From: Candidatus Saccharimonadia bacterium
GTDB lineage: Bacteria > Patescibacteriota > Saccharimonadia > UBA4664
Direction of reading: 5' to 3'
Assembly (NCBI GenBank): GCA_035544015.1
Contig: DATKIP010000012.1
Coordinates: 99,483-163,482 of the forward strand
DNA length: 64,000 nucleotides
Both the position numbers and the translations under genes were made by a program. Each line of letters starts with the position of its first letter. Positions within the stretch are counted from its first letter, which is position 1. The notes below the pieces were generated by a model that saw only the letters and a list, made by a program, of their open reading frames with translations, did no database searches and was not told the origin of the DNA. This document shows, piece after piece, positions 1 to 64,000 of the stretch.

Positions 1-440
1 TGAAAGTCCTCGCCAAAAACCGCCGGGCCAGCTTCGACTATGAGATCACCGAACTTCTCGTGGCCGGGCTCGTGCTCACTGGCGACGAGGTCAAGAGCCT
101 CAAATCCGGCTTTGGCAGCCTCAAGGGCTCATTCATAGCCCTGCGCGACAACGAAGCCTACCTGACAGCCGCCCACGTCACCCCCTACTCCCACGCCAAC
201 GACAAAACCGCCATCGACCCCACGCGCGCGCGCAAGCTCCTGCTCCACCGCCGCCAAATCCAAACCCTGATCGCCGCCAAACAAACCGGGCTCAGTGTCG
301 TACCCACTGCCCTGCTGCTCGCGGGGGCTCTCATCAAAATTGAAATCGGCATCGGCCGGGGCAAGAAGCGCTACGACAAGCGCGAGTCAATCAAACGCCG
401 CGACACCGATCGCGACATCGCTCGCCAGCTAAAACGCTAA
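1..440 (+). CDS. smpB: SsrA-binding protein SmpB (5'-partial; C-terminal ~126 aa in window)
   Basis: Translation shows the conserved SmpB C-terminal region (HANDKTAIDPTRARKLLLHRRQI... GKKRYDKRESIKRRDTDRD) with its basic tail. The ORF is open to the window edge. Confidence 0.85.
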   Translation, partial: KVLAKNRRASFDYEITELLVAGLVLTGDEVKSLKSGFGSLKGSFIALRDNEAYLTAAHVTPYSHANDKTAIDPTRARKLLLHRRQIQTLIAAKQTGLSVVPTALLLAGALIKIEIGIGRGKKRYDKRESIKRRDTDRDIARQLKR

Positions 441-554
441 TGCTTGAAATACTGAGCAAAAGTAGCTTGACGGGCTTAAGTGTAAGCAGTAATCTACCTA
501 TAGGTACCTGCACAAAAAAAGTACTCAAAACAAAAAAGAACAAACTCTCGTCCA

Positions 555-587
555 GAAACGGCTCTACCAAGGGCCGTTTCTTATTTT
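555..587 (+). terminator. Rho-independent terminator after smpB
   Basis: GAAACGGC-10nt loop-GCCGTTTC stem followed by TTATTTT. Confidence 0.45.
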
Positions 588-637
588 GACCCTCAGCCCA
601 ACTGCGCCCGAGCAACACCGCCCACACCACTGCCCAA

Positions 638-1537
638 TTATTGAGCCGGCGCTTCGGTATCCGTAATTTCTTGCGAATCAAGACTCTTCGACAGCGCATT
701 GTACTCATCCACACCAGTGCGGTAGCGCGCAATGCGGTCATTAATATCATCCACCAATTGATTCTGCTGCGGCACTAGGGCGTTGTAGGCCTGAATCTGA
801 CCGGCCGACTTATAAGAATCAAGCTGCCGGTTCATCACACTCAAGCGACCCTTTTCGGCCCGGATCGTCACAAGCTCGGTCTCCAGCTCGCTGCGCCGCG
901 AATCAAACACCGCCTGGTACGAAGCGTGCGCCGCCACGACCTGATCTCGACTCTCAAAATACTTGGCATAATGCGCCTCGAGCAATGGCGACAAGTGAGC
1001 GTACTCGGTTCCCAGGATCGAGTGAAGCTCATTATCCTCTTCGCCCGGCTCGCTCTTGGCGTAGCTAGCCATCCGATCACGCAAATCCCTGTCACTCAAC
1101 CCGCTATATACCCGCTCAAGCTCAGCCCCCAAGCTCTTCCGCTCCGATGCGCTCATTTTTGCCCAAACCCCGTGGAGCAGCTCATGCGCCGTCACCACAT
1201 CCATTTCCGACGCCAAACTAGCATTATCTATCTGTAAAATAAAAATTCGACCGCGAAAATAACAGCCCAACTCCAGCTCGTGAGGCTGCGTATTGCAATC
1301 GGCGTTAAAAGCCGTCTTAGTGTCAAATTTTGGATCAGCCCGGTATAGCGTGGCCCGAGCCACAGCCGTGAGGCTCACGCGGCCTTCATACGCGCGGAGC
1401 TGCGCGCCCGGATGATACGTTGCCAAGGCATACTCATTCATCAGAGGCTCATAATTGAGCCCGGCGATCGCTACGAGCGCGAACAATCCCACCAAGATCA
1501 CTCGGCCCACTCGCTTATACTGTCTTTGCGGTGCCAT
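638..1537 (-). CDS. membrane-anchored HExxH putative zinc metallopeptidase with C-terminal coiled coil
   Basis: N-terminal TM helix (VILVGLFALVAIAGL), HELLH motif (TAHELLHGVW), heptad-like C-terminal region. Family assignment is uncertain. Confidence 0.5.
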   Translation of the reverse strand: MAPQRQYKRVGRVILVGLFALVAIAGLNYEPLMNEYALATYHPGAQLRAYEGRVSLTAVARATLYRADPKFDTKTAFNADCNTQPHELELGCYFRGRIFILQIDNASLASEMDVVTAHELLHGVWAKMSASERKSLGAELERVYSGLSDRDLRDRMASYAKSEPGEEDNELHSILGTEYAHLSPLLEAHYAKYFESRDQVVAAHASYQAVFDSRRSELETELVTIRAEKGRLSVMNRQLDSYKSAGQIQAYNALVPQQNQLVDDINDRIARYRTGVDEYNALSKSLDSQEITDTEAPAQ

Positions 1538-1636
1538 TATTGCCCCACTTTACGCTCTCGCCTCACCCACGCCAAGTTCATGACCCAGCATCATGCCTAT
1601 GCTTGCAATATCACTCCCACCCTATAAGATAACTGA

Positions 1637-2377
1637 TTGTGTTTGATAAGGCCGTTTACGAACTCGGTCGAGGCTGCCCACATGCTAGGTTTTCGTTCAC
1701 CCGTTTCCGCATATCTAGTCCCCAGTAATCACAAGACCCGTCGCCAACCCGACTGGCAGGCCCTGCGTACCGTGGCAGCTCAAATCTTGCGCGACAACCC
1801 TCGTCTGTTCGGCCGCAGCCTCATCGCGCTTGCCGTTTGGTGCGTAGTCGTGGGCCTCTGGCAAACCACCATGGGAATATCACTCTCGGATTCCCACACC
1901 CAATGGCAACATGCCCAAAACCCCAGCCAACGCGGCGGACTAGCGAGCAACACCTCGCCCACCACCGAGGTAGCCGGCGCCAGCCTCGCCAAGGCCGAAC
2001 ACGCCTCGCTGCTCGCCAGCGGACCCAGCGGCCAGCTCCTCCCGCCCGGCACCATGGCGTCCGACCGCACCTACCCCAACAACTACGCCAGAGGCCAGTG
2101 TACTTCGTACGTCGCCGGCCGCCGCCAAATCCCGCCGAATTGGGGCAATGCCGTCTCATGGTACTACCACGCCATATCCAGCAAATGGAGCGTAGGCACG
2201 GTACCGGCCGTAGCCGCCATCGCCTGGACGTCCCAAGGCCGATACGGCCACGTCGCACTCGTAGAGCAAGTTTCGGCCGATGCCAAGTCTGTCTACATTT
2301 CCGAGATGAACTATCGCGGCGTAGGGGTCAAGAGCTTCCGCTGGGCCGCCGCCAGGGAGTTTAAGTACATCTATTAA
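1637..2377 (+). CDS. CHAP-domain peptidoglycan amidase/peptidase (start may be internal, ~1682)
   Basis: The C-terminal region has CHAP-like Cys/His context (QCTSYVAGRR...GHVALVEQV) after a TM segment. Confidence 0.7.
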   Translation: MCLIRPFTNSVEAAHMLGFRSPVSAYLVPSNHKTRRQPDWQALRTVAAQILRDNPRLFGRSLIALAVWCVVVGLWQTTMGISLSDSHTQWQHAQNPSQRGGLASNTSPTTEVAGASLAKAEHASLLASGPSGQLLPPGTMASDRTYPNNYARGQCTSYVAGRRQIPPNWGNAVSWYYHAISSKWSVGTVPAVAAIAWTSQGRYGHVALVEQVSADAKSVYISEMNYRGVGVKSFRWAAAREFKYIY

Positions 2378-2397
2378 CCGTCTGCTAAAATAGCCCC

Positions 2398-3795
2398 ATG
2401 AAGCTCTTGCGCCGCTATCCAGAAATCATCATCCTCGCCACAGCAGCGCTCATTACCAGACTCTGGGATGTTTTTGCTCCCGCCGCCGTAGTCTTCGACG
2501 AAGTTTACTTTAAAGTCTATGCCGGCGATTACCTCACTGGCTCATATTACTTCGACCCCCATCCCCCACTGGGCAAATTGCTGCTAGGCGGCTGGGCCTG
2601 GCTCGCGCACCTCAACCCCACCATGCTCACCGGCAACGACCCGGCCGTGGCCTTGCGCGTACTGCCCGCCATCGCGGGCGCGCTCATCATCCCCGTGTTC
2701 TATCTCTTTCTCCGGCAATTACGTGCCTCCCGACGAGTCGCCGCCCTCGGCGCGGCGCTCTTGCTCCTCGACAACGCTCTGCTCGTGGAATCACGCTTCA
2801 TCCTCATCGACAGCCTGCTCATTCTCTTTGGCCTCACCGCCGTCACCTGCTTCCTGGCCGCCCGCCACCGCTCCGGCCGCCGGCGGTTGCTCCTACTCAG
2901 CGCCGCCGCTGCCTGTGGCGGCCTCGCCGCCAGCACCAAATGGACCGGCCTCGCCGCCCTGGGCCTCATTGGCGTCATTTGGCTCACCGACCACCTCCGG
3001 CACCATCAGTATTTCTCGTGGACCAAACGTCTCATCGAGGCCCTCATACTGGCAATCGTGCCAGCAATCGTTTACCTCAGTGTCTTTGCCATCCACTTTA
3101 GCCTGCTACCCAAAACCGGCCAGGGCGATGCGTTCATGCCGCAACGCTTCCAATCCACGCTCATTGGCAATCCCAACTACAACCCCACGGTTCACCTCAG
3201 CTTCGTCGAGAAATTTATCGATCTCAACAATGCCATGAGCCAATCCGAGGAAGGCCTCAAAACCGCTACCCACCCGTACGGCTCCAAGTGGACCAGCTGG
3301 CCGCTCATGATCCGTCCAGTCTACTACTGGCAGGGCCAAACCCAACCCGACGGCACCCAAGGCAACATCTATCTCCTCGGCAATCCCGCCGTTTGGTACG
3401 GCCTGCTCATCGTCATTGTCGCCGGAATGCTAGCCTCAGCCGGCGCCCTCGCCCGCTTGCGGCCCTACCGTTTCGCGCTCGGCTTCCTGGCGCTTGGCTA
3501 CCTCATGAACTTCCTACCCTTTAGCCGCATCGTCCGCGTAATGTTCTTGTACCACTACTTTTTTGCCCTCATCTATAGCCTGGCCTTCGCCGTCATTCTG
3601 CTCGGCGCGCTGGCCGATTGGATGCACGACCGCCCCCACCCCTGGCAATTTTCGACCCCCACCTCAAAGTACCTCTACATCGGCGTACTCATCCTCGCCG
3701 TCATCGGATTCATCTACTTCGCCCCACTCAGCTACGGCATCCCGCTCACGCCCGCCGAAATCGCCCAGCACATGTGGCTTACGACTTGGCGCTAG
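2398..3795 (+). CDS. PMT-family (GT39) protein O-mannosyltransferase-like membrane glycosyltransferase
   Basis: VVFDEVYF DE-motif loop near the N-terminus and multi-TM GT-C architecture. Confidence 0.8.
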   Translation: MKLLRRYPEIIILATAALITRLWDVFAPAAVVFDEVYFKVYAGDYLTGSYYFDPHPPLGKLLLGGWAWLAHLNPTMLTGNDPAVALRVLPAIAGALIIPVFYLFLRQLRASRRVAALGAALLLLDNALLVESRFILIDSLLILFGLTAVTCFLAARHRSGRRRLLLLSAAAACGGLAASTKWTGLAALGLIGVIWLTDHLRHHQYFSWTKRLIEALILAIVPAIVYLSVFAIHFSLLPKTGQGDAFMPQRFQSTLIGNPNYNPTVHLSFVEKFIDLNNAMSQSEEGLKTATHPYGSKWTSWPLMIRPVYYWQGQTQPDGTQGNIYLLGNPAVWYGLLIVIVAGMLASAGALARLRPYRFALGFLALGYLMNFLPFSRIVRVMFLYHYFFALIYSLAFAVILLGALADWMHDRPHPWQFSTPTSKYLYIGVLILAVIGFIYFAPLSYGIPLTPAEIAQHMWLTTWR

Positions 3796-4522
3796 AAGAC
3801 GACGAGCGGCCGCTCCGCCCTCGCAGCCGCCACAATTCGCTTCCTGCTCGCACAATCACCCCCAAGCGCGCACCCGAAGGCTCACCGCCGCGACGGGGGT
3901 AATGCTCCACCATCACCTGCTCCCACCGGCAGCCCCGCGCCCGCAACTTCACCAGCAGCTCAGCCGAAATCACCGCCCCCTGCGCTTCAAGCCGGCCCAA
4001 ATCGCGCACCCGCTCAGTTCGAAACAACTTAAAACCGCAATCAATATCGCGCACGTCCAACCCCAAAATCCACCGCACCAGCCAACCCCACAGCCAGGCG
4101 TTCACGCGCCGGCCCAGATGATCGTTTCGCCGCCGGCGTTCACCTAGCACCACGTCTACCCGCTTCGATGGCTCAACAAACCGACGAATATCACCGAGTT
4201 CAAACTGGCCGTCACCATCGGTATACGCCACCCATTCGTACCGCGCCGCCCCAAACCCACTGATTAATGCCGCCCCGTAGCCCAAATTATGCGCATGATG
4301 CACAACCCGTACGCGCTTATTGCGCGCAGCAAAGCGATCAGCAATCTGAGCCGTCCCGTCGGTACTGCCATCATCCACCACGATAATCTCATACGCATCA
4401 AGGCCCAGCGAACCCAACACCGCCTCGGCGTTCTCAATCACCCCGGGCAGCGCTGCCGCCTCGTTAAACACCGGGAAAAATACACTCAGACTCGACCAGG
4501 AAGTCTCCATGACCGTAAGCAT
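3779..4522 (-). CDS. GT2 polyprenol-phosphate mannose/glucose synthase-like glycosyltransferase
   Basis: FPVFNEA...IIVVDDGSTDGT...YGAALISGF GT2 (Dpm1-like) motifs. Confidence 0.8.
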   Translation of the reverse strand: MLTVMETSWSSLSVFFPVFNEAAALPGVIENAEAVLGSLGLDAYEIIVVDDGSTDGTAQIADRFAARNKRVRVVHHAHNLGYGAALISGFGAARYEWVAYTDGDGQFELGDIRRFVEPSKRVDVVLGERRRRNDHLGRRVNAWLWGWLVRWILGLDVRDIDCGFKLFRTERVRDLGRLEAQGAVISAELLVKLRARGCRWEQVMVEHYPRRGGEPSGARLGVIVRAGSELWRLRGRSGRSSSSSAKS

Positions 4523-4570
4523 ACCGCAAGGCGTCCCAAAACCAAAAACCAGGATGTTAAAATCACAGTA

Positions 4571-6439
4571 ATGCTTAGCCTTCTCTATCTCTGCACCGCC
4601 CTCGGCTTGGGCGCAGCCGTAGTCCGGCGGCTGGGCCTGCGCTCATTTGGCTTTGAAGCGCCGGCCCTAGCGGTCACACTCGGCGTGCTCCTATGGACTT
4701 GGTTGTCACTGCTCACGAGCCTGCTGCTCCCCACCCGTCTCAGCCTACCCCTCACCGCCGGAATCGCTAGCCTCGTCGGCTGGTGGCTCTGGCGCGGCGC
4801 CGCCACCTGGCAATGGCGCACACTGCCCCACCCCCGCCGCACCTGGCCGCTGTGGGCCGCCTTCAGCGCCGCCACCACCGGCGTCATCGGCTGGCTGATG
4901 TGGACTCACGATCTGCTACCAGGCGACGGCGGCATCTACTCCGGGGGCGCCACCTGGGCCGATTTTGGCCTCCACGCCAGCCTCATCAGCCATTTTGCCG
5001 CCCTGCCCCGCCTCTCGTTTGATTTCCCCGTCGCCGCCGGCGCCCACCTCACCTACCCCCTCCTCACCGACCTCCTCTCGAGCTGGCTGGTAGCCGGCGG
5101 CTGGTCGCTCCATGCCGCCATATTCGTCCCCTCCTTGCTCCTCGTCATGGCGTTTGTGCAACTCGTGCTCAGCTTCGGCCTGCGGCTGTTTGGCCGCCTC
5201 AGCGGCGCCGTCATCGGCCTCACGCTCATGCTGCTGTGCGGCTCGGCCGTCGGCCTCTTCGTAGCCGCTCACGATCAAGCCGCCAGCGGCCTCCCGCTTA
5301 CCCAATTTCTCGCCCAACTGCCCAAAGACTACACCGCCCTCACCGAACCCAACGCCCAACTCACCAACTTCGTAGCCGACGCCCTCCTGCCCCAACGCTC
5401 ACTCCTTCTGGGCCTCAGCACCTTTGCCACCGTCATGGTACTGTTCGCCGAGCTAAGGCGCCGGCCCAACCGGCGGCTAGCCATCTTCGCCGGTGCCGTC
5501 ATCGGCCTCACCCCCTTGGCGCACAGTCATACCTTCATCGTGCTCGCTTGCGTCAGCCTCAGCTTCTGGATCGAGGCCGTCATTCGCACTCACCGCCCCC
5601 GCAACCTTTGGCTCCTAGTTGGCCTCACGGCGATCGCCCTCGCCGCGCCCCAGGTCGCCTGGCAGATCCTCGCCAACCACGGCGGTACCGGCGGACACCT
5701 CGCGCTCGGTTGGACCATCAACCCAGGGGAGCCACTTGTGGCCTTCTGGAGCCACAATTACGGCCTCACGGGCCTGCTCATAGTCGGCACCGCCGCAGTG
5801 CTCATCGCCCGCCGCTCCCTGCGGCCATACCTGGCGTGGTACGCCCCATTCATAGGACTATTCATCCTCGCCAACGTCTACGCCTTTCAGCCGTTTGCCT
5901 ACGACAACCTCAAGCTCATTTACTACGCGTTCCTCACGACCTATCTCTTGGTCGGTTATGGCTGCGTTTGGCTAGCACAACGCTATCGCCTCACGATTAT
6001 CCCCTTGCTCGCACTGGGCCTCTTCCTGAGCGCCGCGGGAGCCCTGGCCGTCGCGCGCGAATTCCAGCTCCACGACCAATTCGCGAGCCCCGACGACATC
6101 GAGCTCGCCAATTGGGTTCGCGGCCACACCGCGCCCACCGACGTCTTCGCCGCCACCGACCGGCCCAACCAGCCGATATCCACGCTCGCCGGCCGGCCCC
6201 TCGTCGCCGGCTACCGGGGCTGGCTATACAGCTATCACCTCGAGTACCAGCCCCGACTCGACACCATCCAGCAAGCCCTCAGCGGCCGCCTCACCGCCGC
6301 CAACCCTTATCACGCCCGCTACGTCGCCGTCGCCGCCTACGAATCGCGCGATTGGACCGTCGCCCCCAACCTCGCCGCCCGCTACACAATCGTCTATGCA
6401 AATCCCAACTGGACCATCTACCAACTCCCAGACAGGTAG
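4571..6439 (+). CDS. polytopic membrane protein, putative GT-C-fold glycosyltransferase (start refined to ATG 4571; the ORF-track start at 4289 overlaps the GT2 gene)
   Basis: More than 10 predicted TM helices and a large C-terminal extracytoplasmic region. Sits next to the GT2 and GT39 genes. Confidence 0.5.
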   Translation: MLSLLYLCTALGLGAAVVRRLGLRSFGFEAPALAVTLGVLLWTWLSLLTSLLLPTRLSLPLTAGIASLVGWWLWRGAATWQWRTLPHPRRTWPLWAAFSAATTGVIGWLMWTHDLLPGDGGIYSGGATWADFGLHASLISHFAALPRLSFDFPVAAGAHLTYPLLTDLLSSWLVAGGWSLHAAIFVPSLLLVMAFVQLVLSFGLRLFGRLSGAVIGLTLMLLCGSAVGLFVAAHDQAASGLPLTQFLAQLPKDYTALTEPNAQLTNFVADALLPQRSLLLGLSTFATVMVLFAELRRRPNRRLAIFAGAVIGLTPLAHSHTFIVLACVSLSFWIEAVIRTHRPRNLWLLVGLTAIALAAPQVAWQILANHGGTGGHLALGWTINPGEPLVAFWSHNYGLTGLLIVGTAAVLIARRSLRPYLAWYAPFIGLFILANVYAFQPFAYDNLKLIYYAFLTTYLLVGYGCVWLAQRYRLTIIPLLALGLFLSAAGALAVAREFQLHDQFASPDDIELANWVRGHTAPTDVFAATDRPNQPISTLAGRPLVAGYRGWLYSYHLEYQPRLDTIQQALSGRLTAANPYHARYVAVAAYESRDWTVAPNLAARYTIVYANPNWTIYQLPDR

Positions 6440-6472
6440 ACTAAATCTCTACCAACCGATACCATAAGAGCA

Positions 6473-8047
6473 ATGGATCCAACCCAGCGCGATCAAATCG
6501 AAACCGCTACCGAGGGCTTTGCCGCCCAGCTTGGCATGCCCTACTTCGATACCCGCCGACCCATCGACATCAAACCACTCATCGGCAAGCTCACGCTCGT
6601 GGGTATGCAAGCCTATGGCATCGTGCCGCTCGCCCTCGAAGGCAACAAAATCACCATCGGCACCAGCGAAGAAACCGACCGCGCCCAGCTCGAATCCCTG
6701 CGGCATCGCATGGCCGGCTACAGCGTTGAATTTGTGTTCATTTCACAATTTGGCTGGAACCGTCTCTTCAACCGCTACTCCATCGCCGAAAACGACACCA
6801 TACTCGACAGCGGCGATTTTTCGGGTATCACGCAGGAACTCCTCAACACCGAGCCAAAATTCATGTTCGAGCCCCTCGCTCAGCTCGCCTACCAGCTCGG
6901 CGCCTCCGACATTCACGTCGAGCCCGCCGAACACGACGCACGCATTCGCTTCCGCATCGACGGCACGCTCCATCCCATCACCACGCTCCCGCGCGACCGC
7001 TACGACCTCTTCGCCTCCGATCTCCAAATGCGCGCCGGCGTCAAATGGGGCGGCGACGAACCCCAGGGCGGCCGCGTCAGCCTCAACGTCATCAACAACG
7101 ACGGCGATTCCACCCAGCTCAACATGCGCCTCGAAACCATTCCCTCACTCCACGGCGAAGACGTCGTTATTCGCCTCTTCAACCTCTCGATCAAGTATCT
7201 AACGTTGAAAAATTTACAACTTTCTCCCCATCATCTCGAAGTCCTCATGCGCTGCGTCGCCCATCCGCGGGGCATGGTAATGGCGGTAGGGCCAACCGGA
7301 TCAGGCAAAACCTCCACGCTCTACTCCATCATGAACGAGCTCAATAACCCCGAAACCAAGATCGTTACCCTCGAAGATCCCATCGAATACGAACTCAACG
7401 GCATCTCTCAGGTTCCTGTACGCTCCGACAACCAGCAGCTCTTTATGGAAAAGCTCCGCGCCGTCCTGCGCGAAGACCCCAACATCATCATGATCGGCGA
7501 AATCCGCGACGCCGACACCGCCAAAACCGCCCTCCAAGCCGCGCTCACCGGCCACCTCGTGCTCTCCACCTTCCACGCCACCAACGCCTCAGCCGCCGTG
7601 TCTCGCCTCATGGATATGATCGGCGAAAACCCGCTGCTCGCATCGTCGGTCAAACTCATCATGGCCCAGCGCCTGGTCCGCCGCCTCTGCGACGCCTGCA
7701 AACAATCCATTGATCCCACCAAAGAAGAGTTGGCCCAAATCAAAGCCGCCATCGACGGCCTCCCCGAGGACAGCCATCCCACCCTCGAAGGCCTCAAACT
7801 TTATCAGGCTGTCGGCTGCAAAGTCTGCCATCATTTCGGCTACCAGGGCCGCATCAACATCCTCGAACAGCTCGAAATCACCCCCAAAATGGAGGAGCTC
7901 ATTGCCAAAGGCACCGCTGCCACCACCGAAGCCATCGAGCAAGCCGCCGTCAAAGAAGGCATGATAACCATACTCCAAGACGGCATTATTAAAGCTCTGC
8001 AAGGCCAAACCACCCTCGAAGAGGTGTTCGTGCAAGTCGGTGAGTAA
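6473..8047 (+). CDS. pilB: type IV pilus assembly / type II secretion ATPase PilB/GspE
   Basis: Walker [11 protein letters not shown], GspE N-terminal domain, Asp/His boxes, tetracysteine (CDAC...CKVC) motif. Confidence 0.85.
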
Positions 8048-8062
8048 CACTCACGCCCAGCA

Positions 8063-9730
8063 CTAAAAACCCGGCAGCACCTTACTATCCTGGAGCTCAG
8101 CCGGCACCGCGTACCACACCGGCGAACAGCCCGCCACCACCACACTTGGCGCCGACAACACCGGCACCTGGCTACCCGCCTGCCCACAACTCGGATGATC
8201 AAATCCCAACCACTGACCCACCACCTGGTTGATCAGCTCAACGCGGTACGACGCCGCGCTCCCGCTCCATGCCGCCGGTGGCTTCGCCCAAGCCGTTTGG
8301 GCAATCGCCAGCTCATTATGAATCCGACACGTCGTCTGATGCTCACAAGCCGGATCCAGCGCCGTCAGATCTGCCGCCGGTGCCAACTCAAGCGCCACAT
8401 TGCAGCCCGATGCCGCCGCCACAAACCGCACCCGCCCGCCCAACGTCCAGCCCTCTGTGCCCAGCACCGCAGCCGCCGACGAGGCCAGCTCCGCCCCGGA
8501 AGCCACCGCATCCACGCAGTACGAATACGTCGCCACCGGACCCGCCCCCAGCCCGCTAGCTAGCTTCGGCGCCGCCGTAATCCGCCGGGTAGACGCTGTC
8601 ACCAATGCCGCCTGCCGCGCGTTCAATGCCGCCACCATGGCGTTCACCGCCGCCACACGATCAAAAGCCGGCTTAATTCCCGCCACAAACGCCGCCACCC
8701 CCGCCGGATCCACCGTCACGCCCTTGCCCGCACCAGCAAACACCACCCAACTCCCCACCTGCTCCGGCGTCGCCGCGTAGTGAACTGCCTTAACCACCAC
8801 CTGCGCCCCACCGCTCACTATAGCCTGGGCAGCCGCTAGCTCGCCCGCATAATCACTCGCCGTCACGGTCGCATTCAATCGCACCAGGCTCAGGCTCACC
8901 GTCGGCGAACGGCCATACGCCGCCCGAATAGCCGCAGCCGCCGTCGTCCTATCGAGCCGCACACCCGGCTTATCGGCCAATACTATCACCCTACCCCCAA
9001 TCATCATCGGCACCGCATCGCTCGGCACGCGATCCACCGCTGCCGCCAAGTGTTGCACCGCCGTATTCACTGCGCTGTCACTCAGCACGTACGTCGGCGT
9101 CACAGCTCCCGCCAGCCATGTCCGCAGCATACCAACCGCCGGCAACGGGACATCACGACCCACATCGTGAACCTGCCGCACCGTAGCCGCCACATCCACT
9201 ACCGGGCCGCTCACCGCCACCGACTGCCGCCGGCCGTCGATCACCGCCACCAGACCAGGCTTAGCCACCACAGCCGGCAATCGACTACGCAGCTCATCAA
9301 ACGTCCAGCCACCAACCGCTACGCCGCCCACTCGCACACCCGGATACACTCGATCCGAGTAGTAACTCGCCAGCACACTACTGGCTGCTGCCGGTAAACC
9401 CACCAACAACAAAGCCACCGCCCAGCCCACCATCCTCCAGCGCCGCCGAGCCGGCCGCGCCGCCACCGCCACCGGCGGCACAGCCAACACCGCAGCGGTC
9501 ATTCCGGCCGGAGCCGCTCTCGCCTCCGCCAGTGACTCAGGCCCCAAAAACACCTGCTGCCCACCCGTAGCATCCCGCAATGCCCGCCGCAGCAGCGGAT
9601 CAGTGGCCTCCTCCGGCCTGGCCGGAGGATCATCCCCCAAAACCCCGCCGAGCACCGCCTCACCGCACTGCAAACAAAACAGACCCCCGTCGACGGGCAA
9701 TAATTTAGCTTGGCAAGAAGGGCATTTCAT
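8063..9730 (-). CDS. zinc-ribbon / TM / VanW-family (PG_binding_4-like) envelope protein
   Basis: N-terminal CPSC...CLQC zinc ribbon, one TM, then YPGVRVGGVAVGGWTFDEL resembling the VanW N-terminal PG-binding domain. Confidence 0.5.
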   Translation of the reverse strand: MKCPSCQAKLLPVDGGLFCLQCGEAVLGGVLGDDPPARPEEATDPLLRRALRDATGGQQVFLGPESLAEARAAPAGMTAAVLAVPPVAVAARPARRRWRMVGWAVALLLVGLPAAASSVLASYYSDRVYPGVRVGGVAVGGWTFDELRSRLPAVVAKPGLVAVIDGRRQSVAVSGPVVDVAATVRQVHDVGRDVPLPAVGMLRTWLAGAVTPTYVLSDSAVNTAVQHLAAAVDRVPSDAVPMMIGGRVIVLADKPGVRLDRTTAAAAIRAAYGRSPTVSLSLVRLNATVTASDYAGELAAAQAIVSGGAQVVVKAVHYAATPEQVGSWVVFAGAGKGVTVDPAGVAAFVAGIKPAFDRVAAVNAMVAALNARQAALVTASTRRITAAPKLASGLGAGPVATYSYCVDAVASGAELASSAAAVLGTEGWTLGGRVRFVAAASGCNVALELAPAADLTALDPACEHQTTCRIHNELAIAQTAWAKPPAAWSGSAASYRVELINQVVGQWLGFDHPSCGQAGSQVPVLSAPSVVVAGCSPVWYAVPAELQDSKVLPGF

Positions 9731-9791
9731 TTATTTTGGTTTTGGCTAATTGCTTACGCTCTATCGTAGCACGAAACTCACTCGAACCGAG

Positions 9792-10601
9792 TTAATTTCG
9801 CCCCAGTTCCTGCAGCCACGCCAGCCCACCATACAAACCAGCCTCATCGCCCAAACTCGCCCGCTCCAGCCGCGGCCACCGTTCAAACACCAACGGGAAT
9901 TTCGCCAGCTCCCGGGCCACTACCTTCAGATCAATATCGCGCATCATGCTACCCCCCAGCACCACTACCGCAGGATTCCAATACAACACGGTGTTGTACA
10001 ATCCCGCCGCCAAACACCGTTCAATCTCCTGCCACACCGCCGGATCCCGCACCTCGCGCGGGGGCTTACCCCATCGCTCTTCCAGCGCACCCCCACCAAT
10101 CATCGCCTCCAGCGACTTCCAACCAGCGCCGTCGCGCAGCAGAAGCTGCTTGCCCAGCTCATACCGAGCCACGCCACGGTCCACCGCACCGTCCACCAAC
10201 CGCACAGCATTCACACCCGTACTCACCGTGTAATACGCCATTACGCCCTGGCGGCTCCCGGCCCCGTGTGCAGCCTCACCCCGGCCGCACAACACGACGT
10301 CGTTCTCCCAGTACACCGGGCACTCAAATCGATCCCGAATCTCCGCTCCCAGCCGCTTGCCAATCCATTTCGGAAGATTTGGCGCCGCCATCACCACCCC
10401 GGCGTCGTCCAACTGCCCCGGAAATCCGCCGGCCACCGCGGTCAGCCCCTGGCTACCCGCTAGCTTCGCCGCCGCCGCCAAAAACCGCGTGAGCCCTTGC
10501 TCACCCCGCTCTGTAGGCAACCGAACCACCTCACCCAGCACGCCGCCCTCGGCCAACGCCAGCCGCGTGTTCGTACCACCAATATCAAATACCAACACCA
10601 T
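9792..10601 (-). CDS. ROK-family sugar kinase (glucokinase-like)
   Basis: N-terminal VLVFDIGGTNTRLAL ATPase motif and ROK-type glycine-rich region. The start overlaps the GH13 stop by 1 nt. Confidence 0.75.
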   Translation of the reverse strand: MVLVFDIGGTNTRLALAEGGVLGEVVRLPTERGEQGLTRFLAAAAKLAGSQGLTAVAGGFPGQLDDAGVVMAAPNLPKWIGKRLGAEIRDRFECPVYWENDVVLCGRGEAAHGAGSRQGVMAYYTVSTGVNAVRLVDGAVDRGVARYELGKQLLLRDGAGWKSLEAMIGGGALEERWGKPPREVRDPAVWQEIERCLAAGLYNTVLYWNPAVVVLGGSMMRDIDLKVVARELAKFPLVFERWPRLERASLGDEAGLYGGLAWLQELGRN

Positions 10602-12238
10602 TACACGCCTCCCCGTATCAGTTCATATACCCTACCCTCGTACGGCTCCAAAGCCAACTCCCCCGCATGTCCCGGCTGTCCATCGCCCTCCACCACCACC
10701 GTCCCCGCCACCCACGCTCCCACGCGCCCATGCAACATCGCCGTCGCCGGCTGCGCGTCAAAGTTAAGCATCACCAAAAACCGCTGTTGCTCCGTCTCAC
10801 GCACAAAGGCATAAACCCGCTCGTTGCCCGTCTCAATCGAACGATAATCACCCTCTACCAGAGCCGGTGATTGCGCCCGCAAATGAATTAAATGTCGATA
10901 TAAATTCAACGATGAATCCGGATCCCGCTCCTCTGTAGCCACATTGAGCTTGGATGAGGCCGGCCCCAGAGGCAACCATGGCGTACCCGTTGTAAATCCA
11001 CCACCAGTTTCATTATTCCACGGCAGAGGGGTGCGCTCGGGATCACGCCCAAGTCCCCGGCCCGGCACATTGCGCTCCCACGGATCGCGTACGTCTTCGG
11101 GCGTAACCGGCGTATCGGGCAAGCCCAGTTCCTCGCCGTAATACACCACCGGCAATCCTCGCAGTGTCAGTTGCAGCATCGCGAGCAACCGTGCGCGCCC
11201 CGCCCCCATCCGCGACACCAGTCTATGCCGATCGTGATTCCCCAGCACATAATTCGGCCAATCATCCGGCCCCAACGAACCCTCGTATTCATCAATAAAT
11301 TCCCGAAATACCTTCGCGCTCCAATCCAACGCCATCAGGTTAAAGTTAAACGGCGCGTGCACCGGATGCCGCTGACACGCCTCATACATCTTGTGGAGCC
11401 CCGGAATATTGAGGTACGCCTCACTGAGCAAAAACTTCGATTCCTTCTCGGCCAGCACGTCACAAAACGACCCAATCACACCGCCCAGCTCCGGCTGAGC
11501 CGCGCTATTCACCCGCAAAAACTCATCCGCCGGATCCGATACCCCCGGCTTATACGTGGGGTTCGGGAGATCATCCCGCAGCCGCACATCTTTGATCAGA
11601 CCCAAAGCCGCATCCGTCCGAAACCCGTCTACCCCTTTATCGAGCCAAAATCTCAATACAGCGAGCATCGCCTTGCGCACCTTTGGATTGTGCCAATTCA
11701 AATCCGGCTGTTCCTGCAAAAACGTGTGCAGGTAATACTGTCCGGTCGCTTCATCGAGCGTCCAGGCCGAACCCCCGAAGTAACTCAACCAGTTGTTGGG
11801 CGCACCCCCATCTTCTCCCGGCTTGGACCACACATACCAGTCGCGCTTAGGATTATCGCGGCTAGAACGCGACTGAATAAACCATCTATGCAGCACCGAA
11901 GTATGGTTCGGCACGTAATCCATCAGCAGCTTTATGCCCCGATGGTGCAGTTTTTTCAACAACTCTTCAAAATCAGCCATCGTCCCAAAACGTGGATCAA
12001 TCGCCTGGTGATCAGCCACGTCGTAGCCCCAATCAGCCATTGGCGACAGGTACACCGGCGACAACCACACCGCCGTCACCCCCAGCGAATCCGACTCGCC
12101 GTTGTTGAGATAATCCAAATGATCAATAATCCCCCGCAAATCACCATATCCATCACCATTAGAATCCGCAAAACTCAACGGATAAATATGATAGAGGGTA
12201 GCTCGGCGATACCAGGGGTCAGTCGGCGTAGGTTCCAT
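10601..12238 (-). CDS. GH13 alpha-glucosidase / trehalose-synthase-like glycoside hydrolase
   Basis: YHIYPLSFADSNGDGYGDLRGI, DYVPNHTS and GFRTDA GH13 catalytic regions. Confidence 0.85.
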   Translation of the reverse strand: MEPTPTDPWYRRATLYHIYPLSFADSNGDGYGDLRGIIDHLDYLNNGESDSLGVTAVWLSPVYLSPMADWGYDVADHQAIDPRFGTMADFEELLKKLHHRGIKLLMDYVPNHTSVLHRWFIQSRSSRDNPKRDWYVWSKPGEDGGAPNNWLSYFGGSAWTLDEATGQYYLHTFLQEQPDLNWHNPKVRKAMLAVLRFWLDKGVDGFRTDAALGLIKDVRLRDDLPNPTYKPGVSDPADEFLRVNSAAQPELGGVIGSFCDVLAEKESKFLLSEAYLNIPGLHKMYEACQRHPVHAPFNFNLMALDWSAKVFREFIDEYEGSLGPDDWPNYVLGNHDRHRLVSRMGAGRARLLAMLQLTLRGLPVVYYGEELGLPDTPVTPEDVRDPWERNVPGRGLGRDPERTPLPWNNETGGGFTTGTPWLPLGPASSKLNVATEERDPDSSLNLYRHLIHLRAQSPALVEGDYRSIETGNERVYAFVRETEQQRFLVMLNFDAQPATAMLHGRVGAWVAGTVVVEGDGQPGHAGELALEPYEGRVYELIRGGV

Positions 12239-12291
12239 GTGCGTATTCTAACAAACCGCAAGCATTTTGACTAAAATCGTTGGTAATATTA

Positions 12292-13644
12292 CTACAGTTG
12301 GCGCTTTGGCAGCGCTGTATCAATCTTCATTCCCACCTTGCGAAGTGTTCGCCGAGGATCCTTCACCAGCTGTCGCAGCGCCGACGGCGACTGCCCGGTA
12401 CTCTGAATGTGCGGCAGCTCATCGGGCGCCAAATAGCGCTGGCAAAAATACGCAAAGACCGCATTGGTCCAGCCAAAACCAGTTTGCGATGGGTACACCC
12501 CCTCCACCGGCTCACGCTCAATATGCACCACGTTATACTTCTCGAAAAACTCACTGTTGGCCTCAAACTGCACCAAGTTGGCATTAATCCACTTGCGCGC
12601 TACCCGCTCGGCCGCCACGTGATACCCATAACGCTCCATCGCCTGCACTGCGATCATCTGCAGCGGCGCCCAGCCGTTCGGATAGGCCCATTGCGTCGGA
12701 ATATCCGAGCGCACATGCGGCCGTTCCGCGCTCGTCGCCAGGCCACCGTCACATTCAAACCGCTCGAGCTGGTCCATAATCCGCCGCGCCGTCTCGTCGC
12801 TGTCCATACCCGCCCACATCGGATAAAACGCCGCCAGCGAGTACACCGGGCTATGTCGCGAGGTCATGTAATTGTAGTCAAAGTAAAAACCCTTGTCGTC
12901 GTCCCACAAATATCGCCGCATCATCGCCACCCGCGACAACTGCCGCTTCATCCACTCATGCGACTCCTCCTCGTATCCCAAAATTCTGGCCGCTTCGGCA
13001 AAATCACTCTCGTATTTGTACAACAGCGCATTCAGATCCACTGGCAAATACGACAACGCCCGCCGCTCAAACCGCGTCGTCATATCCCAGCCGCTCTCCG
13101 CCTCCGCCAGGTCGTCGAGGACATTGATGTCATAAAAGCGCGACAATCCGTGGAACACCTGCCGCCAGTTCGGCTGCGTCGTACCCATCCACACCGTCCG
13201 GTACTCGTGCTTGGCCACCGACATCGCCTGCTCCAGCCAGCGCTTGTCCTTCTCGATGTGATACGCCTCCATGATGAAGCTCGTCAAAAACGGTGGCTGC
13301 GACCGGCCGGTCATATAAAACCGCCCCGAGTTCGGAATCACCTGAAATCGCTGCATCAACGACAACAGGTTATCAACCATCCCCCGCACCCGGTATTCCC
13401 GCGGCGTCCCCATCAGACCCTGAGCTATGAAATAACTGTCCCAGTAGTACATTTCCTCGTACGCAAACCCAGTATCGTTGCGCGCACTGGGAATAAAATA
13501 AGGCTCTGGCAAACCAATAAGCGTCCCGTCATCCCGTGGATTATAACGCTCCAACTTTTTCCAATACCGGTCAATATACTCCAGCGCCGGCTGCAACCGG
13601 TCTTTGGAGAATCGCGGACCCAGTTTTTCGTGCGTGCTGCTCAT
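12292..13644 (-). CDS. treA: alpha,alpha-trehalase (GH37)
   Basis: Trehalase signature context EEMYYWDSYF and QPPF motifs. Confidence 0.8.
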   Translation of the reverse strand: MSSTHEKLGPRFSKDRLQPALEYIDRYWKKLERYNPRDDGTLIGLPEPYFIPSARNDTGFAYEEMYYWDSYFIAQGLMGTPREYRVRGMVDNLLSLMQRFQVIPNSGRFYMTGRSQPPFLTSFIMEAYHIEKDKRWLEQAMSVAKHEYRTVWMGTTQPNWRQVFHGLSRFYDINVLDDLAEAESGWDMTTRFERRALSYLPVDLNALLYKYESDFAEAARILGYEEESHEWMKRQLSRVAMMRRYLWDDDKGFYFDYNYMTSRHSPVYSLAAFYPMWAGMDSDETARRIMDQLERFECDGGLATSAERPHVRSDIPTQWAYPNGWAPLQMIAVQAMERYGYHVAAERVARKWINANLVQFEANSEFFEKYNVVHIEREPVEGVYPSQTGFGWTNAVFAYFCQRYLAPDELPHIQSTGQSPSALRQLVKDPRRTLRKVGMKIDTALPKRQL

Positions 13645-13773
13645 GAGGCAAGGCTTCCAGGCGTAATTGTCTAAGATTCAAAAAGGCCCGGGGGTACTTC
13701 TGCGAACGGACCCACGGGGCGCATCTCTTTAACTCCAAACTACCCTTGCCGGGATAGAGTGTCAAGATAGGCT

Positions 13774-14835
13774 TTACGGCGCGCCAAAAATATTCTTCAC
13801 CCGCTCCGAAATCGCCGAAAAATCCCCGCCGATCGGCAACAAGTCGCTCCCGCCCGTCGGATCTCCGCGCAGATACCCGCCATTGGCCGTCGAGAGTACC
13901 AGATTCACCGGCTCGTTGGCCCCCGCCTCGCGTACACCATTGCCCAGCTGCAGCAGCTGCGCTATGCCCATGTTGGTCTCCACACCATGCTGCACCGCCG
14001 TCACGAGCTGCTTGAGCTTCGCGGGCTGCAATATCAAATGCCAATCCGTCACCTTGGGCCGCAGCAACCCCAGCACTTCTTGCTGCCGCGCCGCCCGGCC
14101 AAAATCATTGCCGCAGGTGCCCTTGCGGCAGCGCACGTACTGCAACACCGTGGTACCGTCCATATGCTGCGACCCCGGCTCAATATCCAAGCCACAAACT
14201 TTGTACTGGTCGTCATCACAGGGGTACTCCGTATCACGCAGCCGATCCTTCACATCCACATCCAAGCCGCCCACAGCGTCCACCACTTCCTTGAGGCCGG
14301 AGAAATTGGTCTTTACGTAGTAATCAATCGGAACATCAAATGTTTGGCTTACCGTATCCTCTGCCAAACTAACGCCCCCGTAGGCATTGGCGGTGTTAAT
14401 CTTGCCATACCCGTAGCCCTCGATGTTTACGCGCAAATCGCGCGGAATACTGATCTCTGCCAGCCGATGCGCCGTCCCATCAAGGCTCAGGACCATCATC
14501 GTATCCGACAAATTCTGACCCGCATGCCCCGGATCACCCACCCCCATCACCAAAATATTAGTACGACCGCTCGCGTCGGCGGCCAGCGGTCCCAATTGCC
14601 AAGAGTTCGTTGAAATTTTTGCAACAATATTGACGATATACACGGCGTACACCACCACACCCGCCAGCACGGCCAACACGATGAACCAAAACATCCGCCA
14701 CAGCACCGCTCGCGCCCGGCGCGGCGGCCGAGGACGAGCCATCGGCCGCGCCGGCGCAGTCGTAGGAGCAGCCGGCGAAGGCTGCCCGTCCGCAGGCTTA
14801 AATTGTGCTAAATCGCGTTCGGGATCAGTGTCCAT
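13774..14835 (-). CDS. LytR-CpsA-Psr (LCP) family cell-envelope polymer transferase
   Basis: N-terminal TM, then NILVMGVGD...DTMMVLSLDG...ISIPRDL LCP core. Confidence 0.8.
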   Translation of the reverse strand: MDTDPERDLAQFKPADGQPSPAAPTTAPARPMARPRPPRRARAVLWRMFWFIVLAVLAGVVVYAVYIVNIVAKISTNSWQLGPLAADASGRTNILVMGVGDPGHAGQNLSDTMMVLSLDGTAHRLAEISIPRDLRVNIEGYGYGKINTANAYGGVSLAEDTVSQTFDVPIDYYVKTNFSGLKEVVDAVGGLDVDVKDRLRDTEYPCDDDQYKVCGLDIEPGSQHMDGTTVLQYVRCRKGTCGNDFGRAARQQEVLGLLRPKVTDWHLILQPAKLKQLVTAVQHGVETNMGIAQLLQLGNGVREAGANEPVNLVLSTANGGYLRGDPTGGSDLLPIGGDFSAISERVKNIFGAP

Positions 14836-14860
14836 TCACGCTCCTTGCTTGGCCAATCGG

Positions 14861-16342
<1,482 letters not shown>

Positions 16343-16531
16343 TCACCTACCTTCGTTATGATAAACAACTCCATCCCGGGGCGAGATTTCAATTATGCTA
16401 CCAGATTTACCCTCAAATCGCCACCCCGCAGCCAAAAATACTCGCCCTCGTCCCCCTGAATCAATTTTTTGCTCTCACACAATAACACCCCCACGGGCAG
16501 ATGTTACTGCCACCCGTAAGGGTGATTTCGA

Positions 16532-16915
16532 CTACCGACCGCGGCTCGCCTGAAGCTCGATCCGCTCCAGCAGGTCCTCGGCGTACACGAGCGTGTCATC
16601 GGGCAAATCTGCCTGTCGGCGCCGCAGTCGCGACAACCGCACCGACAAACCGCGCGTCGAAATCCCAGCGTCCCGCTGAAGTTTCGCGAGCACCCGCCGC
16701 AGCTCCTCCACCTCCGGAGCCGTACTCCCTCGGCTCGCCGCGTTGAACCGCCGTGTCAGCTCCGCGAGCTGATCCAGATCACCATCCGTCAGCTCCTCGG
16801 CGCCGCCGCTGCGATACCGCCGCACCGCCAGCGCCGCAGCCGCAGCCAACACCGACAAACCGATCCCGGCCGCAGCCACCTTCTTGCGAGTCATGATCTT
16901 CTCCCCTCGGGCCAC
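16532..16915 (-). CDS. hypothetical membrane-anchored protein
   Basis: ORF with an N-terminal TM. Co-oriented with Phd-VapC, 20 nt downstream of the preceding gene. Confidence 0.35.
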   Translation of the reverse strand: MARGEKIMTRKKVAAAGIGLSVLAAAAALAVRRYRSGGAEELTDGDLDQLAELTRRFNAASRGSTAPEVEELRRVLAKLQRDAGISTRGLSVRLSRLRRRQADLPDDTLVYAEDLLERIELQASRGR

Positions 16916-16935
16916 TAGATCACCCCATACCCAGA

Positions 16936-17472
16936 TTATACTCTTACCATAGCTGCCAATTTTTCTCGATAGTCGCGCTGAATAAACCGGCCCGGGTAAT
17001 CCAGCAGCGCCTCATTAAGCACCACAAATCCCGCCGCCCGCAACGGCCCCGCCAGCATGTCGTACACGTTCGATTTGATCAAAATCAACTTCGTTTCCGC
17101 CGTCGCCAGCTCCCTCACGCGCGCGATCACCGCGTCGGCCCGCTCCGCCAGCAGCCGCCGCCGCTCCGGCTTGGTCACCTCGTGCTCCAGTGACGTCTCG
17201 AGCGCCTCAATCATATAAAACCCCGCGTCCCGAAACCGCCCCAGCCACGCCGCCTTAGCCGCCTCCAGGTCACCCGCCGGCGCGTCCGCTGCCTCCGCAA
17301 ACACCGCCCGCATCGTATTAGCATAGAGCCGGTCATCGGGCTTCTGATACTCGGCCCGGTAAAACTGCCGGCTGCTTGCCACCCCCGCAGCCGGCGGCGG
17401 CGACTCCGCAATTAGCAAATACCGCACCACTGGCGGCCGATATCGGCGTCGAATCTGCTCGTATTCCGTCAT
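16936..17472 (-). CDS. hypothetical protein (start refined to the second Met; the start overlaps the vapC stop)
   Basis: ORF in an operon-like arrangement. No recognisable family. Confidence 0.35.
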   Translation of the reverse strand: MTEYEQIRRRYRPPVVRYLLIAESPPPAAGVASSRQFYRAEYQKPDDRLYANTMRAVFAEAADAPAGDLEAAKAAWLGRFRDAGFYMIEALETSLEHEVTKPERRRLLAERADAVIARVRELATAETKLILIKSNVYDMLAGPLRAAGFVVLNEALLDYPGRFIQRDYREKLAAMVRV

Positions 17473-17473
17473 A

Positions 17474-17857
17474 TCACACCCGCGCGTCCAAACAAGCATC
17501 AGGATGCGCGCTCAGCAGCACGGCGTCAGAAGTCAAAAGTATCAACTGCTCCTGGCCGGCCTGAACCAACAATAGGCGATCAAACGGATCACCATGGGGC
17601 AACTCCACCCCACCGACCCCATCCACATGCTCCCAGGCAACCGGCAGCTCCTTGAATCCGGTAGCTGCCAACGCAGCCAAAAATCCCTTCGGCAAGGTCA
17701 ATTTACCTTTCGCCGCCTTGATCCGCACTTCCCAAACGCTCGCGGCCGACACGTAGGTAGCCTCGGCCTGCTTGAGCGACATCCGCGCACCCACACCCAG
17801 CAAAGGCGAATCCAATACGGCCCACAACACCGCATTCGTATCGAGCAGTAGCCTCAC
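17474..17857 (-). CDS. vapC: type II toxin VapC (PIN domain)
   Basis: LLDTNAVLW N-terminal PIN acidic motif. 4-nt overlap with the upstream antitoxin. Confidence 0.8.
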   Translation of the reverse strand: MRLLLDTNAVLWAVLDSPLLGVGARMSLKQAEATYVSAASVWEVRIKAAKGKLTLPKGFLAALAATGFKELPVAWEHVDGVGGVELPHGDPFDRLLLVQAGQEQLILLTSDAVLLSAHPDACLDARV

Positions 17858-18099
17858 GCCTCACCCTCAAACATCCGGATAAGCTCCTCATCCGGCTCGT
17901 CAAAATTATCCGACACCGAAAATTTTCCCTTCAACAAGCCAAAGACAATTTTCGGCTTGTCCGATTCAAACGGTACCAAGCGCGCAATCGGCTGCCCATA
18001 TTTCCCGATCACCACCTCTTTGCCCTCCGCCGCCTCCTGCAAATATTTCGACAGCTGCGTCTTGGCCTCATGTATGTTCACGACTTTCATTGCTCGCAC
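17854..18099 (-). CDS. type II antitoxin Phd/YefM family
   Basis: KVVNIHEAKTQLSKYL...VVIGKYGQPIARLVP Phd/YefM fold. Precedes and overlaps vapC. Confidence 0.8.
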   Translation of the reverse strand: MRAMKVVNIHEAKTQLSKYLQEAAEGKEVVIGKYGQPIARLVPFESDKPKIVFGLLKGKFSVSDNFDEPDEELIRMFEGEA

Positions 18100-18296
18100 C
18101 CAAGTAAACTAGACTTAGTCTAGTCTCATGACGCAGATTTTTCAAGCTCATTACGGCAAAATAACTTCACTCCGCACATCCACATAGGTCCCGCTTACCT
18201 CCCCCGCATCGTAGACCGGCGTATTCCAAAGCTCGCCCTCTTTCGAAGCAGTCGCTACCGTGAGGTAGATTACCCGCTCAATGATCTCCTTCGCCG

Positions 18297-18767
18297 TCAC
18301 CACGCCCCCCGATACTTATCAGTCTGCATCAACCGCTCGATCTCAGCCCGAAGCTCACGCACATCACCCTCATCCAGCGGCTCAAAGCCATCATAAAAAC
18401 CAGTCTCAAGATGCGGCAGGCTTACCGCGTCACCATACTTCTGCTTCACCGCATCCCTGGCCCGGCCAAAAAGCTGCATGTGCAGGGTCGGACCCTCCGG
18501 CTTAAACACCATCCAATTACCCATATCCTGGTAATTGATCAGGCCAACATCAATCCCCCGCCGCCCCAAAGCCAGCTTCATAGCCTCGCCCGCCACCATA
18601 GACAGCTTCACGTATTCCACCGCCAGTTCAGGAGAAAGCTTCGTCCGGTCAGATACCGGCACCTTCGGCCTAATTTGAATATGACCACCCTCCCGCCGAT
18701 CCACATACACGTGCGAAAACTCCGCAGACTTGATGATAAAATTCGGGGTTTCGTAGATTAACGCCAT
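18297..18767 (-). CDS. HIT-like domain protein with degenerate histidine triad (start refined to MALIYET)
   Basis: HIT-like N-terminal strand (ETPNFIIKSAEF...GHIQIRPK), but the HxHxH motif is degenerate (LHMQLFGR). Confidence 0.45.
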   Translation of the reverse strand: MALIYETPNFIIKSAEFSHVYVDRREGGHIQIRPKVPVSDRTKLSPELAVEYVKLSMVAGEAMKLALGRRGIDVGLINYQDMGNWMVFKPEGPTLHMQLFGRARDAVKQKYGDAVSLPHLETGFYDGFEPLDEGDVRELRAEIERLMQTDKYRGAW

Positions 18768-18806
18768 GAAACCAGTGTAGCAAATCGAACCCCCGCCCAA
18801 CCCGGC

Positions 18807-18840
18807 TTGACACACGCATACGTTAACCATACAATGTATG
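18807..18840 (+). promoter_or_regulatory. sigma70-like promoter (TTGACA-17-TACAAT) overlapped by a 13-nt perfect palindrome CATACAaTGTATG; candidate autoregulatory operator of the RelB-family antitoxin
   Basis: -35 at 18807-18812, -10 at 18830-18835, palindrome at 18828-18840. The ATG at 18845 gives a near-leaderless mRNA. Confidence 0.45.
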
Positions 18841-18844
18841 TATT

Positions 18845-19120
18845 ATGAATACCGTATTGCTCAGCATCAAAATCGACTCCGAGACGAAAGAGCAGCTCAA
18901 GTCTTTCGCCGCAGAGCTTGGCGTATCGAGCACGGCCCTCGTAAACATGGTCGTCAAACAGGCGATCCGTGACCGCCGCGTCGTGCTTAGCGCCCCGCTA
19001 GAGCCTACCCCCTACCTCGAAAAGATCATGCGCGAAGCTAACGCCGACATAAAAGCCGGTCGAAACATGGTGGGGCCGTTTAGCAGCGCCGAGGATATGA
19101 TCGCATCGCTTGAGAGCTAA
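18845..19120 (+). CDS. RelB/DinJ-family antitoxin (orphan; no cognate toxin ORF downstream)
   Basis: Ribbon-helix-helix N-terminus and DinJ-like sequence (IKIDSETKEQLKSFAAELGVSSTALVNMVVKQAI). Confidence 0.7.
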   Translation: MNTVLLSIKIDSETKEQLKSFAAELGVSSTALVNMVVKQAIRDRRVVLSAPLEPTPYLEKIMREANADIKAGRNMVGPFSSAEDMIASLES

Positions 19121-19338
19121 TTTTGACCGTAAACTACCGCCCGAATCAATATCGTTTGGCGGCGACTGGCGAGCACACTACAAAGCTATAAACGAAACTG
19201 AGGCAACTTTCGTTGCAGTCGGCACGCACTCACAGCTCTACAAATAGGTCCGCAAAAAGCGCCAACCATCCCCCTGATACGTCAAGCTCACGCACCAAAA
19301 ATCGCTCCAACGAATAAACAAGCTGCTAGAATATCGTT

Positions 19339-20163
19339 ATGCAAAAGAACCCCGTAGTCAGCTACTACCACACGTTTGAGTCAAGGCTTGGATACAGATT
19401 ATTGGGTGGGGTCAAACACTTTGGCTACTACCCAATAGGCCAAGAAGACCTCCCGACCCTCAAAGCGCAAGAGCTTATGGACGAGCCATTAGCTCAAACA
19501 CTGGCGTTGTCTGACGGAGCAAAGGTGCTTGATGCTGGCTGCGAAGAGGGTGGTGTAGCCCTCTATCTAGCAAAGCACCATCACCTAAATGTAACCGGCA
19601 TTGATTTGCTCGACTTCAACATAGCCAGGGCAAGGAAGCGGGCGGCTAAAGACGAGCTGGAAACCAAAGTCGAGTTTCTTAAAGCCGATTATTCAAATAC
19701 CACCCTACCCGATTCCTCATTTGACGCCATCTATACAATGGAAACCCTCGTACACTCCCCCGATTACACCAAAACCCTTAAGGAGTTTCATCGCTTACTA
19801 AAACCCGGCGGCAAACTAGTGCACTTCGAGTACTCGATGGCAGACAAAATGCCTCAGGATGCCAAGCAAGCACTAACACGGGTTAATAAATTAGCAGCCA
19901 TGCCAGCTTTTGACCAATTCACTCACGGAACGCTTGAAAGCGCCTTGGCAAAAGAGGGCTTCAAAGAAGTAGAATCACGCGACATCACAGAGCGCATGTT
20001 GCCGTTACTGCAAAAGTTCGAAAGAAAGGCCCGACTCCCCTACCAAATCGCCCGATGGCTTAAGCAAGAAAACCATTTTGCAAATGCAATGTCTGCGGTT
20101 GAGATTTACAGACACATTAAGTATTTCAGATACAACATTATCTCAGCAGTCTTACCAAAATAG
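19339..20163 (+). CDS. class I SAM-dependent methyltransferase
   Basis: VLDAGCEEGGVALYLA motif I. Lower GC than the surroundings. Confidence 0.75.
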   Translation: MQKNPVVSYYHTFESRLGYRLLGGVKHFGYYPIGQEDLPTLKAQELMDEPLAQTLALSDGAKVLDAGCEEGGVALYLAKHHHLNVTGIDLLDFNIARARKRAAKDELETKVEFLKADYSNTTLPDSSFDAIYTMETLVHSPDYTKTLKEFHRLLKPGGKLVHFEYSMADKMPQDAKQALTRVNKLAAMPAFDQFTHGTLESALAKEGFKEVESRDITERMLPLLQKFERKARLPYQIARWLKQENHFANAMSAVEIYRHIKYFRYNIISAVLPK

Positions 20164-20231
20164 CGACGTTATTGGCCCTAACAAGCTATTCATCAAACAA
20201 AAAAGCACCTGATTTGAGGTCAGATGCCCTT

Positions 20232-20250
20232 TTGGTGGAGCTGCGGGGAA
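20232..20250. repeat. 19-bp direct repeat identical to the 3' end of the tmRNA gene (displaced att-like copy)
   Basis: TTGGTGGAGCTGCGGGGAA at 20232-20250 is identical to 21069-21087 (the ssrA 3' terminus). Confidence 0.65.
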
Positions 20251-20390
20251 AATCTTGGCACTTGATCATGGAGATGCCGCAGCGTGGCGGTACGCACTGG
20301 GGCCGAAGTTTGAACGATTCAAGTTCACCCACCAAAGATTGCTGTGATAAAAACAGCGAATATTGAGGAATATGCTGCCAAATCTAGTCC

Positions 20391-21007
20391 CTAAGCGACA
20401 AGAAGTCTGGCTGCCTTCTCTATGGAAGCATGGAAGTTACCCGACTCTATCTCAATAACCGGAAAGCCATATTTTCGCGCCTCGTCTGCGTAGAACTTGT
20501 TCCATAGCTGATTGAATGAGGCATAGAGTCGAATTGTTTCTTCATCATATTTGCGAAGCCAGTCATTTGGATTTTTACGAGCATGAGCAAGAATATCTTC
20601 AGTCTGATCAGCAAGGTTAGCAATAAACACCGACTTAAACTCAAAATCTACCTTGGAGAGCTGCTCTGGCAGTATGGCAACCCCTTCTACAATCGCATCC
20701 TTTCCGTCGCGCTGATAATAACCAACGAAATCGAGTACCGACTTCCAGGTTTCTTCGGCTTCTCCCAGCTCATGACCTAGTGCGGCCTGCGGATTATTCT
20801 TTAAGGCGTCGATGTGCTTTTCTGAGCCAAATGCACCACGCTGCACTTTATGAAGATGGGATTTATTTCAGGTGTTGATACGCCTCTCGCAACGGCCCTA
20901 ATTGCATCCGTTGATGCAGCGAGCATTGGCCTCTCTCTCAAGAGAGCATGGATAATCGTAGTCTTGCCCGTTCGGGGAGCACCGCCAATAAAATAAATCT
21001 GTGACAT
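20391..21007 (-). pseudogene. frameshifted P-loop NTPase/kinase pseudogene
   Basis: The Walker A fragment (GGAPRTGKTT, 20801-21007) and the C-terminal 151-aa fragment (20391-20846) are on the same strand in different frames, with the frameshift near 20850-20870. Confidence 0.6.
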
Positions 21008-21069
21008 GCCTTAACAATAACAGATTACAAAAAGAGCCAAGAAACTTGACTCTTTAAGCATAAGAACAT

Positions 21070-21447
21070 TGGTGGAGCTGCGGGGAATCGCACCCCGGTC
21101 CGTCGGGTTACTCGCTCGCGATCTACAGGCTTAGTTTGCTTACATGTCTTAGCCCTCCACCTGTGAGCAAACCAAACGGTGGCGGGAGCAGCTTCAAAGC
21201 TTAGCTGAGGGGCAGAAGCCCAACCCTCAGAGCGTCCCGATGATTTGATACCGGCGAACCCCTACCGGGAATCAGGTGCCGATAGCTTACGTTATTAGGC
21301 GTAAGCGGGGGCGAATGAAGGAGCCTGGAAGGCAGCCTTCACCCGCGCGAAAAAGTTGGCAGTTAAGCTAACTTGTGGAAGCTAACGTTTGCCTACGACC
21401 TGCGCGCATAGCTTGTAAAAGTCCCAACGTCGAGCCTGATCAGCCCC
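21070..21447 (-). ncRNA. ssrA: tmRNA (SsrA)
   Basis: The minus strand reads 5'-GGGGCTGATCAGGCTCGACG... with tRNA-like ends (T-arm GGGG-TGCGATT-CCCC, acceptor ...GCAGCTCCACCA-3'). Candidate tag ORF GCA AAC GTT AGC TTC CAC AAG TTA GCT TAA (ANVSFHKLA*). Confidence 0.8.
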
Positions 21448-21462
21448 ACGATTTACTCCTGT

Positions 21463-21491
21463 ATTCTACCTCAAATCGACCGTTCCAGCAA
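21463..21491 (-). promoter_or_regulatory. candidate tmRNA promoter (TTGCTG-17-TAGAAT on the minus strand)
   Basis: Hexamers at 21486-21491 and 21463-21468 with 17-nt spacing, about 15 nt upstream of the mature 5' end. Confidence 0.35.
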
Positions 21492-21662
21492 CAATCTGTA
21501 CTGGTTCACACCATCCGGGCGACAAAATAAGCATAAGCGTGTTGTACCAAACACCACGATACTCACAAAAACACCCCAGCTCATCCCAAGCTTTTTAGGA
21601 CCCATCACAAAGCCAGGCTCACACCGCCGGCGTAGCATGAGGGGTGTAATGTGGAGGTTACA

Positions 21663-21983
21663 ATGTATCAGCACTACCTAGAAGATGACGGTATGGATCC
21701 TGGTCTTGGGGACCTTGCGTATGACGGCAGCGAGTACCAGCTCGATGAGTTTGGCGAGCGCATCGGCGCCGATGACCTAGCCGAGGAAGATGCGGCCGAC
21801 GAGGAAGAAGCCATGTCCGAAGACGACATGCAGCCCCTCAGCCCCATCGATGATGGTTTTGGCGAGACCCTTAGCCCCGCCGACAATCCCAAACTCGACG
21901 ACCAATTCGACGACGAGGCTCTGCGCGACGAGACCGAGGCGGATTATCCCGGCGGCATCAAGCCCGACGCTACCGACTCCTAA
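21663..21983 (+). CDS. small highly acidic hypothetical protein (DE-rich)
   Basis: ORF with about 35% Asp/Glu. A 13-bp stem hairpin follows at 22025-22060. Confidence 0.35.
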   Translation: MYQHYLEDDGMDPGLGDLAYDGSEYQLDEFGERIGADDLAEEDAADEEEAMSEDDMQPLSPIDDGFGETLSPADNPKLDDQFDDEALRDETEADYPGGIKPDATDS

Positions 21984-22088
21984 AAACCCAAAAACACCCC
22001 GACAATAACCCCGGCATAATCTAGCCGGGGTTATTGCTGCCAAGAGCGTCCCAGCACGATGGTATAATCAAACAAATATCATCCAACC

Positions 22089-22934
22089 GTGAACACAAAA
22101 CCACCAATTTCGCACACCCTTTCAATTGCCGGCGCCAAGGTCCATTACGTGGACCTCCGCCCCCATCTGCCCGGCACCATCCTGATGCTACATGGACTGA
22201 GAAGCAGCCACGCCGGTCTCCTGAAGCTAGCCGAGCAATTCCCCGGTCATCGCGTCATCATCCCTGATTTCCCCGGCTACGGCGGCAGCGCGCCGCTCGC
22301 CGGGCGGCACACCGTAGCCGCCTACACCGCATTCGTCGGCAGCTTCATCCGAGAGCTAAAGCTGCAGAACCTCACGTTGCTCGGCCACAGTTTTGGGGCC
22401 CTCATCGGCCTCGCCTACGCTGCCACCACATCGGCCGAAATCAACCACCTCGTAATGATTAGTCCCATCCCCAAGCCAAATATCATCTCGCGTGCCGGTA
22501 CTATTTACTACCGCATCGGTCAGGCACTTCCTGCGCCGCTCGACAAGCGCTGGCTCACCAACCGCCGCCTCCACCGGCCGATACGCCAGCTCGTAGCCCG
22601 CGCCACCGACCCCGTCACCCACGCCTACGTCATGGCCGAAGGCGAGCACGAACTCCAAGTGCTCGAGCCCCATATCAATGTCCAAAACTACCTCAGCCTC
22701 GCCGCCACCGACCCCACCCTCTGGCTAGCAAGCCTCACCGTCCCGACGCTCGTGGTAGCCGGCGACGCCGATCCCCTCACCCGCCTCGCCGATGTCATAG
22801 CCAGCTACGACCGCCCCGGTATTATCATCAAAGTCATCGAGGGCATGGGGCACTTCGCACCCGCCGAAATTCCCACCGAGATCGCCGTAGCCGTCACCTC
22901 GTGGCTGCGCACACCCCAAGGAGCCTCTGTTTGA
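22089..22934 (+). CDS. alpha/beta-fold hydrolase
   Basis: HGLRSSHAG...LLGHSFGALIG nucleophile elbow. GTG start preceded by an extended -10 TGGTATAAT. Confidence 0.75.
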   Translation: MNTKPPISHTLSIAGAKVHYVDLRPHLPGTILMLHGLRSSHAGLLKLAEQFPGHRVIIPDFPGYGGSAPLAGRHTVAAYTAFVGSFIRELKLQNLTLLGHSFGALIGLAYAATTSAEINHLVMISPIPKPNIISRAGTIYYRIGQALPAPLDKRWLTNRRLHRPIRQLVARATDPVTHAYVMAEGEHELQVLEPHINVQNYLSLAATDPTLWLASLTVPTLVVAGDADPLTRLADVIASYDRPGIIIKVIEGMGHFAPAEIPTEIAVAVTSWLRTPQGASV

Positions 22935-23818
22935 TGATCGACCTCAAACACCAAGACAAGCCCGGCCACAGCTTCGAAGCCTTTGGTAGCCATGCCAAAT
23001 ATTGGACCTATGGCGACCCCAAGCTCCCCACCATCATAGTCATCCACGGCTTCCGCGGCACCCATCACGGCCTGCTCAGCATTATTAAGTATCTGCCGAA
23101 GTATCACGTTGTGGTCCCCGACCTCCCCGGCTTCGGCGACTCCACCCCCATGACCACTCAACCCCACAACATGCTCGGCTACGCCCGCTTCATCCGCGAG
23201 CTCATCCACCACCTCAAGCTCGACCCCGTCATTCTACTCGGCCATTCCATGGGCACCACCGTCGCCGCTGAGCTCGTGGCGCTTGATCCCGCCATCGCCA
23301 CCCACCTGATACTCATCAACCCCATTGCCGAACACCCCCTCAAAAGCCAAACCGGGCCCCAAATTGCGCTCGGAGGGCTGCATCTGAAAATAGGCGCCCA
23401 GTGGCTACCTGAGAAAATCGGCCTCGTATGGCTGTCCCACAGCTGGCCCATCATGCTCGCCAGTGCCACCATGACCAAAACCCGCGACAAACAGCTACGC
23501 CGATGGATTCATGCCAACCACCTGACCTACATGAAGCGCTTCCACAACCGCCACACCCTCTTCGAAGTTTACCGAGCCTCGGTAGAGCACACGGTCACCG
23601 CCCACGCCGCCAACATCACCATCCCCACCCTCCTCATTGCCGGCCGAGTCGACGCCATCGCACCGATCAAAGGCCAGCGCAAACTCGCTGCCGCCATCGC
23701 CGGCGCCCAGCTCATTGAGTTCGACAACGTCGGCCACATCATCCACTACGAGAAAGCCCGCGAAGCCGCCGCGGCTATCAACGACTTCTTACCACCCCCA
23801 GCAACGCCCGCCGTTTAA
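22934..23818 (+). CDS. alpha/beta-fold hydrolase (tandem paralog; start at ATG 22934 overlapping the upstream stop as ATGA)
   Basis: HGFRGTHHG...LLGHSMGTTVAAE. Paralogous to the upstream gene. Confidence 0.75.
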   Translation: MIDLKHQDKPGHSFEAFGSHAKYWTYGDPKLPTIIVIHGFRGTHHGLLSIIKYLPKYHVVVPDLPGFGDSTPMTTQPHNMLGYARFIRELIHHLKLDPVILLGHSMGTTVAAELVALDPAIATHLILINPIAEHPLKSQTGPQIALGGLHLKIGAQWLPEKIGLVWLSHSWPIMLASATMTKTRDKQLRRWIHANHLTYMKRFHNRHTLFEVYRASVEHTVTAHAANITIPTLLIAGRVDAIAPIKGQRKLAAAIAGAQLIEFDNVGHIIHYEKAREAAAAINDFLPPPATPAV

Positions 23819-24992
23819 TCTTGGGTTTATGTTCGCGCACGACTTGTTCGTAGAGCTTCTCGTACGCCGTGATAGTATTCGCCAGATCATGTGTTCGCGC
23901 GATCTGTAGGCTCACCGCCCCAAATTGCTCCACGACAGTCTTATCCCCCACGATCCGCCCCATTCGATCGGCCAGCTCCTCATAGTCATCCACCTCAAAC
24001 AAGTACCCGTTGCGCCCCTCCTGACACAGCTCATACACCGCCCCAGCATTCACCACCACCACCGGCATACCCGTAGCCATCGCCTCGAGCGTCGCAATAC
24101 TCTGCAACTCGGCCGGCGACGGCATCACAAACAAGCTACCCAGCCGCAATATCGTCGGCTTGTCGTCTTCGTCCACCTTGCCCGTAAAGGTTACGCGGTC
24201 AGTCATATTCAGATCACGCGCCAACTCTTTGAGATGTGCCAAATCATTGCCGTCGCCCACAATCACCAAGTGAAACTTCACCCGGCCCAAAAGCCGATGA
24301 GCCGCGCGCACCAACACCCCCACATGCTTCTCGGCATCAAGCCGACCCAAATACATCACTACCGGAACACCCATCGGAATCCCAAATCGCTCATAAAATT
24401 CCGCCGACACCTTGCCAGACTTAAACCGACTCAAATCAACTCCATTCGAAATCGCTACAAACGGCTTCGAAAACGAATCCGGCTTCAGCATGCGGATAGC
24501 TGCCTGCGTTGGCAAGGTCACGACGTCCGCATTGCTGTAAAATCTACTACCATATTCACGCAGCATAAAGTCAATTTGCCGCGCAAACGGCGCCAACAAC
24601 TTGAGATTATCGATGAAATTCTCACTCATCGCATGATTGGTCGCCACCAGGGGCACATGGTATTTCTTGGCCGCCCCAATCGCCCCCAAGCCCACTGCCA
24701 GCGGCGTCTGCAGATGAATCACATCCGGCGTAAACTCTTTGGTTATCTGATTGATCTCGCGGTTGGGTGACAGCGAAATCCGCAAATTCTGATAAAACGG
24801 AAACACCACCGACGCCGTCCGCATCACCCGATAATTACCATCCATCTCCACCGAGCGCTTGCCGGTTTGCGACGGCGCCACCACCACCACATCATGGCCA
24901 CGCTCCGCCAAACCTTGCGCGAGGGTTCTGCCAGCAGTCGCAATCCCGTTAATGGTTGGCCAGTGAAGATCGGAGGCCATGAGAATCTTCAT
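23778..24992 (-). CDS. GT4 glycosyltransferase
   Basis: GT-B GT4 architecture and EX7E-like C-terminal region. Confidence 0.8.
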   Translation of the reverse strand: MKILMASDLHWPTINGIATAGRTLAQGLAERGHDVVVVAPSQTGKRSVEMDGNYRVMRTASVVFPFYQNLRISLSPNREINQITKEFTPDVIHLQTPLAVGLGAIGAAKKYHVPLVATNHAMSENFIDNLKLLAPFARQIDFMLREYGSRFYSNADVVTLPTQAAIRMLKPDSFSKPFVAISNGVDLSRFKSGKVSAEFYERFGIPMGVPVVMYLGRLDAEKHVGVLVRAAHRLLGRVKFHLVIVGDGNDLAHLKELARDLNMTDRVTFTGKVDEDDKPTILRLGSLFVMPSPAELQSIATLEAMATGMPVVVVNAGAVYELCQEGRNGYLFEVDDYEELADRMGRIVGDKTVVEQFGAVSLQIARTHDLANTITAYEKLYEQVVREHKPKIKRRALLGVVRSR

Positions 24993-25041
24993 GACGCGAT
25001 TATATCAAGTCAGATACCACTTATGATAGAGTGGGGTCATT

Positions 25042-26127
25042 ATGATGGTAATTTTTGACGCCCGCTGGACCAAAACCGACCATCACGACGGCATCAGCCG
25101 CTTCGGCGCCAACCTCCTCGAAGCACTCGTGAAACTCACGCCCGTCACCGCGCTCATTTGTGATCAACGCCAGCTGAAGCTATTGCCCACCGGACCCACC
25201 TACATCCAGGTCAACCAACCCACCTCACCGGCCGAGATCCTCCTGCCGCTCAAGCTCAACCGCCTCGACGCCGACGCCGTCTACAGCCCCATGCAGATCA
25301 TGGGCACCATCGGCCGCCGCTACAAACTCATCTTCACCCTCCACGACACCATCTATTACCGCTACCCCATGGCGCCCACCGACCTCAGCGTATCGGCTCG
25401 CGCCTTCTGGTGGCTCTACCACCAAGCCTATTGGCCCGGCCGGCTCGTACTCAATCAAGCCGACCTCATCGCCACCGTCAGCGAATTCTCAAAACACGAA
25501 ATCACATCAAACCATCTCACCGATCGGCCCGTAGAAGTCCTCTACAATGCCGCCCCCAAGCTCCCATCGGCCATTGCGAACACAAAAATTAAGCCTGAAT
25601 TGGTGTTTATGGGCACCCTCATGCCCTACAAAAACGCCGAACTGCTCATCCAGTCACTGCCCCTGCTGCCCAAATACCACCTCCATCTCACCGGCCGCGC
25701 TACCCCAGACCGCCTCGCCGCCCTCACCGCCCTGGCCAACCAGCACCACGTCGCCAGCCGCATCACCTTCTGGAATGGCGCCAGCGACGCCGACTACGCT
25801 AAACTGCTAAGCAGCGCCACGGCCCTCGTGAGTGCCTCGCGCTTCGAGGGCTTCGGGCTGCCGCTCGTCGAAGGCATGGCGCACGGAGTGCCCGTAGTCT
25901 GCAGCGACATACCCATCTTCCACGAGGTCGCCGGAAAAGCCGCGCTGTACTTCGATCCCGATTCTCCAGCCGCTTTCGCGGACCAAATTCGCGCGCTCGA
26001 GCAGCCGCCTGTTCGCGCCGAGCTCATCAAACTCGGCTCCGCTCAAGCCGCCAGCTTCAGTTGGGACCACACCGCAGCCAAACTGCTCAAAATACTCACT
26101 ACCCTCACCGCTCAGGAGCATAAATGA
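25042..26127 (+). CDS. GT4 glycosyltransferase
   Basis: RFEGFGLPLVEGMAHGVPVV GT4 C-terminal motif. Confidence 0.8.
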   Translation: MMVIFDARWTKTDHHDGISRFGANLLEALVKLTPVTALICDQRQLKLLPTGPTYIQVNQPTSPAEILLPLKLNRLDADAVYSPMQIMGTIGRRYKLIFTLHDTIYYRYPMAPTDLSVSARAFWWLYHQAYWPGRLVLNQADLIATVSEFSKHEITSNHLTDRPVEVLYNAAPKLPSAIANTKIKPELVFMGTLMPYKNAELLIQSLPLLPKYHLHLTGRATPDRLAALTALANQHHVASRITFWNGASDADYAKLLSSATALVSASRFEGFGLPLVEGMAHGVPVVCSDIPIFHEVAGKAALYFDPDSPAAFADQIRALEQPPVRAELIKLGSAQAASFSWDHTAAKLLKILTTLTAQEHK

Positions 26128-27269
26128 CCCCTATTGTTGATAAAATTACAGCACCAAAGCGTATTTTGATCCTCATGGCCAACGCCGGCGGCGGCCACAA
26201 GAGCGCTGCCAATGCCATCGCCGAAGCCCTCGTGACCAAGTATCAAGAGGGAGTCGTTGTCGAAATTATTGATTCACTCAAAGAAATCGCCCCTCAGCCC
26301 TTCGACCGCGGTGGTGATCTGTTTCAGCTCGTCATAAAATCACCCAAGGCCTGGCGCAGCCTTTACGAAATCGTCGATGGACCTCGTAGATCCAAGATCA
26401 TCAATTCCAGTATTTCCCTCTACGCCCTCCGCAACAGCCGAAAGTTGCTCGAAAATCACCCCGCCGACCTCGTTATATCCACCTACCATTTTGCCAACGC
26501 CGGCATGCTCGAAACGCTGGCCCGACACAATATCAAAATACCGTTTGTCACTGTCGTCACCGACCTCGTCACCGTCCCGCTGATCTGGTTCGACACCCGC
26601 ACCACTCTCTGCATTACGCCCACCCCCCAAGCCGCCCAACTAGCACACGAATGCGGATTGAAGCCAAAACAAATAAAAGTCATCGGGCAACCAGTATCCA
26701 GTCGTTTTTATCCCCCCGCCAAAGCCAAAAACCAGCTCAAAAAAGCCCTCGACTGGAACCCTACCCAGCCGGCCATCATCACCATGGCGGGCGGCGAAGG
26801 CGTCGGGGCCCTCGACGAGATTACAAACCTTCTCGCCCCCCTCGAAGCCACCATCGCCGTCGTTACCGGCAAAAATACCAACCTTTACGAGAAACTTTCG
26901 ACCGAGGCACCACCCAACGTCAAGGTCTACGGCTTCGTCAGCAACCTCGACGAAATGATGCGCGCAGCCGATCTCATCGTCACCAAGGCCGGCCCCGGCA
27001 CCATCGTCGAAGCGCTCAATTCCCACCTACCCCTTATCCTCTACTCCAAGCTCTCGGGTCAAGAAGACGGCAACGTCGATTTCGTCACCAACGCCGGCGC
27101 CGGGCTCTGGCAGCCCAAACTCAGCGAGATGGCAAGCACCGTGCGCCTGCTACTCGACAACCCGGCCACACTCAAGCACATGTCCGAAGCCGCCAGCAGC
27201 ATCGCCCAACCCGGAGCCAGCGCCGAGATCGCCTCTACCATCGGCTCGCTCATCGGCCTCCCTGCCTAA
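26124..27269 (+). CDS. GT28 diacylglycerol glycosyltransferase (UgtP/YpfP, MGDG-synthase-like)
   Basis: N-terminal MGDG_synth-like region (ILILMANAGGGHKSAANAI) and a GT28 C-terminal domain. Confidence 0.75.
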   Translation: MTPIVDKITAPKRILILMANAGGGHKSAANAIAEALVTKYQEGVVVEIIDSLKEIAPQPFDRGGDLFQLVIKSPKAWRSLYEIVDGPRRSKIINSSISLYALRNSRKLLENHPADLVISTYHFANAGMLETLARHNIKIPFVTVVTDLVTVPLIWFDTRTTLCITPTPQAAQLAHECGLKPKQIKVIGQPVSSRFYPPAKAKNQLKKALDWNPTQPAIITMAGGEGVGALDEITNLLAPLEATIAVVTGKNTNLYEKLSTEAPPNVKVYGFVSNLDEMMRAADLIVTKAGPGTIVEALNSHLPLILYSKLSGQEDGNVDFVTNAGAGLWQPKLSEMASTVRLLLDNPATLKHMSEAASSIAQPGASAEIASTIGSLIGLPA

Positions 27270-27338
27270 AAACACGCGCCACGGCAGTGCCAAAACTGGC
27301 GTTCCGGCTCCAAAATTGTTACGCTAGCGACAACAACG

Positions 27339-28310
27339 GTGAAACCCTCGGTGGCGAAGTCAGCCCAATCCAAATTCACAAACGAGCGTGCAGAGCTCCG
27401 CAAGCACTATTTTCTCGATAGCTACGTCGTGATCGCGCCCCGGCGCAGCTTCCGGCCCGACTCTTTCTCCCGCGCCGCCGAGCCCCACAAGCTGGTCATG
27501 GACCACTGCCCATTCGATCACAACACCGAGCACGCCGTATGGCAGCATCCCCGCGGCGCCGACTGGCGCGTGAAAGTCGTCCGCAATGTCTTCCCAGCCT
27601 TTTCCCCCGACAACCCCAAGGCCTTTGGCATCCAGGAAGTTATCATCAACACGCCCGATCACTTCAGTGAATTTTCCGACCTCTCCGTCAGCCATATCGT
27701 CGAAATCTTTGCCGCCTACCGCCAGCGAATCAGCGAGCTCTCCAAAATCGACGGCATCCGCTACGTACTCATATTTAAAAACGATGGCCCCGTCGCCGGA
27801 GCGAGCATCGCCCACGCCCATTGCCAAATTTTTGCCCTGCCCATCATACCGCCCAAAATCGCCACCGAGAGCGACGCGCTCAATCACCATTGGGATCTCC
27901 ACAACACCTGCGCCTATTGCGACACGATCGCCTGGGAAGAACAACAAAAAGTGCGCCTCGTTAGTCACGATAAACATTTTGTAGCCCTCGCCCCCTACGC
28001 CTCCAGTCACGCCCTGGAGGTCTGGCTGCTTCCTCGCCGCCACATCAACAAACTCGGCGAACTCCACGCCGATGAAATACAATCCCTTGCAATAATTATC
28101 AAAAAAATAACCGCTCGTCTCGATGCATCAACGATAAGTTTCAACTATATTATACAAGAATCCCTCGACCACCAAGACCATCATTTCGTCATAAAAGTCG
28201 AACCTCGCACCACCAAATTCGCCGGGGCCGAGCTGGGAACCGGCATCGAGGTAAATCCCGTCGCCCCCGAATACGCCGCCTTGTGGTACCAGGGCAAAAC
28301 CACCGACTAG
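27339..28310 (+). CDS. galactose-1-phosphate uridylyltransferase-like (GalT, HIT superfamily)
   Basis: Zn-site cysteines/histidines and HAHCQIFALP (HxHxQ) nucleotidyl-transfer motif. Confidence 0.75.
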   Translation: MKPSVAKSAQSKFTNERAELRKHYFLDSYVVIAPRRSFRPDSFSRAAEPHKLVMDHCPFDHNTEHAVWQHPRGADWRVKVVRNVFPAFSPDNPKAFGIQEVIINTPDHFSEFSDLSVSHIVEIFAAYRQRISELSKIDGIRYVLIFKNDGPVAGASIAHAHCQIFALPIIPPKIATESDALNHHWDLHNTCAYCDTIAWEEQQKVRLVSHDKHFVALAPYASSHALEVWLLPRRHINKLGELHADEIQSLAIIIKKITARLDASTISFNYIIQESLDHQDHHFVIKVEPRTTKFAGAELGTGIEVNPVAPEYAALWYQGKTTD

Positions 28311-28364
28311 CCCTTGCATGTTCGCTTTACGTTCGGTATAGTGCAGGTCTCACCAGGAGAACTC

Positions 28365-29921
28365 ATGCTAGCCACTACGTACGCCCCTGCCATTATTGGC
28401 ATCGACAGCCACCTCATCTCCATTGAATGCGACATGACCAACGGCCTGCCCGGTTTTGTCATCGTTGGGCTCGGCGACAAAGCCGTCGACGAATCCCGCG
28501 AACGCGTACGCAGCGCTATCAAAAACAGCCAATTGATGCTGCCACCCAAACGCATCACCCTCAACCTCGCGCCCGCCGACCTGCCGAAAGATGGTTCCAG
28601 CTACGATCTTGGCATGGCCGTAGCCGTCCTCGCCGCGAGCGGCCAAATTGACGCCAGCCTCTTCGAAGGCAGCCTGTTTATGGGCGAGCTCGCCCTCGAC
28701 GGCACCATTCGCCCCGTCCGGGGAGCCATCATCGCCGCCGAAATGACCCACCGCGGCGGCTTTGAACGGCTTTTTGTAGCCCCCGAAAACGCCGCCGAAG
28801 CCGCCCTTTCGGGCCAAACCAAGGTCTTCGCGGTATCAAGCCTCCTCGAACTCTATCAGCACCTCGTTGGCCATACGCTGCTTTCCCCGTTTGCTGCTAC
28901 CGCGGGCAGCACCCTCGAGCCGGCCGACTCCCCAGTGGTAGATTTTAGCCTCATCTACGGCCAGGTTGCAGCCAAGCGCGCAGTCGAAATCGCTGCTGCC
29001 GGCGGCCACAACCTCTTGCTCACCGGACCTCCCGGCACCGGCAAAACTCTTCTTTCCAAAGCCATTATGGGCATACTGCCCCAGCCTACCTTCGAAGAAT
29101 CCATCGAAATCTCCAAACTCCACAACCTCGCCGGCCGCCAGGCCACGGGCATCATGCGCACGCGGCCGTTTCGATCACCGCATCACACTGCCTCCAGCGT
29201 GGCCCTCATCGGCGGCGGCACCAAACCCCGTCCGGGCGAAATCAGCCTCAGCCACGGCGGAGTGTTATTTCTGGATGAATTACCCGAATTCCCCCGCGGA
29301 GTGCTCGAGGTGTTGCGTCAACCGCTAGAAGACGGCTCCATTACCGTTGCCCGCGCCGCCGGAGTAGCCACCTTTCCCGCCCGCTTTATGCTCGTAGCCA
29401 CCCGCAATCCCTGCCCCTGCGGCTTCGCCGGTGACCCCGACGAAAAATGCCAGTGCGAACACGCCGCCATCAACCGCTACCAACGCAAAATTTCCGGTCC
29501 ACTCCTCGACCGCATCGACATCGTCACCGAGGTGGCACGCATCGATCAACAAGCCATCATCCGCGCTCGTCCCGCCGAAAGCAGCGCCGACATAGCCGGG
29601 CGCGTTCAGCGCGCCCGCACCATCCAGCAACAGCGCGCCTACGAACACGGCGTCAGCTGCAACGCCCACATGAGTACTAGAGATATTCAAAAACATTGTA
29701 CTATTAACAACGAAACTACCGATATCGCGTCTCATGCCATGAGCAATCTCAGCCTTTCGGCCCGCGGCTACAGCCGCATCCTAAAAGTCGCCCGCACCAT
29801 CGCCGATCTAGAAGCCTCCTCAACCATCCAAACCCACCACTTCACCGAGGCGCTCCAGTACCGGCCCCGACTCCCCGAAACCCGTACCAACCACACCGCC
29901 CAAGCCAGCGTAAACGGCTAA
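28365..29921 (+). CDS. YifB/ComM-family Mg-chelatase-like AAA+ ATPase (start at ATG 28365; an upstream in-frame start at 28314 is possible)
   Basis: Lon-like N-domain, Walker A GPPGTGKTLLSKA, Mg-chelatase ChlI-like C-terminus. Confidence 0.85.
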   Translation: MLATTYAPAIIGIDSHLISIECDMTNGLPGFVIVGLGDKAVDESRERVRSAIKNSQLMLPPKRITLNLAPADLPKDGSSYDLGMAVAVLAASGQIDASLFEGSLFMGELALDGTIRPVRGAIIAAEMTHRGGFERLFVAPENAAEAALSGQTKVFAVSSLLELYQHLVGHTLLSPFAATAGSTLEPADSPVVDFSLIYGQVAAKRAVEIAAAGGHNLLLTGPPGTGKTLLSKAIMGILPQPTFEESIEISKLHNLAGRQATGIMRTRPFRSPHHTASSVALIGGGTKPRPGEISLSHGGVLFLDELPEFPRGVLEVLRQPLEDGSITVARAAGVATFPARFMLVATRNPCPCGFAGDPDEKCQCEHAAINRYQRKISGPLLDRIDIVTEVARIDQQAIIRARPAESSADIAGRVQRARTIQQQRAYEHGVSCNAHMSTRDIQKHCTINNETTDIASHAMSNLSLSARGYSRILKVARTIADLEASSTIQTHHFTEALQYRPRLPETRTNHTAQASVNG

Positions 29922-30223
29922 ACCTTTACCAGATTATAAATCGAGGCGCCCACGGAGGTGTGCACGAGCACAAAGTACAAAACCAGCTCTACGCCGACCA
30001 AAGCCACCGCCATTACGCCGATTCGCCGCAAATCGCTCGAAACGTACGAGAAATCACGAGTGCTTACCGCGGGCGCCACCGAGCGGGCGCTAGACTGAAG
30101 CGACGCCCCCATCGCAGCCGGAGATTCTGTCGCAGTCGCTACAACGGCGGTTGCGCCGGCAGCCTCAACGTGCTTGAACTTGTGCTTTTTTGCCGTATTC
30201 TTCTTCTTTGCCATGGCCCGCAT
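29918..30223 (-). CDS. small hypothetical membrane protein (start uncertain)
   Basis: Lys-rich N-terminus, one C-terminal TM. No SD sequence found. Confidence 0.25.
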   Translation of the reverse strand: MRAMAKKKNTAKKHKFKHVEAAGATAVVATATESPAAMGASLQSSARSVAPAVSTRDFSYVSSDLRRIGVMAVALVGVELVLYFVLVHTSVGASIYNLVKV

Positions 30224-30315
30224 TGTAGCATATCTGGCACCCCCCTCGCCTGGTCCCAGTTTGCGCCGAGGTTGCTCCACGCCATATACTGGTGACGAGC
30301 TAGAAGGACCTCGTT

Positions 30316-30795
30316 GTGATATATGCCCTCATTGCCCTTGCCCTGGCCAGCCTCGGCCTTGGTGTTATTGCCCTCGTACAGGTACGACGGCTCACGACGC
30401 GCTTCAGCGCCGCACTCGGCGGCAATGTCGCCGCATCGCTCGAATCCACCCTCACCGGTCACCTAGCCCGCGTTGAAGCCGTCGATAGCCGCCTAGGCGA
30501 GCTAGAATCCGAATACCAGCGCCTTTCGATCACCGGCGCCCTCGCCTCACAAAAGATCTCGGTGGTCCGGTTCAACCCCTTCGGCGACACCGGCGGCGAT
30601 CAAAGCTTCAGTCTAGCCGTACTCGATGCCCACGATTCCGGCTATGTACTTTCGAGCATCCACGGCCGCCAAGGCACCCGGGTTTACGTCAAGCCCGTCG
30701 ACTTTGGCAAGAGCAAATACCAGCTTTCGGTCGAGGAGCAGCAAGCCTTAAACCAAGCCGCCAAACGCGTACCCCAGATAAGCGAGGAGAACTAA
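30316..30795 (+). CDS. hypothetical membrane-anchored protein (DUF-type, adjacent to bactofilin)
   Basis: N-terminal TM and a conserved-looking soluble domain. 2-nt gap to the bactofilin gene. Confidence 0.5.
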   Translation: MIYALIALALASLGLGVIALVQVRRLTTRFSAALGGNVAASLESTLTGHLARVEAVDSRLGELESEYQRLSITGALASQKISVVRFNPFGDTGGDQSFSLAVLDAHDSGYVLSSIHGRQGTRVYVKPVDFGKSKYQLSVEEQQALNQAAKRVPQISEEN

Positions 30796-30796
30796 C

Positions 30797-31210
30797 ATGG
30801 CTCGAAAAAGTCACGATGACGCACTGGGAGTAGCCGGCGGCGAAACGATCATCGGCGCCGGTGTCACCGTGCATGGCACCCTTAACAGCGATGCCGATAT
30901 CACCATCGACGGCAGCCTCGACGGCACCATCACCACCGCCGGCGACCTCACCATCGGCGTCAACGGCCGCATCACGGCCGACGTCACCGCCACCAATATC
31001 ACGATACTCGGCCACCTCAAGGGCAACATTACCGCCACCGGCGAAGCCTCTATCCGCGAAACCGGCCAAGTCGAGGGCGACATCGTTTCCGGTGGGCTCG
31101 CCATCAGCCCCGGCGGTATTTTCGTGGGCCGCAGCCAAATGCAAACCGTCATACCGCTCGGCCCCGAACCCACCAAACCCGAGCCTCAATCCGAGACCAA
31201 GAATCTCTAA
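30797..31210 (+). CDS. bactofilin (polymer-forming cytoskeletal protein, DUF583)
   Basis: Repetitive beta-helical G/T/I/V-rich core (TIDGSLDGTITTAGDLTIGVNGRITADVTA...). Confidence 0.8.
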   Translation: MARKSHDDALGVAGGETIIGAGVTVHGTLNSDADITIDGSLDGTITTAGDLTIGVNGRITADVTATNITILGHLKGNITATGEASIRETGQVEGDIVSGGLAISPGGIFVGRSQMQTVIPLGPEPTKPEPQSETKNL

Positions 31211-31213
31211 ACC

Positions 31214-32107
31214 ATGTATTATTACATCGTCAACCCAGCAGCCGGTCACGGACAGATCAAAAATCTCCAAGAAAAGCTGCGTTCACGCCTCGACAAGCTA
31301 AACATTCGCGGCGAATGGGTCAAAACCACCGGCCCCGGCGACGCCACCAAGCTCGCCAAAGCTGCCGTCGCCGCCGGGCACACCACCATCGTAGCCGTCG
31401 GCGGCGACGACACCGTCAACGAAGTCATCAACGGCATCGAGCGCGACAACGTCGCCGTTGGCATCATCCCCATCGGCACCGCCAACCGCGTCGCCAGTCA
31501 GCTCGGCATCATCACCTGGTCCCAAGCCTGCGAAGCCCTGGCCGCCCGCCGGCTTACCTCCTACTCGCTGATCGCTGCCGGCCAAAAATTCTTTCTCTCC
31601 ACCCTCACCCTCGGATTCGAAACCGACCTCGACAAAACCGTCGACACCTCGCAGTCCGGTGTCCGCGCGCGCGTCGGCCAATTTGCCCAGAGCCTCGGAC
31701 ACGCCTCCCATTACAACAGCCTGGGATGCCGCATCGAAGTTGACGGCAAATTCACCCTGGCCTGCGATATCTTCACCCTCTCGGTAGCCAATCAAAAATT
31801 TCTCAACCCCCTAGCCGAAAACCGCCTCATTATCGCCCTCAGCGACCGACCCCAGGCCCGCCTCGGGCTCGGCACCATGGTGTGGCGCACCTTGCGGCGC
31901 CGCAGCGGCGAGAGCCTGCTCGAGGACACCGCCACCACGCGCTTCCTAGCCCACCGCGTGGTGATCGAAACCGACCCACCCACCGGGATCATGGTCGACG
32001 GCAAAGTCGCCGGGCGCACGCCCATTGCCATCCGCCTCACCGACCGGCGCATTCGCTTTATCACCGAGAAAATTATCGCCGATTTCAAGGACGCCATTGC
32101 CGCGTAA
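31214..32107 (+). CDS. diacylglycerol kinase-family lipid kinase (DagK/YegS-like)
   Basis: DAGK_cat motif AVGGDDTVNEV. Confidence 0.8.
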   Translation: MYYYIVNPAAGHGQIKNLQEKLRSRLDKLNIRGEWVKTTGPGDATKLAKAAVAAGHTTIVAVGGDDTVNEVINGIERDNVAVGIIPIGTANRVASQLGIITWSQACEALAARRLTSYSLIAAGQKFFLSTLTLGFETDLDKTVDTSQSGVRARVGQFAQSLGHASHYNSLGCRIEVDGKFTLACDIFTLSVANQKFLNPLAENRLIIALSDRPQARLGLGTMVWRTLRRRSGESLLEDTATTRFLAHRVVIETDPPTGIMVDGKVAGRTPIAIRLTDRRIRFITEKIIADFKDAIAA

Positions 32108-32207
32108 TCACCACCCCCAAGCCTCTAGGAAAATAAACGTAATACCCGTTGACCAGGAACCCTCAAACTGATATAGTACCGAAGAGCTTTTTCAAGGAGA
32201 CTTCCAG

Positions 32208-32735
32208 ATAAACAAAATCCGCTTGAACCGTGAGATCACCGCCCAAACTGTTCGTTTGGTCGATGTTGATGGGTCACAGCGTGGTATTGTTAGCCTCCGT
32301 GAGGCACTGGACCTAGCCGCCGAGGCTGGCCTAGATCTGGCAGAGATAGCTCCCAACGCCGAAACTCCCGTAGTCAAAATCCTCGATTGGGGCAAATACC
32401 GCTACGAACAAGGCAAGCAACTCGCCAAGAGCCGTAAGTCTCAAAAGCAAGTTGAGGTAAAGCAAGTCCGGCTCGGCCTCAAGATCGGTGAGCACGATCT
32501 GCAGGTAAAACTAAGCCGGGTCAAGAAGTTTCTCGAACAAGGCGACAAGGTCAAGATCAGCCTACTGTTCCGAGGACGCGAAATCACTCACCCCGACCTC
32601 GGACGCGCCATTCTCAAGCGAGTTATGGATCAAATCGAGGAATTCGCCGTCCAGGAGCAAGCCCCTCAACTTTCAGGCCGCGACCTCAACATGATAGTAG
32701 GATCCAAGAAGGACACCAAAGATGCCAAAGCTTAA
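32208..32735 (+). CDS. infC: translation initiation factor IF-3 with a non-canonical ATA start
   Basis: In-frame ATA AAC AAA ATC CGC (INKIR) precedes the ORF-track TTG start. AAGGAGA SD sits 7 nt upstream of the ATA. IF-3 N- and C-domain motifs are present. Confidence 0.8.
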   Translation: MNKIRLNREITAQTVRLVDVDGSQRGIVSLREALDLAAEAGLDLAEIAPNAETPVVKILDWGKYRYEQGKQLAKSRKSQKQVEVKQVRLGLKIGEHDLQVKLSRVKKFLEQGDKVKISLLFRGREITHPDLGRAILKRVMDQIEEFAVQEQAPQLSGRDLNMIVGSKKDTKDAKA

Positions 32736-32922
32736 GACACACAAGGGAATGGCCAAGCGCATCAAGATCAGCGCTACCGGCAAATTGATGCACCGCCGCG
32801 CCTACCGCAACCACATGCTCGCTCACAAGTCGGCCTCGGCCAAACGTGAGTACGTTAAGGAATTCCAGATTTCAGCCGGCGATACTGCCAACGTTAAGGT
32901 AATGCTAGGAAATTATAAATAA
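32722..32922 (+). CDS. rpmI: 50S ribosomal protein L35
   Basis: [27 protein letters not shown]. Confidence 0.9.
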
Positions 32923-33272
32923 TGCGTATCAAACGCGGCGTCACCAGCCACGCCAAACACAAGAAACTCCGGGCCCAGACCAAAGGCTATAGCCTCGTCC
33001 GGCGCGCCAGCGTCCGCCAGGCTCGTCAGGCTGTCCTCAAAGCCCTCCAATACCAATACCGCGACCGCCGCAACATGAAGCGCGACCTCCGCGGTCTTTG
33101 GATCACCCGCATCAACGCCGGCGTCAGCCAATTCGGACTGTCTTATTCGGTCTTCATGGGCAACCTCAAAAAAGCCGGCGTCACGCTCGACCGCAAGATC
33201 CTCGCCGAGCTCGCCGTCACCCACCCCAAGGCCTTCGAAGCGGTCGTAGACACCGCCAAAGCCACCAAATAG
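32922..33272 (+). CDS. rplT: 50S ribosomal protein L20
   Basis: [23 protein letters not shown]... Confidence 0.9.
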
Positions 33273-33285
33273 ATACGTTCGAAAC

Positions 33286-33325
33286 CAAAAAACGCCTCCG
33301 CACCGATGCGCTAGGCGTTTTTTGA
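33286..33325 (+). terminator. Rho-independent terminator of the infC-rpmI-rplT operon
   Basis: AACGCCT...AGGCGTT stem followed by a T6 run. Confidence 0.6.
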
Positions 33326-33382
33326 TTTCCCCAATACAAAAATAGTAATTAATGCAAAAATACCCAGAAAATCCGCAAAAAA

Positions 33383-34519
33383 CTAAGGGCGCAAAGTACC
33401 CTTATTCAAGGTAAAAACATCCCATTTATCTCGCACAAATTTTGCCATGGTTTTGCGAAATATTGACGCATCAAACTCTTTGGCCCGCGCCCGAATCACC
33501 CCCTCATCAAATGTCATCCCCTCAAATCGCTGCACCGCATCAGCCAACGCCGCACCGGTTTGCGATCCAAAGAGCACACCCGTCTCGCCGTCCGTCACAT
33601 ACTCCGGAGCGCCACCGCCATCATAGGCAATCACCGGCGTACCGACGGCCATAGCCTCTAACGGCACCATACCGAAGTCCTCTTCCGGCGGAAACACAAA
33701 GGCCTTGGCCCCCGCAAACAACCGGTCGCGCTCGTCGTCGCTCACTCGCCCCAAAAACTCAATATTAGCCTGCGCCCGCGGCCGCTGCCGGGCAATCTCC
33801 TCCCCCGCCCCCACCACCTTGAGCGGCAACCCCAGGCTATTGAATGCATCCACCGCCACATCCAGCCGCTTCGACGCCACCTGCCGCCCCACAATCAAAT
33901 AATAATCACGCCCCCCCGACCCCACCACCCCCTGCGCCCCCATCACAATCGGCGGATAAATCACGGTCGAATCCCGATGATAATACTGCGCAATCCGCCG
34001 CTGAATATGCCGCGAGTTCGCCACAAACACATCCACCCCCTGCGCCGCCCGGTAGTCTACCCACCGCAGCACCCCAATCAGTACCGGAAACACCAGCCGC
34101 GCCAGCCAGTTAAAGGCCCCAAAGGGCAAATTCTTGAGCCGCCATTCATAATCGCTCCAGTAGTAACGCACCGGCGTGTGGCAGTAGCAGATATGCAGTG
34201 TCTCCCCGCTCGTCCGCACATACTTGGCCTCGGCCGCGCACGACGAAATCACAATGTCATACCCACTCATATCAAGCGTCTTAAATGGCGTCCCCAAAAA
34301 TATCGGAAACAGCTGGTGCTTCAGCTTCAAAAACGGGATCTTGTCCAAAAACGTCGTTCGAATATCGGCGCCCGCAAATTCCGGAAACTTTTTGGGATCA
34401 TAGGCCGAGGTATATATCGGCGCCTCCGGATACATTTGATGCAATTCATACAACACCTTCTCGGCCCCGCCAGGCGACGTCAGCCAGTGATGCGTCAGCG
34501 CAATCTTCGGCTCGCGCAT
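33383..34519 (-). CDS. GT4 glycosyltransferase
   Basis: GT4 GT-B architecture. Confidence 0.8.
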   Translation of the reverse strand: MREPKIALTHHWLTSPGGAEKVLYELHQMYPEAPIYTSAYDPKKFPEFAGADIRTTFLDKIPFLKLKHQLFPIFLGTPFKTLDMSGYDIVISSCAAEAKYVRTSGETLHICYCHTPVRYYWSDYEWRLKNLPFGAFNWLARLVFPVLIGVLRWVDYRAAQGVDVFVANSRHIQRRIAQYYHRDSTVIYPPIVMGAQGVVGSGGRDYYLIVGRQVASKRLDVAVDAFNSLGLPLKVVGAGEEIARQRPRAQANIEFLGRVSDDERDRLFAGAKAFVFPPEEDFGMVPLEAMAVGTPVIAYDGGGAPEYVTDGETGVLFGSQTGAALADAVQRFEGMTFDEGVIRARAKEFDASIFRKTMAKFVRDKWDVFTLNKGTLRP

Positions 34520-35979
34520 CAGTATGCCCCCTTACCGGCCAAAAACGTCAGCGCTGTCTTCAGCAAAATCTTGGTATCAAGTAGCAAGCCCCAGTGCTCG
34601 ACGTAATAAATATCAAGCTTCACCCGGTCATCATAGCTAATATCACTCCGTCCCGAAATCTGCCACAACCCCGTCATTCCCGGCTTGAGCGCCAAGAAGG
34701 TCGCACCCCGCTGGCCGTAATGATCCAACTCCGCCGCCACAATCGGCCGCGGCCCCACCAGACTCATTTCACCCTTCAGCACATTCAAAAACTGCGGCAA
34801 TTCATCCAGACTGGTGCGGCGCAAAAACCGCCCAAATCGACTCACCCGCGGATCATTCTCTATTTTGTGCGCCCGCTTAAATTCCGCTATCAGCTCAGGG
34901 CGGCCCATCGCTCGCAGCGTCTCCTCGGCACTCGTAAACGGACGCCCCGGCCCGTCACAATAGCGCCATTCCATCGTCCGAAACTTCAGCACCCCCACCG
35001 AGCGTCCGCTTCGGCTCAAACGATGATGCCGATACAACACCGGGCCACTCGGGTCCCGCAGTTTTATCAGCAACGCCAGCCCCACCAGCAACGGCGACAA
35101 CACCACTATGGCCAACGCCGAACCCATCAAGTCAAACACCCGCTTCGCCACCCGCCCCCAACCATCAAGCGGGGTGAGCCGAATCTCAATCATTTGCACC
35201 CCGGCCAACGTACCAAGCACCGAGTTTGAGGCGTACAGCCCAAACTGGTTCGGCACAAACCGGTACCCAATCTGGTGATTAGCCGCATAATTTACCAGCG
35301 CCAAAATCTCGTCCTGCTCCAGCGCCGAATCGGCCTGAATAATTTCATCCAAATTACCGTCCGGCGCCACTGCCGCGATCGCCTCCTCGAGCGCGTCAAA
35401 CACCGGCACCCCCCGCATCCGCTTCGCCGCTCCCCGCGACCGGTCCACGCACGCCAGCAGCCGGTAACCCGAAAACGCCTGCTGCAAATCCGGCACCATC
35501 CGCTGCGCAATCTCGCCGCTACCAATGATCACCGCGTTATGCACCCCCACTCCAAACTGAAACAACCACCGCTGCAGCCAACGCACCAGCGTCCGCGACA
35601 GCAACACAAACACCAGCCCCAAACCGTAAGCATAAATCGGCACCGCCTTAGACGGAAACAACGACTGCGGCTGAAAGAAATCCAGCAAAATGCTCAGCAT
35701 CACTCCACCCGACACCGCCACAAAGACCTTGCCGATCTCACCCAGCTTCCCGCGTAAGTTCGACTGCACGTACAACCCCGACAACGCAAAAATCACAATC
35801 CACAGCGGCAGCAAAATCAGCAGCACGTGCACAAATTCAGCCGCTGGAATCGGATGAGCCACCGGTTTGTCCTCCAGCTTCACCCGAATAATATAGGCCG
35901 CCGCAAACGCACCTAGCAGCGCCAAAAAATCCAATGGCACAAGTATTACGCTAAAAAATAATTCGCTTCGTTTGCGCAT
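34519..35979 (-). CDS. polyprenyl-phosphate sugar phosphotransferase (WbaP/bacterial sugar transferase family)
   Basis: N-terminal TMs and C-terminal sugar-transferase domain ([21 protein letters not shown]). Confidence 0.85.
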
Positions 35980-36028
35980 AATCTGTTGTCGCTATTGTAC
36001 ACCGCGCGCTAAAAATAATGGCATTGCC

Positions 36029-36373
36029 AGACTAGTCATAAGCCGGATTCTGTCGAGGATGATCATCTATCTTGGGTCCACGTTGCCGCGAACCTCATGC
36101 GGTCTGATCGCTCAAACGCGCGAGCAGCGCCCCTTTCGGGATGTTTGAGCCGCCTTGCAGCGGACGGGGTTTACCTCCTCGCCTAGTCACCTAGGCCAGC
36201 TGTGCGCTCTTGCCGCACTCGTTTCACCCTTACCGAGCTTGCGCCCGGCGGTATCGTTTCTGTGGCACTTTCCCTACGGTCGCCCGCGGTTGCCGTTAGC
36301 AACCGTCCTGCTCTATGCTGTCCGGACTTTCCTCACCGACCTTGCAGCCGGCGCGATCATCTTCTAGTCTGAC
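36029..36373 (-). ncRNA. rnpB: RNase P RNA (bacterial type A)
   Basis: The minus strand carries GAGGAAAGTCCGGAC (P4 5' strand), GGTAAGGGTGAAACGAGTGCGGCAAGAGCGCACAG (P10-12 region) and ACAGAATCCGGCTTATGACTAGTCT (P4 3' strand/P1). Confidence 0.8.
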
Positions 36374-36379
36374 CTTCAG

Positions 36380-36408
36380 ATTATGACAGATTACGCTCAA
36401 AAATTCAA
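36380..36408 (-). promoter_or_regulatory. candidate rnpB promoter (TTGAAT-17-CATAAT on the minus strand)
   Basis: Hexamers with 17-nt spacing immediately upstream of the predicted rnpB 5' end. Confidence 0.4.
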
Positions 36409-36501
36409 ATTAAATTTTCACTATTGATGTATCAAATACAACACAGATCAGCCAGTAGCAGCAAAGTAATCAAAATCGGCGCGGCCATCGACCTACCAGC
36501 T

Positions 36502-37065
36502 TCATTCCGACATCCTAGCCAACGCCTCCCTGACGCTGACATCAAAGTCCTTAACATATTCATAGCCCTTGAGTGCTTCGGGATTGATCCAAGCAAAATC
36601 GGTGTGCTCCCAATCCAAGGTAATAGCCGGTTTTTGACGCAACATTACCAATACCGGGTATACCACCCATGTCCGGCCGATGCCCTGGTCATCAACTTCA
36701 TACGGCCTGCAAACGCCCATGCTCGCAATGACGCGCTCATCAAAGGCCACCTCTTCCATGAGCTCCTGTTTAGCAAACTCCTCAATCGATTTTGGCTCAT
36801 CGATAAACCCAGAAATTCCATTCCACAGGCCCCGGTAGGTGCCTACTTTCTGGCTACGTTTTACGATAAGAATTTTTCCCTCATAATAAACAACCACATT
36901 CAACACTGGCGCTTTGCGCGCACCAGTGAAGTCGATCCGGCCGTCATCAAAACGAGGCAATCCACGAGGAAGCTCAAGCCGAATACACCCATCCGGGCTG
37001 CCACTTCCAGGGTTCCGATATGATATCCTCAAGCTTCTTACCCAGCAAATGTTCTTCAAACCCAT
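36502..37065 (-). CDS. NUDIX hydrolase (true start probably internal; the ORF as drawn overlaps the upstream gene by ~90 nt)
   Basis: Nudix box GFIDEPKSIEEFAKQELMEEVA. Confidence 0.7.
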   Translation of the reverse strand: MGLKNICWVRSLRISYRNPGSGSPDGCIRLELPRGLPRFDDGRIDFTGARKAPVLNVVVYYEGKILIVKRSQKVGTYRGLWNGISGFIDEPKSIEEFAKQELMEEVAFDERVIASMGVCRPYEVDDQGIGRTWVVYPVLVMLRQKPAITLDWEHTDFAWINPEALKGYEYVKDFDVSVREALARMSE

Positions 37066-37504
37066 ACTGGGTCGCCCGATGACCTATAATCACAACGGTC
37101 TTATTTTGATACGACACCCTGAGATCTTCCAGAAACTTAGCCACCCGCCTAGAAGTCTGTTCGTAGCTCTCGCCATCAGGGAACGGCTTGCTAATGTGCT
37201 CGGCTTTTTTTGCCTCAACCTCACTTTTAGGAGCTTGGGTCAGCTTCCCGTAACCACATTCGCGCAATCTCGAATCAATGAATATCGGAACCAGCCTATC
37301 CTTGAAAGCAATTGCAGCCGTCTTATAGCTTCGCTGCAAATCCGAGCAAAATACCGCATCGGGCAAACGGTCCTTATACCGGGTTCCCAGCTCAGAAGAT
37401 TGACGCAATCCGGCTTCCGAGAGATCGACATCATTCCACCCCGACGAAAGCTCAGCTTCGTTGTCCAACGAGGTCGAATGAGCCTCGAAAATAATGGTTA
37501 CCAT
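36974..37504 (-). CDS. histidine phosphatase superfamily (phosphoglycerate-mutase-like) protein
   Basis: N-terminal catalytic His context (IIFEAHSTS) and second motif VVIIGHRATQ. The first Arg of the RHG motif is substituted. Confidence 0.6.
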   Translation of the reverse strand: MVTIIFEAHSTSLDNEAELSSGWNDVDLSEAGLRQSSELGTRYKDRLPDAVFCSDLQRSYKTAAIAFKDRLVPIFIDSRLRECGYGKLTQAPKSEVEAKKAEHISKPFPDGESYEQTSRRVAKFLEDLRVSYQNKTVVIIGHRATQYGFEEHLLGKKLEDIISEPWKWQPGWVYSA

Positions 37505-37682
37505 AGAGTAAGTCTAGCAGACAAAAAATAATTCCTGGTCAACCATACGCCTCACCTTAGCGAACTATTCCGGCAAATCCTCAAAACGACCATCACCGTT
37601 TGAGTCTCTTCAAACTTGGTTGGCAGAAGCTGGCCTTCAAATTCAAAATTACTGAGTCTTGTCATGCAGCCAGTATAGCAAC

Positions 37683-37705
37683 AAAAGGAGACCGCTTGGG
37701 TCTCC
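37683..37705 (-). terminator. Rho-independent terminator downstream of tRNA-Pro
   Basis: GGAGACC-GCTTG-GGTCTCC hairpin followed on the minus strand by TTTTGTTG. Confidence 0.45.
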
Positions 37706-37723
37706 TTTCAAGCATAAGTACAT

Positions 37724-37799
37724 TGGTCGGGGTGACAGGGCTCGAACCTGCGACCTCACGGCCCCCAGCCGTACGCGCTACCAACTGCGCCACACCCCG
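37724..37799 (-). tRNA. tRNA-Pro (GGG), CCA encoded
   Basis: The minus strand CGGGGTGTGGCGCAGTTGGTAGCGCGTACGGCTGGGGGCCGTGAGGTCGCAGGTTCGAGCCCTGTCACCCCGACCA gives a cloverleaf with a CTGGGGG anticodon loop. Confidence 0.85.
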
Positions 37800-37804
37800 A
37801 TAAT

Positions 37805-38041
37805 TTACAATCTCTGGTCGAGCCACTTGCGACCGGCACCCGACTTGAGAAAATGCTCCCTCTTCATGGCTTCGGTTCTGGTTGGCAAAACCTCCGTATA
37901 CTCTACCCTAAAAGGAGCAATCGATCGAGTTGATTTAGTGATGCCGGAATTATGTTGCTCAAAACGGAGCTCAAAATCCTGTGTCTGGCCCGTATATCGG
38001 CGCCCGTTCTTTTCGCTCCGCAACACATATATGGTATACAA
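37805..38041 (-). CDS. small GIY-YIG nuclease-family protein (YhbQ/URI-like)
   Basis: YTIYVLRSEKNGRRYTGQT GIY-YIG motif. Sits 5 nt upstream of tRNA-Pro and 8 nt downstream of the tRNA half-copy. Confidence 0.75.
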   Translation of the reverse strand: MYTIYVLRSEKNGRRYTGQTQDFELRFEQHNSGITKSTRSIAPFRVEYTEVLPTRTEAMKREHFLKSGAGRKWLDQRL

Positions 38042-38049
38042 TCCTAACT

Positions 38050-38103
38050 CCTCACGGCCCCCAGCGTCGCCACGGCGACCGCTACCAACTGCGCCACACC
38101 CCG
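38050..38103 (-). repeat. degenerate copy of the tRNA-Pro 5' half (acceptor, D-arm and anticodon arm; no T-arm)
   Basis: TCGGGGTGTGGCGCAGTTGGTAGCG and GCTGGGGGCCGTGAGG are identical to the intact gene. The intervening CGTACG is replaced by the 14-nt palindrome GTCGCCGTGGCGAC. Confidence 0.6.
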
Positions 38104-38135
38104 ATAACTGTCCGATTATGAGTCAATTCGGCCAC

Positions 38136-38537
38136 TTATGCAACTAACCGCACCAGATGGGGCAAAGCCTTTGCCAATTTCTTATCGTATGTAAGCAATG
38201 GCCCGGTTCCATTCAGTTCCGCATAAACCGCCAGCGCAATGTCGATGAACGACACCGCCTTATGATGAACATATACCGGCATAACTTGGGATATCAGGAG
38301 CCGATTACAGGCAATTTGCTCAATCCTCGTAAGCTCGGTGATGAGATCAGCAATTAACCGCCGATCGAATCCATAGGCCGACCCCTGCAAAATCCACACA
38401 CACTCAAACAACACCACATCCTCAACCGTAAATTCACTCCTGCGGCCCTTCGCTACCATCGCCACCGTTGCCGGCGACTGGGCCGGATGATCCTCGAGCA
38501 ACAGCCGCAACACCAGGTTGGTATCAAGTGCGCTCAC
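38136..38537 (-). CDS. vapC: type II toxin VapC (PIN domain)
   Basis: ALDTNLVLRLL N-terminal motif and FIDIALAVYA. 4-nt overlap with the antitoxin. Confidence 0.8.
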   Translation of the reverse strand: MSALDTNLVLRLLLEDHPAQSPATVAMVAKGRRSEFTVEDVVLFECVWILQGSAYGFDRRLIADLITELTRIEQIACNRLLISQVMPVYVHHKAVSFIDIALAVYAELNGTGPLLTYDKKLAKALPHLVRLVA

Positions 38538-38833
38538 TCCGACTCTCGCATTCGCTCTACTCGATAGGCCGCCGCATCGCGATGAGCCTGTAAACGAACC
38601 TCCCTCAGTTCATCATCGGTCTGCGGGAAGGTTCGGTTGGTGCGCTGCATATGCTCTCGCACGCGAGCGTGGAGCGCCGCCAACTCCTTATGCCAATCCG
38701 GCTGCTCAATCGTAGCGATATCCCCGGACAAATCAAAACTCACCGCCTGTCCCGGCTTGAGCCCCAGCTTACGCCGAATCTCGACCGGAATGGTCACCTG
38801 CCCCTTGCTAGTCATGGTAGACGAATACTTCAT
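38534..38833 (-). CDS. vapB: AbrB/MazE/SpoVT-family antitoxin (VapB)
   Basis: TSKGQVTIPVEIRRKLGLKPGQ swapped-hairpin motif. Confidence 0.8.
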   Translation of the reverse strand: MKYSSTMTSKGQVTIPVEIRRKLGLKPGQAVSFDLSGDIATIEQPDWHKELAALHARVREHMQRTNRTFPQTDDELREVRLQAHRDAAAYRVERMRESE

Positions 38834-38878
38834 GGTATTACCCTACCAAAAGGTAATACCACCCGTCAAGGTATTACC

Positions 38879-39310
38879 TCAGCGCCCGGTATGCCCGTAC
38901 CCCTGCTCCCCGCGCTCGGTCTCATCGTGCGCCTCCACCTCGACCCACTCCACGCGCTCCACCGGCTTCACGAGCACCTGCGCCACTCGATCACCGTCCT
39001 CGATCGTATACGGCTCGTCCGATAGATTCACCATGATGATCTTGAGCTCACCCCGGTAATCCGAATCAATCGTCCCCGGCGCGTTCACCGTCGTCACCCC
39101 GTGCTTGGCAGCCAGCCCACTACGCGGCCGCACCTGCATCTCGTAGCCCTCCGGCACCGCCACAAACAGCCCCGTAGGCACCAGCGCCCGGCCCAGCGGC
39201 CCCAGCGTCACCGGCGCCTCCAGGTTGGCCCGCACATCGAGCGCCGCCGCTCCCGCCGTATGATACTCCGGCAGCGGATGCCGGCTCTTATTGATAATCC
39301 GAACTTTCAT
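38879..39310 (-). CDS. dut: dUTP diphosphatase
   Basis: Trimeric dUTPase motifs (AGAAALD, RSGLAAKHG, GTIDSDYRGE). Confidence 0.85.
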   Translation of the reverse strand: MKVRIINKSRHPLPEYHTAGAAALDVRANLEAPVTLGPLGRALVPTGLFVAVPEGYEMQVRPRSGLAAKHGVTTVNAPGTIDSDYRGELKIIMVNLSDEPYTIEDGDRVAQVLVKPVERVEWVEVEAHDETERGEQGYGHTGR

Positions 39311-39599
39311 TTACACCCCACTCAATAAATCCTGGCTCCGCGCCACCGCAGCAGCCACCAACTTTTCCCTGCGAATCGCAGGTGGGTGCCCTCAGTCACG
39401 TGGTCCACGGACCCGGACAATCTTAAGCTCCCGTTGGTAGTAGTACAGAGAAAAATTTATGCACCGCATATGCGTATGGTGCAGAGACCTGTTTATTCTA
39501 TAGGCGCACATCGTCCAGATCAATCCAGGCGAGATAGACATTAATGATCATACATTGTATTATTACAAAACCTGAAGTCAGGCGCACCGTTCGGACAGA

Positions 39600-39842
39600 T
39601 TGGAGCACATCATGCTGCTTACGGATATCAAGATCGCGTTCCTCCTGGTCCTCGGCCTCAGCATGGTAGCCGCCGTAGCCTGGGGAACCATACGCGTGAG
39701 GCAGATGTTCCGACAAGGCGAACTCATCCTGGAACTGTCACAGTTCCTCGTGACCAGGAGCAACGGCTGGCTCGACCAAACGATGATCCCGCGGTACAAA
39801 CGCCGCACCGTCATCCTCTTCACCTACCGCTCGACCTACCTA
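39600..39842 (+). pseudogene. N-terminal fragment (81 codons) of a gene split by the IS630 insertion. Its C-terminal 59 codons resume at 40951..41127
   Basis: The ORF stop TAG is the first 3 nt of the IS left inverted repeat. Removing 39843..40950 restores a continuous 140-codon ORF. Confidence 0.55.
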
Positions 39843-40948
39843 TAGCCCTCTCAAAACAAAACCGTCATAAACCATATTTAAACAGCCTTCCGGCAATATA
39901 GCCGGTAAAGGCCTTTTTTGTGTCTTCAAAGGTAGAACGCTGAATATTGGCTACAGCTTGCTTGGTGGTGTTCCAAACATGCTCAATTGGATTGTTGTCA
40001 GGGGCATAGGGCGGCATGGGGATGAGGTGGACCCGCTCCAAGAGTTGGCCTTTGGCTAAGGCTGTTCGAATCGCACGACCTTTGTGGAAGGCGGCATTGT
40101 CCCAGATAATGGCAATCTTCTTGTCTGGGTGGTTTTTCAAGAAGAGCTCGAATGCCTTCAACACCTCTTCCTGGTTTTGCCAGGGCATTTCATACACTTC
40201 GCAGGTGAACGATTTCTGGTTCAAGAACCCGATATAGCTCTGAGCCTCTTTGTCCCGGTCGACTTTGACAATGGTGCGCTTGCCCTTTTTGAGCCAAGCC
40301 CGGCGGGTAATAGCTTCTTGTTCTATCCGGACTTCGTCAACGGCAAACACTTCCCACTCCTTGCTGGTAAGCAGCGGGGCAACTTCAGCATGGATTTCTC
40401 GCATCCGGGCCTCAATCGTAGCCACATTGCGCCTGAGGTCAAAGGTATCCGGGTACTTAAACGACAGATTACTAAACCGTAGGAGGAAATGATATGACTG
40501 CGGAGATTCATACACAATCTCAAACTTGGTCTGGAGGTAGGTTTTGAGCTGGGGTACATCCCAGAAGGCCTGAGGCAAGCCAAAGTCGGAGGGTGGAGAG
40601 CTGAGCGCCTGCTTGACCTCTTGGCGCTGGTCGCGGGTTAGAGGACTGGCGTTGTCATTGCCGGCGTGGCCGGTGAATATCATGCTGAGGCGACTAGTTC
40701 GCCAGGCATTGAGCCAGCTCCCCACGGTTCGTGAGGAGCGGTCTTGGATGTCGCCAATGTCAGCGGATGACATCCCTTTATTCGCCATGAGTACGGCCCC
40801 AGCTTTATATCGTATGAGGATGAGTGGGGAGGTTTTGGCATATTCCTTTAAAAGAATCTTTTCTTCGTTGGTGATATTTGTTTTACGCATTTGCAATTAA
40901 GCGTAACAAAATCTCGAAATAAATGCAGGTTTTGTTTTGAGGGGGCTA
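39843..40948 (-). mobile_element. IS630-family (Tc1/mariner-like) insertion sequence, 1106 bp, with a TA target-site duplication
   Basis: 21-bp terminal inverted repeats TAGCCCTCTCAAAACAAAACC (left) and TAGCCCCCTCAAAACAAAACC (right, reverse complement), 20/21 identical. Flanking TA at 39841-42 and 40949-50. One transposase ORF. Confidence 0.85.
39865..40896 (-). CDS. IS630-family DDE transposase (HTH plus DDE_3)
   Basis: IAIIWDNAAFHKG and PPYAPDNNPIEHVW DDE motifs. Full length, 343 aa. Confidence 0.85.
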   Translation of the reverse strand: MQMRKTNITNEEKILLKEYAKTSPLILIRYKAGAVLMANKGMSSADIGDIQDRSSRTVGSWLNAWRTSRLSMIFTGHAGNDNASPLTRDQRQEVKQALSSPPSDFGLPQAFWDVPQLKTYLQTKFEIVYESPQSYHFLLRFSNLSFKYPDTFDLRRNVATIEARMREIHAEVAPLLTSKEWEVFAVDEVRIEQEAITRRAWLKKGKRTIVKVDRDKEAQSYIGFLNQKSFTCEVYEMPWQNQEEVLKAFELFLKNHPDKKIAIIWDNAAFHKGRAIRTALAKGQLLERVHLIPMPPYAPDNNPIEHVWNTTKQAVANIQRSTFEDTKKAFTGYIAGRLFKYGL

Positions 40949-40950
40949 TA

Positions 40951-41127
40951 CCCGAGCAAGAGGTGCGGCTCCTCCCCCACCCCAATCGCTACGACATCGT
41001 GGTCTTGGTATCCACCGACCGTGCCGATCAGCAATACGCCGACATCCTCCTGGAACAATTCAAGACTGATCACCCGGATGTCAGAATACACCGGCAGCTC
41101 CACGAACCCATTACGCGCGCTCACTAG
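40951..41127 (+). pseudogene. C-terminal fragment of the IS630-disrupted gene
   Basis: In frame with 39600..39842 once the IS and one TA copy are removed. Confidence 0.5.
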
Positions 41128-41175
41128 CTTCAGGCAGAGGCCCCCGGACACCGCGTCCGAGGGCCTCCCGCCGTT

Positions 41176-41808
41176 TTAGAGCACGCTACTTGCCGGCACC
41201 AGCAGCCGCACAATCGCGATCGTCGCCTGCGCCACCCACGGCGCGATAAATTGATACCCGAGCAACATCACCGCCAGCAGCACCACAAACCCGGACTGCT
41301 CTATCCGGTCCATCACCTCGCGCAAGCCCGGCGGCGCCACCGCATACAGCAGCCGCGAACCATCCAGCGGCGGAAACGGAATCATGTTAAACACAAACAA
41401 CCCTACGTTCACGATAATGAGTGCCGCGAAAAAGGTGGCGCCCACCGAGCTAAACGGCAATAGTTGCGCACACAGGGCAAAAAAGCACGCCAACAACAGG
41501 TTGGTAAACGGCCCGGCCAAAGCCACCAACGCCGCACCCCACCGCCCCCAGCGCACCGCCCACGGGTTAAACGGCACCGGCTTGGCCGCCCCAAACACCA
41601 CCGGCGAACCCACCACAATCAAAAACAATGGCAGCGCCAATGTGGCAAACGGATCGATGTGCGCGAGCGGATTGAGCGTCAGCCGGCCCTTATCTTTAGC
41701 TGTCGTATCGCCCAGATAGTGCCCCATGAGCGCATGCGCAAATTCGTGCAGCGTGAGCGCCAGTACCAACGCCACCACCTGGGCCAAAATTTGAATCGGA
41801 TCATGCAT
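41176..41808 (-). CDS. site-2 protease family (M50) zinc metalloprotease
   Basis: HEFAHALMG HExxH within a TM helix, and LDG motif. Confidence 0.75.
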   Translation of the reverse strand: MHDPIQILAQVVALVLALTLHEFAHALMGHYLGDTTAKDKGRLTLNPLAHIDPFATLALPLFLIVVGSPVVFGAAKPVPFNPWAVRWGRWGAALVALAGPFTNLLLACFFALCAQLLPFSSVGATFFAALIIVNVGLFVFNMIPFPPLDGSRLLYAVAPPGLREVMDRIEQSGFVVLLAVMLLGYQFIAPWVAQATIAIVRLLVPASSVL

Positions 41809-41895
41809 ACACGCAATTGTACTATATGCAGTGCCAAATCATTGACTTACCAGATGAAATTAGCTACACTTACCGAGTTGTTTTAAGGATTTGTC

Positions 41896-42141
41896 ATGTC
41901 TTACGCATGCGACATCACGGGCAAGGGCAAGCAGTTCGGCAATAACGTGCCGTTTTCCCAAAAGAAGACCCGCAAGGTCTGGAAGCCCAATCTCCAACCC
42001 AAGACGATTACCATCGGCGGCCAAAAGGTTCGGCTGAAGTTGGCCACGTCCACTATCCGCACCCTCAAGAAATGGGAGCGGGAAGAAGTTGCCAAGCTAG
42101 CCAAGATCGAAGCCGCCAAAGCCGTTCCCGCCGCCGCCTAA
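41896..42141 (+). CDS. rpmB: 50S ribosomal protein L28
   Basis: MSYACDITGKGKQFGNNVPFSQKKTRKVWKPNL. Confidence 0.85.
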   Translation: MSYACDITGKGKQFGNNVPFSQKKTRKVWKPNLQPKTITIGGQKVRLKLATSTIRTLKKWEREEVAKLAKIEAAKAVPAAA

Positions 42142-42154
42142 CTTTTTCGTCCCT

Positions 42155-42186
42155 AAAAAAAACCGCCTCACAAGGCGGTTTTTTCG
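42155..42186. terminator. bidirectional Rho-independent terminator (A8-AACCGCCTCACAAGGCGGTT-T6)
   Basis: Perfect 8-bp stem flanked by an A-run and a T-run. Sits between convergent rpmB and the MBL-hydrolase gene. Confidence 0.6.
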
Positions 42187-42203
42187 TTACTCGATGATGC
42201 TCG

Positions 42204-42818
42204 TCAGGAGCCAACCCGCGTCAGCACCACCACCTGCGTTTCGGCCGGCGCCTCCTTGGCATTCACGCGCAGCTTGCTCTCCGGCTCGGGGTTAGCCCCC
42301 ATTTCCTTCAAAAACTTCTCCAGCCCCGCCTGCGGGACGGGATATGTTGTAATTCCGTCATCATAATGCACCGGCACCACGTAGCCAGGCTCGAGCTGCG
42401 CCACCACATCGGCCGCCCCCTCGGCGTCGAGCGTGAGGCCGCCCCCACCCACCGGCACCACCAGCACGTCCACCTGGCCGAGATTCTCAACCTGGTCCTC
42501 GTCGAGCTTGCCCGAGATATTACCAACCACCACCACGTTCACCCCATCAACCAGCACGCTAAAAGCCGTGCCGCGGTGGCCGTCTTCGTCAATGTGCAGC
42601 CGAGCCGGAGCGCCGGTGATCATTGCCCCCTTCACCTCGTACTCACCGGGGCCGTCGATCACCATCGCCCCCGCGACCTCGAGCCATGTTCCGCCCTCGG
42701 CCGGCCCAGTCACCACCACCACGTCAGCCTTGGCCGAACCCACTGGGTCGCTCACCACATTGAGGTTGCGCCCCGACAGCTTCACACTTCCTGCCCCCAG
42801 ATACGTAATATCCATCAT
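42204..42818 (-). CDS. MBL-fold metallo-hydrolase
   Basis: Beta-lactamase-like fold (HxHxDH-like region VVVTGPAEGG...). Confidence 0.65.
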   Translation of the reverse strand: MMDITYLGAGSVKLSGRNLNVVSDPVGSAKADVVVVTGPAEGGTWLEVAGAMVIDGPGEYEVKGAMITGAPARLHIDEDGHRGTAFSVLVDGVNVVVVGNISGKLDEDQVENLGQVDVLVVPVGGGGLTLDAEGAADVVAQLEPGYVVPVHYDDGITTYPVPQAGLEKFLKEMGANPEPESKLRVNAKEAPAETQVVVLTRVGS

Positions 42819-42830
42819 CCGTCTCCCGTC

Positions 42831-43517
42831 TTAATTCCTGATAATATCGCGTCCGCGACCCGGCGTAGCCGCTGTCACAATCGCCACCGGCACATACTCG
42901 CCAAACGTCACGTCGCTATGCGCCAACGGTTTTTCCTGGCCGTCGATGATCACAATTTTGCGCGCCTCAAGCACCGTCGTGATAAACCGGTCATTGAGGC
43001 TCAACCGGTATTGGTATTCGTCGGGTGTGAGCGCCGAATAATTGAGCTCGCGGCCCATCTCTTTCTCCATCTCCGCCACCACTTTTGCCAACCGCGCCTT
43101 GTTGATATCCCCCACCACGAAAATGTCCACGTTGGTGCGGCTGTCCCGCGCAAACGACCCCGTCAGAAACGCAAAGCTTATCGACCCCGTCGATCGCAAC
43201 CGCTTGATGATCTTGTCTTCTTCGCGCGTCTCCTTCACCACCGGGTCGCTCGATTTGGCTGGCATACTCGTAAAGATACTCCGCAGCTGCTCATAATATT
43301 CATACTTCGGATTCACTTCATAGTACAGCCGATTGTTCGAGCCGTCCGAAGACACCAACCCCACCGACAACAAATTCGCCAGCTCCCGCCGCACGGAATT
43401 AATTTGTTCATCGATTTTGCGCGTAATTTCGCGCACATAAAACGGCCGACCTGGATTATTAAAAAACAGGCTGAGCAGCTTCACACGCGTCTTCGAACCA
43501 AACAATTGTTCGACCAT
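42831..43517 (-). CDS. winged-helix DNA-binding plus nucleotidyltransferase-domain protein (start refined to MVEQLFG)
   Basis: N-terminal HTH (VREITRKIDEQINSVRRELANL) and a C-terminal nucleotidyltransferase-like region (GSFARDSRTNVDIFVVGD). Confidence 0.5.
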   Translation of the reverse strand: MVEQLFGSKTRVKLLSLFFNNPGRPFYVREITRKIDEQINSVRRELANLLSVGLVSSDGSNNRLYYEVNPKYEYYEQLRSIFTSMPAKSSDPVVKETREEDKIIKRLRSTGSISFAFLTGSFARDSRTNVDIFVVGDINKARLAKVVAEMEKEMGRELNYSALTPDEYQYRLSLNDRFITTVLEARKIVIIDGQEKPLAHSDVTFGEYVPVAIVTAATPGRGRDIIRN

Positions 43518-43649
43518 ACCTGAACACTTTCCGCCTCGGTTACCCCTGTATTGCCACATAGTATAGCAAATTAGCTCAACGATATCACCAGACGCTCGAA
43601 GGGGCCCGGCACGCAAGTGCGCACCGAGCCCCATGGCCCCAAAAAGGGC

Positions 43650-44150
43650 CTACGTAGAAGTAGGCGTTGTGGCTACGGCCTGGAGCGTTTTGATCAACCG
43701 CCCCGCGACGGGCTCGCGATCAGGCAGACCGTCGCACAATGCCTGGTCGAAGTAGGACTTGGACACGACCCCCTCGTCACCCGGCTGCTGGTAGGTAGTC
43801 TCGACGCGACAAACCGGATCTCTGTCCGAGCCCCCCACTACATCCCGCTTCACCGATGTACCCCAGGAAGAGTAATCCAGCTGCAGCGTATCAACGCCGT
43901 AAAGGACATACCCGTCCATCGGTGTAGTACAGAAACTCCCGGCCGGGTAATAGACGCTCCAGTGCTCGGCGTGGCCATCCGGCTTGAGCCAAAATCGGCA
44001 CACACCGTCGTGCACCTTGGGATCACGCATCTCAGCCCGAACCACAGTGCCGGTCTCATGGACCTTGATTCCCGACCCGCAAGCCGCCGCAGCTGGAGCC
44101 AGCGCCACGATCAACAGCCCGACCACGCCCAGACGATGTACTCGACGCAT
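43650..44150 (-). CDS. putative lipoprotein
   Basis: Signal peptide with lipobox LAPAAAACGS. Confidence 0.45.
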   Translation of the reverse strand: MRRVHRLGVVGLLIVALAPAAAACGSGIKVHETGTVVRAEMRDPKVHDGVCRFWLKPDGHAEHWSVYYPAGSFCTTPMDGYVLYGVDTLQLDYSSWGTSVKRDVVGGSDRDPVCRVETTYQQPGDEGVVSKSYFDQALCDGLPDREPVAGRLIKTLQAVATTPTST

Positions 44151-44230
44151 ACACCTTACCTTTTCTCTCAGGTGCCCGCAGGCACTCAGTGCTTACGCGC
44201 CTCGCATGATATAAACAAAAACAAGTTCGT

Positions 44231-45664
44231 TCAAGCGCGAACAATCGAGACCAGCAACGCCACGGCCGCAGCCGCCATCACTCCGAAACAAATCCACAGC
44301 CCCGCCAGCGACAACCAGCCGCTGCGATGCTCGCCCATCACGTCCGCCCGCCGCGACACCCGCGCAATCAGGTAAATCAGGGGCACCGCCGCCAACCCAT
44401 TAAACACCGCCGTAAATATCAGCGCCTTGATCGGATCGAGTCCAATGAAGTTAAATACCAACCCCGCCAGCGTCCCAAAAATAATCACCAAATAAAACTG
44501 CCGCGCCTGCTTAAACTTCCGAAACAACCCTTCGTTCCAATTGAATGTCTCGCTCAGCGCATACGACGACGATCCCGCCAGCACCGGCACACTCATGAGC
44601 CCGATGCCAATCACCCCCACCGCAAACACCACCTTCGCGATGTAGCCCGCGTTCGGGAAACCGTCCACGAGCGGCTCCAATGCTTTGGCCGCATCGGCCG
44701 CCGAGTCAATATTCGTGACCCCATGCGCCCCCAGCACCACCGCCCCCACCACAATCACAAACCACGCCGTCACGTTCGAAAACAGCATCCCCAACGCCGT
44801 ATCAATCCGCAGCCGCCGCAAGTACGGCGCCGTCAGCTTGGGCACCCCACCACGCTGCGCCAGCCGGTGCGCCGCAATCTCGTCCTCTACCACCTCGCTC
44901 GTCTGCCAAAAGAAGAGATACGGCGAAATCGTCGTGCCAAAAATCGCCACCACGATGTAGAGGTACTCCGGGCTCCACACAATCCGCGGCGTCACCGTTG
45001 CCCGCAGCACTTCCTGCCACGGCACGTTCACCAAAAACGCCGTCACCGGATACGCAAACAGCGCCACGGCCAGCCACTTCAAAATCCGCACGTAGGTCTT
45101 GTACGCCACCAGCACTTCCAGCACCAACATCACCACCGCAAAAATCATCGCCAGCAGCGCAAACGGCAGCGGCACCAGCAGCTGCATACTCGCCGCCATG
45201 GCGCCAATGTCGGAGCCGATGTTGAGCGTATTGGCCACCACCACCAGCCCCACCACCGGGTACAGCACGTATGCCGGGTAATGCTCGCGAATCACCGCCG
45301 CCAAGCCCTTGCCCGTCACCGCGCCGATCCGCATGCAAGCCTCTTGCACCGCCGTCATTAGCGGGTAGGTAAACAGCATCGTCCAAGGCAGCGCAAAGCC
45401 AAATTGCGCCCCCGCCTGCGAATACGTCGCCAAACCCGACGGGTCGTCGTCGGCCGCTCCCGTCACGATCCCTGGGCCCAAAATGCGCAAAAATCGGCTA
45501 AATCCACGCTGACGCCGGCGCCGCTTCGAGCCGGCCGGCGCCTTGGTAGCTTCGAGCTCCGCCTCAGTAATCGCCTCGTCGGGCAAGAGAATCATAGTGC
45601 CTACAAGCATAACCACAATCCGACCCGCCCGTCCAGTAGAATGAGACAACAGCCGCCAAACCAC
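44231..45664 (-). CDS. mntH: Nramp-family divalent metal (Mn2+/Fe2+) transporter (true start probably internal, ~45595-45610)
   Basis: GPGIVTGAADDDPSGLATYSQAGA Nramp signature and 11-12 TMs. Confidence 0.85.
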   Translation of the reverse strand: MVWRLLSHSTGRAGRIVVMLVGTMILLPDEAITEAELEATKAPAGSKRRRRQRGFSRFLRILGPGIVTGAADDDPSGLATYSQAGAQFGFALPWTMLFTYPLMTAVQEACMRIGAVTGKGLAAVIREHYPAYVLYPVVGLVVVANTLNIGSDIGAMAASMQLLVPLPFALLAMIFAVVMLVLEVLVAYKTYVRILKWLAVALFAYPVTAFLVNVPWQEVLRATVTPRIVWSPEYLYIVVAIFGTTISPYLFFWQTSEVVEDEIAAHRLAQRGGVPKLTAPYLRRLRIDTALGMLFSNVTAWFVIVVGAVVLGAHGVTNIDSAADAAKALEPLVDGFPNAGYIAKVVFAVGVIGIGLMSVPVLAGSSSYALSETFNWNEGLFRKFKQARQFYLVIIFGTLAGLVFNFIGLDPIKALIFTAVFNGLAAVPLIYLIARVSRRADVMGEHRSGWLSLAGLWICFGVMAAAAVALLVSIVRA

Positions 45665-45767
45665 TATTCCATTTCTCGGAATAGTGCCAAAATGGTCGAT
45701 GATTTATCCCTTTATAAAGCCATAAAAATTTACCTGCCTTTGCACTATTCCAGAAAATGGAATAGTG
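45662..45767. promoter_or_regulatory. two copies of the palindromic operator-like site CACTATTCC-N7-GGAATAGTG upstream of mntH
   Basis: Copy 1 at 45662-45686 and copy 2 at 45743-45767. Each has perfect 9-bp arms. They lie 50-170 bp upstream of the likely mntH start. Confidence 0.5.
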
Positions 45768-45800
45768 CCAACACCCACGCAGGTTCTTCGAGACAACAGC

Positions 45801-46520
45801 CTACCGCGGCCGTCCCGCGGCCACCCCCGCCGCCACGTGCTCCAGACGATCATCGAGCGGCTCCAGCTCCGTCACCCCATGCCGCCGCCGCAACGCCTCC
45901 AGCAGCAAATGATCCGCCAGCCCCGGATTCTTCGGCAGCACCGGCCCGTGCAAATACGTGCCCACAGCCGCCTGCGTCATCGCCCCTTCGCGCCGACTGC
46001 GCACATCGTTCCCATAGCCCTTCACGATCCGCCCTAGCGGCGCCTGGCCCTTATCGAGCCTCGTAGCTCCCGAATGATTCTCAAACCCCACCAGCACCCC
46101 GTAGTCGCTCTGCGATACCACATTACCAATCATCCGCACGTTACCCGCCCGCGTCGTGGCGCCAAACACCCCGATTCCCGGAATCCGGCTCCCATCGTGC
46201 GTCACAAATTCTCGCCCAAACAGCTGGTACAAGCCACAAATCACCAACATCGGCACCCCAGCCGCCGCCATCTCCCGCAGCGCCTCGCCGTGCCGCGTGA
46301 GGTCCGCGCCCACCACCAGCTGACCCGAATCCTGGCCACCGCCGCCAAACACCAAGTCCACAGCCCCCCAGTCCACCGTTTCCCCAATTTCCACCGGCAC
46401 CACCCGCGCTCCAAACCCCCGCCACTCCAGCCGCTTCACGAGCGTAATAATATTGCCCATATCGCCATAAATATTCATCTCTCGCGGGTAGAGATGCGCG
46501 ATCGTGATATGCCCTCTCAT
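45801..46520 (-). CDS. gatD: lipid II isoglutaminyl synthase glutaminase subunit GatD (CobQ-like GATase)
   Basis: GATase1-like region with the catalytic Cys context (LVICGLYQL). Immediately follows murT. Confidence 0.8.
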   Translation of the reverse strand: MRGHITIAHLYPREMNIYGDMGNIITLVKRLEWRGFGARVVPVEIGETVDWGAVDLVFGGGGQDSGQLVVGADLTRHGEALREMAAAGVPMLVICGLYQLFGREFVTHDGSRIPGIGVFGATTRAGNVRMIGNVVSQSDYGVLVGFENHSGATRLDKGQAPLGRIVKGYGNDVRSRREGAMTQAAVGTYLHGPVLPKNPGLADHLLLEALRRRHGVTELEPLDDRLEHVAAGVAAGRPR

Positions 46521-47890
46521 CGCGGCATCGCCTTCATCTGCGTACGCCGCGCCAGCAACTTGCGCACCTCAAGCATGGCCGTATACGTAGGCAAGATGTA
46601 CGCCGTTTCACCCGCCGGGGTCGCCGCCACGAGCGCCTCAATGCCCTCGCCCACGCTCGCCGCCGTCTGCGACTCCACCCCGGCGTAATGCAGCCGCACC
46701 GCCATGTCGGCGCCGCGCACCCCCGCCGTAAACGCTCGTGTATCGTGGCCCCCCAGGGCCTCAATCGGCACATCCCACAGCCACGATACGTCGCGGCCAT
46801 CCGCCGCCAAATCGTTGATCACAAACAACACCCGCACCGCCTCGCGGCCAATCACAAACGTTTGCAGCACCTGTGCAAACCCCGCCGGGTTCTTGATGAG
46901 CAGCAAACACAGCGTCCGGCCATCGATCTCCACCCGCTCCACCCGGCCAAACGCCGCGCGGGTTGCCGCCAGCGCCGCCTGCATCACCGGCATCTCCACC
47001 CCATATCCCACACCCAAACTCACGGCCGCCAGCGCGTTGTAGAGATTGTACGTTCCCGGCAGCGGAAACCGCAGCTCCGTCCGCTTACCCCGCACCGCCA
47101 CCACAAACCGACTACCGTCACGATCAGCTTCCTCCACGTTCGTCACCGCCACCGTCGGCGCCGGCCGCCCAAAATCTCCCTTGGGACAGCGATAATGCCC
47201 CACATGCCCATAAAACACCCGGCTAAATTCCAGCCGCGAGTGGCACACCGGGCACCGATCCGAATCCGTAGCCGTTTGATGCTCGCCCACCGCACTCACC
47301 GGCATGCCCTCAATCCCAAAATAATGCACCTGCTCAGGGCTGCGGGCATACGTGGCCAAGCTCGCCACCAACGGATCATCGGCGTTCAAATAAACTTGGG
47401 CATCGGTACCTGCAATCCCCTCGCCAATCAGCGCGGCAGTCGTATCTAGCTCGCCGTAACGGTCGAGCTGATCCCGAAACAAATTCGTCACCACGATATG
47501 CGTCGGCCGCACCTCCGGCGCCACCCGCCGCAAGCTCGCCTCATCCACCTCAAACAGCCCCACGGTCGCGCGCACCCGACCGCCCATATCGGCCGCCCGT
47601 ATCAACGCCGACGTCACGCCGCGTTTCAGGTTCGACCCACTGCTGTTCGTCACCACCACCAGCCCCATCGCCTCCAAAAACTCTGCGATAAGCTTGGTCG
47701 TGGTCGTTTTGCCATTCGTACCCGTCACCAAAATCACCCCGCCGCTCAAACCAGCCGCCAGCTTGGCCGCCAAATGCGGGTCCAACCGTTCCGCCACCAA
47801 CCCCGGCAATGCCCCGCCACCGCCGCGTCCAAGCCCTCGGCTCAAAGCCGCCGCCACCTTCGTAACAAGCAATGTCAGCGTGACGTTCAT
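46517..47890 (-). CDS. murT: lipid II isoglutaminyl synthase subunit MurT (Mur-ligase family)
   Basis: Mur ligase P-loop ILVTGTNGKTTTT, Cys-rich insert CPVCHSRL...RCPKGDFGRP, and DUF1727-like C-terminus. Confidence 0.85.
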   Translation of the reverse strand: MNVTLTLLVTKVAAALSRGLGRGGGGALPGLVAERLDPHLAAKLAAGLSGGVILVTGTNGKTTTTKLIAEFLEAMGLVVVTNSSGSNLKRGVTSALIRAADMGGRVRATVGLFEVDEASLRRVAPEVRPTHIVVTNLFRDQLDRYGELDTTAALIGEGIAGTDAQVYLNADDPLVASLATYARSPEQVHYFGIEGMPVSAVGEHQTATDSDRCPVCHSRLEFSRVFYGHVGHYRCPKGDFGRPAPTVAVTNVEEADRDGSRFVVAVRGKRTELRFPLPGTYNLYNALAAVSLGVGYGVEMPVMQAALAATRAAFGRVERVEIDGRTLCLLLIKNPAGFAQVLQTFVIGREAVRVLFVINDLAADGRDVSWLWDVPIEALGGHDTRAFTAGVRGADMAVRLHYAGVESQTAASVGEGIEALVAATPAGETAYILPTYTAMLEVRKLLARRTQMKAMPR

Positions 47891-47893
47891 GGC

Positions 47894-48814
47894 TCAAGTA
47901 TAGCGCAGTCCAAAATCCGCCACCAATTGCTCGGCTTCGGCCGCCGACTGTACCCACCGAATCCCCTCATGCCGTTTAAACCACGTCACCTGTTTCTTGT
48001 AGAGCGCCATGTCGCCGCGCACGAAATCAGCCGTCGCTTGCTCGAGCGTTTTGGTCCCCAAAACGTACCCCTTAAATGCTCGATACCCAATCACCTCCAG
48101 CGCCGCACTTTCCCAGCCATACATCTCACCAATGTCTTCAACTTCACGAATAAAGCCTTCCTCAAGCATTTTTTTCACTCTTTGCTCCACCCGATGTTGA
48201 ACAATTTCTTTGTTCAAGATCGTCCCCAACACCAATGCCTCGGGCACCATCTCGGTCCGCCGCGTTCGCCGCTCACCAGCCGTTTCAATCGCCCGAATCA
48301 CCCGCCGGCGGTTGGTCCGCTCCACGGTTTCGTAGGCCTCCGGATCCTCCGCCGCCAGCAGTTCCAGCAAATCTTCATCGCCCATCGCCTCCAATCGCGC
48401 CCGCAAAGCCGGCTCAGATTCTGACGGAAATTCATAATCAAACAACACTGCGTCCACATACAATCCGCTCCCACCCACCAACAGCGGCAGCCTACCCCGG
48501 CTCGCAATATCAGCCATTGCCCCCACCGCCAGCTGCTTAAACGCCGCCGCACTCAGTCGCTCGCCGGGATCAATCACATCCAGCATATGATGCCGCACCC
48601 GCGCCTGCTCCGCCGCCGTCGGTTTGGCCGTGCCAATATCCATGCCGCGGTAGAGCGTCCGCGAATCGGCGCATACAATCTCGCCCCCAAATCGCTCAGC
48701 CAAATGCAAGCTCAGCGCCGTCTTGCCCGTAGCTGTCGGCCCTACCACGGCCACAAATTTCGCTCGCACGCCGCTCATCATACTGCAGCCCCACCAATAC
48801 CCGGCGGCCACCAC
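47894..48814 (-). CDS. miaA: tRNA dimethylallyltransferase
   Basis: P-loop VVGPTATGKTALS and CADSRTLYRGMDIGTAKP. Confidence 0.85.
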   Translation of the reverse strand: MVAAGYWWGCSMMSGVRAKFVAVVGPTATGKTALSLHLAERFGGEIVCADSRTLYRGMDIGTAKPTAAEQARVRHHMLDVIDPGERLSAAAFKQLAVGAMADIASRGRLPLLVGGSGLYVDAVLFDYEFPSESEPALRARLEAMGDEDLLELLAAEDPEAYETVERTNRRRVIRAIETAGERRTRRTEMVPEALVLGTILNKEIVQHRVEQRVKKMLEEGFIREVEDIGEMYGWESAALEVIGYRAFKGYVLGTKTLEQATADFVRGDMALYKKQVTWFKRHEGIRWVQSAAEAEQLVADFGLRYT

Positions 48815-49107
48815 AGCAAAGCCTCAATATCCACCACATAATCCGCATCCACCACCACACCCTCGGCCCGCAGCCGCGCCGCGTGCTCGCTGCGGCCACC
48901 GTGAAACCCACTCGCCAACCCACCGCGCCTATTTACTACCCGCTGCCACGGCAGCTCCTCGGGGCCGTAGTGCGCCAGTCCACCCACAATCCGAGCCGCC
49001 CGCGGGCTGCCGCACACCGCCGCAATCTGGCCATACGTCATCACGCGGCCAGCCGGAATCAACGCCACCAACTCGTACACCCGCTGAGCAAAAGTATCGT
49101 CCGCCAC
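48778..49107 (-). CDS. alkyltransferase-like (ATL) protein of the MGMT family. The catalytic Cys is replaced by Trp
   Basis: MGMT DNA-binding-domain fold with PWQRVV in place of the PCHRV active site. Confidence 0.6.
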   Translation of the reverse strand: MADDTFAQRVYELVALIPAGRVMTYGQIAAVCGSPRAARIVGGLAHYGPEELPWQRVVNRRGGLASGFHGGRSEHAARLRAEGVVVDADYVVDIEALLWWPPGIGGAAV

Positions 49108-49110
49108 CGC

Positions 49111-49731
49111 TCAAATCCCCAGATACCGATGCAGCGCCGCCACTCGCTCCCGCCACGCTCCGCTCTGCCGAATCCTACCCACTACCTCGATAATCCGTTC
49201 CGCTTCCGGCACATTCGTGCCCAGCTTCAACGCCTCACGCTTCCAAGCCTCAGGTTCGTATGCGCCGCCAAGTATCCAGATCATGTGCTGGTTCCATTGC
49301 CCCACCACCGCGGCCCCGCCCGCAGACGCCACCACCGCCAGCTCCTGCGCATTTGCCGGCGCCGCAAACATGGCCGCCAAGCGCTGCCGCTCAGGTCCCT
49401 CCAAGGCATAATCAGCCTGCTCCGCCGCCTTCACACCCCGCCATTCCACCACATCCGTCTCCGGCAACAAACCCAAGCCCTGTTCGCGAAAAAATTGATT
49501 CCACGCCTCATCCAAATAGCTATGCAACAACATGCCCACGCGCCAGGCGTCCTCCTCATGCCGCACATCGTCCATAGTTACCCCCTCCCGGTGCGTCAAA
49601 GACCGGGGCAAACCGGCCAGCAGCCGAATGTCCGGAAACGCCGAGCCCCGCACCACCGCCGCCTCATCCAAATCCGGATGATCACGTACGTAGGCCTGCG
49701 CATACACCATATGAATCAACGGCGCCGGCAT
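49111..49731 (-). CDS. hypothetical protein
   Basis: Plausible ORF. No recognisable family. Confidence 0.35.
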   Translation of the reverse strand: MPAPLIHMVYAQAYVRDHPDLDEAAVVRGSAFPDIRLLAGLPRSLTHREGVTMDDVRHEEDAWRVGMLLHSYLDEAWNQFFREQGLGLLPETDVVEWRGVKAAEQADYALEGPERQRLAAMFAAPANAQELAVVASAGGAAVVGQWNQHMIWILGGAYEPEAWKREALKLGTNVPEAERIIEVVGRIRQSGAWRERVAALHRYLGI

Positions 49732-49733
49732 CG

Positions 49734-51584
49734 CTACAGGCGGCTCGCGGCCGCGCGCTCCGCCGCCTCGGCCGCCACCGCCTCGGCGAATTCAACTACC
49801 CCAATTTCGCCCTCAAACTCACCGTGCCCCCTGCGCAACCGCGGGCTAATGCGGCCACTTTCGCGTTCTTTCTCACCCACCACCACCGTATACGGCACCT
49901 TCGCGAGCCCAGCCGCCCGTATTTTCTTACCCACACTCTCGGCGCCAGCGTCAATTCCCACCCGCAGACCCTTGGCCGCAAAGTCCCGTCGCAGCTGCTC
50001 CGTGTATTCCAAAATTTCCGGCGTCTCGTTGATCGGCGCCAGCCGCACCTGTTCCGGCGCCAGCCATGCCGGAAACGCTCCGGCCGTCTGCTCCAGCAAG
50101 AGCACCATAAACCGCTCGAGCGAACCCGCAATCGCTGCGTGCAGCATCACGATGCGCTCCCGCTCACCAGCCTCGTTGGTCACCACCAGGTCAAAACCTT
50201 CGGGCTGACCCATGTCGATCTGGATCGTTGCTGCCTGAAATTCGCGTCCAAACACGTCCCGTCCCATGAAGTCGATCTTCGGCCCATAGAAAGCCGCCTC
50301 GCCCAAACCATCCATATACTCCACGCCACGCGCCTCTATCACCGCCTTCATCTGGCGCTCGGTGCGCTCCCACGTCTCGGCCGTACCCAAATATTCATCC
50401 ATTTTATCCGGATCATGCCGACTAAACCGTACCTTCAGCTCAATCCCGAACTTCGCGTTAAACGCCTGCACGATATCCCAAATTTTACCCAATTCCGATT
50501 CAATCTGAGTCGTCCGGCAAAACACGTGCGCATCGTCTTGCGTAATCGACCGCACCCGACTGAGCCCCGAGAGCTCGCCGCTCTGCTCATCGCGGTACAC
50601 CATCGTGGTCTCACGGTAGCGGATCGGCAAATCCCGATAGCTCCGCGGCTGCGAAGCGTAAATTTGCGTGTGGTGCGGGCAGTTCATCGGCTTCATCGCA
50701 AACTCATGCCCCTCCCGAGTTTTAATTTTGAACAACTCCTCCGAAAACTTCTTCCAATGCCCGCTCTTGATGTACAAATCCTTCTTGGTAATATGCGGAA
50801 TCGTTACCGCCTGGTATCCGCCGCCAATCGTCTCGCGCAGCTCCTGCACAAAAGCGTTGATCTGCTCGCGAATCAGCGTTCCCCGCGGCGTAAACAGCGG
50901 CAATCCCGGTCCCACCAGGTCCGAAAACACAAACAAGTCCAACTCTTTGCCCAACTTACGATGATCGCGCTTGGCCGCCTCTTCGAGCATGTCCAAATGC
51001 GCCAAAAGCTCGGGCTTTGTTGTAAATCCTACACCATAGATGCGCTGCATTTGTGCATTCTTCTCGTCGCCGCGCCAGTACGCTCCAGATACACGCATCA
51101 ATTTAAACGCTCCCACCTGGCCCGTTGAAGCCACATGCGGCCCCCGGCACAAATCAGTAAACGGACCGTCCGTGTAGATGCCCACATCATCCACTTTGAC
51201 ACCTTCACCCACCCCCATTTGCGATCGATCAATTTCTTTCGCCACCGTGGTACCGTGCTCCTTAAGGTCGCCCAGCAGGTCCACTTTGTAGGCTTGGCCC
51301 TTATCGCCAAAATATTTGAGCGCTTCTTCGAGCTTCATCGTGGACTGCTCAAATGGATAGTCTGCCTTCACGACCTCGCGCATTTTGCCCTCGATTGCGC
51401 CCAAATCCTCCACCCCAATCGGCTTTGGTAGATCCACATCATAGTAGAACCCGTTCTCCACCACCGGCCCCACGCCAAACTTAGCCTCGGGGTACAGCTC
51501 CTGGATCGCCGTGGCCATAATGTGCGCCAATGAATGCCGCATCGCAAATACCTGCTGGTCTTGATCGGACTGGGGCTTGCTCAT
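49734..51584 (-). CDS. thrS: threonine--tRNA ligase (lacks the N-terminal TGS domain)
   Basis: Class II aaRS motifs and HRDLPIRYRETTMVYRDEQSG. Begins at the RHSLAHIM second-additional-domain region. Strong SD (AAGGAG) upstream. Confidence 0.9.
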   Translation of the reverse strand: MSKPQSDQDQQVFAMRHSLAHIMATAIQELYPEAKFGVGPVVENGFYYDVDLPKPIGVEDLGAIEGKMREVVKADYPFEQSTMKLEEALKYFGDKGQAYKVDLLGDLKEHGTTVAKEIDRSQMGVGEGVKVDDVGIYTDGPFTDLCRGPHVASTGQVGAFKLMRVSGAYWRGDEKNAQMQRIYGVGFTTKPELLAHLDMLEEAAKRDHRKLGKELDLFVFSDLVGPGLPLFTPRGTLIREQINAFVQELRETIGGGYQAVTIPHITKKDLYIKSGHWKKFSEELFKIKTREGHEFAMKPMNCPHHTQIYASQPRSYRDLPIRYRETTMVYRDEQSGELSGLSRVRSITQDDAHVFCRTTQIESELGKIWDIVQAFNAKFGIELKVRFSRHDPDKMDEYLGTAETWERTERQMKAVIEARGVEYMDGLGEAAFYGPKIDFMGRDVFGREFQAATIQIDMGQPEGFDLVVTNEAGERERIVMLHAAIAGSLERFMVLLLEQTAGAFPAWLAPEQVRLAPINETPEILEYTEQLRRDFAAKGLRVGIDAGAESVGKKIRAAGLAKVPYTVVVGEKERESGRISPRLRRGHGEFEGEIGVVEFAEAVAAEAAERAAASRL

Positions 51585-51786
51585 AAAAAATGCTCCTTAT
51601 ACCAAAACAACGCGCCATTCCTGGCGCGTCTGGACCCTCGCGGGCGGTTCCACCAGACTTCCTCGGCTCGTAAGCCAAGACTCTTTGGTCGCCGACGTTC
51701 GCCACCGGCAGCGGAGCTCGCGGGGTGGTGAAGCCCGGTCAGCGCCCTATGTACCTGGCGGGATTATAGCGCACATTCGCACGCAA

Positions 51787-51818
51787 CAAAAGCGCCCCGG
51801 AATACGGGGCGCTTTTTT
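51787..51818. terminator. hairpin terminator (AAAAGCGCCCCG-GAAT-ACGGGGCGCTTTTTT)
   Basis: Perfect stem flanked by A-tracts and T-tracts. Sits between the small ORF and thrS. Confidence 0.5.
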
Positions 51819-51831
51819 CGAAAAAATCGAA

Positions 51832-52056
51832 CTATGGTTGCTGAACAGGAGCCTCGGGCGAGGAAGGAACCGGCGCTTCACCCTCGGCCGGCGGCTGGGG
51901 CGCTTCTTCGGGCTGCTCGGGAGCCACCGGGGCATCCAAGGGAGCCGGTGCTGCGGCGGGGTCAGAAACCGTTTCCGGACCAGCCGGTGCTACCGGTGCT
52001 TCTGCAGGAGCCACTGGCGGCTGAGGGGTAACTTCATCATTCTTTTCGGTATCCAT
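51832..52056 (-). CDS. small Pro/Ala-rich low-complexity protein
   Basis: Strong SD AAGGAG 8 nt upstream of the ATG. 74 aa of PAxP-type repeats. Confidence 0.35.
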   Translation of the reverse strand: MDTEKNDEVTPQPPVAPAEAPVAPAGPETVSDPAAAPAPLDAPVAPEQPEEAPQPPAEGEAPVPSSPEAPVQQP

Positions 52057-52132
52057 ATTTGTTTTCTCCTTATGTGTTCGTCACTATAGCATAAGCAAGA
52101 TAAATTTTCAACCGAAGTATTTGCCCCATACC

Positions 52133-52163
52133 AAGCCAAAAACAAAACCGCCCCGAGGGGCGG
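52133..52163 (-). terminator. Rho-independent terminator downstream of tRNA-Val(GAC)
   Basis: CCGCCC-CGAG-GGGCGG hairpin followed on the minus strand by TTTTGTTTTT. Confidence 0.5.
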
Positions 52164-52180
52164 CTTCGTAGAATAATTCC

Positions 52181-52257
52181 TGGTGGATCCTAGAGGACTC
52201 GAACCTCTGACCCCTTCAACGTCAATGAAGTGCTCTAGCCAACTGAGCTAAGGATCC
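52181..52257 (-). tRNA. tRNA-Val (GAC), CCA encoded
   Basis: The minus strand GGATCCTTAGCTCAGTTGGCTAGAGCACTTCATTGACGTTGAAGGGGTCAGAGGTTCGAGTCCTCTAGGATCCACCA gives a canonical cloverleaf. Confidence 0.85.
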
Positions 52258-52391
52258 AAATTGTTACAAGGCCAAACTATACCGCAACCCCGGGCAATCT
52301 TCAAGCCCACCGGGTTGAAAATCCCCCACCAAAAGAGTACACTGCCTCGTGGCCAAAATTTGGCCCCACTACGCGCCCCAGGAGGCCCTTC

Positions 52392-52955
52392 GTGTTGTCC
52401 CCCTCCCCCGTCACCACCACGCCGTGTCGCTACCTCCGGACCCCAGGCCAAGGAGCTCCCGGGCTCAGCTGGTTCGCGACCGGGTCGAGAATCGTCCTGG
52501 CCGACTGGAACGGCTGGCTGCAAGCCGCCGCTGGGCAGCCGCGATTCGGCGTGCAATTGACCGGCATCATCGACCCGAGCGTCGATGAGACCCCGCGGAC
52601 ACTCACGCTCGACGTCAACCGGCAGAGCACCATCAACCCCGGCAGACCCGTAGTCATCAATCTCTACGACGGGGCCAGCTTCTGCACCGGTGGCGCCGGC
52701 GCCACCGTCCGCGAGGCGTTGGTGAGCCTGCTGTACAAGATCGCACCGGGCGAGGCCAACTTCACCCTGACCCGCTGCCAGTTCGCCGTGAGCGTGGCTC
52801 GCGGCTACGGCATCAAGACCGACGGCCTGATGGAACTCGAGCTCCAGGCGGCCGTGGGAGACACGGCCTTGCGGCGCCTGCGAGCTGCCGGCCACAACTA
52901 CCAGCAGCTGCTGGCCAAGCTCACGACCACGCTCGACGACGAGCCCACCGCGTAG
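52392..52955 (+). CDS. hypothetical protein (GTG start with AGGAGG SD 7 nt upstream)
   Basis: Non-repetitive composition and a good RBS. No family recognised. The overlapping minus-strand Gly-rich ORF was rejected. Confidence 0.35.
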   Translation: MLSPSPVTTTPCRYLRTPGQGAPGLSWFATGSRIVLADWNGWLQAAAGQPRFGVQLTGIIDPSVDETPRTLTLDVNRQSTINPGRPVVINLYDGASFCTGGAGATVREALVSLLYKIAPGEANFTLTRCQFAVSVARGYGIKTDGLMELELQAAVGDTALRRLRAAGHNYQQLLAKLTTTLDDEPTA

Positions 52956-52957
52956 CC

Positions 52958-52994
52958 GCCTCCCGGCGGGCGTTCCCAGTGAACGCCCGCCGGG
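52958..52994. other. 16-bp perfect stem hairpin (CTCCCGGCGGGCGTTC-CCAGT-GAACGCCCGCCGGGAG) with no U-tract
   Basis: Read directly from the sequence, immediately after the stop of the 52392..52955 ORF. Confidence 0.4.
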
Positions 52995-53069
52995 AGAGCC
53001 CCAGAGCCTTCCCTCCTCGCCCAAAATCCGCTATTATCACACAAGTTCACCCAAATGCCCCGCCCCTCG

Positions 53070-53147
<78 letters not shown>

Positions 53148-53271
53148 GCAATTATTCCCCAAAGAGAGCCCTCCAAGGGCTCTCTTTGTATGCCGTCGCT
53201 TTGACAAAATCCCTACCCCGGGGTTACGGTAACCCCTAGTCGCTCTCTTGGAGCGATCGTTCTTTTTAGCA

Positions 53272-53330
53272 ATCTGAAGCGAGGGGGATGTGGTCTTGAT
53301 AAGTCCACGAACGCATCCCCCTCGCTTCAG
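53272..53330. promoter_or_regulatory. 18-bp-arm perfect inverted repeat (TCTGAAGCGAGGGGGATG-N23-CATCCCCCTCGCTTCAGA) in the 5' leader of the oxidoreductase gene
   Basis: Read directly from the sequence, 36 nt upstream of the ATG at 53366. Confidence 0.4.
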
Positions 53331-53365
53331 AGCGGAGCTGAGGAGTCAGACGATGGGAGGACCAA

Positions 53366-54379
53366 ATGTCTGGCAGCATACTGCAAGTTGGTCTGCTGGG
53401 GGTAGGCCGCATCGGCACCCTCCACGCAGAGCACCTCGCGAAACGTTCCGACGTGGCACTGTGCGTCGCCGACATCAATCCGGAAGCCGCCGCCAAGCTA
53501 GCGGGCCGGCTCAATGTCGCGCACGTCGGCGTAGACGACATGTTCGCAAGCCACCCCGACGCGCTCGTGATCGCCACCTCCACCGACACGCACGCCGAAC
53601 TGATCGCCCGAGCCGCCGAGGCCAGAATTCGCACGGTGCTCTGCGAGAAACCGATCGCGCTAGACACGGCGGACACTCGCGCGGCGCTCGCCGCCGCGGA
53701 GGCCGCAGGCCTCAAGCTCCAGATCGGGTTCCAGCGCCGGTTCGACCCCGATCACGTGGCGGCCCACGCCGCCCTGGCGCGGAACGGACTGGGTCGACTG
53801 CACAGCATCCAGGTGCTGTCGGCCGACCCGGCGCCCCCACCCGCGGACTACATCCCGCGCTCGGGCGGCATGTTCCGCGACATGCTCATCCACGACTTCG
53901 ACGCCCTTCGCCGGCTCACCGGCCAGGAAATCGTGTGGGTAAGGGTCGCCGGCGGGACACTCGACCCCGACGACCGCTTCCGGCGGTACGGCGACGTCGG
54001 CACCGCCATGGTGTCGATGCAGCTCAGCGGCGGCACCATGGTGTCGCTCAACGGCACTCGCTACCACGCCGCCGGCTACCTCTACCTCACCACCCTCATC
54101 GGCGAGAACGGAACACTGGTGATCGGGCTGGACGAGCGTTCGCCGCTACAATCCGCCAACCCCAACGTCCCCTGGCCTGGTGCCACTGCGTACGAAAGTT
54201 TCATCGGCCGGTTCAGGCAAGCCTACCAGGACGAAATGGACCACTTCGTGCGATACGCGCGCGGAGACATCGACAACCCCTGCACCGGCGAAAACGCCCT
54301 CCAGGCCCTGCGCGTCGCGCTGGCCTGCAAGCGGTCCCTGGCGGAAAACCGCCAAGTCTACGTGGAGGAGATCCAGTGA
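53366..54379 (+). CDS. Gfo/Idh/MocA-family NAD(P)-dependent oxidoreductase (inositol 2-dehydrogenase-like)
   Basis: Rossmann LGVGRIGTLHAE and EKP motif. SD GGGAGGA upstream. Confidence 0.8.
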   Translation: MSGSILQVGLLGVGRIGTLHAEHLAKRSDVALCVADINPEAAAKLAGRLNVAHVGVDDMFASHPDALVIATSTDTHAELIARAAEARIRTVLCEKPIALDTADTRAALAAAEAAGLKLQIGFQRRFDPDHVAAHAALARNGLGRLHSIQVLSADPAPPPADYIPRSGGMFRDMLIHDFDALRRLTGQEIVWVRVAGGTLDPDDRFRRYGDVGTAMVSMQLSGGTMVSLNGTRYHAAGYLYLTTLIGENGTLVIGLDERSPLQSANPNVPWPGATAYESFIGRFRQAYQDEMDHFVRYARGDIDNPCTGENALQALRVALACKRSLAENRQVYVEEIQ

Positions 54380-55287
54380 CCAGCCCGAACCCGTCCCCTA
54401 GCGCCATGGACCGAGTCGGCGGCGCCCCCGTCAGCTGGGGCGTCAACGAGGTTCCAGACTGGGGCCACCAGCTCAACCCGCACACAGTCCTCAGCGAGAT
54501 GTCTGCGCTGGGGCTCACGGCTACCGAGGCCGGCCCCGACAGTTTCCTGCCCGCCGACAGCCAGCAGGCCGCCGACATGCTGGCAGGCCATGGTCTGAAG
54601 CTGATCGCCGGCTTCGTGCCCGTAGCGCTCCACCAGGTATGGGACACCCACCGAGCCGAGACCCTCGCCACCCGGGCCACCTGGCTCCGGGACGTCGGCG
54701 CAAGTGTCGTAGTCCTGGCCGCGGCCACCGGTCTGGACGGGTACGAAACCCGCCCCGACCTGGACTTCGACGGCTGGAAGCGGCTACTAGCCAACCTGCA
54801 GCAGGCCAGCACCATCTGCACCGACCTGGGCATGCTGCTCACCATACACCCGCACGTCGGCACAATGGTGCAGCGGCCCACCGAGATCGAGTACGTGCTT
54901 CGCGGCACCGACCTCAAGTTGTGCCTCGACACCGGCCACATCCTGGCCGGCGGCGGCGACCCGAAGCAGATCGCCGAGAACCACCCCGACCGGATCGGCC
55001 ACGTGCACTTCAAGGACGTCAAGGCCCCAGTGGCCGAAGCAGTCCGCACCGACCAGCTCAGCTACGCCGCAGCCGTCAGGCAAGGCCTCTACGCCTGTCT
55101 GGGCGACGGCGATGTCGATATCGCCGGCATCATGCGGTTGCTCGAGAACAACGGCTACACCGGCCGGTACGTCGTGGAACAGGACCTCCAGCTCACCTCC
55201 GCCGGCGCCGGCCACATCCCGCGCCAGAACATGCAGCGCAACCTCGCCTACCTCCGCGGAGTCACCGCCACGCTTGCCAGCCTCTGA
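54376..55287 (+). CDS. xylose-isomerase-like TIM-barrel sugar phosphate isomerase/epimerase (GTG start overlapping the upstream stop)
   Basis: AP-endonuclease-2/TIM-barrel features (HVHFKDV, DTGHILAGGGD). Corresponds to the C-terminal part of the artefactual 665-aa ORF. Confidence 0.7.
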   Translation: MTSPNPSPSAMDRVGGAPVSWGVNEVPDWGHQLNPHTVLSEMSALGLTATEAGPDSFLPADSQQAADMLAGHGLKLIAGFVPVALHQVWDTHRAETLATRATWLRDVGASVVVLAAATGLDGYETRPDLDFDGWKRLLANLQQASTICTDLGMLLTIHPHVGTMVQRPTEIEYVLRGTDLKLCLDTGHILAGGGDPKQIAENHPDRIGHVHFKDVKAPVAEAVRTDQLSYAAAVRQGLYACLGDGDVDIAGIMRLLENNGYTGRYVVEQDLQLTSAGAGHIPRQNMQRNLAYLRGVTATLASL

Positions 55288-55363
55288 CACCCCGCTCCCG
55301 GTGGGGGTCGACCGGGGAACCCCTCGGCCGACCCCCACCCGCCCCGCCTTCAGGGCGGAGCCC

Positions 55364-55388
55364 AAAACCCCGCAACCCGGGGTTTTTG
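55364..55388 (+). terminator. Rho-independent terminator
   Basis: CCCCG-CAACC-CGGGG followed by TTTTT. Confidence 0.5.
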
Positions 55389-55434
55389 CCTTAAAATAGT
55401 AAGCGCGGCGCCCTCAACCCCAGAAGGGATCATC

Positions 55435-55911
55435 GTGACTACGACAGTGCAGCGACGTAGCGGCGGGATTAAGGTCTTTCGTTGGATTATTTTCGCCCTC
55501 GTCTTCCTACCCATCGTCATATCGATCGTGCCGAGCAAAGAAAAACCGCCACGACTGCGCATCGTCGCGTCAATGATTGGGGCCGATTACCGGGGCTACA
55601 CCCGGGAAGTGACGATCAATCGAGACATCGACAACATCAAGGTTGACTCCTTCAGCCCGATCAAACGTCACGATGACTACACCCCCTCTACACCGAAAAA
55701 ATTCCCCAACGAGATCTACGATCTAAAGTACGTCCTGAGGCCAACGGCCGAACTCACCGACGCCGGCCTGATCATTTGCACTGTCCAGGCCTTCATTGAC
55801 GGCAAGTGGACAAACACCCCGTTTCACGACAACCGACACGGGCCATCGACGGAGGGAGTAACCTGCCACGTGCAGGTGATAGACGGCCAAGTAGTTGCGG
55901 GCCACGATTAG
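55435..55911 (+). CDS. hypothetical membrane-anchored protein (lower GC)
   Basis: GTG start with GAAGGGA SD. N-terminal TM. Confidence 0.4.
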   Translation: MTTTVQRRSGGIKVFRWIIFALVFLPIVISIVPSKEKPPRLRIVASMIGADYRGYTREVTINRDIDNIKVDSFSPIKRHDDYTPSTPKKFPNEIYDLKYVLRPTAELTDAGLIICTVQAFIDGKWTNTPFHDNRHGPSTEGVTCHVQVIDGQVVAGHD

Positions 55912-56125
55912 ACCCATCGGCCTAGCCGCCCACCGAGAGCGCATCTCGGATCACAGCCTCTAGCGAGAAGGCCCCGGCCTCGCGCCGGAGGCTCTTCTCG
56001 ACCTTATGGCCCAACCACCACAATTCTACGACGCCCGCCCCAGGTCATCACGCTAATGCTTGCAGCATGCCCCACGCACACGCTACGCTATTTGTACTAT
56101 CTGCCAACATAAGAGGTTTGGGAGT

Positions 56126-57250
56126 ATGCTCAGTCAGCAAATCGCCGACAAAATCTGCGCCAAGGTCAGCGCGCTGGTCAATCAAGACTTGCGTCTCACC
56201 GACGCGGCCGGCCAGCCCCTCTCCCAAACCTCCGCCCTCAAACCCGAGCCAGTAAACCTCACCGAGGTTGCTTGGGCCATCCCATTCTCATATGGCGGCA
56301 ACGTCGTAGGCTACATCGCCCTCGAAACCGAAATGCCCAACCACACCGAAATCGCCCCGCTCATTCGCTCCATTGCCGAGCTCGTGATGCACCAATCGCT
56401 CGTGCTTGAGCAAATCCCGCGCCAAGACGAGCGCCTCGACAAATTCATCTACGACCTCCTCAACCAACCCCAGCCCGAATGGAGCCTCCTCGCCGCCGAG
56501 GCCCGCCTGTTCGACATCGAGCTCGATCGACCCCGCATCGCTATCGTCATTCAAATCGACGACCCCAGCCTCACCTCGCGATTCCAAGACCCCTCCGGCG
56601 ACCGCGAAGTCCGCCTCACCCGCTACAAATTTGGCATCACCCGCGCCCTCAATTCGTTCTACACCTCTAGCCGCGAAAACGTGGTGAGCTACCTCGGCGG
56701 CACCTCGTTTTGCATCCTCAAAGATATCCTGCCCACCGGCGACTCCGACCTCGACGCCGGTCTCGAAAACTTCAAAAAAAGCCTCGGCGTCATCTATGGC
56801 ATTCTCAAAAGCGAACTCAAACCCCCCACCACCGTCGGGGTCGGCAATTACCACCCCGGCCTCGAGGGCTTGCGTCAAAGTTTCCACGAGGCCACCTCCG
56901 CCATCGAGCTGGGCGCCCAAACCTGGGACGTCGACCGCATGTACCACATCGACGATTTCGGCGTGGTTGCCCCCCTCTTGTCCGGTGTCGACGAAAATAA
57001 TATCTACTTCTCGCGTGAACTCCTCGACCGCGTCGGCGAAAACAACGAAATCATCCAGACCCTCGAGGCCTTCTTTAGCTTCGACATGTCGCTCACCCGC
57101 ACCGCCGAGACCCTCAAAATCCACCGCAACACCCTCGTCTACCGCCTCGACCGCATCACCGAAACCCTCGGCCTCGATCCACGCGTATTCGACGACGCCA
57201 TTCAGATCAAGCTGGCGATTCTCTACAGCCGCTTTGTGGAGCGTGGCTAA
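56126..57250 (+). CDS. CdaR/PucR-family transcriptional regulator (sugar-diacid-regulator-like). Start refined to ATG 56126
   Basis: C-terminal PucR HTH LTRTAETLKIHRNTLVYRLDRITETLGLDPRVFDD. Confidence 0.75.
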   Translation: MLSQQIADKICAKVSALVNQDLRLTDAAGQPLSQTSALKPEPVNLTEVAWAIPFSYGGNVVGYIALETEMPNHTEIAPLIRSIAELVMHQSLVLEQIPRQDERLDKFIYDLLNQPQPEWSLLAAEARLFDIELDRPRIAIVIQIDDPSLTSRFQDPSGDREVRLTRYKFGITRALNSFYTSSRENVVSYLGGTSFCILKDILPTGDSDLDAGLENFKKSLGVIYGILKSELKPPTTVGVGNYHPGLEGLRQSFHEATSAIELGAQTWDVDRMYHIDDFGVVAPLLSGVDENNIYFSRELLDRVGENNEIIQTLEAFFSFDMSLTRTAETLKIHRNTLVYRLDRITETLGLDPRVFDDAIQIKLAILYSRFVERG

Positions 57251-58431
57251 TGCAGCTCAACACCGCTCTCGCCCGCCAAATCTCCGACAAGGCCAACCAA
57301 GTGCTCAAACGCGACCTGCTCATCGCCGACCTGTCGGGCCAGATCCTCGCCGGTGGTCCCGGCCGCGCCTTTGTCTCCGAGGCGCTTTCGGCCGCCCAAA
57401 CCGGCCGGCCCACCACCTCCGAATTCGAGGAGCGGCAAACCAAATGGTGGCCGTTCGTCTACGACGAGCGCACCATCGCCGTGTTTGGCCTGCCGCTCGA
57501 CACCGGCCCCATCACCCAAGAGGCCACCACCCTGCTCCAGGGACTCGCCGAGGTCATCGTATACCAGCACTTCCTGCTCGATAAAATCCAGTCGGCCGAA
57601 CGCGTGCGCGCCGATTTTGTCCGCACCCTCCTCACTGCCCCCACCATCGACGCCGCCGACATTCATCGCCAGGCCGACATCCTCCAGCTCAACGTGCGCG
57701 GCGCCCAAGCCGTCATCCTCATCCACCTCGACGGTTTCGAGACCTCAGTGCGGTCCAAGCACCCCCATCTGTCGTCAGAAGAACAACAACTTCAAATCGA
57801 CACCGCCGCCGAAGCCATCAACATCCTCGTCCGCGACGGCTTCAAAAACCTTCAAGAAAACCTCATGGCGTATCTCGGCGAAGATCGCTTCGTTCTTCTC
57901 AAAGGTCTCACCGGCGAAACCCTCACCACCCTCAACACCATCCGCCAAATGACCGAGAAAGCCCAAGCCACCTTCGCGATGCTCGGCGCCGCCAAACTCG
58001 ACCAACCCATCACCCTCGGCATCGGCCAATACTATCCCGATCTGGGCGGCCTCCGCAAAAGCTACCAGGATGCCAAGCTGGCGCTCGAAGTTGGCTCCAA
58101 GGTCTGGGGTACCGGCCGCGTCTACCACATCAAACAGGTCGGCATGTTCATCACCCTCGCCGCCACCAGCCAAGACCGCAAAGCCGAGCTCGCCCACCAA
58201 ATTCTGTCACCCCTGTTGCGCGACGAACAACTCTTCAAGACCGTCCAAGCCTTCCTGAGCTGCGGCCTCAACCTCACCGACGCCGCCGAAAAGCTCCACA
58301 TCCACCGCAACACCCTCATTTACCGCCTCGACAAAACCAAGAAGCTCATCAATCTCGATCCGCGCCATTTCGACGACGCCCTGCAGATCAAATTGGGCCT
58401 CATGTTCTACCAGGACCAATCCGTCGCCTAA
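57250..58431 (+). CDS. CdaR/PucR-family transcriptional regulator (tandem paralog; TAATG stop/start overlap)
   Basis: LTDAAEKLHIHRNTLIYRLDKTKKLINLDPRHFDD. The N-terminus is collinear with the upstream paralog. Confidence 0.75.
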   Translation: MQLNTALARQISDKANQVLKRDLLIADLSGQILAGGPGRAFVSEALSAAQTGRPTTSEFEERQTKWWPFVYDERTIAVFGLPLDTGPITQEATTLLQGLAEVIVYQHFLLDKIQSAERVRADFVRTLLTAPTIDAADIHRQADILQLNVRGAQAVILIHLDGFETSVRSKHPHLSSEEQQLQIDTAAEAINILVRDGFKNLQENLMAYLGEDRFVLLKGLTGETLTTLNTIRQMTEKAQATFAMLGAAKLDQPITLGIGQYYPDLGGLRKSYQDAKLALEVGSKVWGTGRVYHIKQVGMFITLAATSQDRKAELAHQILSPLLRDEQLFKTVQAFLSCGLNLTDAAEKLHIHRNTLIYRLDKTKKLINLDPRHFDDALQIKLGLMFYQDQSVA

Positions 58432-58602
58432 CGCTCGTCCGACGAAATATCGTGTTCAAGGAGCCAAACTTTTCCCTCACTCAGGCCAAGTCACAAACCA
58501 GCTCCAAAATTTTACTAAAATTTTGTGACATAACGCCTTTGCTGACAGACCGCATACCAGTATCTTGAAAGCACCGTCTGAGGAAAAGCAAGTCAACGTA
58601 GA

Positions 58603-58860
58603 GTGGGTAAAGAACAGAGGCAGCAGATGAAAAAAAACAATCTCGAAGACTATTTAGATTTTTATCTAGAACTTCCGCCGACAGACTACCTAAAAGACAT
58701 TGAGATCCAAGACGAATACGAGAAGCCGGCCGACCACACGATGCGTGGCCTCAGCGACGAGCAAGTCTCGCAAATTGCCGCCGACTCACTACGTGAGGCC
58801 AAACGCTCGCCGGCCACGCCGGCCCCCAAAGCTTCCGTCAACAAGCACCACAAATCCTAG
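58603..58860 (+). CDS. small hypothetical protein
   Basis: ORF followed by a strong terminator. No family. Confidence 0.3.
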   Translation: MGKEQRQQMKKNNLEDYLDFYLELPPTDYLKDIEIQDEYEKPADHTMRGLSDEQVSQIAADSLREAKRSPATPAPKASVNKHHKS

Positions 58861-58879
58861 ATAAGACCCCGCCCCCACC

Positions 58880-58904
58880 AAGTCGCCCCACGCGACTTTT
58901 TTTT
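58880..58904 (+). terminator. Rho-independent terminator (AGTCGC-CCCAC-GCGACT-T7)
   Basis: Read directly from the sequence. Confidence 0.55.
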
Positions 58905-58980
58905 GGACTTGACTGTTCGGATTTAGTTCGGTACATTGGTTCACGAGGGACACATTGGGTTTTACTTAAAGGAGAGTTTC

Positions 58981-59391
58981 ATGGCCGAATCAATCGAACA
59001 ACTACGTATCTACAAGACCGCCCGAAGCGCCGAAGACAGCGTCTACGAACTGGTCAAGACATTACCCGCCGACCACTTCTACGGACTCGGCAACGACCTG
59101 CGTCGCTCCAGCGCCGCCGTCTCACACCACATCATGGGTGCTCATCGCCTCTTCAGCTACCGACTTAAGCTCGACGAGCTAGCAGCCATGCGCCGCGAGG
59201 CTGAAATCACCCAGAAATTCCTCGATGAGGCCCGCCAGTTCGGCGCCACCGATGAGCTCATCACCGACTACACAGCCGTCATCAAGCAGTCCTGGGGGCT
59301 CACCAAATGGCTCAAAGCCCGCCTGGCCGAAAAGCAGGAAAAAGCCGAAGTCGCCGCCAAAGAAGAGCTAGTTGCAGCTATGGCATCGTAG
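58981..59391 (+). CDS. four-helix-bundle protein (23S rRNA IVS-protein / Avd-like family). Start refined to ATG 58981 with AAAGGAGAG SD
   Basis: QLRIYKTARSAEDSVYELVKTLPADHFYGLGNDLRRSSAAVSHHI matches the four-helix-bundle family pattern. Confidence 0.5.
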   Translation: MAESIEQLRIYKTARSAEDSVYELVKTLPADHFYGLGNDLRRSSAAVSHHIMGAHRLFSYRLKLDELAAMRREAEITQKFLDEARQFGATDELITDYTAVIKQSWGLTKWLKARLAEKQEKAEVAAKEELVAAMAS

Positions 59392-59411
59392 ACATTTCAA
59401 CAACACCCGTC

Positions 59412-59439
59412 AGCAGCTCCGCTCCACCGGAGCTGTTTT
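59412..59439 (+). terminator. Rho-independent terminator (CAGCTCCG-loop-CGGAGCTG-T6)
   Basis: Read directly from the sequence. Confidence 0.55.
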
Positions 59440-59567
59440 TTGATGCAAAATGCGCTCGTCCAGGGGTGGGCTCGTACTTGCTCAACGAACTCGACCTCTT
59501 AGCAAATCACCATCTGCCGTCTTGTCTGGCGCTTCGCTATCGTACGAACCCACCCCTTCCCGAGCGT

Positions 59568-60851
59568 TCACTCAAAATATCGCACCGTCCCAAACGGAAT
59601 CTTATCCTGCATCGGATTCTTGCTAGCCAGCACACTGGCCGGCATCAGCCGCTGCTCGCCATAGCGATCGTTGATAGCATTCATTGCCGCCTCAATCCGA
59701 TCCTGTCGCGCATCCTCACTCTCCCACAAATAGAGCTGATCCGACCTCACCGGCTCCAGCTCGTAGGTCGTCATCACGAGCGAACTCACCACCCGACCCG
59801 GCCACTGCTCCAACGAACGGCCAAACAGCTCCAGGGCCCGCGTGTACAGCTGGTCGCCCCGATACGCCGCCGTTTTGTACATCTTGCGCTCATGCCAACC
59901 CCGCGGCCCACCCCACGCCGGCCGGGTTCCCTCAGCCGGCTCCTGCACATACCCAAGCCACAGCATAAACCCCCGCGCCGCCAAATCATTCTTGCGCAGC
60001 CGCCGCGCCACTTTAGCGCTAGCCTTATATAGCAACGTCGCCAGCTCCTCCGGATCGGCCGTCCGGTGCTCCAGCACGTAGTTGCGCCCCACCGTGCGAA
60101 TCCCAAACGCCACCTCAGTCTCGTAGCCCCGCAGCCTCAAATACCAATGATGCCCATTCACGCTCCGAAACACCCGCTTACTCAGCGTCCGCTCGCTCGC
60201 ACGGTAAAACTCCAGCGGCGTATAAATCCCCGCATCACCCAGCCGCCGCTCCAGCCGCCGCTTAATGTACGGCAGCTCCACCAGCCGCATGAACCCATAC
60301 ACCGCCTCCAGGTTGGTGTGGTCGATCACGTACAAGCCATCCGGCTTCATAAACCCAGCCGCCACTTTGGCCAGCCAGCGATTAGGCGCGATACCCACGT
60401 TCACCGTCATGTAGTCACCCACCTCCTCGCGCACCCGCTGCTTGATCTCGCGCCCAATATCCTCCAGCGGCCGCCCCTTCAGCAGCCCCGCCATGCCCCG
60501 AAAATCAATAATCCCCTCATCCACCGATTTCATTTGCGTCACCGGCGAGTAGCTCTCAAAGATTCCACGTATCAGCCGCGTCACATGCTGATACTTCGCC
60601 GCGTCGCTCTCGCGCATCACAAAATTCGGCGCGATCCGCTTAGCCTCACCGTTGCGCGTACCCAGCTTAATCCCCAGCTGCTTGGCTTCGTGCGACGCCG
60701 CAATACAAATAGCGTAGTCATTCAGCCGGTTCGTCACCCCCACCGGCCGGCCCCGCAGCAACGGATTCGCCTGCTGCTCGGTCATCGCAAACGCCGAGTT
60801 CAGATCCAGGTGCATCACCTCCGGCCGCGCCGGGTTGGGTTTAAGCTCCAT
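59568..60851 (-). CDS. umuC: UmuC-like Y-family translesion DNA polymerase
   Basis: N-terminal HLDLNSAFAMTE...LRGRPVGVTNRLNDYAICIAASHEAKQLGIKLG is collinear with the UmuC DVN-type active site. GGAGAA SD. Confidence 0.8.
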   Translation of the reverse strand: MELKPNPARPEVMHLDLNSAFAMTEQQANPLLRGRPVGVTNRLNDYAICIAASHEAKQLGIKLGTRNGEAKRIAPNFVMRESDAAKYQHVTRLIRGIFESYSPVTQMKSVDEGIIDFRGMAGLLKGRPLEDIGREIKQRVREEVGDYMTVNVGIAPNRWLAKVAAGFMKPDGLYVIDHTNLEAVYGFMRLVELPYIKRRLERRLGDAGIYTPLEFYRASERTLSKRVFRSVNGHHWYLRLRGYETEVAFGIRTVGRNYVLEHRTADPEELATLLYKASAKVARRLRKNDLAARGFMLWLGYVQEPAEGTRPAWGGPRGWHERKMYKTAAYRGDQLYTRALELFGRSLEQWPGRVVSSLVMTTYELEPVRSDQLYLWESEDARQDRIEAAMNAINDRYGEQRLMPASVLASKNPMQDKIPFGTVRYFE

Positions 60852-60866
60852 CAGGGTTCTCCAGAA

Positions 60867-60895
60867 TTGACATAAATTTCAATAGTTGGTATAAT
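60867..60895 (+). promoter_or_regulatory. consensus sigma70 promoter TTGACA-17-TATAAT, divergent from umuC
   Basis: -35 at 60867-60872 and -10 at 60890-60895. Directs transcription toward the ORF at 60962. Confidence 0.5.
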
Positions 60896-60961
60896 ATATA
60901 AGAGAGTATTTCCCTGCTCCCCCACCCGTCAGTCAATAGCCCAGGAGAAAGGCGCTCTGGT

Positions 60962-61234
60962 ATGTTCGCATTCCAGCAATCCACTTCCCGCAATGGCGGG
61001 AGCCTCACTTGGATTCCCGACCCGAATACCCAAGCCCTACTGGAAACCGCCCCGCCAGAGATGCTTGCTTGCTTCGAGGAACTCATCGGGCAAGCCCTGA
61101 AAATGCTCGGGGGGATCATCACCGCAGCCATCCACAGCGATGGAGGCAGCGCCGAGCAAGTTTTCGGCGACGTGGATCGGGCCCTCACCGAGGTCGTCCA
61201 AAGAGGCGTCATTCGCCTCTCCAACACCGGCTGA
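60962..61234 (+). CDS. small hypothetical protein (90 aa)
   Basis: Consensus promoter and AGGAGA SD upstream. Confidence 0.4.
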   Translation: MFAFQQSTSRNGGSLTWIPDPNTQALLETAPPEMLACFEELIGQALKMLGGIITAAIHSDGGSAEQVFGDVDRALTEVVQRGVIRLSNTG

Positions 61235-61242
61235 CGCCCCGG

Positions 61243-61272
61243 CCCCACGACCGAACCTGGTTGTGGGGCCGC
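61243..61272. terminator. bidirectional hairpin between convergent small ORFs (GGCCCCAC-N14-GTGGGGCC)
   Basis: Read directly from the sequence. Confidence 0.35.
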
Positions 61273-61279
61273 GTCACGT

Positions 61280-61540
61280 TTAGCCATAAAACGCCTCCTT
61301 GAGCCGCCACTCCAGCGTCTCCGGATCGAGCTCCAGCCGAAAGGCCGTCTCGCCGGCCGAGAAGCTAAAGATATGCACCCGCTTCACTCCGCGCCGTTCC
61401 GGGTGGTACAAACCCATGGTCTCAAGCCGCCAGCGTCGACCCCGCCACTTCATGATGTGCGGCGTCACTCGCATCATTCCGCGCGGCCCCGGCGCAAACG
61501 ACGCCAGCACACTCACGATGTCGTCGCATTCTTCGCGCAT
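61280..61540 (-). CDS. small hypothetical protein (86 aa)
   Basis: Strong SD GAAGGAGG 6 nt upstream of the ATG. Confidence 0.45.
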   Translation of the reverse strand: MREECDDIVSVLASFAPGPRGMMRVTPHIMKWRGRRWRLETMGLYHPERRGVKRVHIFSFSAGETAFRLELDPETLEWRLKEAFYG

Positions 61541-61636
61541 AACCGGCCTCCTTCGTCTTGATATTATACCGAACTAAAGCCGAACGCAAGCATGAGCAAA
61601 GTCAGACCAACGCGCCAGGGGATTTCCCGCATATCG

Positions 61637-61683
61637 CAAAACTACCTATCACGCGAATACTACTCAGCTGATAGGTAGTTTTG
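61637..61683. promoter_or_regulatory. 15-bp perfect inverted repeat CAAAACTACCTATCA-N17-TGATAGGTAGTTTTG overlapping the stop codon of the nadD-GNAT gene
   Basis: Read directly from the sequence. No U-tract follows on either strand. Confidence 0.4.
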
Positions 61684-62731
61684 CGTGACGCATAAACACG
61701 GTCGGAATCACATCCGAGCTCGAAGTCTCACCCGTAAGTCCAAATCCATACCGCTCGTAGAAAGCGATCGCCCGCGCATTATACGAAGCCACCTCCACGC
61801 GCACCTCAGACACCCCCTCCAACCAACCCATCACCGCCTCCATCAGCCTATGCGCCGCTCCCGTGCCGTGATACCGCGACAGTATGTATAACGCCGTCAC
61901 CTCGCCGACACCATCCTCCCGGCGCTTACCGCAGCCAAATCCCACCACCCGGTGATCATCTTTGGCCACCACCACATACTCTTCATGATTGCCAATAATG
62001 TCGCGCCATTTAGCGATCCGCTCCGGCGATCGAAAGCCCTTCACCCGCTCCTCAATCGCCGCCCGAGGAATCCCCAGCGCCTCATTCGGATACGTCGCCA
62101 GCCACGCCTCATGCTGCACGGCCGCGATCCCCGCGGCATCATCCGGCACCGCCTGTGCCACGCCCACATACAATCCCCGCTCCCGAATGTACGCCAGCAC
62201 CCGCGGATCCAACTCACTCGGTCGCTCACCCGCCGCCAGCTGCCCCTGCACCACCCGCGACGACGCGGCCGCATGCTCCGCCACCTCAAACACCTGCACC
62301 TGCAGCCGCGAGTCCATCGCCGCCTCGGGCGCTCCAGCTCGCCGCGCCACCGCAAACCGCGCTCGCTCCAGCACCGGCTCCTGGTCTTCCCACCGCGCCA
62401 TCGCCGCCAGCACATCCGCCCCTACAATAAACACGAACTCGGTACCCGGATACGCCCCCGTCAGCCGATCAAAATCCGCCATCCGGTGGCGCACCACCCC
62501 CACATCATCGGGGTCACCCTCGCGCATCCGCCGCTCGCCCTCCAACGCCAGCTGCACCATCGCCACCCGGTCGGCCGCCGGCACCACCCCCGTCTTGTGA
62601 CCCGGAGCCGGATTCACCAGAAACCACACCTCGCGCAAATCACACGCACCCATCGCCGCCCGGGCCAGCGCCACGTGCCCCAAATGCACCGGGTCAAACG
62701 TTCCGGTCAGCAACCCCACCCGACGGCGCAC
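61664..62731 (-). CDS. nadD: fusion protein: nicotinate-nucleotide adenylyltransferase (NadD) N-domain plus a GNAT N-acetyltransferase C-domain
   Basis: N-terminal GLLTGTFDPVHLGHVALA (HxGH) and a NadD core of ~190 aa. C-terminal GNAT motif HRVVGFGCG...YHGTGAAHRLMEA...ARAIAFYERYGF. Confidence 0.75.
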   Translation of the reverse strand: MRRRVGLLTGTFDPVHLGHVALARAAMGACDLREVWFLVNPAPGHKTGVVPAADRVAMVQLALEGERRMREGDPDDVGVVRHRMADFDRLTGAYPGTEFVFIVGADVLAAMARWEDQEPVLERARFAVARRAGAPEAAMDSRLQVQVFEVAEHAAASSRVVQGQLAAGERPSELDPRVLAYIRERGLYVGVAQAVPDDAAGIAAVQHEAWLATYPNEALGIPRAAIEERVKGFRSPERIAKWRDIIGNHEEYVVVAKDDHRVVGFGCGKRREDGVGEVTALYILSRYHGTGAAHRLMEAVMGWLEGVSEVRVEVASYNARAIAFYERYGFGLTGETSSSDVIPTVFMRHAKLPIS

Positions 62732-62732
62732 G

Positions 62733-63383
62733 CTACACCCGCTCGGGTCGCACGCGGCTCACGATGAGGTCATAAATCTCTCTCGCCGCCTGCTCGCTTT
62801 TGCCGGTCTCATTGATCACCCATGTATAAAAACCCAATTCCTCAGCCCGCGCAATCTCCCGCCTAGCCTGATCGAGCCGGCGCTCAATCGAAGCCGCGTC
62901 GTTCGTGCCGCGCTTCTCGATCCGCCGCCGCAATTCCGCCAGATCGTCATCGAGCGAACCAGCCGTCGGCCGAATAAAAATAAACAGCTCATCGGGCAGC
63001 ACCTCATGCACAAACTCGGCCCCGTTCACCTCAATCTCCGTCATCACCGTCTCGCCCCCCCGCATATGCTCCAGAATCGGCTCGATCGGCGTACCGTAAC
63101 GCGCACCCTCGGTCAGCCCATTGGCCTCCAAAAACGCCCCCGCCCTCTCCTGAGCCTCAAATTCCTCCCGCGTCACAAAGGTGTACTTGTGGTGCAGCAC
63201 CTCGCCCGGCCGCGGCTGCCGCGTAGTAGTCGACACCGACAGCCACAATTTCTCATCGGCAAACCCCAGCATCTCGTCGATGACCTTGCCCTTACCGGCG
63301 CCCGCCGAGGGACCCGAAATAACCACCAAGCGACCCGGCAAGCCGTCAAACTTGCCCCTTAAGTTCTCGATGCGCATATCCAT
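62733..63383 (-). CDS. gmk: guanylate kinase
   Basis: P-loop VVISGPSAGAGKG and the Gmk core (YTFVTREEFEAQERAGAFLE...YGTP). Confidence 0.75.
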   Translation of the reverse strand: MDMRIENLRGKFDGLPGRLVVISGPSAGAGKGKVIDEMLGFADEKLWLSVSTTTRQPRPGEVLHHKYTFVTREEFEAQERAGAFLEANGLTEGARYGTPIEPILEHMRGGETVMTEIEVNGAEFVHEVLPDELFIFIRPTAGSLDDDLAELRRRIEKRGTNDAASIERRLDQARREIARAEELGFYTWVINETGKSEQAAREIYDLIVSRVRPERV

Positions 63384-63442
63384 TAGGCCGTATTTTAGTT
63401 GGGCCGCCCCAGCCTAGCAAGCCCCAAGTGCTTTTCCCCAAT

Positions 63443-63482
63443 TTTGAAAAAGTTATCCCCTGGCAATTTTTATAGTCATATG
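63443..63482 (+). promoter_or_regulatory. candidate NrdR-box-like tandem sites (TAGTCATATGACAA and ACATATAGTCATG) directly upstream of nrdR
   Basis: AT-rich near-palindromes 15-50 nt upstream of the nrdR ATG. The match to the NrdR-box consensus is only partial. Confidence 0.3.
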
Positions 63483-63495
63483 ACAACATATAGTC

Positions 63496-63939
63496 ATGAA
63501 ATGCCCGTTTTGCCGATCGAACCAAACCGAAGTCTACAACACCCGCACCACCAAATTCGGCACCCAGCTCTGGCGCCGGCGTCGCTGCCAGACCTGCCAC
63601 GAAGCCTTCACGACGTACGAAGCCGCCGACCTAGGATTCCTTCAAATCCGTGCCCGCAACGCCTCACACAGCCCCTACAGCCGCGCCAAGCTATACTCCG
63701 GCATCGCCGCCGCCTTTGAGACGCAGCCGGCCCCGCCCACCACCGTCGACGCCCTCACCGACACCGTCGAAAGCAAGCTTCTAGACCTAAAAAGCCCCGT
63801 GATCACCACGGAGCAAATTAGCGCTACCATTCTCACTACCCTGAGGCATTACGACACGCCGGCGTTTCTGCGGTATCTAGCCTCACACGCCGAGCTTCGC
63901 TCCAACGCCGAGCTCAAACGCCAGCTCAAAAACTACTAG
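63496..63939 (+). CDS. nrdR: transcriptional repressor NrdR (zinc ribbon plus ATP-cone)
   Basis: MKCPFCRSNQTEVYNTR...RRRRCQTCHEAFTTYE. Confidence 0.85.
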   Translation: MKCPFCRSNQTEVYNTRTTKFGTQLWRRRRCQTCHEAFTTYEAADLGFLQIRARNASHSPYSRAKLYSGIAAAFETQPAPPTTVDALTDTVESKLLDLKSPVITTEQISATILTTLRHYDTPAFLRYLASHAELRSNAELKRQLKNY

Positions 63940-64000
63940 CCGGCTACTTCTTGTCGCGACGATCCTTGTCACCTTCATTCTCTTCGGACACCACCACGGG

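Follow-up and report, generated by a model that had tools for sequence, protein, structure and literature searches.

A lineage-specific twin-palindrome module upstream of an NRMT-like transporter gene in a Saccharimonadia bacterium, possibly a dispersed repeat of REPIN or Correia type

Two palindromic units, W1 and W2, upstream of an Nramp-family (SLC11) transporter gene in a Saccharimonadia genome form the two ends of a module that occurs a second time in the same genome and that lies, at the transporter locus, within a block of DNA missing from the orthologous loci of relatives. The reading that we favour, at about even confidence, is that W1 and W2 are the inverted end-units of a ~107-bp intergenic repeat, dispersed and specific to this lineage, of the REPIN or Correia/MITE type, in which each unit would measure ~25-27 bp around the core ACTATTCCA-N5-TGGAATAGT and the spacer ~50 nt. 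It is not the inherited operator of a metal-sensing repressor: against the dual operator for such a repressor put forward in a preliminary description of this DNA (a 64,000-nt stretch, hereafter the window) speak the absence of the pair from orthologues, its position outside the promoter and its having been copied as a block.

Results

The palindromic units and a second copy of the module

The motif CACTATTCC-N7-GGAATAGTG, with perfect 9-bp arms, occurs twice in the spacer between gatD and the transporter gene (Table 1), with starts 81 bp apart, as the preliminary description had noticed, and these two are its only matches in the 64-kb window even when 3 mismatches are tolerated (over 100 shuffles the mean was 0.01 matches, and no shuffle contained two; the 16-base core of the motif gave the same outcome). 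W2 is also a perfect 11-N5-11 palindrome (45742-45768), with 14-nt arms at 93%. Matches to the core motif are all-or-none: the four units of the two modules have 0-1 mismatches, and the background begins at 5 or more, which is chance level. Searching 185,579 species genomes (the source genome not among these) for exact matches returned 9, about the number estimated by chance (596 Gb / 4^18), with none in Patescibacteria; four of the nine were in Burkholderiales, one of these where a LysR-type gene begins, and all were unrelated. Among viral contigs, each of 35 matches to the 16-base core was unrelated coding sequence, and phage and plasmid records contained no match to the motif.

Table 1 Features at the transporter locus (window coordinates)
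Feature	Position	Strand	Description
Nramp-family (SLC11) transporter gene	44231-45595	-	454 aa; NRMT-like, not canonical MntH; true start ATG 45595
Native core promoter of the transporter gene	45606-45635	-	-35 TGGACG (45635-45630), 18-nt spacer, -10 TATGCT (45611-45606)
Direct repeat, copy 2	45643-45654	.	12-mer identical to copy 1, 147 bp from it
Inserted block, lineage-specific	45655-45789	.	135 bp; GC ~0.40 (genome ~0.62)
W1, proximal palindromic unit	45662-45686	.	CACTATTCC-ATTTCTC-GGAATAGTG on +; centre 45674, 79 bp from ATG 45595, about -75 relative to the inferred transcription start
Sigma-70-like look-alike inside W1	45663-45690	-	TTGGCA, 16 nt, TG-G-AATAGT; directed towards the transporter gene
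Twin-palindrome module	45663-45770	-	~107 nt: unit, 56-nt spacer, inverted unit; homologous to L127 19142-19250
Inter-unit spacer	45687-45742	.	AT-rich; partly palindromic, centre CTTTATAAAG
W2, distal palindromic unit	45743-45767	.	CACTATTCC-AGAAAAT-GGAATAGTG on +; centre 45755, 160 bp from ATG 45595, about -156 relative to the inferred transcription start
Sigma-70-like look-alike inside W2	45744-45771	-	TTGGCA, 16 nt, TG-G-AATAGT; directed towards the transporter gene
Direct repeat, copy 1	45790-45801	.	GAGACAACAGCC on +, GGCTGTTGTCTC on -; abuts the gatD stop codon and shares its last base
gatD (GATase_3)	45801-46520	-	last gene of murT-gatD; upstream of the transporter gene and co-directional

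The preliminary description had proposed looking for further copies elsewhere in the genome, and a second pair was indeed found, at positions 19145 and 19224 (79 bp apart) of the sequence L127, which is 100% identical to window positions 1-11537 and so belongs to the same genome. This pair lies ~17 kb past the left end of the window, with 0-1 mismatch in the core. Its units precede, by 70 and 149 bp, an HD-domain gene that is frameshifted and unrelated to the transporter gene; the pair adjoins a tRNA gene and further small insertion scars, and is absent from the HD-gene orthologues of relatives. A MarR gene (L127 20128-20565) adjoins the HD gene near this module. The number of modules known to date, two, comes from ~75 kb (the whole genome is roughly 1 Mb) and counts against the repeat reading, since a mobile repeat is defined by its copy number.

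Judged by alignment, the window and L127 pairs are homologous as entire ~107-nt modules, orientation and spacer included. Local alignment of the two loci runs from unit to unit and halts at the outer unit edges, and the spacers share a weak but significant similarity in both orientations (a score reached by 21-33 of 2000 shuffles; p about 0.01-0.02). Within each module the units are mutually inverted (29 nt at 86% in the window and 27 nt at 93% in L127), a relation that takes in their asymmetric pyrimidine-rich centres. Such whole-module homology is the mark of a repeat that was copied, rather than of operators that arose by independent selection. Between the two loci the arms are identical at 31/36 positions, compared with 31/57 for the spacer (Fisher p = 0.0015), which argues that the arms are functional recognition or pairing elements; better conservation of arms than of spacer is equally expected for transcription-factor sites.

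Each unit further contains a promoter look-alike (Table 1), and the look-alikes in W1 and W2 are among just 11 such sigma-70-like sites, the best matches on both strands of the 64 kb, in a genome in which extended -10 promoters (TGnTAnnnT) predominate. The units might therefore be read as two extra tandem promoters (TTGGCA, 16 nt, TG-G-AATAGT) gained upstream of the gene, their palindromy being incidental, but we give this reading almost no credence: the hexamer has an A at -12 where T is usual, the L127 copies lack the -35-like TTGGCA (CTGGTA and TTCTAA stand in its place) but have the palindrome, the transporter gene already has a conserved promoter, and perfect 9-11-bp dyads repeated four times over cannot be incidental.

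Predicted folding and orientation of the module

In single strands W2 pairs with W1, and each module is predicted to fold into one hairpin with a stem of ~27 bp (single-stranded DNA fold z of -8.1 for the window module and -7.0 for the L127 module). None of the 24 consensus pairs is broken between the two copies; the changes in the consensus stem comprise one compensatory exchange (C-G to U-A) and five one-sided changes that are kept as G-U on the sense strand, and the predicted RNA fold is more stable for the sense than for the antisense strand at both loci.

A short segment between inverted repeats directly upstream of a gene is also the arrangement of invertons (fimS, and those of Bacteroides and Clostridioides), and the units might accordingly be recombinase core sites between which a ~56-bp segment is flipped, changing transcription of the transporter gene as in a phase-variable switch. 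The 9-7-9 layout, in which the centre is asymmetric and pyrimidine-rich, is similar to that of tyrosine-recombinase core sites, the units are inverted at both loci, and -10-like hexamers occur in the spacer (in the window TATAAA, on either strand; in L127 TATAAT, on the minus strand). We nevertheless regard such a switch as very unlikely, because the centres, rather than being identical, differ within each module (ATTTTCT and ATTTCTC, 3/7, in the window; ATTTTTT and ACTTTTT, 1/7, in L127), 79-81 bp between centres would be unusually little for an invertible segment, two assemblies per locus present a single orientation, no recombinase gene was seen in the ORFs scanned across the window, and neither a clear nor a conserved internal promoter was found.

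A lineage-specific insertion between gatD and the transporter gene

By comparison with orthologous loci, the 147-bp block that carries the palindromes is a lineage-specific insertion. The gap between gatD and the transporter gene spans just 56-68 nt in orthologous loci, closest relatives included (gene maps L081 and L082), and no counterpart of the inserted block was found in the orthologous gatD-Nramp spacers, which align to the window outside the block only. Conservation upstream of orthologues, which an inherited operator had been expected to display, was not seen: the motif, at up to 4-5 mismatches, is absent from more than 80 orthologous Nramp loci, including those of the closest orthologues (89% and 87% amino acid identity), and a covariance model of the module (R1), run over 597 kb, found no match in orthologous loci and hit just the window and L127 modules. 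The block is not the artefact of a single assembler, since window positions 42517-51890, palindrome region included, recur at 100% identity in an independent Logan assembly (L134).

A perfect 12-bp direct repeat bounds the 147-bp, AT-rich block with both palindromes. Between this repeat and the units lie 22 and 8 nt, and no duplication flanks the L127 module, so that a classical target-site duplication is not evident.

The transporter gene and its native promoter

The longest ORF of the transporter gene begins at GTG 45664, within W1. The preliminary description had suspected a start further downstream, and three observations agree with ATG 45595: the deposited protein P0001 (454 aa), which matches with identity and coverage both at 100%, the lengths of homologues (~452-455 aa) and a promoter, conserved in orthologues, that ends 10 nt ahead of this ATG. 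With this start, W1 and W2 are both fully intergenic (between the gatD stop at 45801 and ATG 45595), and the concern that the motif might fall inside real coding sequence does not apply.

The core promoter, TGGACA-N17/18-TATGCT-N6-10-ATG, is common to the window and the orthologous loci (at least 15 loci). In the window, 10 nt separate the native -10 from the ATG, and the mRNA expected from this promoter, with a start near 45599, is accordingly near-leaderless. The promoter lies downstream of W1 and W2 and overlaps neither; palindromes outside the core promoter, at about -75 and -156, do not have the layout of a promoter-occluding MntR, Fur or DtxR operator.

The gene had been described as mntH, for an Mn/Fe transporter, an assignment that its product does not sustain. 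The protein scores 109 bits against the NCBIfam MntH model (cut-off 430), and its best relative of solved structure is the Mg2+ transporter EleNRMT (E = 9e-51; MntH reaches only 1e-17). DPSG replaces DPGN and TTISPY replaces A..MPH, and the resulting signature, D..G and T without a Met, is NRMT-like (PMC8806188). These features liken the protein to NRMT, which transports Mg2+, and it is not a canonical MntH.

Read-through from gatD would carry transcription across the module, and a scan for an intrinsic terminator of gatD found none. Terminator-like hairpins of this genome have GC-rich stems with flanking A/T runs, whereas the module stems are AT-rich and have no T-tail. An Rfam search of positions 44000-47000, at E up to 10, found no credible riboswitch or known RNA, and at gathering thresholds the whole window yielded RNase P, tmRNA and tRNAs only.

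Candidate regulators and known operator boxes

Two symmetric sites with conserved arms and an A/T-rich centre also recall dual operators (marO sites I and II of MarR; MntR, Fur and DtxR boxes), and the module might be a portable dual operator or upstream activating site, a reading that we consider possible but doubtful. Each 25-bp unit would then bind a dimer of a lineage-specific factor, and dimers 79-81 bp apart would cooperate to control the leaderless promoter from about -70 and -150, through class-I-type activation, looping or a block on read-in transcription, in a regulon with at least two members, the NRMT-like transporter gene and the HD-domain hydrolase operon; the metal-responsive repressor first proposed is a special case. 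Perfect two-fold symmetry, arms conserved above the spacer, and a centre of the A/T-rich kind typical for dimer-bent sites are all consistent with such binding. Both pairs are 5' of genes, with the same pair geometry (81 and 79 bp) and at similar distances from the (leaderless) starts (79/160 and 70/149 bp), which fits a regulatory cassette and counts against the repeat reading. Genes for regulators are near at hand (MarR by the HD gene, NrdR and two PucR paralogues), and the transporter gene has beside it the gene of a wHTH protein that is conserved and weakly ArsR-like.

Several observations weigh against dual sites of this kind. The pair is conserved in no relative, at either locus; it overlaps no -35, -10 or transcription start; spacer and unit orientation, needless for operators, were inherited as a block, which indicates a copy-paste origin; one of the two targets is a pseudogene (the frameshifted HD-domain gene); and a graded series of weaker sites is absent. 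Nor is there a match to a known box. The preliminary description had recognized no DtxR or MntR consensus in the motif, and in our comparison of the region 45560-45830 with consensus strings from the literature the Fur, IdeR/DtxR, Zur and PerR boxes scored no better than in shuffles; NrdR, CIRCE, CueR-type and HAIR boxes likewise had no match beyond chance. The NrdR box is a 16-bp palindrome, acaCwAtATaTwGtgt, found as paired boxes about 31-32 bp apart. The unit arms do resemble NrdR half-boxes (CACTAT / ATAGTG), yet they are 11 bp too far apart, the units themselves are separated by 79-81 bp, and no NrdR box was found in the window with as many as 3 mismatches allowed. The window also encodes NrdR (63496-63939).

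For the metal-repressor version in particular, the transporter is not MntH, and the search for candidate regulators that had been advised turned up no Fur- or DtxR-family gene among the ~60 ORFs scanned from most of the window and some of its extension (~75 kb of genome in view). Two neighbouring candidates were rejected as cognate factors of the module: MarR, whose own promoter has a different palindrome (CCCCTAAA-TCG-TTTAGGGG), and the conserved neighbour with wHTH and nucleotidyltransferase-like parts, which is present in all relatives, whereas the motif is in none.

Discussion

The module compares most closely with two kinds of short repeat. Like REPINs (and BIMEs), it consists of two inverted short palindromic units with a spacer of tens of nucleotides, spans ~100-110 nt and can form one long hairpin, and like REPINs it is extragenic and lineage-specific, with units better conserved than the spacer. 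It differs in copy number (two so far, in ~75 kb, compared with tens to hundreds in REPIN populations), in its units (AT-rich perfect dyads, where REP units are GC-rich and imperfect), in the lack of a RAYT (Y1 transposase) gene among the ORFs scanned and in its host, a reduced-genome Saccharimonadia (CPR) bacterium rather than one of the Proteobacteria. With Correia elements (CREE/NEMIS) it shares the form of a ~100-150-bp non-coding insert with ~26-29-nt inverted ends near gene 5' ends, promoter-like hexamers in those ends and, if transcribed, a long double-stranded RNA stem formed by them; unlike Correia elements, it is unrelated in sequence, each of its ends is itself a perfect palindrome, and no TA or other target duplication stands directly beside them. 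Terminal inverted repeats of 27-29 nt, with homology ending at the outer edges, are those of a MITE, although no parent insertion sequence with matching terminal repeats was found: no RAYT/Y1 transposase, recombinase or matching autonomous insertion sequence was seen in the ORFs scanned. The single insertion sequence of the window belongs to the IS630 family (39841-40950), and a MITE derived from it was ruled out, its terminal repeat, TATAGCCCYCTCAAAACAAAACC, being unrelated to the units.

Under the dispersed-repeat reading, a module would have arrived within the 147-bp block, with the 12-bp direct repeat around it, between gatD and the NRMT-like gene, landing upstream of an ancestral near-leaderless promoter and leaving that promoter intact. 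Its arms would have been kept as recognition or pairing elements for the propagation of the element, either by a protein encoded elsewhere or through hairpin formation in single strands, and any effect on the transporter gene would be a by-product. If the module is transcribed, whether through murT-gatD read-through or because the TTGGCA-16-TGGAATAGT look-alikes of the units act as promoters, its ~27-bp stem would stand in a long 5' leader as a plausible RNase III or stability determinant, and the native leaderless mRNA would be without such a leader.

Patescibacteria (CPR) have tiny genomes with few regulators, and, to our knowledge, almost no cis-elements have been characterised in them; our search of the literature on Saccharibacteria promoters, invertons or regulons found nothing relevant. 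As it stands, the module is a modest feature, restricted to one lineage. It does provide a concrete example of a CPR genome gaining upstream sequence beside conserved leaderless promoters, it corrects the annotation of the locus twice (the real start codon, and a transporter that is NRMT-like and not MntH), and it cautions that a perfect dyad upstream of a metal transporter need not be the operator of a metal repressor. A further-reaching interpretation, which we think improbable, is that of a portable CPR cis-regulatory cassette. In one form it would be a dual binding site, multiplied by copy and paste, through which new genes, here that of a Mg/Mn-type transporter, join a regulon specific to the lineage. 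In the other it would be a hairpin or invertible switch that turns the native leaderless mRNA into one whose long leader is structured and RNase-sensitive, and back. Binding of a regulator or action as an RNA switch, if true, would offer a tractable experimental handle on gene control in Saccharimonadia.

The palindrome pair and its neighbouring gene

The twin palindrome that the preliminary description had reported is present as claimed: its motif matched twice in the 64-kb window and nowhere else, even at up to 3 mismatches, dinucleotide-preserving shuffles gave a mean of 0.01 matches and never two (likewise for the 16-base core), and in the distal copy the perfect symmetry extends to 11-N5-11; the pair is therefore real and non-random. 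The adjacent minus-strand gene belongs to the Nramp family. Its longest open reading frame starts at GTG 45664, within the proximal palindrome; the earlier proposal of a true start further downstream was correct, since the deposited protein (454 amino acids; divalent metal cation transporter, Candidatus Saccharimonadia MAG, 251-kb contig) begins at ATG 45595 and its many homologues measure ~452–455 amino acids. Both palindromes thus fall in the intergenic stretch from the gatD stop (45801) to this ATG.

Comparison with orthologous upstream regions (80 metagenomic loci and the two closest relatives) revealed a conserved core directly 5′ of the start codons: T(G/A)GACA, 17–18 nt, TATGCT, 6–10 nt, ATG. 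Neither palindrome overlaps the corresponding native promoter; their centres lie 79 and 160 bp 5′ of the ATG (at about −75 and −156 relative to the inferred transcription start). As read from sequence, the promoter arrangement is near-leaderless, and most orthologous loci have a leaderless Nramp gene too. Other genes in this genome show the same arrangement (extended −10 TGnTAnnnT, 6–10 nt 5′ of ATG), and leaderless mRNAs appear to be common there.

The gene had been called mntH, an Mn/Fe transporter. It scores 109 bits against the NCBIfam MntH model (cut-off 430), and its best solved relative is EleNRMT, a Mg2+-transporting Nramp relative (E = 9e-51; MntH, E = 1e-17). In the EleNRMT alignment, Asp is kept, Gly takes the place of the canonical Nramp Asn, the Thr serving EleNRMT as an additional ligand is present, Ser replaces the transition-metal-selective Met of canonical Nramps and Tyr replaces the His after the Met position. 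The last four features are shared with Nramp-related Mg2+ transporters (NRMTs), described with these same differences from canonical Nramps (PMC8806188). Taken together, the low MntH score, nearest solved relative and NRMT-type residues leave neither the name mntH nor Mn/Fe-type regulation justified.

A lineage-specific insertion with a second copy

The gatD–Nramp spacer measures 205 nt in the window; the two closest relatives, at 89% and 87% protein identity, have 68 and 56 nt, and the alignment shows one single gap, opposite window 45655–45789. The extra block is AT-rich (GC ~0.40 versus ~0.62) and bracketed by a perfect direct repeat; the spacer minus the block and one repeat copy has the ancestral length. 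No orthologous Nramp locus contained the motif, even at 4–5 mismatches. A separately produced Logan assembly reproduces this region of the window exactly, which rules out an assembler artefact as the source of the block. Judged from these alignments, the palindromes sit in a lineage-specific insertion. The Nramp gene is also flanked by a second insertion specific to the window, an open reading frame of 166 amino acids (signal-peptide- or lipobox-like N-terminus, no family match); in the relatives, a winged helix-turn-helix (wHTH) gene directly follows Nramp.

Look-up of a window protein led to a JGI contig of the same genome (L127), 100% identical to window 1–11537 and reaching 9.4 kb past the window's left end, which carries a second pair. 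Its centres lie 149 and 70 bp 5′ of the leaderless ATG of an HD-domain gene that a frameshift near codon 40 divides in two (53 + 140 amino acids versus ~196 in orthologues; the same in the JGI and Logan assemblies). HD–MarR–RmuC synteny is kept in relatives, in which the HD gene lies 15–42 nt after its upstream neighbour and the module is absent. The second module is preceded by a tRNA-Pro(cgg) gene whose 3′ end and terminator tail are partly duplicated 146–164 nt downstream (CCCGACCATTC / CCCTGCCATTC; two copies of GGGCTTTTT), with an AT-rich block between the duplicates; this arrangement, adjoining the module, looks like a scar left by a further small insertion.

Coordinates of features in the window and on contig L127 of the same genome
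Feature	Sequence or composition	Position	Strand	Remark
Proximal palindrome	CACTATTCCATTTCTCGGAATAGTG	45662–45686	+	
Distal palindrome	CACTATTCCAGAAAATGGAATAGTG	45743–45767	+	
12-bp perfect direct repeat	GGCTGTTGTCTC	45801–45790 and 45654–45643	−	brackets extra block
Native promoter	−35 TGGACG; −10 TATGCT; 10 nt; ATG	45635–45630; 45611–45606; 45595	−	conserved in orthologues
Second pair	TACTATTCCATTTTTTGGAATGGTT; AACTATTCCAAAAAGTGGAATAGTA	L127 19145; 19224		79 bp apart
HD-domain gene		L127 19306–19895		ATG 19306
tRNA-Pro(cgg) partial duplication		L127 18940–19125		
MarR-gene palindrome (perfect)	CCCCTAAA-TCG-TTTAGGGG	L127 20083–20110		fills spacer, −35 TTGACC to −10 TATATT
wHTH protein gene		42831–43517	−	228 aa
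166-aa ORF		43650–44150	−	
MazE/AbrB-type antitoxin gene		38534–38833	−	
Two overlapping perfect 10-N9-10 palindromes	TGGTATTACC-N9-GGTAATACCA; AGGTAATACC-N9-GGTATTACCT	38833–38879		immediately upstream of antitoxin gene
IS630-family element, complete	28-nt TIRs TATAGCCCYCTCAAAACAAAACC, TA flanks	39841–40950		
DDE_3 transposase		39865–40896	−	within IS630-family element
Two tandem PucR/CdaR-family regulator paralogues; NrdR gene		56060–58431; 63496–63939		NrdR −10 TATAGT 6 nt 5′ of its ATG
Strong extended −10 promoters, examples		12245–12273; 24999–25027; 18807–18835		end 6–9 nt 5′ of ATG

Module anatomy

A local alignment between the loci extends from one unit to the other, a unit being one palindrome of 25–27 bp (window 45770–45663, L127 19142–19250), and stops at the outer unit edges in either orientation, delimiting a ~107-nt module of unit, spacer and inverted unit. 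In the orientation with a pyrimidine-rich centre, the four units (CACTATTCCATTTTCTGGAATAGTG, CACTATTCCATTTCTCGGAATAGTG, TACTATTCCATTTTTTGGAATGGTT and TACTATTCCACTTTTTGGAATAGTT) yield the core ACTATTCCA-N5-TGGAATAGT. The two units of a module are inverted copies, centres included (27 nt 93% complementary in L127; 29 nt 86% in the window); that the module is an inverton is nevertheless improbable. Similarity between the spacers is weak but significant (21–33 of 2,000 shuffles reach the score), with arms much more conserved between loci than spacer (31/36 versus 31/57; Fisher P = 0.0015).

Each module is predicted, as a single strand, to form one long hairpin through pairing of its two units (z = −8.1 and −7.0). 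All 24 consensus pairs are kept between copies (one double change, C–G to U–A), five one-sided changes stay paired as G–U on the gene-sense strand, and sense RNA is the more stable (−41.8 versus −39.4 and −45.1 versus −35.8 kcal/mol for antisense); this pairing conservation and sense-strand stability are suggestive, not conclusive, coming from only two sequences from which the structure was itself derived.

A covariance model of the module found no other match in 597 kb of window and related loci, relaxed motif scans returned only chance-level background (at ≥5 mismatches), and an exact scan of a species-representative collection, to which the source genome does not belong, gave nine matches, approximately the estimated chance number and none in Patescibacteria; the portion of the genome read was ~75 kb of roughly 1 Mb. 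Four of the nine exact 9-N7-9 matches lie in Burkholderiales genomes (L085–L088). In one the motif separates a TTGACA box from the beginning of a LysR-type regulator gene, and in others it adjoins azoreductase-like or GST-like genes (judged by N-terminal sequences); in these genomes it may be an LTTR box, with no relation to the element of Saccharimonadia.

Repeat module or regulatory site

Our best reading, to which we give about even odds, takes the pair for a palindromic repeat module, lineage-specific and dispersed, of the REPIN or Correia-MITE kind and not for an inherited operator. In its favour, the module is an insertion, a second whole copy lies at an unrelated locus before a pseudogene, the inverted end-units mark a sharp limit to the homology between copies, each copy folds into a long hairpin and the native promoter is untouched. 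The main rival, a portable dual binding site of some regulator, is possible but doubtful: perfect dyads, the preserved 79–81-bp spacing and similar distances to both start codons would suit it, but it leaves the inherited spacer and orientation unexplained, the module is absent from all relatives, one target is a pseudogene and weaker sites are lacking. The metal-responsive repressor version first proposed gains nothing beyond this general support; its palindromes and downstream start stand, but not the dual operator itself, the pair being a copied insertion that is missing from orthologues and clear of the native promoter. The known regulator boxes compared with the palindromes (Fur, IdeR/DtxR, Zur, PerR, NrdR, CIRCE, CueR-type and HAIR) gave no match beyond chance, and the roughly 60 ORFs scanned, from most of the window and part of its extension, included no Fur- or DtxR-family gene. 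The arms CACTAT / ATAGTG resemble NrdR half-boxes, yet lie 11 bp too far apart.

Two neighbouring candidate regulators were rejected. The promoter of the MarR-family gene bears a different palindrome, probably an autoregulatory operator, and the wHTH protein is present in relatives without the motif. The latter combines a weak ArsR/SmtB-like winged helix with a following weak nucleotidyltransferase (Pol-beta-like) domain and is encoded immediately downstream of Nramp in all close relatives; near-identical by eye to its translated counterparts in the two closest (L081, L082), it appears better conserved than the transporter and could be its functional partner or regulator.

Elsewhere in the window, the palindromes before the antitoxin gene are probably a toxin–antitoxin operator, and the IS630-family element is suggested to be multicopy by a JGI contig, also from this genome, that terminates within the element.

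The element is real and probably functions at some level. It is, however, a repeat module, recently copied, that lies 5′ of an NRMT-like gene, and not a dual operator of ancestral origin for a metal-responsive repressor. Each window unit contains a promoter look-alike (TTGGCA, 16 nt, TG-G-AATAGT). That the units serve as plain extra promoters is very unlikely, and both this and an inverton are less likely than a repeat module or dual binding site. Any effect of the repeat module on the transporter gene would most plausibly be indirect: transcribed by read-through from murT–gatD or from the look-alikes, it would place a long leader with a ~27-bp stem upstream of an otherwise leaderless gene.

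Follow-up and report, generated by a model that had tools for sequence, protein, structure and literature searches.

A fusion of NadD with a GNAT acetyltransferase domain encoded directly downstream of gmk in a Candidatus Saccharimonadia bacterium

A 64,000-nucleotide stretch of DNA from a Candidatus Saccharimonadia metagenome-assembled genome (contig DATKIP010000012.1, positions 99,483 to 163,482; hereafter, the window) was found to encode a protein in which the NaMN adenylyltransferase NadD is continued, in the same reading frame, by an acetyltransferase domain of the GNAT superfamily. This protein is a novel combination of two well-known domains. The ORF list and the sequence show a single unbroken ORF of 355 codons plus stop, with a GTG start, at positions 61664..62731 of the minus strand; Pfam recognizes both domains, and the identical protein is present in NCBI, Logan, and JGI assemblies. 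It probably represents a real, lineage-specific fusion whose two domains are active independently of each other and are co-expressed from a gmk-nadD operon. No second copy of either nadD or the GNAT gene was detected within the 64-kb window, and in the sequences searched the fusion was confined to one lineage and one population, so that it looks like a local gene-insertion accident rather than a conserved regulatory device.

The N-terminal half of the protein (residues 1-188, positions 62168..62731, minus strand) ends in ...YIRERGLY and was delimited by NCBIfam models, alignment with PDB sequences, Foldseek, and synteny. The Pfam family CTP_transf_like was matched over residues 8-145 (E 1.3e-15, 58.3 bits versus a cut-off of 21 bits). 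The NCBIfam NadD models matched residues 2-188, corresponding to their full length (model positions 5-198 of 201), with scores below the equivalog cut-offs (at best 87.8 versus 150 bits for NF000840 and similar models, and 79.4 versus 112.45 for TIGR00482). Solved NadD structures could be aligned over residues 3-188, that of Bacillus anthracis (3hfj) with its residues 4-189 of 191. Given this end-to-end alignment with solved enzymes, the NadD domain is complete and terminates at the usual ...YIxxxGLY. The HxGH motif is represented by H16-L17-G18-H19 (positions 62675..62686, minus strand) within the sequence GTFDPVHLGH at residues 10-19 of the translation. In the clade alignment A5, H16, G18, and H19 are invariant, and all 54 clade-invariant positions were found to be kept in the NadD half.

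NadD enzymes carry a second signature of the type I-S-S-T-x-x-R, which contacts the ATP phosphates. In the fusion protein this signature reads A-S-S-R-V-V-Q, and in B. anthracis NadD it reads S-S-S-L-L-R-E; the two serines are retained, the arginine is found three positions earlier, and a glutamine is aligned to the B. anthracis arginine. The A-S-S-R stretch is shared with the close relatives P0002-P0006, and both S157 and S158 are invariant in A5. Identities of 53-64% separate the NadD half from the members of its clade, which are 47-79% identical among themselves; these ordinary distances indicate that no speed-up has occurred after the fusion. By sequence and synteny, the N-terminal half is an orthologue of the housekeeping NadD and is predicted to work like it, with NaMN or NMN most likely still being adenylylated to NaAD or NAD.

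The C-terminal half (residues ~190-351, positions 61679..62164, minus strand) contains a GNAT domain that is complete from strand 1 to strand 7, as judged by Pfam, alignment, structural model, and Foldseek. Three Pfam GNAT models scored above their gathering thresholds, with E-values from 7e-17 to 8e-12: Acetyltransf_1 (residues 238-330, E 7e-17, 62.2 bits versus 20.7), Acetyltransf_10 (residues 240-348, 50.1 bits versus 23.6), and Acetyltransf_7 (residues 251-330, 45.8 bits versus 27). The acetyl-CoA-binding motif A, R286-Y-H-G-T-G-A292, is located at positions 61856..61876 of the minus strand, and neither alignment A2 nor alignment A6 shows any variation at its residue G291. Over the whole domain, the GNAT half is colinear with stand-alone relatives of 168-185 amino acids, to which it is 48-59% identical (for example, P0082, P0095, and P0098), and it has lost none of the 10 invariant and 10 near-invariant positions of this subfamily. 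The nearest stand-alone GNAT among the matches listed is P0082 (59% identity), whose gene has its own AT-rich upstream region; compared with it, the fused domain is missing only the first ~6-8 N-terminal residues. Since motifs are intact and conserved positions are kept in both halves of the protein, both look functional, and the C-terminal half is predicted to most likely still move an acetyl group from acetyl-CoA to some substrate.

The subfamily to which this domain belongs is characterized by the motifs W-L-x-T-Y-P-N-E and V-A-S-Y-N-x-x-A-I-x-F-Y. Most of its members come from Patescibacteria (Saccharibacteria, Parcubacteria, and others) and a few from Actinobacteria and Chloroflexi. The nearest named model is that of RimI (TIGR01575), at 37.9 bits versus a cut-off of 86.4, and the nearest PDB sequences are uncharacterized GNATs and N-terminal acetyltransferases, with Naa30, ARD1, and Naa50 matched at E-values of 1e-4 to 1e-3. 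On these scores, the GNAT half is classed as a member of the GNAT superfamily outside RimI and the other named subfamilies, and it can be called RimI/NAT-like in a loose sense. At the sequence level, its closest resemblance is to RimI/N-terminal-acetyltransferase-like enzymes, and its substrate may be a small molecule.

The AlphaFold2 model of the fusion was computed from an alignment (A7) that contained NadD relatives over the first half and GNAT relatives over the second. In this model, which has a mean pLDDT of 90.7 and a pTM of 0.81, both the NadD fold and the GNAT fold are complete; residues 352-355 alone have a pLDDT below 50 and are predicted to form a disordered tail. The last NadD helix spans residues 176-185, and the GNAT strands are formed by residues 190-193, 251-258, 261-270, 275-283, 309-315, 331-338, and 343-350, with helices between them and a pLDDT that is mostly above 90. 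The predicted GNAT half thus has the seven strands and four helices of the GNAT fold. When the model was compared with the PDB using Foldseek, its first half matched ~45 NadD chains (TMt 0.80-0.87) and its second half matched GNATs such as 8osp and 3fnc (TMt ~0.8); no single solved chain in the PDB covered both halves. The preliminary description had placed a 355-amino-acid ORF at the coordinates found here, which lie on the minus strand, and had called it a complete NadD with an HxGH motif joined to a complete GNAT domain; the end-to-end alignment of residues 1-188, the Pfam scores, with E-values well outside what chance would produce, and the full predicted GNAT fold bear this out.

The two domains follow each other almost immediately. 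The GNAT domain starts three residues past the GLY of NadD, and V189-G190-V191 (positions 62159..62167, minus strand), which alone could not be attributed with clarity to one family or the other, make up a nearly absent linker of ~3 residues, as seen from alignments A6 and A7, the junction DNA, and the model. At the other end of the gene, RNA folding revealed a strong hairpin at positions 61635..61685 of the minus strand (-39.2 kcal/mol, z -6.2), of which the 5' arm codes for the final residues, A-K-L-P-I-S, and the loop contains the stop codon. A consensus terminator scan, which allows only shorter loops, skipped this structure, and it was confirmed by folding. Its arms, AAAACUACCU and AGGUAGUUUU, match the terminator that lies directly 3' of the stand-alone nadD in the related locus L005. 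Judged by this match, the hairpin at the fusion stop is homologous to the ancestral terminator of nadD. Taken together with a GNAT domain that has neither its own start nor its own stop, the shared hairpin places the GNAT sequence exactly between the last codons of nadD and nadD's own terminator.

The surrounding genes allow the fused locus to be compared with its unfused counterparts. The order nrdR, gmk, nadD, a gene for an 86-amino-acid protein, and dinB was found in the window as well as in loci L002-L005 and L162; the contig of L161 stops ~290 nt past nadD, so that only the nrdR-gmk-nadD part is visible there. In these syntenic relatives, nadD is stand-alone, and its products are 53-69% identical to the NadD half of the fusion. 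They end in ...ERGLY followed by 1-11 residues, and in the JGI nadD loci every clade member terminates 1-6 residues past LY. No GNAT was present near nadD in L002-L005, L161, or L162. The guanylate kinase gene gmk (positions 62733..63383, minus strand; ORF list, sequence, and Pfam Guanylate_kin) lies upstream of the fusion gene, and its TAG stop is located one base before the GTG of nadD, which suggests that both genes are probably co-transcribed and translationally coupled.

The DNA 3' of nadD differs in each relative examined and comprises 154, 184, or 520 nt of spacer or, in a further case, 287 nt or more that include a small ORF; this variability implies that the site tolerates insertions. 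The 520-nt spacer of L002 was considered as a possible site of a decayed GNAT remnant. A 37-residue tblastn match to it (G-F-G-L-T, 16.9 bits) is at chance level, given that 45 of 115 control windows equaled its score; the score with the family HMM was negative, and the DNA local alignment fell below that of shuffled controls, so this candidate was rejected.

The most plausible route to the present gene would be that a stand-alone GNAT gene of the Patescibacteria-typical subfamily inserted between the last codons of nadD and the nadD terminator, losing its own start signals and stop codon on insertion, with the result that one polypeptide is produced from the gmk-nadD operon. Base composition bears on the age of this event. 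Strand bias is extreme throughout the window, and the GC3 skew (G-C at third codon positions) of the GNAT half, +0.52, lies within the range of +0.35 to +0.70 of the neighboring minus-strand genes; GC3 itself is a little lower in the GNAT half (0.68 versus 0.75-0.80). The GNAT half shares the local strand bias and therefore appears to have been resident long enough to adopt the local composition, which speaks against a chimeric join. Recent horizontal transfer and a chimeric join were both rejected on these grounds.

In each search, the fusion was the only one of its kind among the matches listed. When 5.8 billion clustered proteins were queried with the full protein in a word-indexed search, 81 matches were listed, of which only the query cluster (P0001) combined PF01467 and PF00583; the other listed matches were stand-alone NadD proteins of 195-251 amino acids or NadD joined to an HD, a metallophosphatase, or an RsfS domain. 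A HMMER scan of 1.84 billion representatives gave no other NadD-GNAT protein among the best 150 matches, and inspection of all matches that were long or extended across the junction turned up no such fusion. In a profile search from both families, the query was the only two-domain protein in the best 120, and the closer NadD relatives (65-69% identical, 182-192 amino acids) were all stand-alone. At the level of gene neighborhoods, none of 68 nadD loci from JGI metagenomes, scanned with A5, had a GNAT within 2.5 kb of nadD, and in GTDB species genomes, scanned with A3, none of 80 GNAT-subfamily loci had a NadD within 4 kb. A literature search retrieved no description of a NadD-GNAT fusion and nothing relevant on NadD in Saccharibacteria. 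The architecture had been called uncommon in the preliminary description, and no second instance was present among the matches listed in any of these searches, although a very distant fusion of independent origin may lie beyond the top matches.

Several proteins among the long matches of the representative scan were considered as further NadD-GNAT candidates and rejected. P0155 and P0156 are NadD-HD proteins; P0143, P0220, and P0229 are NadD proteins extended by unrelated tails; P0150, P0109, and P0171 are stand-alone GNATs whose starts were called too far upstream; and P0132 and P0183 correspond to GNAT-GNAT and GNAT-Nudix proteins, respectively.

The GNAT subfamily itself enters into fusions with a range of partners. 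These are an APH-type kinase (L034), a TehB-like methyltransferase (L039), a Nudix domain (P0183), a second GNAT (L078, L081, and P0132), and an N-terminal domain of no recognized family (L041). An APH gene was also observed 26 nt upstream of the gene for the second-closest GNAT relative (L090). Given this diversity, the pairing with NadD appears to be one more opportunistic fusion and provides no evidence of a specific link to NAD.

Before the fusion is interpreted, the possibility has to be weighed that two overlapping genes were joined by a one-base consensus error, in which case nadD would end ~8 codons past Y188 and the GNAT gene would start at GTG189 or GTG191. The +2 frame after Y188 has a stop after eight codons, a tail length typical of the orthologues, and in-frame GTG codons at residues 189 and 191 lie behind the purine-rich stretch GGAGCGGGGA; one indel could thus have merged two such genes. 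The protein, deposited as HVQ43598.1 at NCBI from a Candidatus Saccharimonadia metagenome-assembled genome, is encoded identically on a 110-kb JGI contig, a 251-kb NCBI contig, and a 16.6-kb contig from the Logan re-assembly of SRR8863102. Across 6.3 kb, the Logan contig and the window show 100% identity, so that the assemblies, made with different software, probably share reads or a population. A check for a frameshift, as the preliminary description had proposed, is therefore answered for the most part: three assemblers gave the same sequence, but probably from the same reads. Consensus indels are rare in short-read assemblies, and no long homopolymer is present at the junction, so that, with the same 355-amino-acid product obtained by different software, an artifact is considered very improbable. 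The same codons, V189 and V191, could alternatively serve in a genuine gene as internal starts that give a free GNAT beside the full-length protein, which would make the fusion of little consequence. These in-frame GTGs coincide with the boundary between the domains and follow a GGGGA/GGAG-like sequence at distances of 6 and 12 nt, and the fusion gene itself begins with GTG. However, the purine-rich stretch is dictated by the E-R-G codons of NadD that are conserved in all relatives and so need not be a ribosome-binding site, and internal initiation is regarded as decidedly unlikely.

A different question is whether the two domains act on each other. The preliminary description had suggested acetylation-based regulation of NAD biosynthesis or a moonlighting function. 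In a mechanism of this kind, the GNAT half would acetylate NadD or a component of the NAD pathway, or NadD would serve as an ATP-, NaMN-, or NAD-sensing module for the acetyltransferase, a role played by ligand-binding domains in Pat-type bacterial protein acetyltransferases. The near-absent linker and the pTM of 0.81 fit a fixed interface, and in the predicted model they hint at a fixed mutual orientation of the domains that could exceed passive tethering. That a partner of NadD can be mechanistically linked to it has a precedent in NadD-YqeK (PMC9426524), and one GNAT of the subfamily is joined to a Nudix hydrolase, whose fold is frequently associated with NAD/ADP-ribose metabolism. Against this stand the restriction to a single lineage, with unfused orthologues up to 69% identical, and the neighborhoods, since nadD and GNAT genes are never neighbors in the 80 GNAT and 68 nadD loci and the other GNAT partners (APH kinase, methyltransferase, and GNAT) are unrelated to NAD. 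The NadD domain also lacks accelerated change, and the interface was modeled from an unpaired alignment, hence without a co-evolution signal, so that the pTM may only reflect the short tether. The regulatory proposal consequently finds no comparative support, and coupling is judged unlikely; its more specific form, in which the acetyltransferase is gated by ATP, NaMN, or NAD bound at the NadD site or NadD is acetylated in cis by the GNAT domain, is quite unlikely. A fusion of two probably independent activities remains the preferred reading, and the gain would then lie mainly in co-expression and signal economy in a compact genome.

If the protein is bifunctional, it would constitute another case in which the reduced genomes of Patescibacteria build multi-domain enzymes by gene insertion at the 3' end of a housekeeping gene. 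At nadD-GNAT, the steps can still be traced through the terminator shared with a relative, the variability of the insertion site, and the orthologous loci that lack the fusion. A practical consequence concerns annotation: the public name of HVQ43598.1 is only "GNAT family N-acetyltransferase", which hides NadD, so that metabolic reconstructions of NAD salvage would overlook the nadD of this organism. The protein would bear on the link between acetylation and NAD metabolism only if its domains were coupled, which the present evidence makes unlikely. Gating or cis-acetylation, if true, would amount to a one-protein link between acetyl-CoA status and NAD supply in an ultra-small epibiotic bacterium and to a type of acetyltransferase regulation without earlier description.

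Comparison with known proteins helps to place this fusion. With stand-alone NadD enzymes, such as those of B. anthracis (3hfj/2qtr) and B. subtilis (1kam), it shares the fold (TMt 0.80-0.87), the HxGH motif, and the ...GLY end, whereas it bears a 167-residue C-terminal extension, scores below all curated equivalog cut-offs, and has a shifted second-signature arginine. In contrast to the stand-alone members of the GNAT subfamily, the fused domain has neither its own start region nor its own stop codon and is translated as a tail of NadD, with four extra residues derived from the nadD terminator.

Among fusions, the closest in layout is NadD-YqeK of mycoplasmas and other Firmicutes, which likewise consists of an N-terminal NadD and a second catalytic domain at the C terminus. 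There, the YqeK HD domain proofreads side products of NadD, and the fusion recurs in most mycoplasmas, backed by a strong clustering of nadD and yqeK genes (mBio 2022, PMC9426524). NadD-HD proteins were also present among the matches obtained here (P0035, P0048, P0155, and P0156). NadD-GNAT, however, is a singleton among the matches listed and is without clustering support, so that the two are alike in layout only; with neither recurrence nor a gene-neighborhood signal, it is not marked as a functionally informative fusion.

The arrangement of a nucleotide-binding domain followed by a C-terminal GNAT is also that of Pat-type acetyltransferases. In Pat/YfiQ and the cAMP-regulated mycobacterial Pat, a ligand-binding domain that acts as a dedicated sensor is fused to a GNAT domain, and this architecture is conserved across many species. 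In NadD-GNAT, by contrast, the N-terminal half is formed by an orthologue of a housekeeping enzyme, and no second protein with this architecture was found among the sequences searched.

The sequence immediately 3' of nadD was different in every relative compared, namely, L002, L005, L161, and L162, all of which have a stand-alone nadD. The spacers that follow the gene in these relatives measure 154, 184, and 520 nt, and L161 has at least 287 nt after nadD, including a 36-codon ORF. In the window, this 3' region is occupied by the GNAT domain. The genes flanking the variable region (window 61541-61663; L002 4631-5149; L005 4622-4774; L161 4550-4836; L162 2975-3157) are conserved on both sides, and the region directly 3' of nadD looks like an insertion-tolerant spot.

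The fused GNAT belongs to a Patescibacteria-enriched subfamily that is characterized by the motifs W-L-x-T-Y-P-N-E and V-A-S-Y-N and that has many different fusion partners. Its members were found fused to an APH-type kinase (L034 3956-5413), a TehB-like methyltransferase (L039 3899-5092), a Nudix domain (protein P0183), and an N-terminal domain without an assigned family (L041 3497-4492), as well as to a second GNAT in three cases (L078 3431-4528, L081 3959-4984, and protein P0132). At a further locus, L090 (2-1980), a separate APH gene lies 26 nt upstream of the gene for the subfamily member. Because the APH link was found twice, there are hints that the substrate of this subfamily is a small molecule.

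A block of the form GCTCATGCTTGCGTTCGG...GTTCGGTATA(A/G)TATC(A/G)AGA is well conserved in the window (minus strand, about 61557-61600), L002, and L005. Within the block, GTTCGGTAT occurs as a direct repeat, and a similar GTTCGGTA repeat is present in L162. Downstream of this block lie a conserved 86-aa ORF (61280-61540), for which Pfam provided no family, and then the Y-family polymerase gene dinB (59568-60851). The block may act as a promoter or an operator for a damage-response operon.

The strand asymmetry of the window is extreme and unusually strong for a bacterial genome. The GC skew of the plus strand ranges from -0.11 to -0.34 across positions 1-64000, except in two 2-kb bins, 20001-22000 and 40001-42000, where it is about -0.06; the former includes the tmRNA gene (21070-21447). 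At third codon positions, (G-C)/(G+C) is +0.35 to +0.70 in minus-strand genes and -0.47 to -0.56 in plus-strand genes. The compositional bias tracks the strand of the DNA rather than the orientation of the genes. The class A RNase P RNA (36023-36372), tRNA-Pro(GGG) (37724-37799), and two tRNA-Val genes (GAC, 52181-52257; CAC, 53071-53147) of the window are ordinary housekeeping RNAs.

NadD is absent from the public name of the fusion protein, and its score is below all NCBIfam NadD cut-offs. At residues 153-159 (window 62254-62274), its NadD reads A-S-S-R-x-x-Q, which is common to the close relatives P0002 to P0006, whereas Bacillus anthracis NadD reads S-S-S-L-L-R-E. Compared with the B. anthracis enzyme, the arginine of the window NadD and its close relatives is displaced by three positions, and a glutamine is present at the aligned arginine position.
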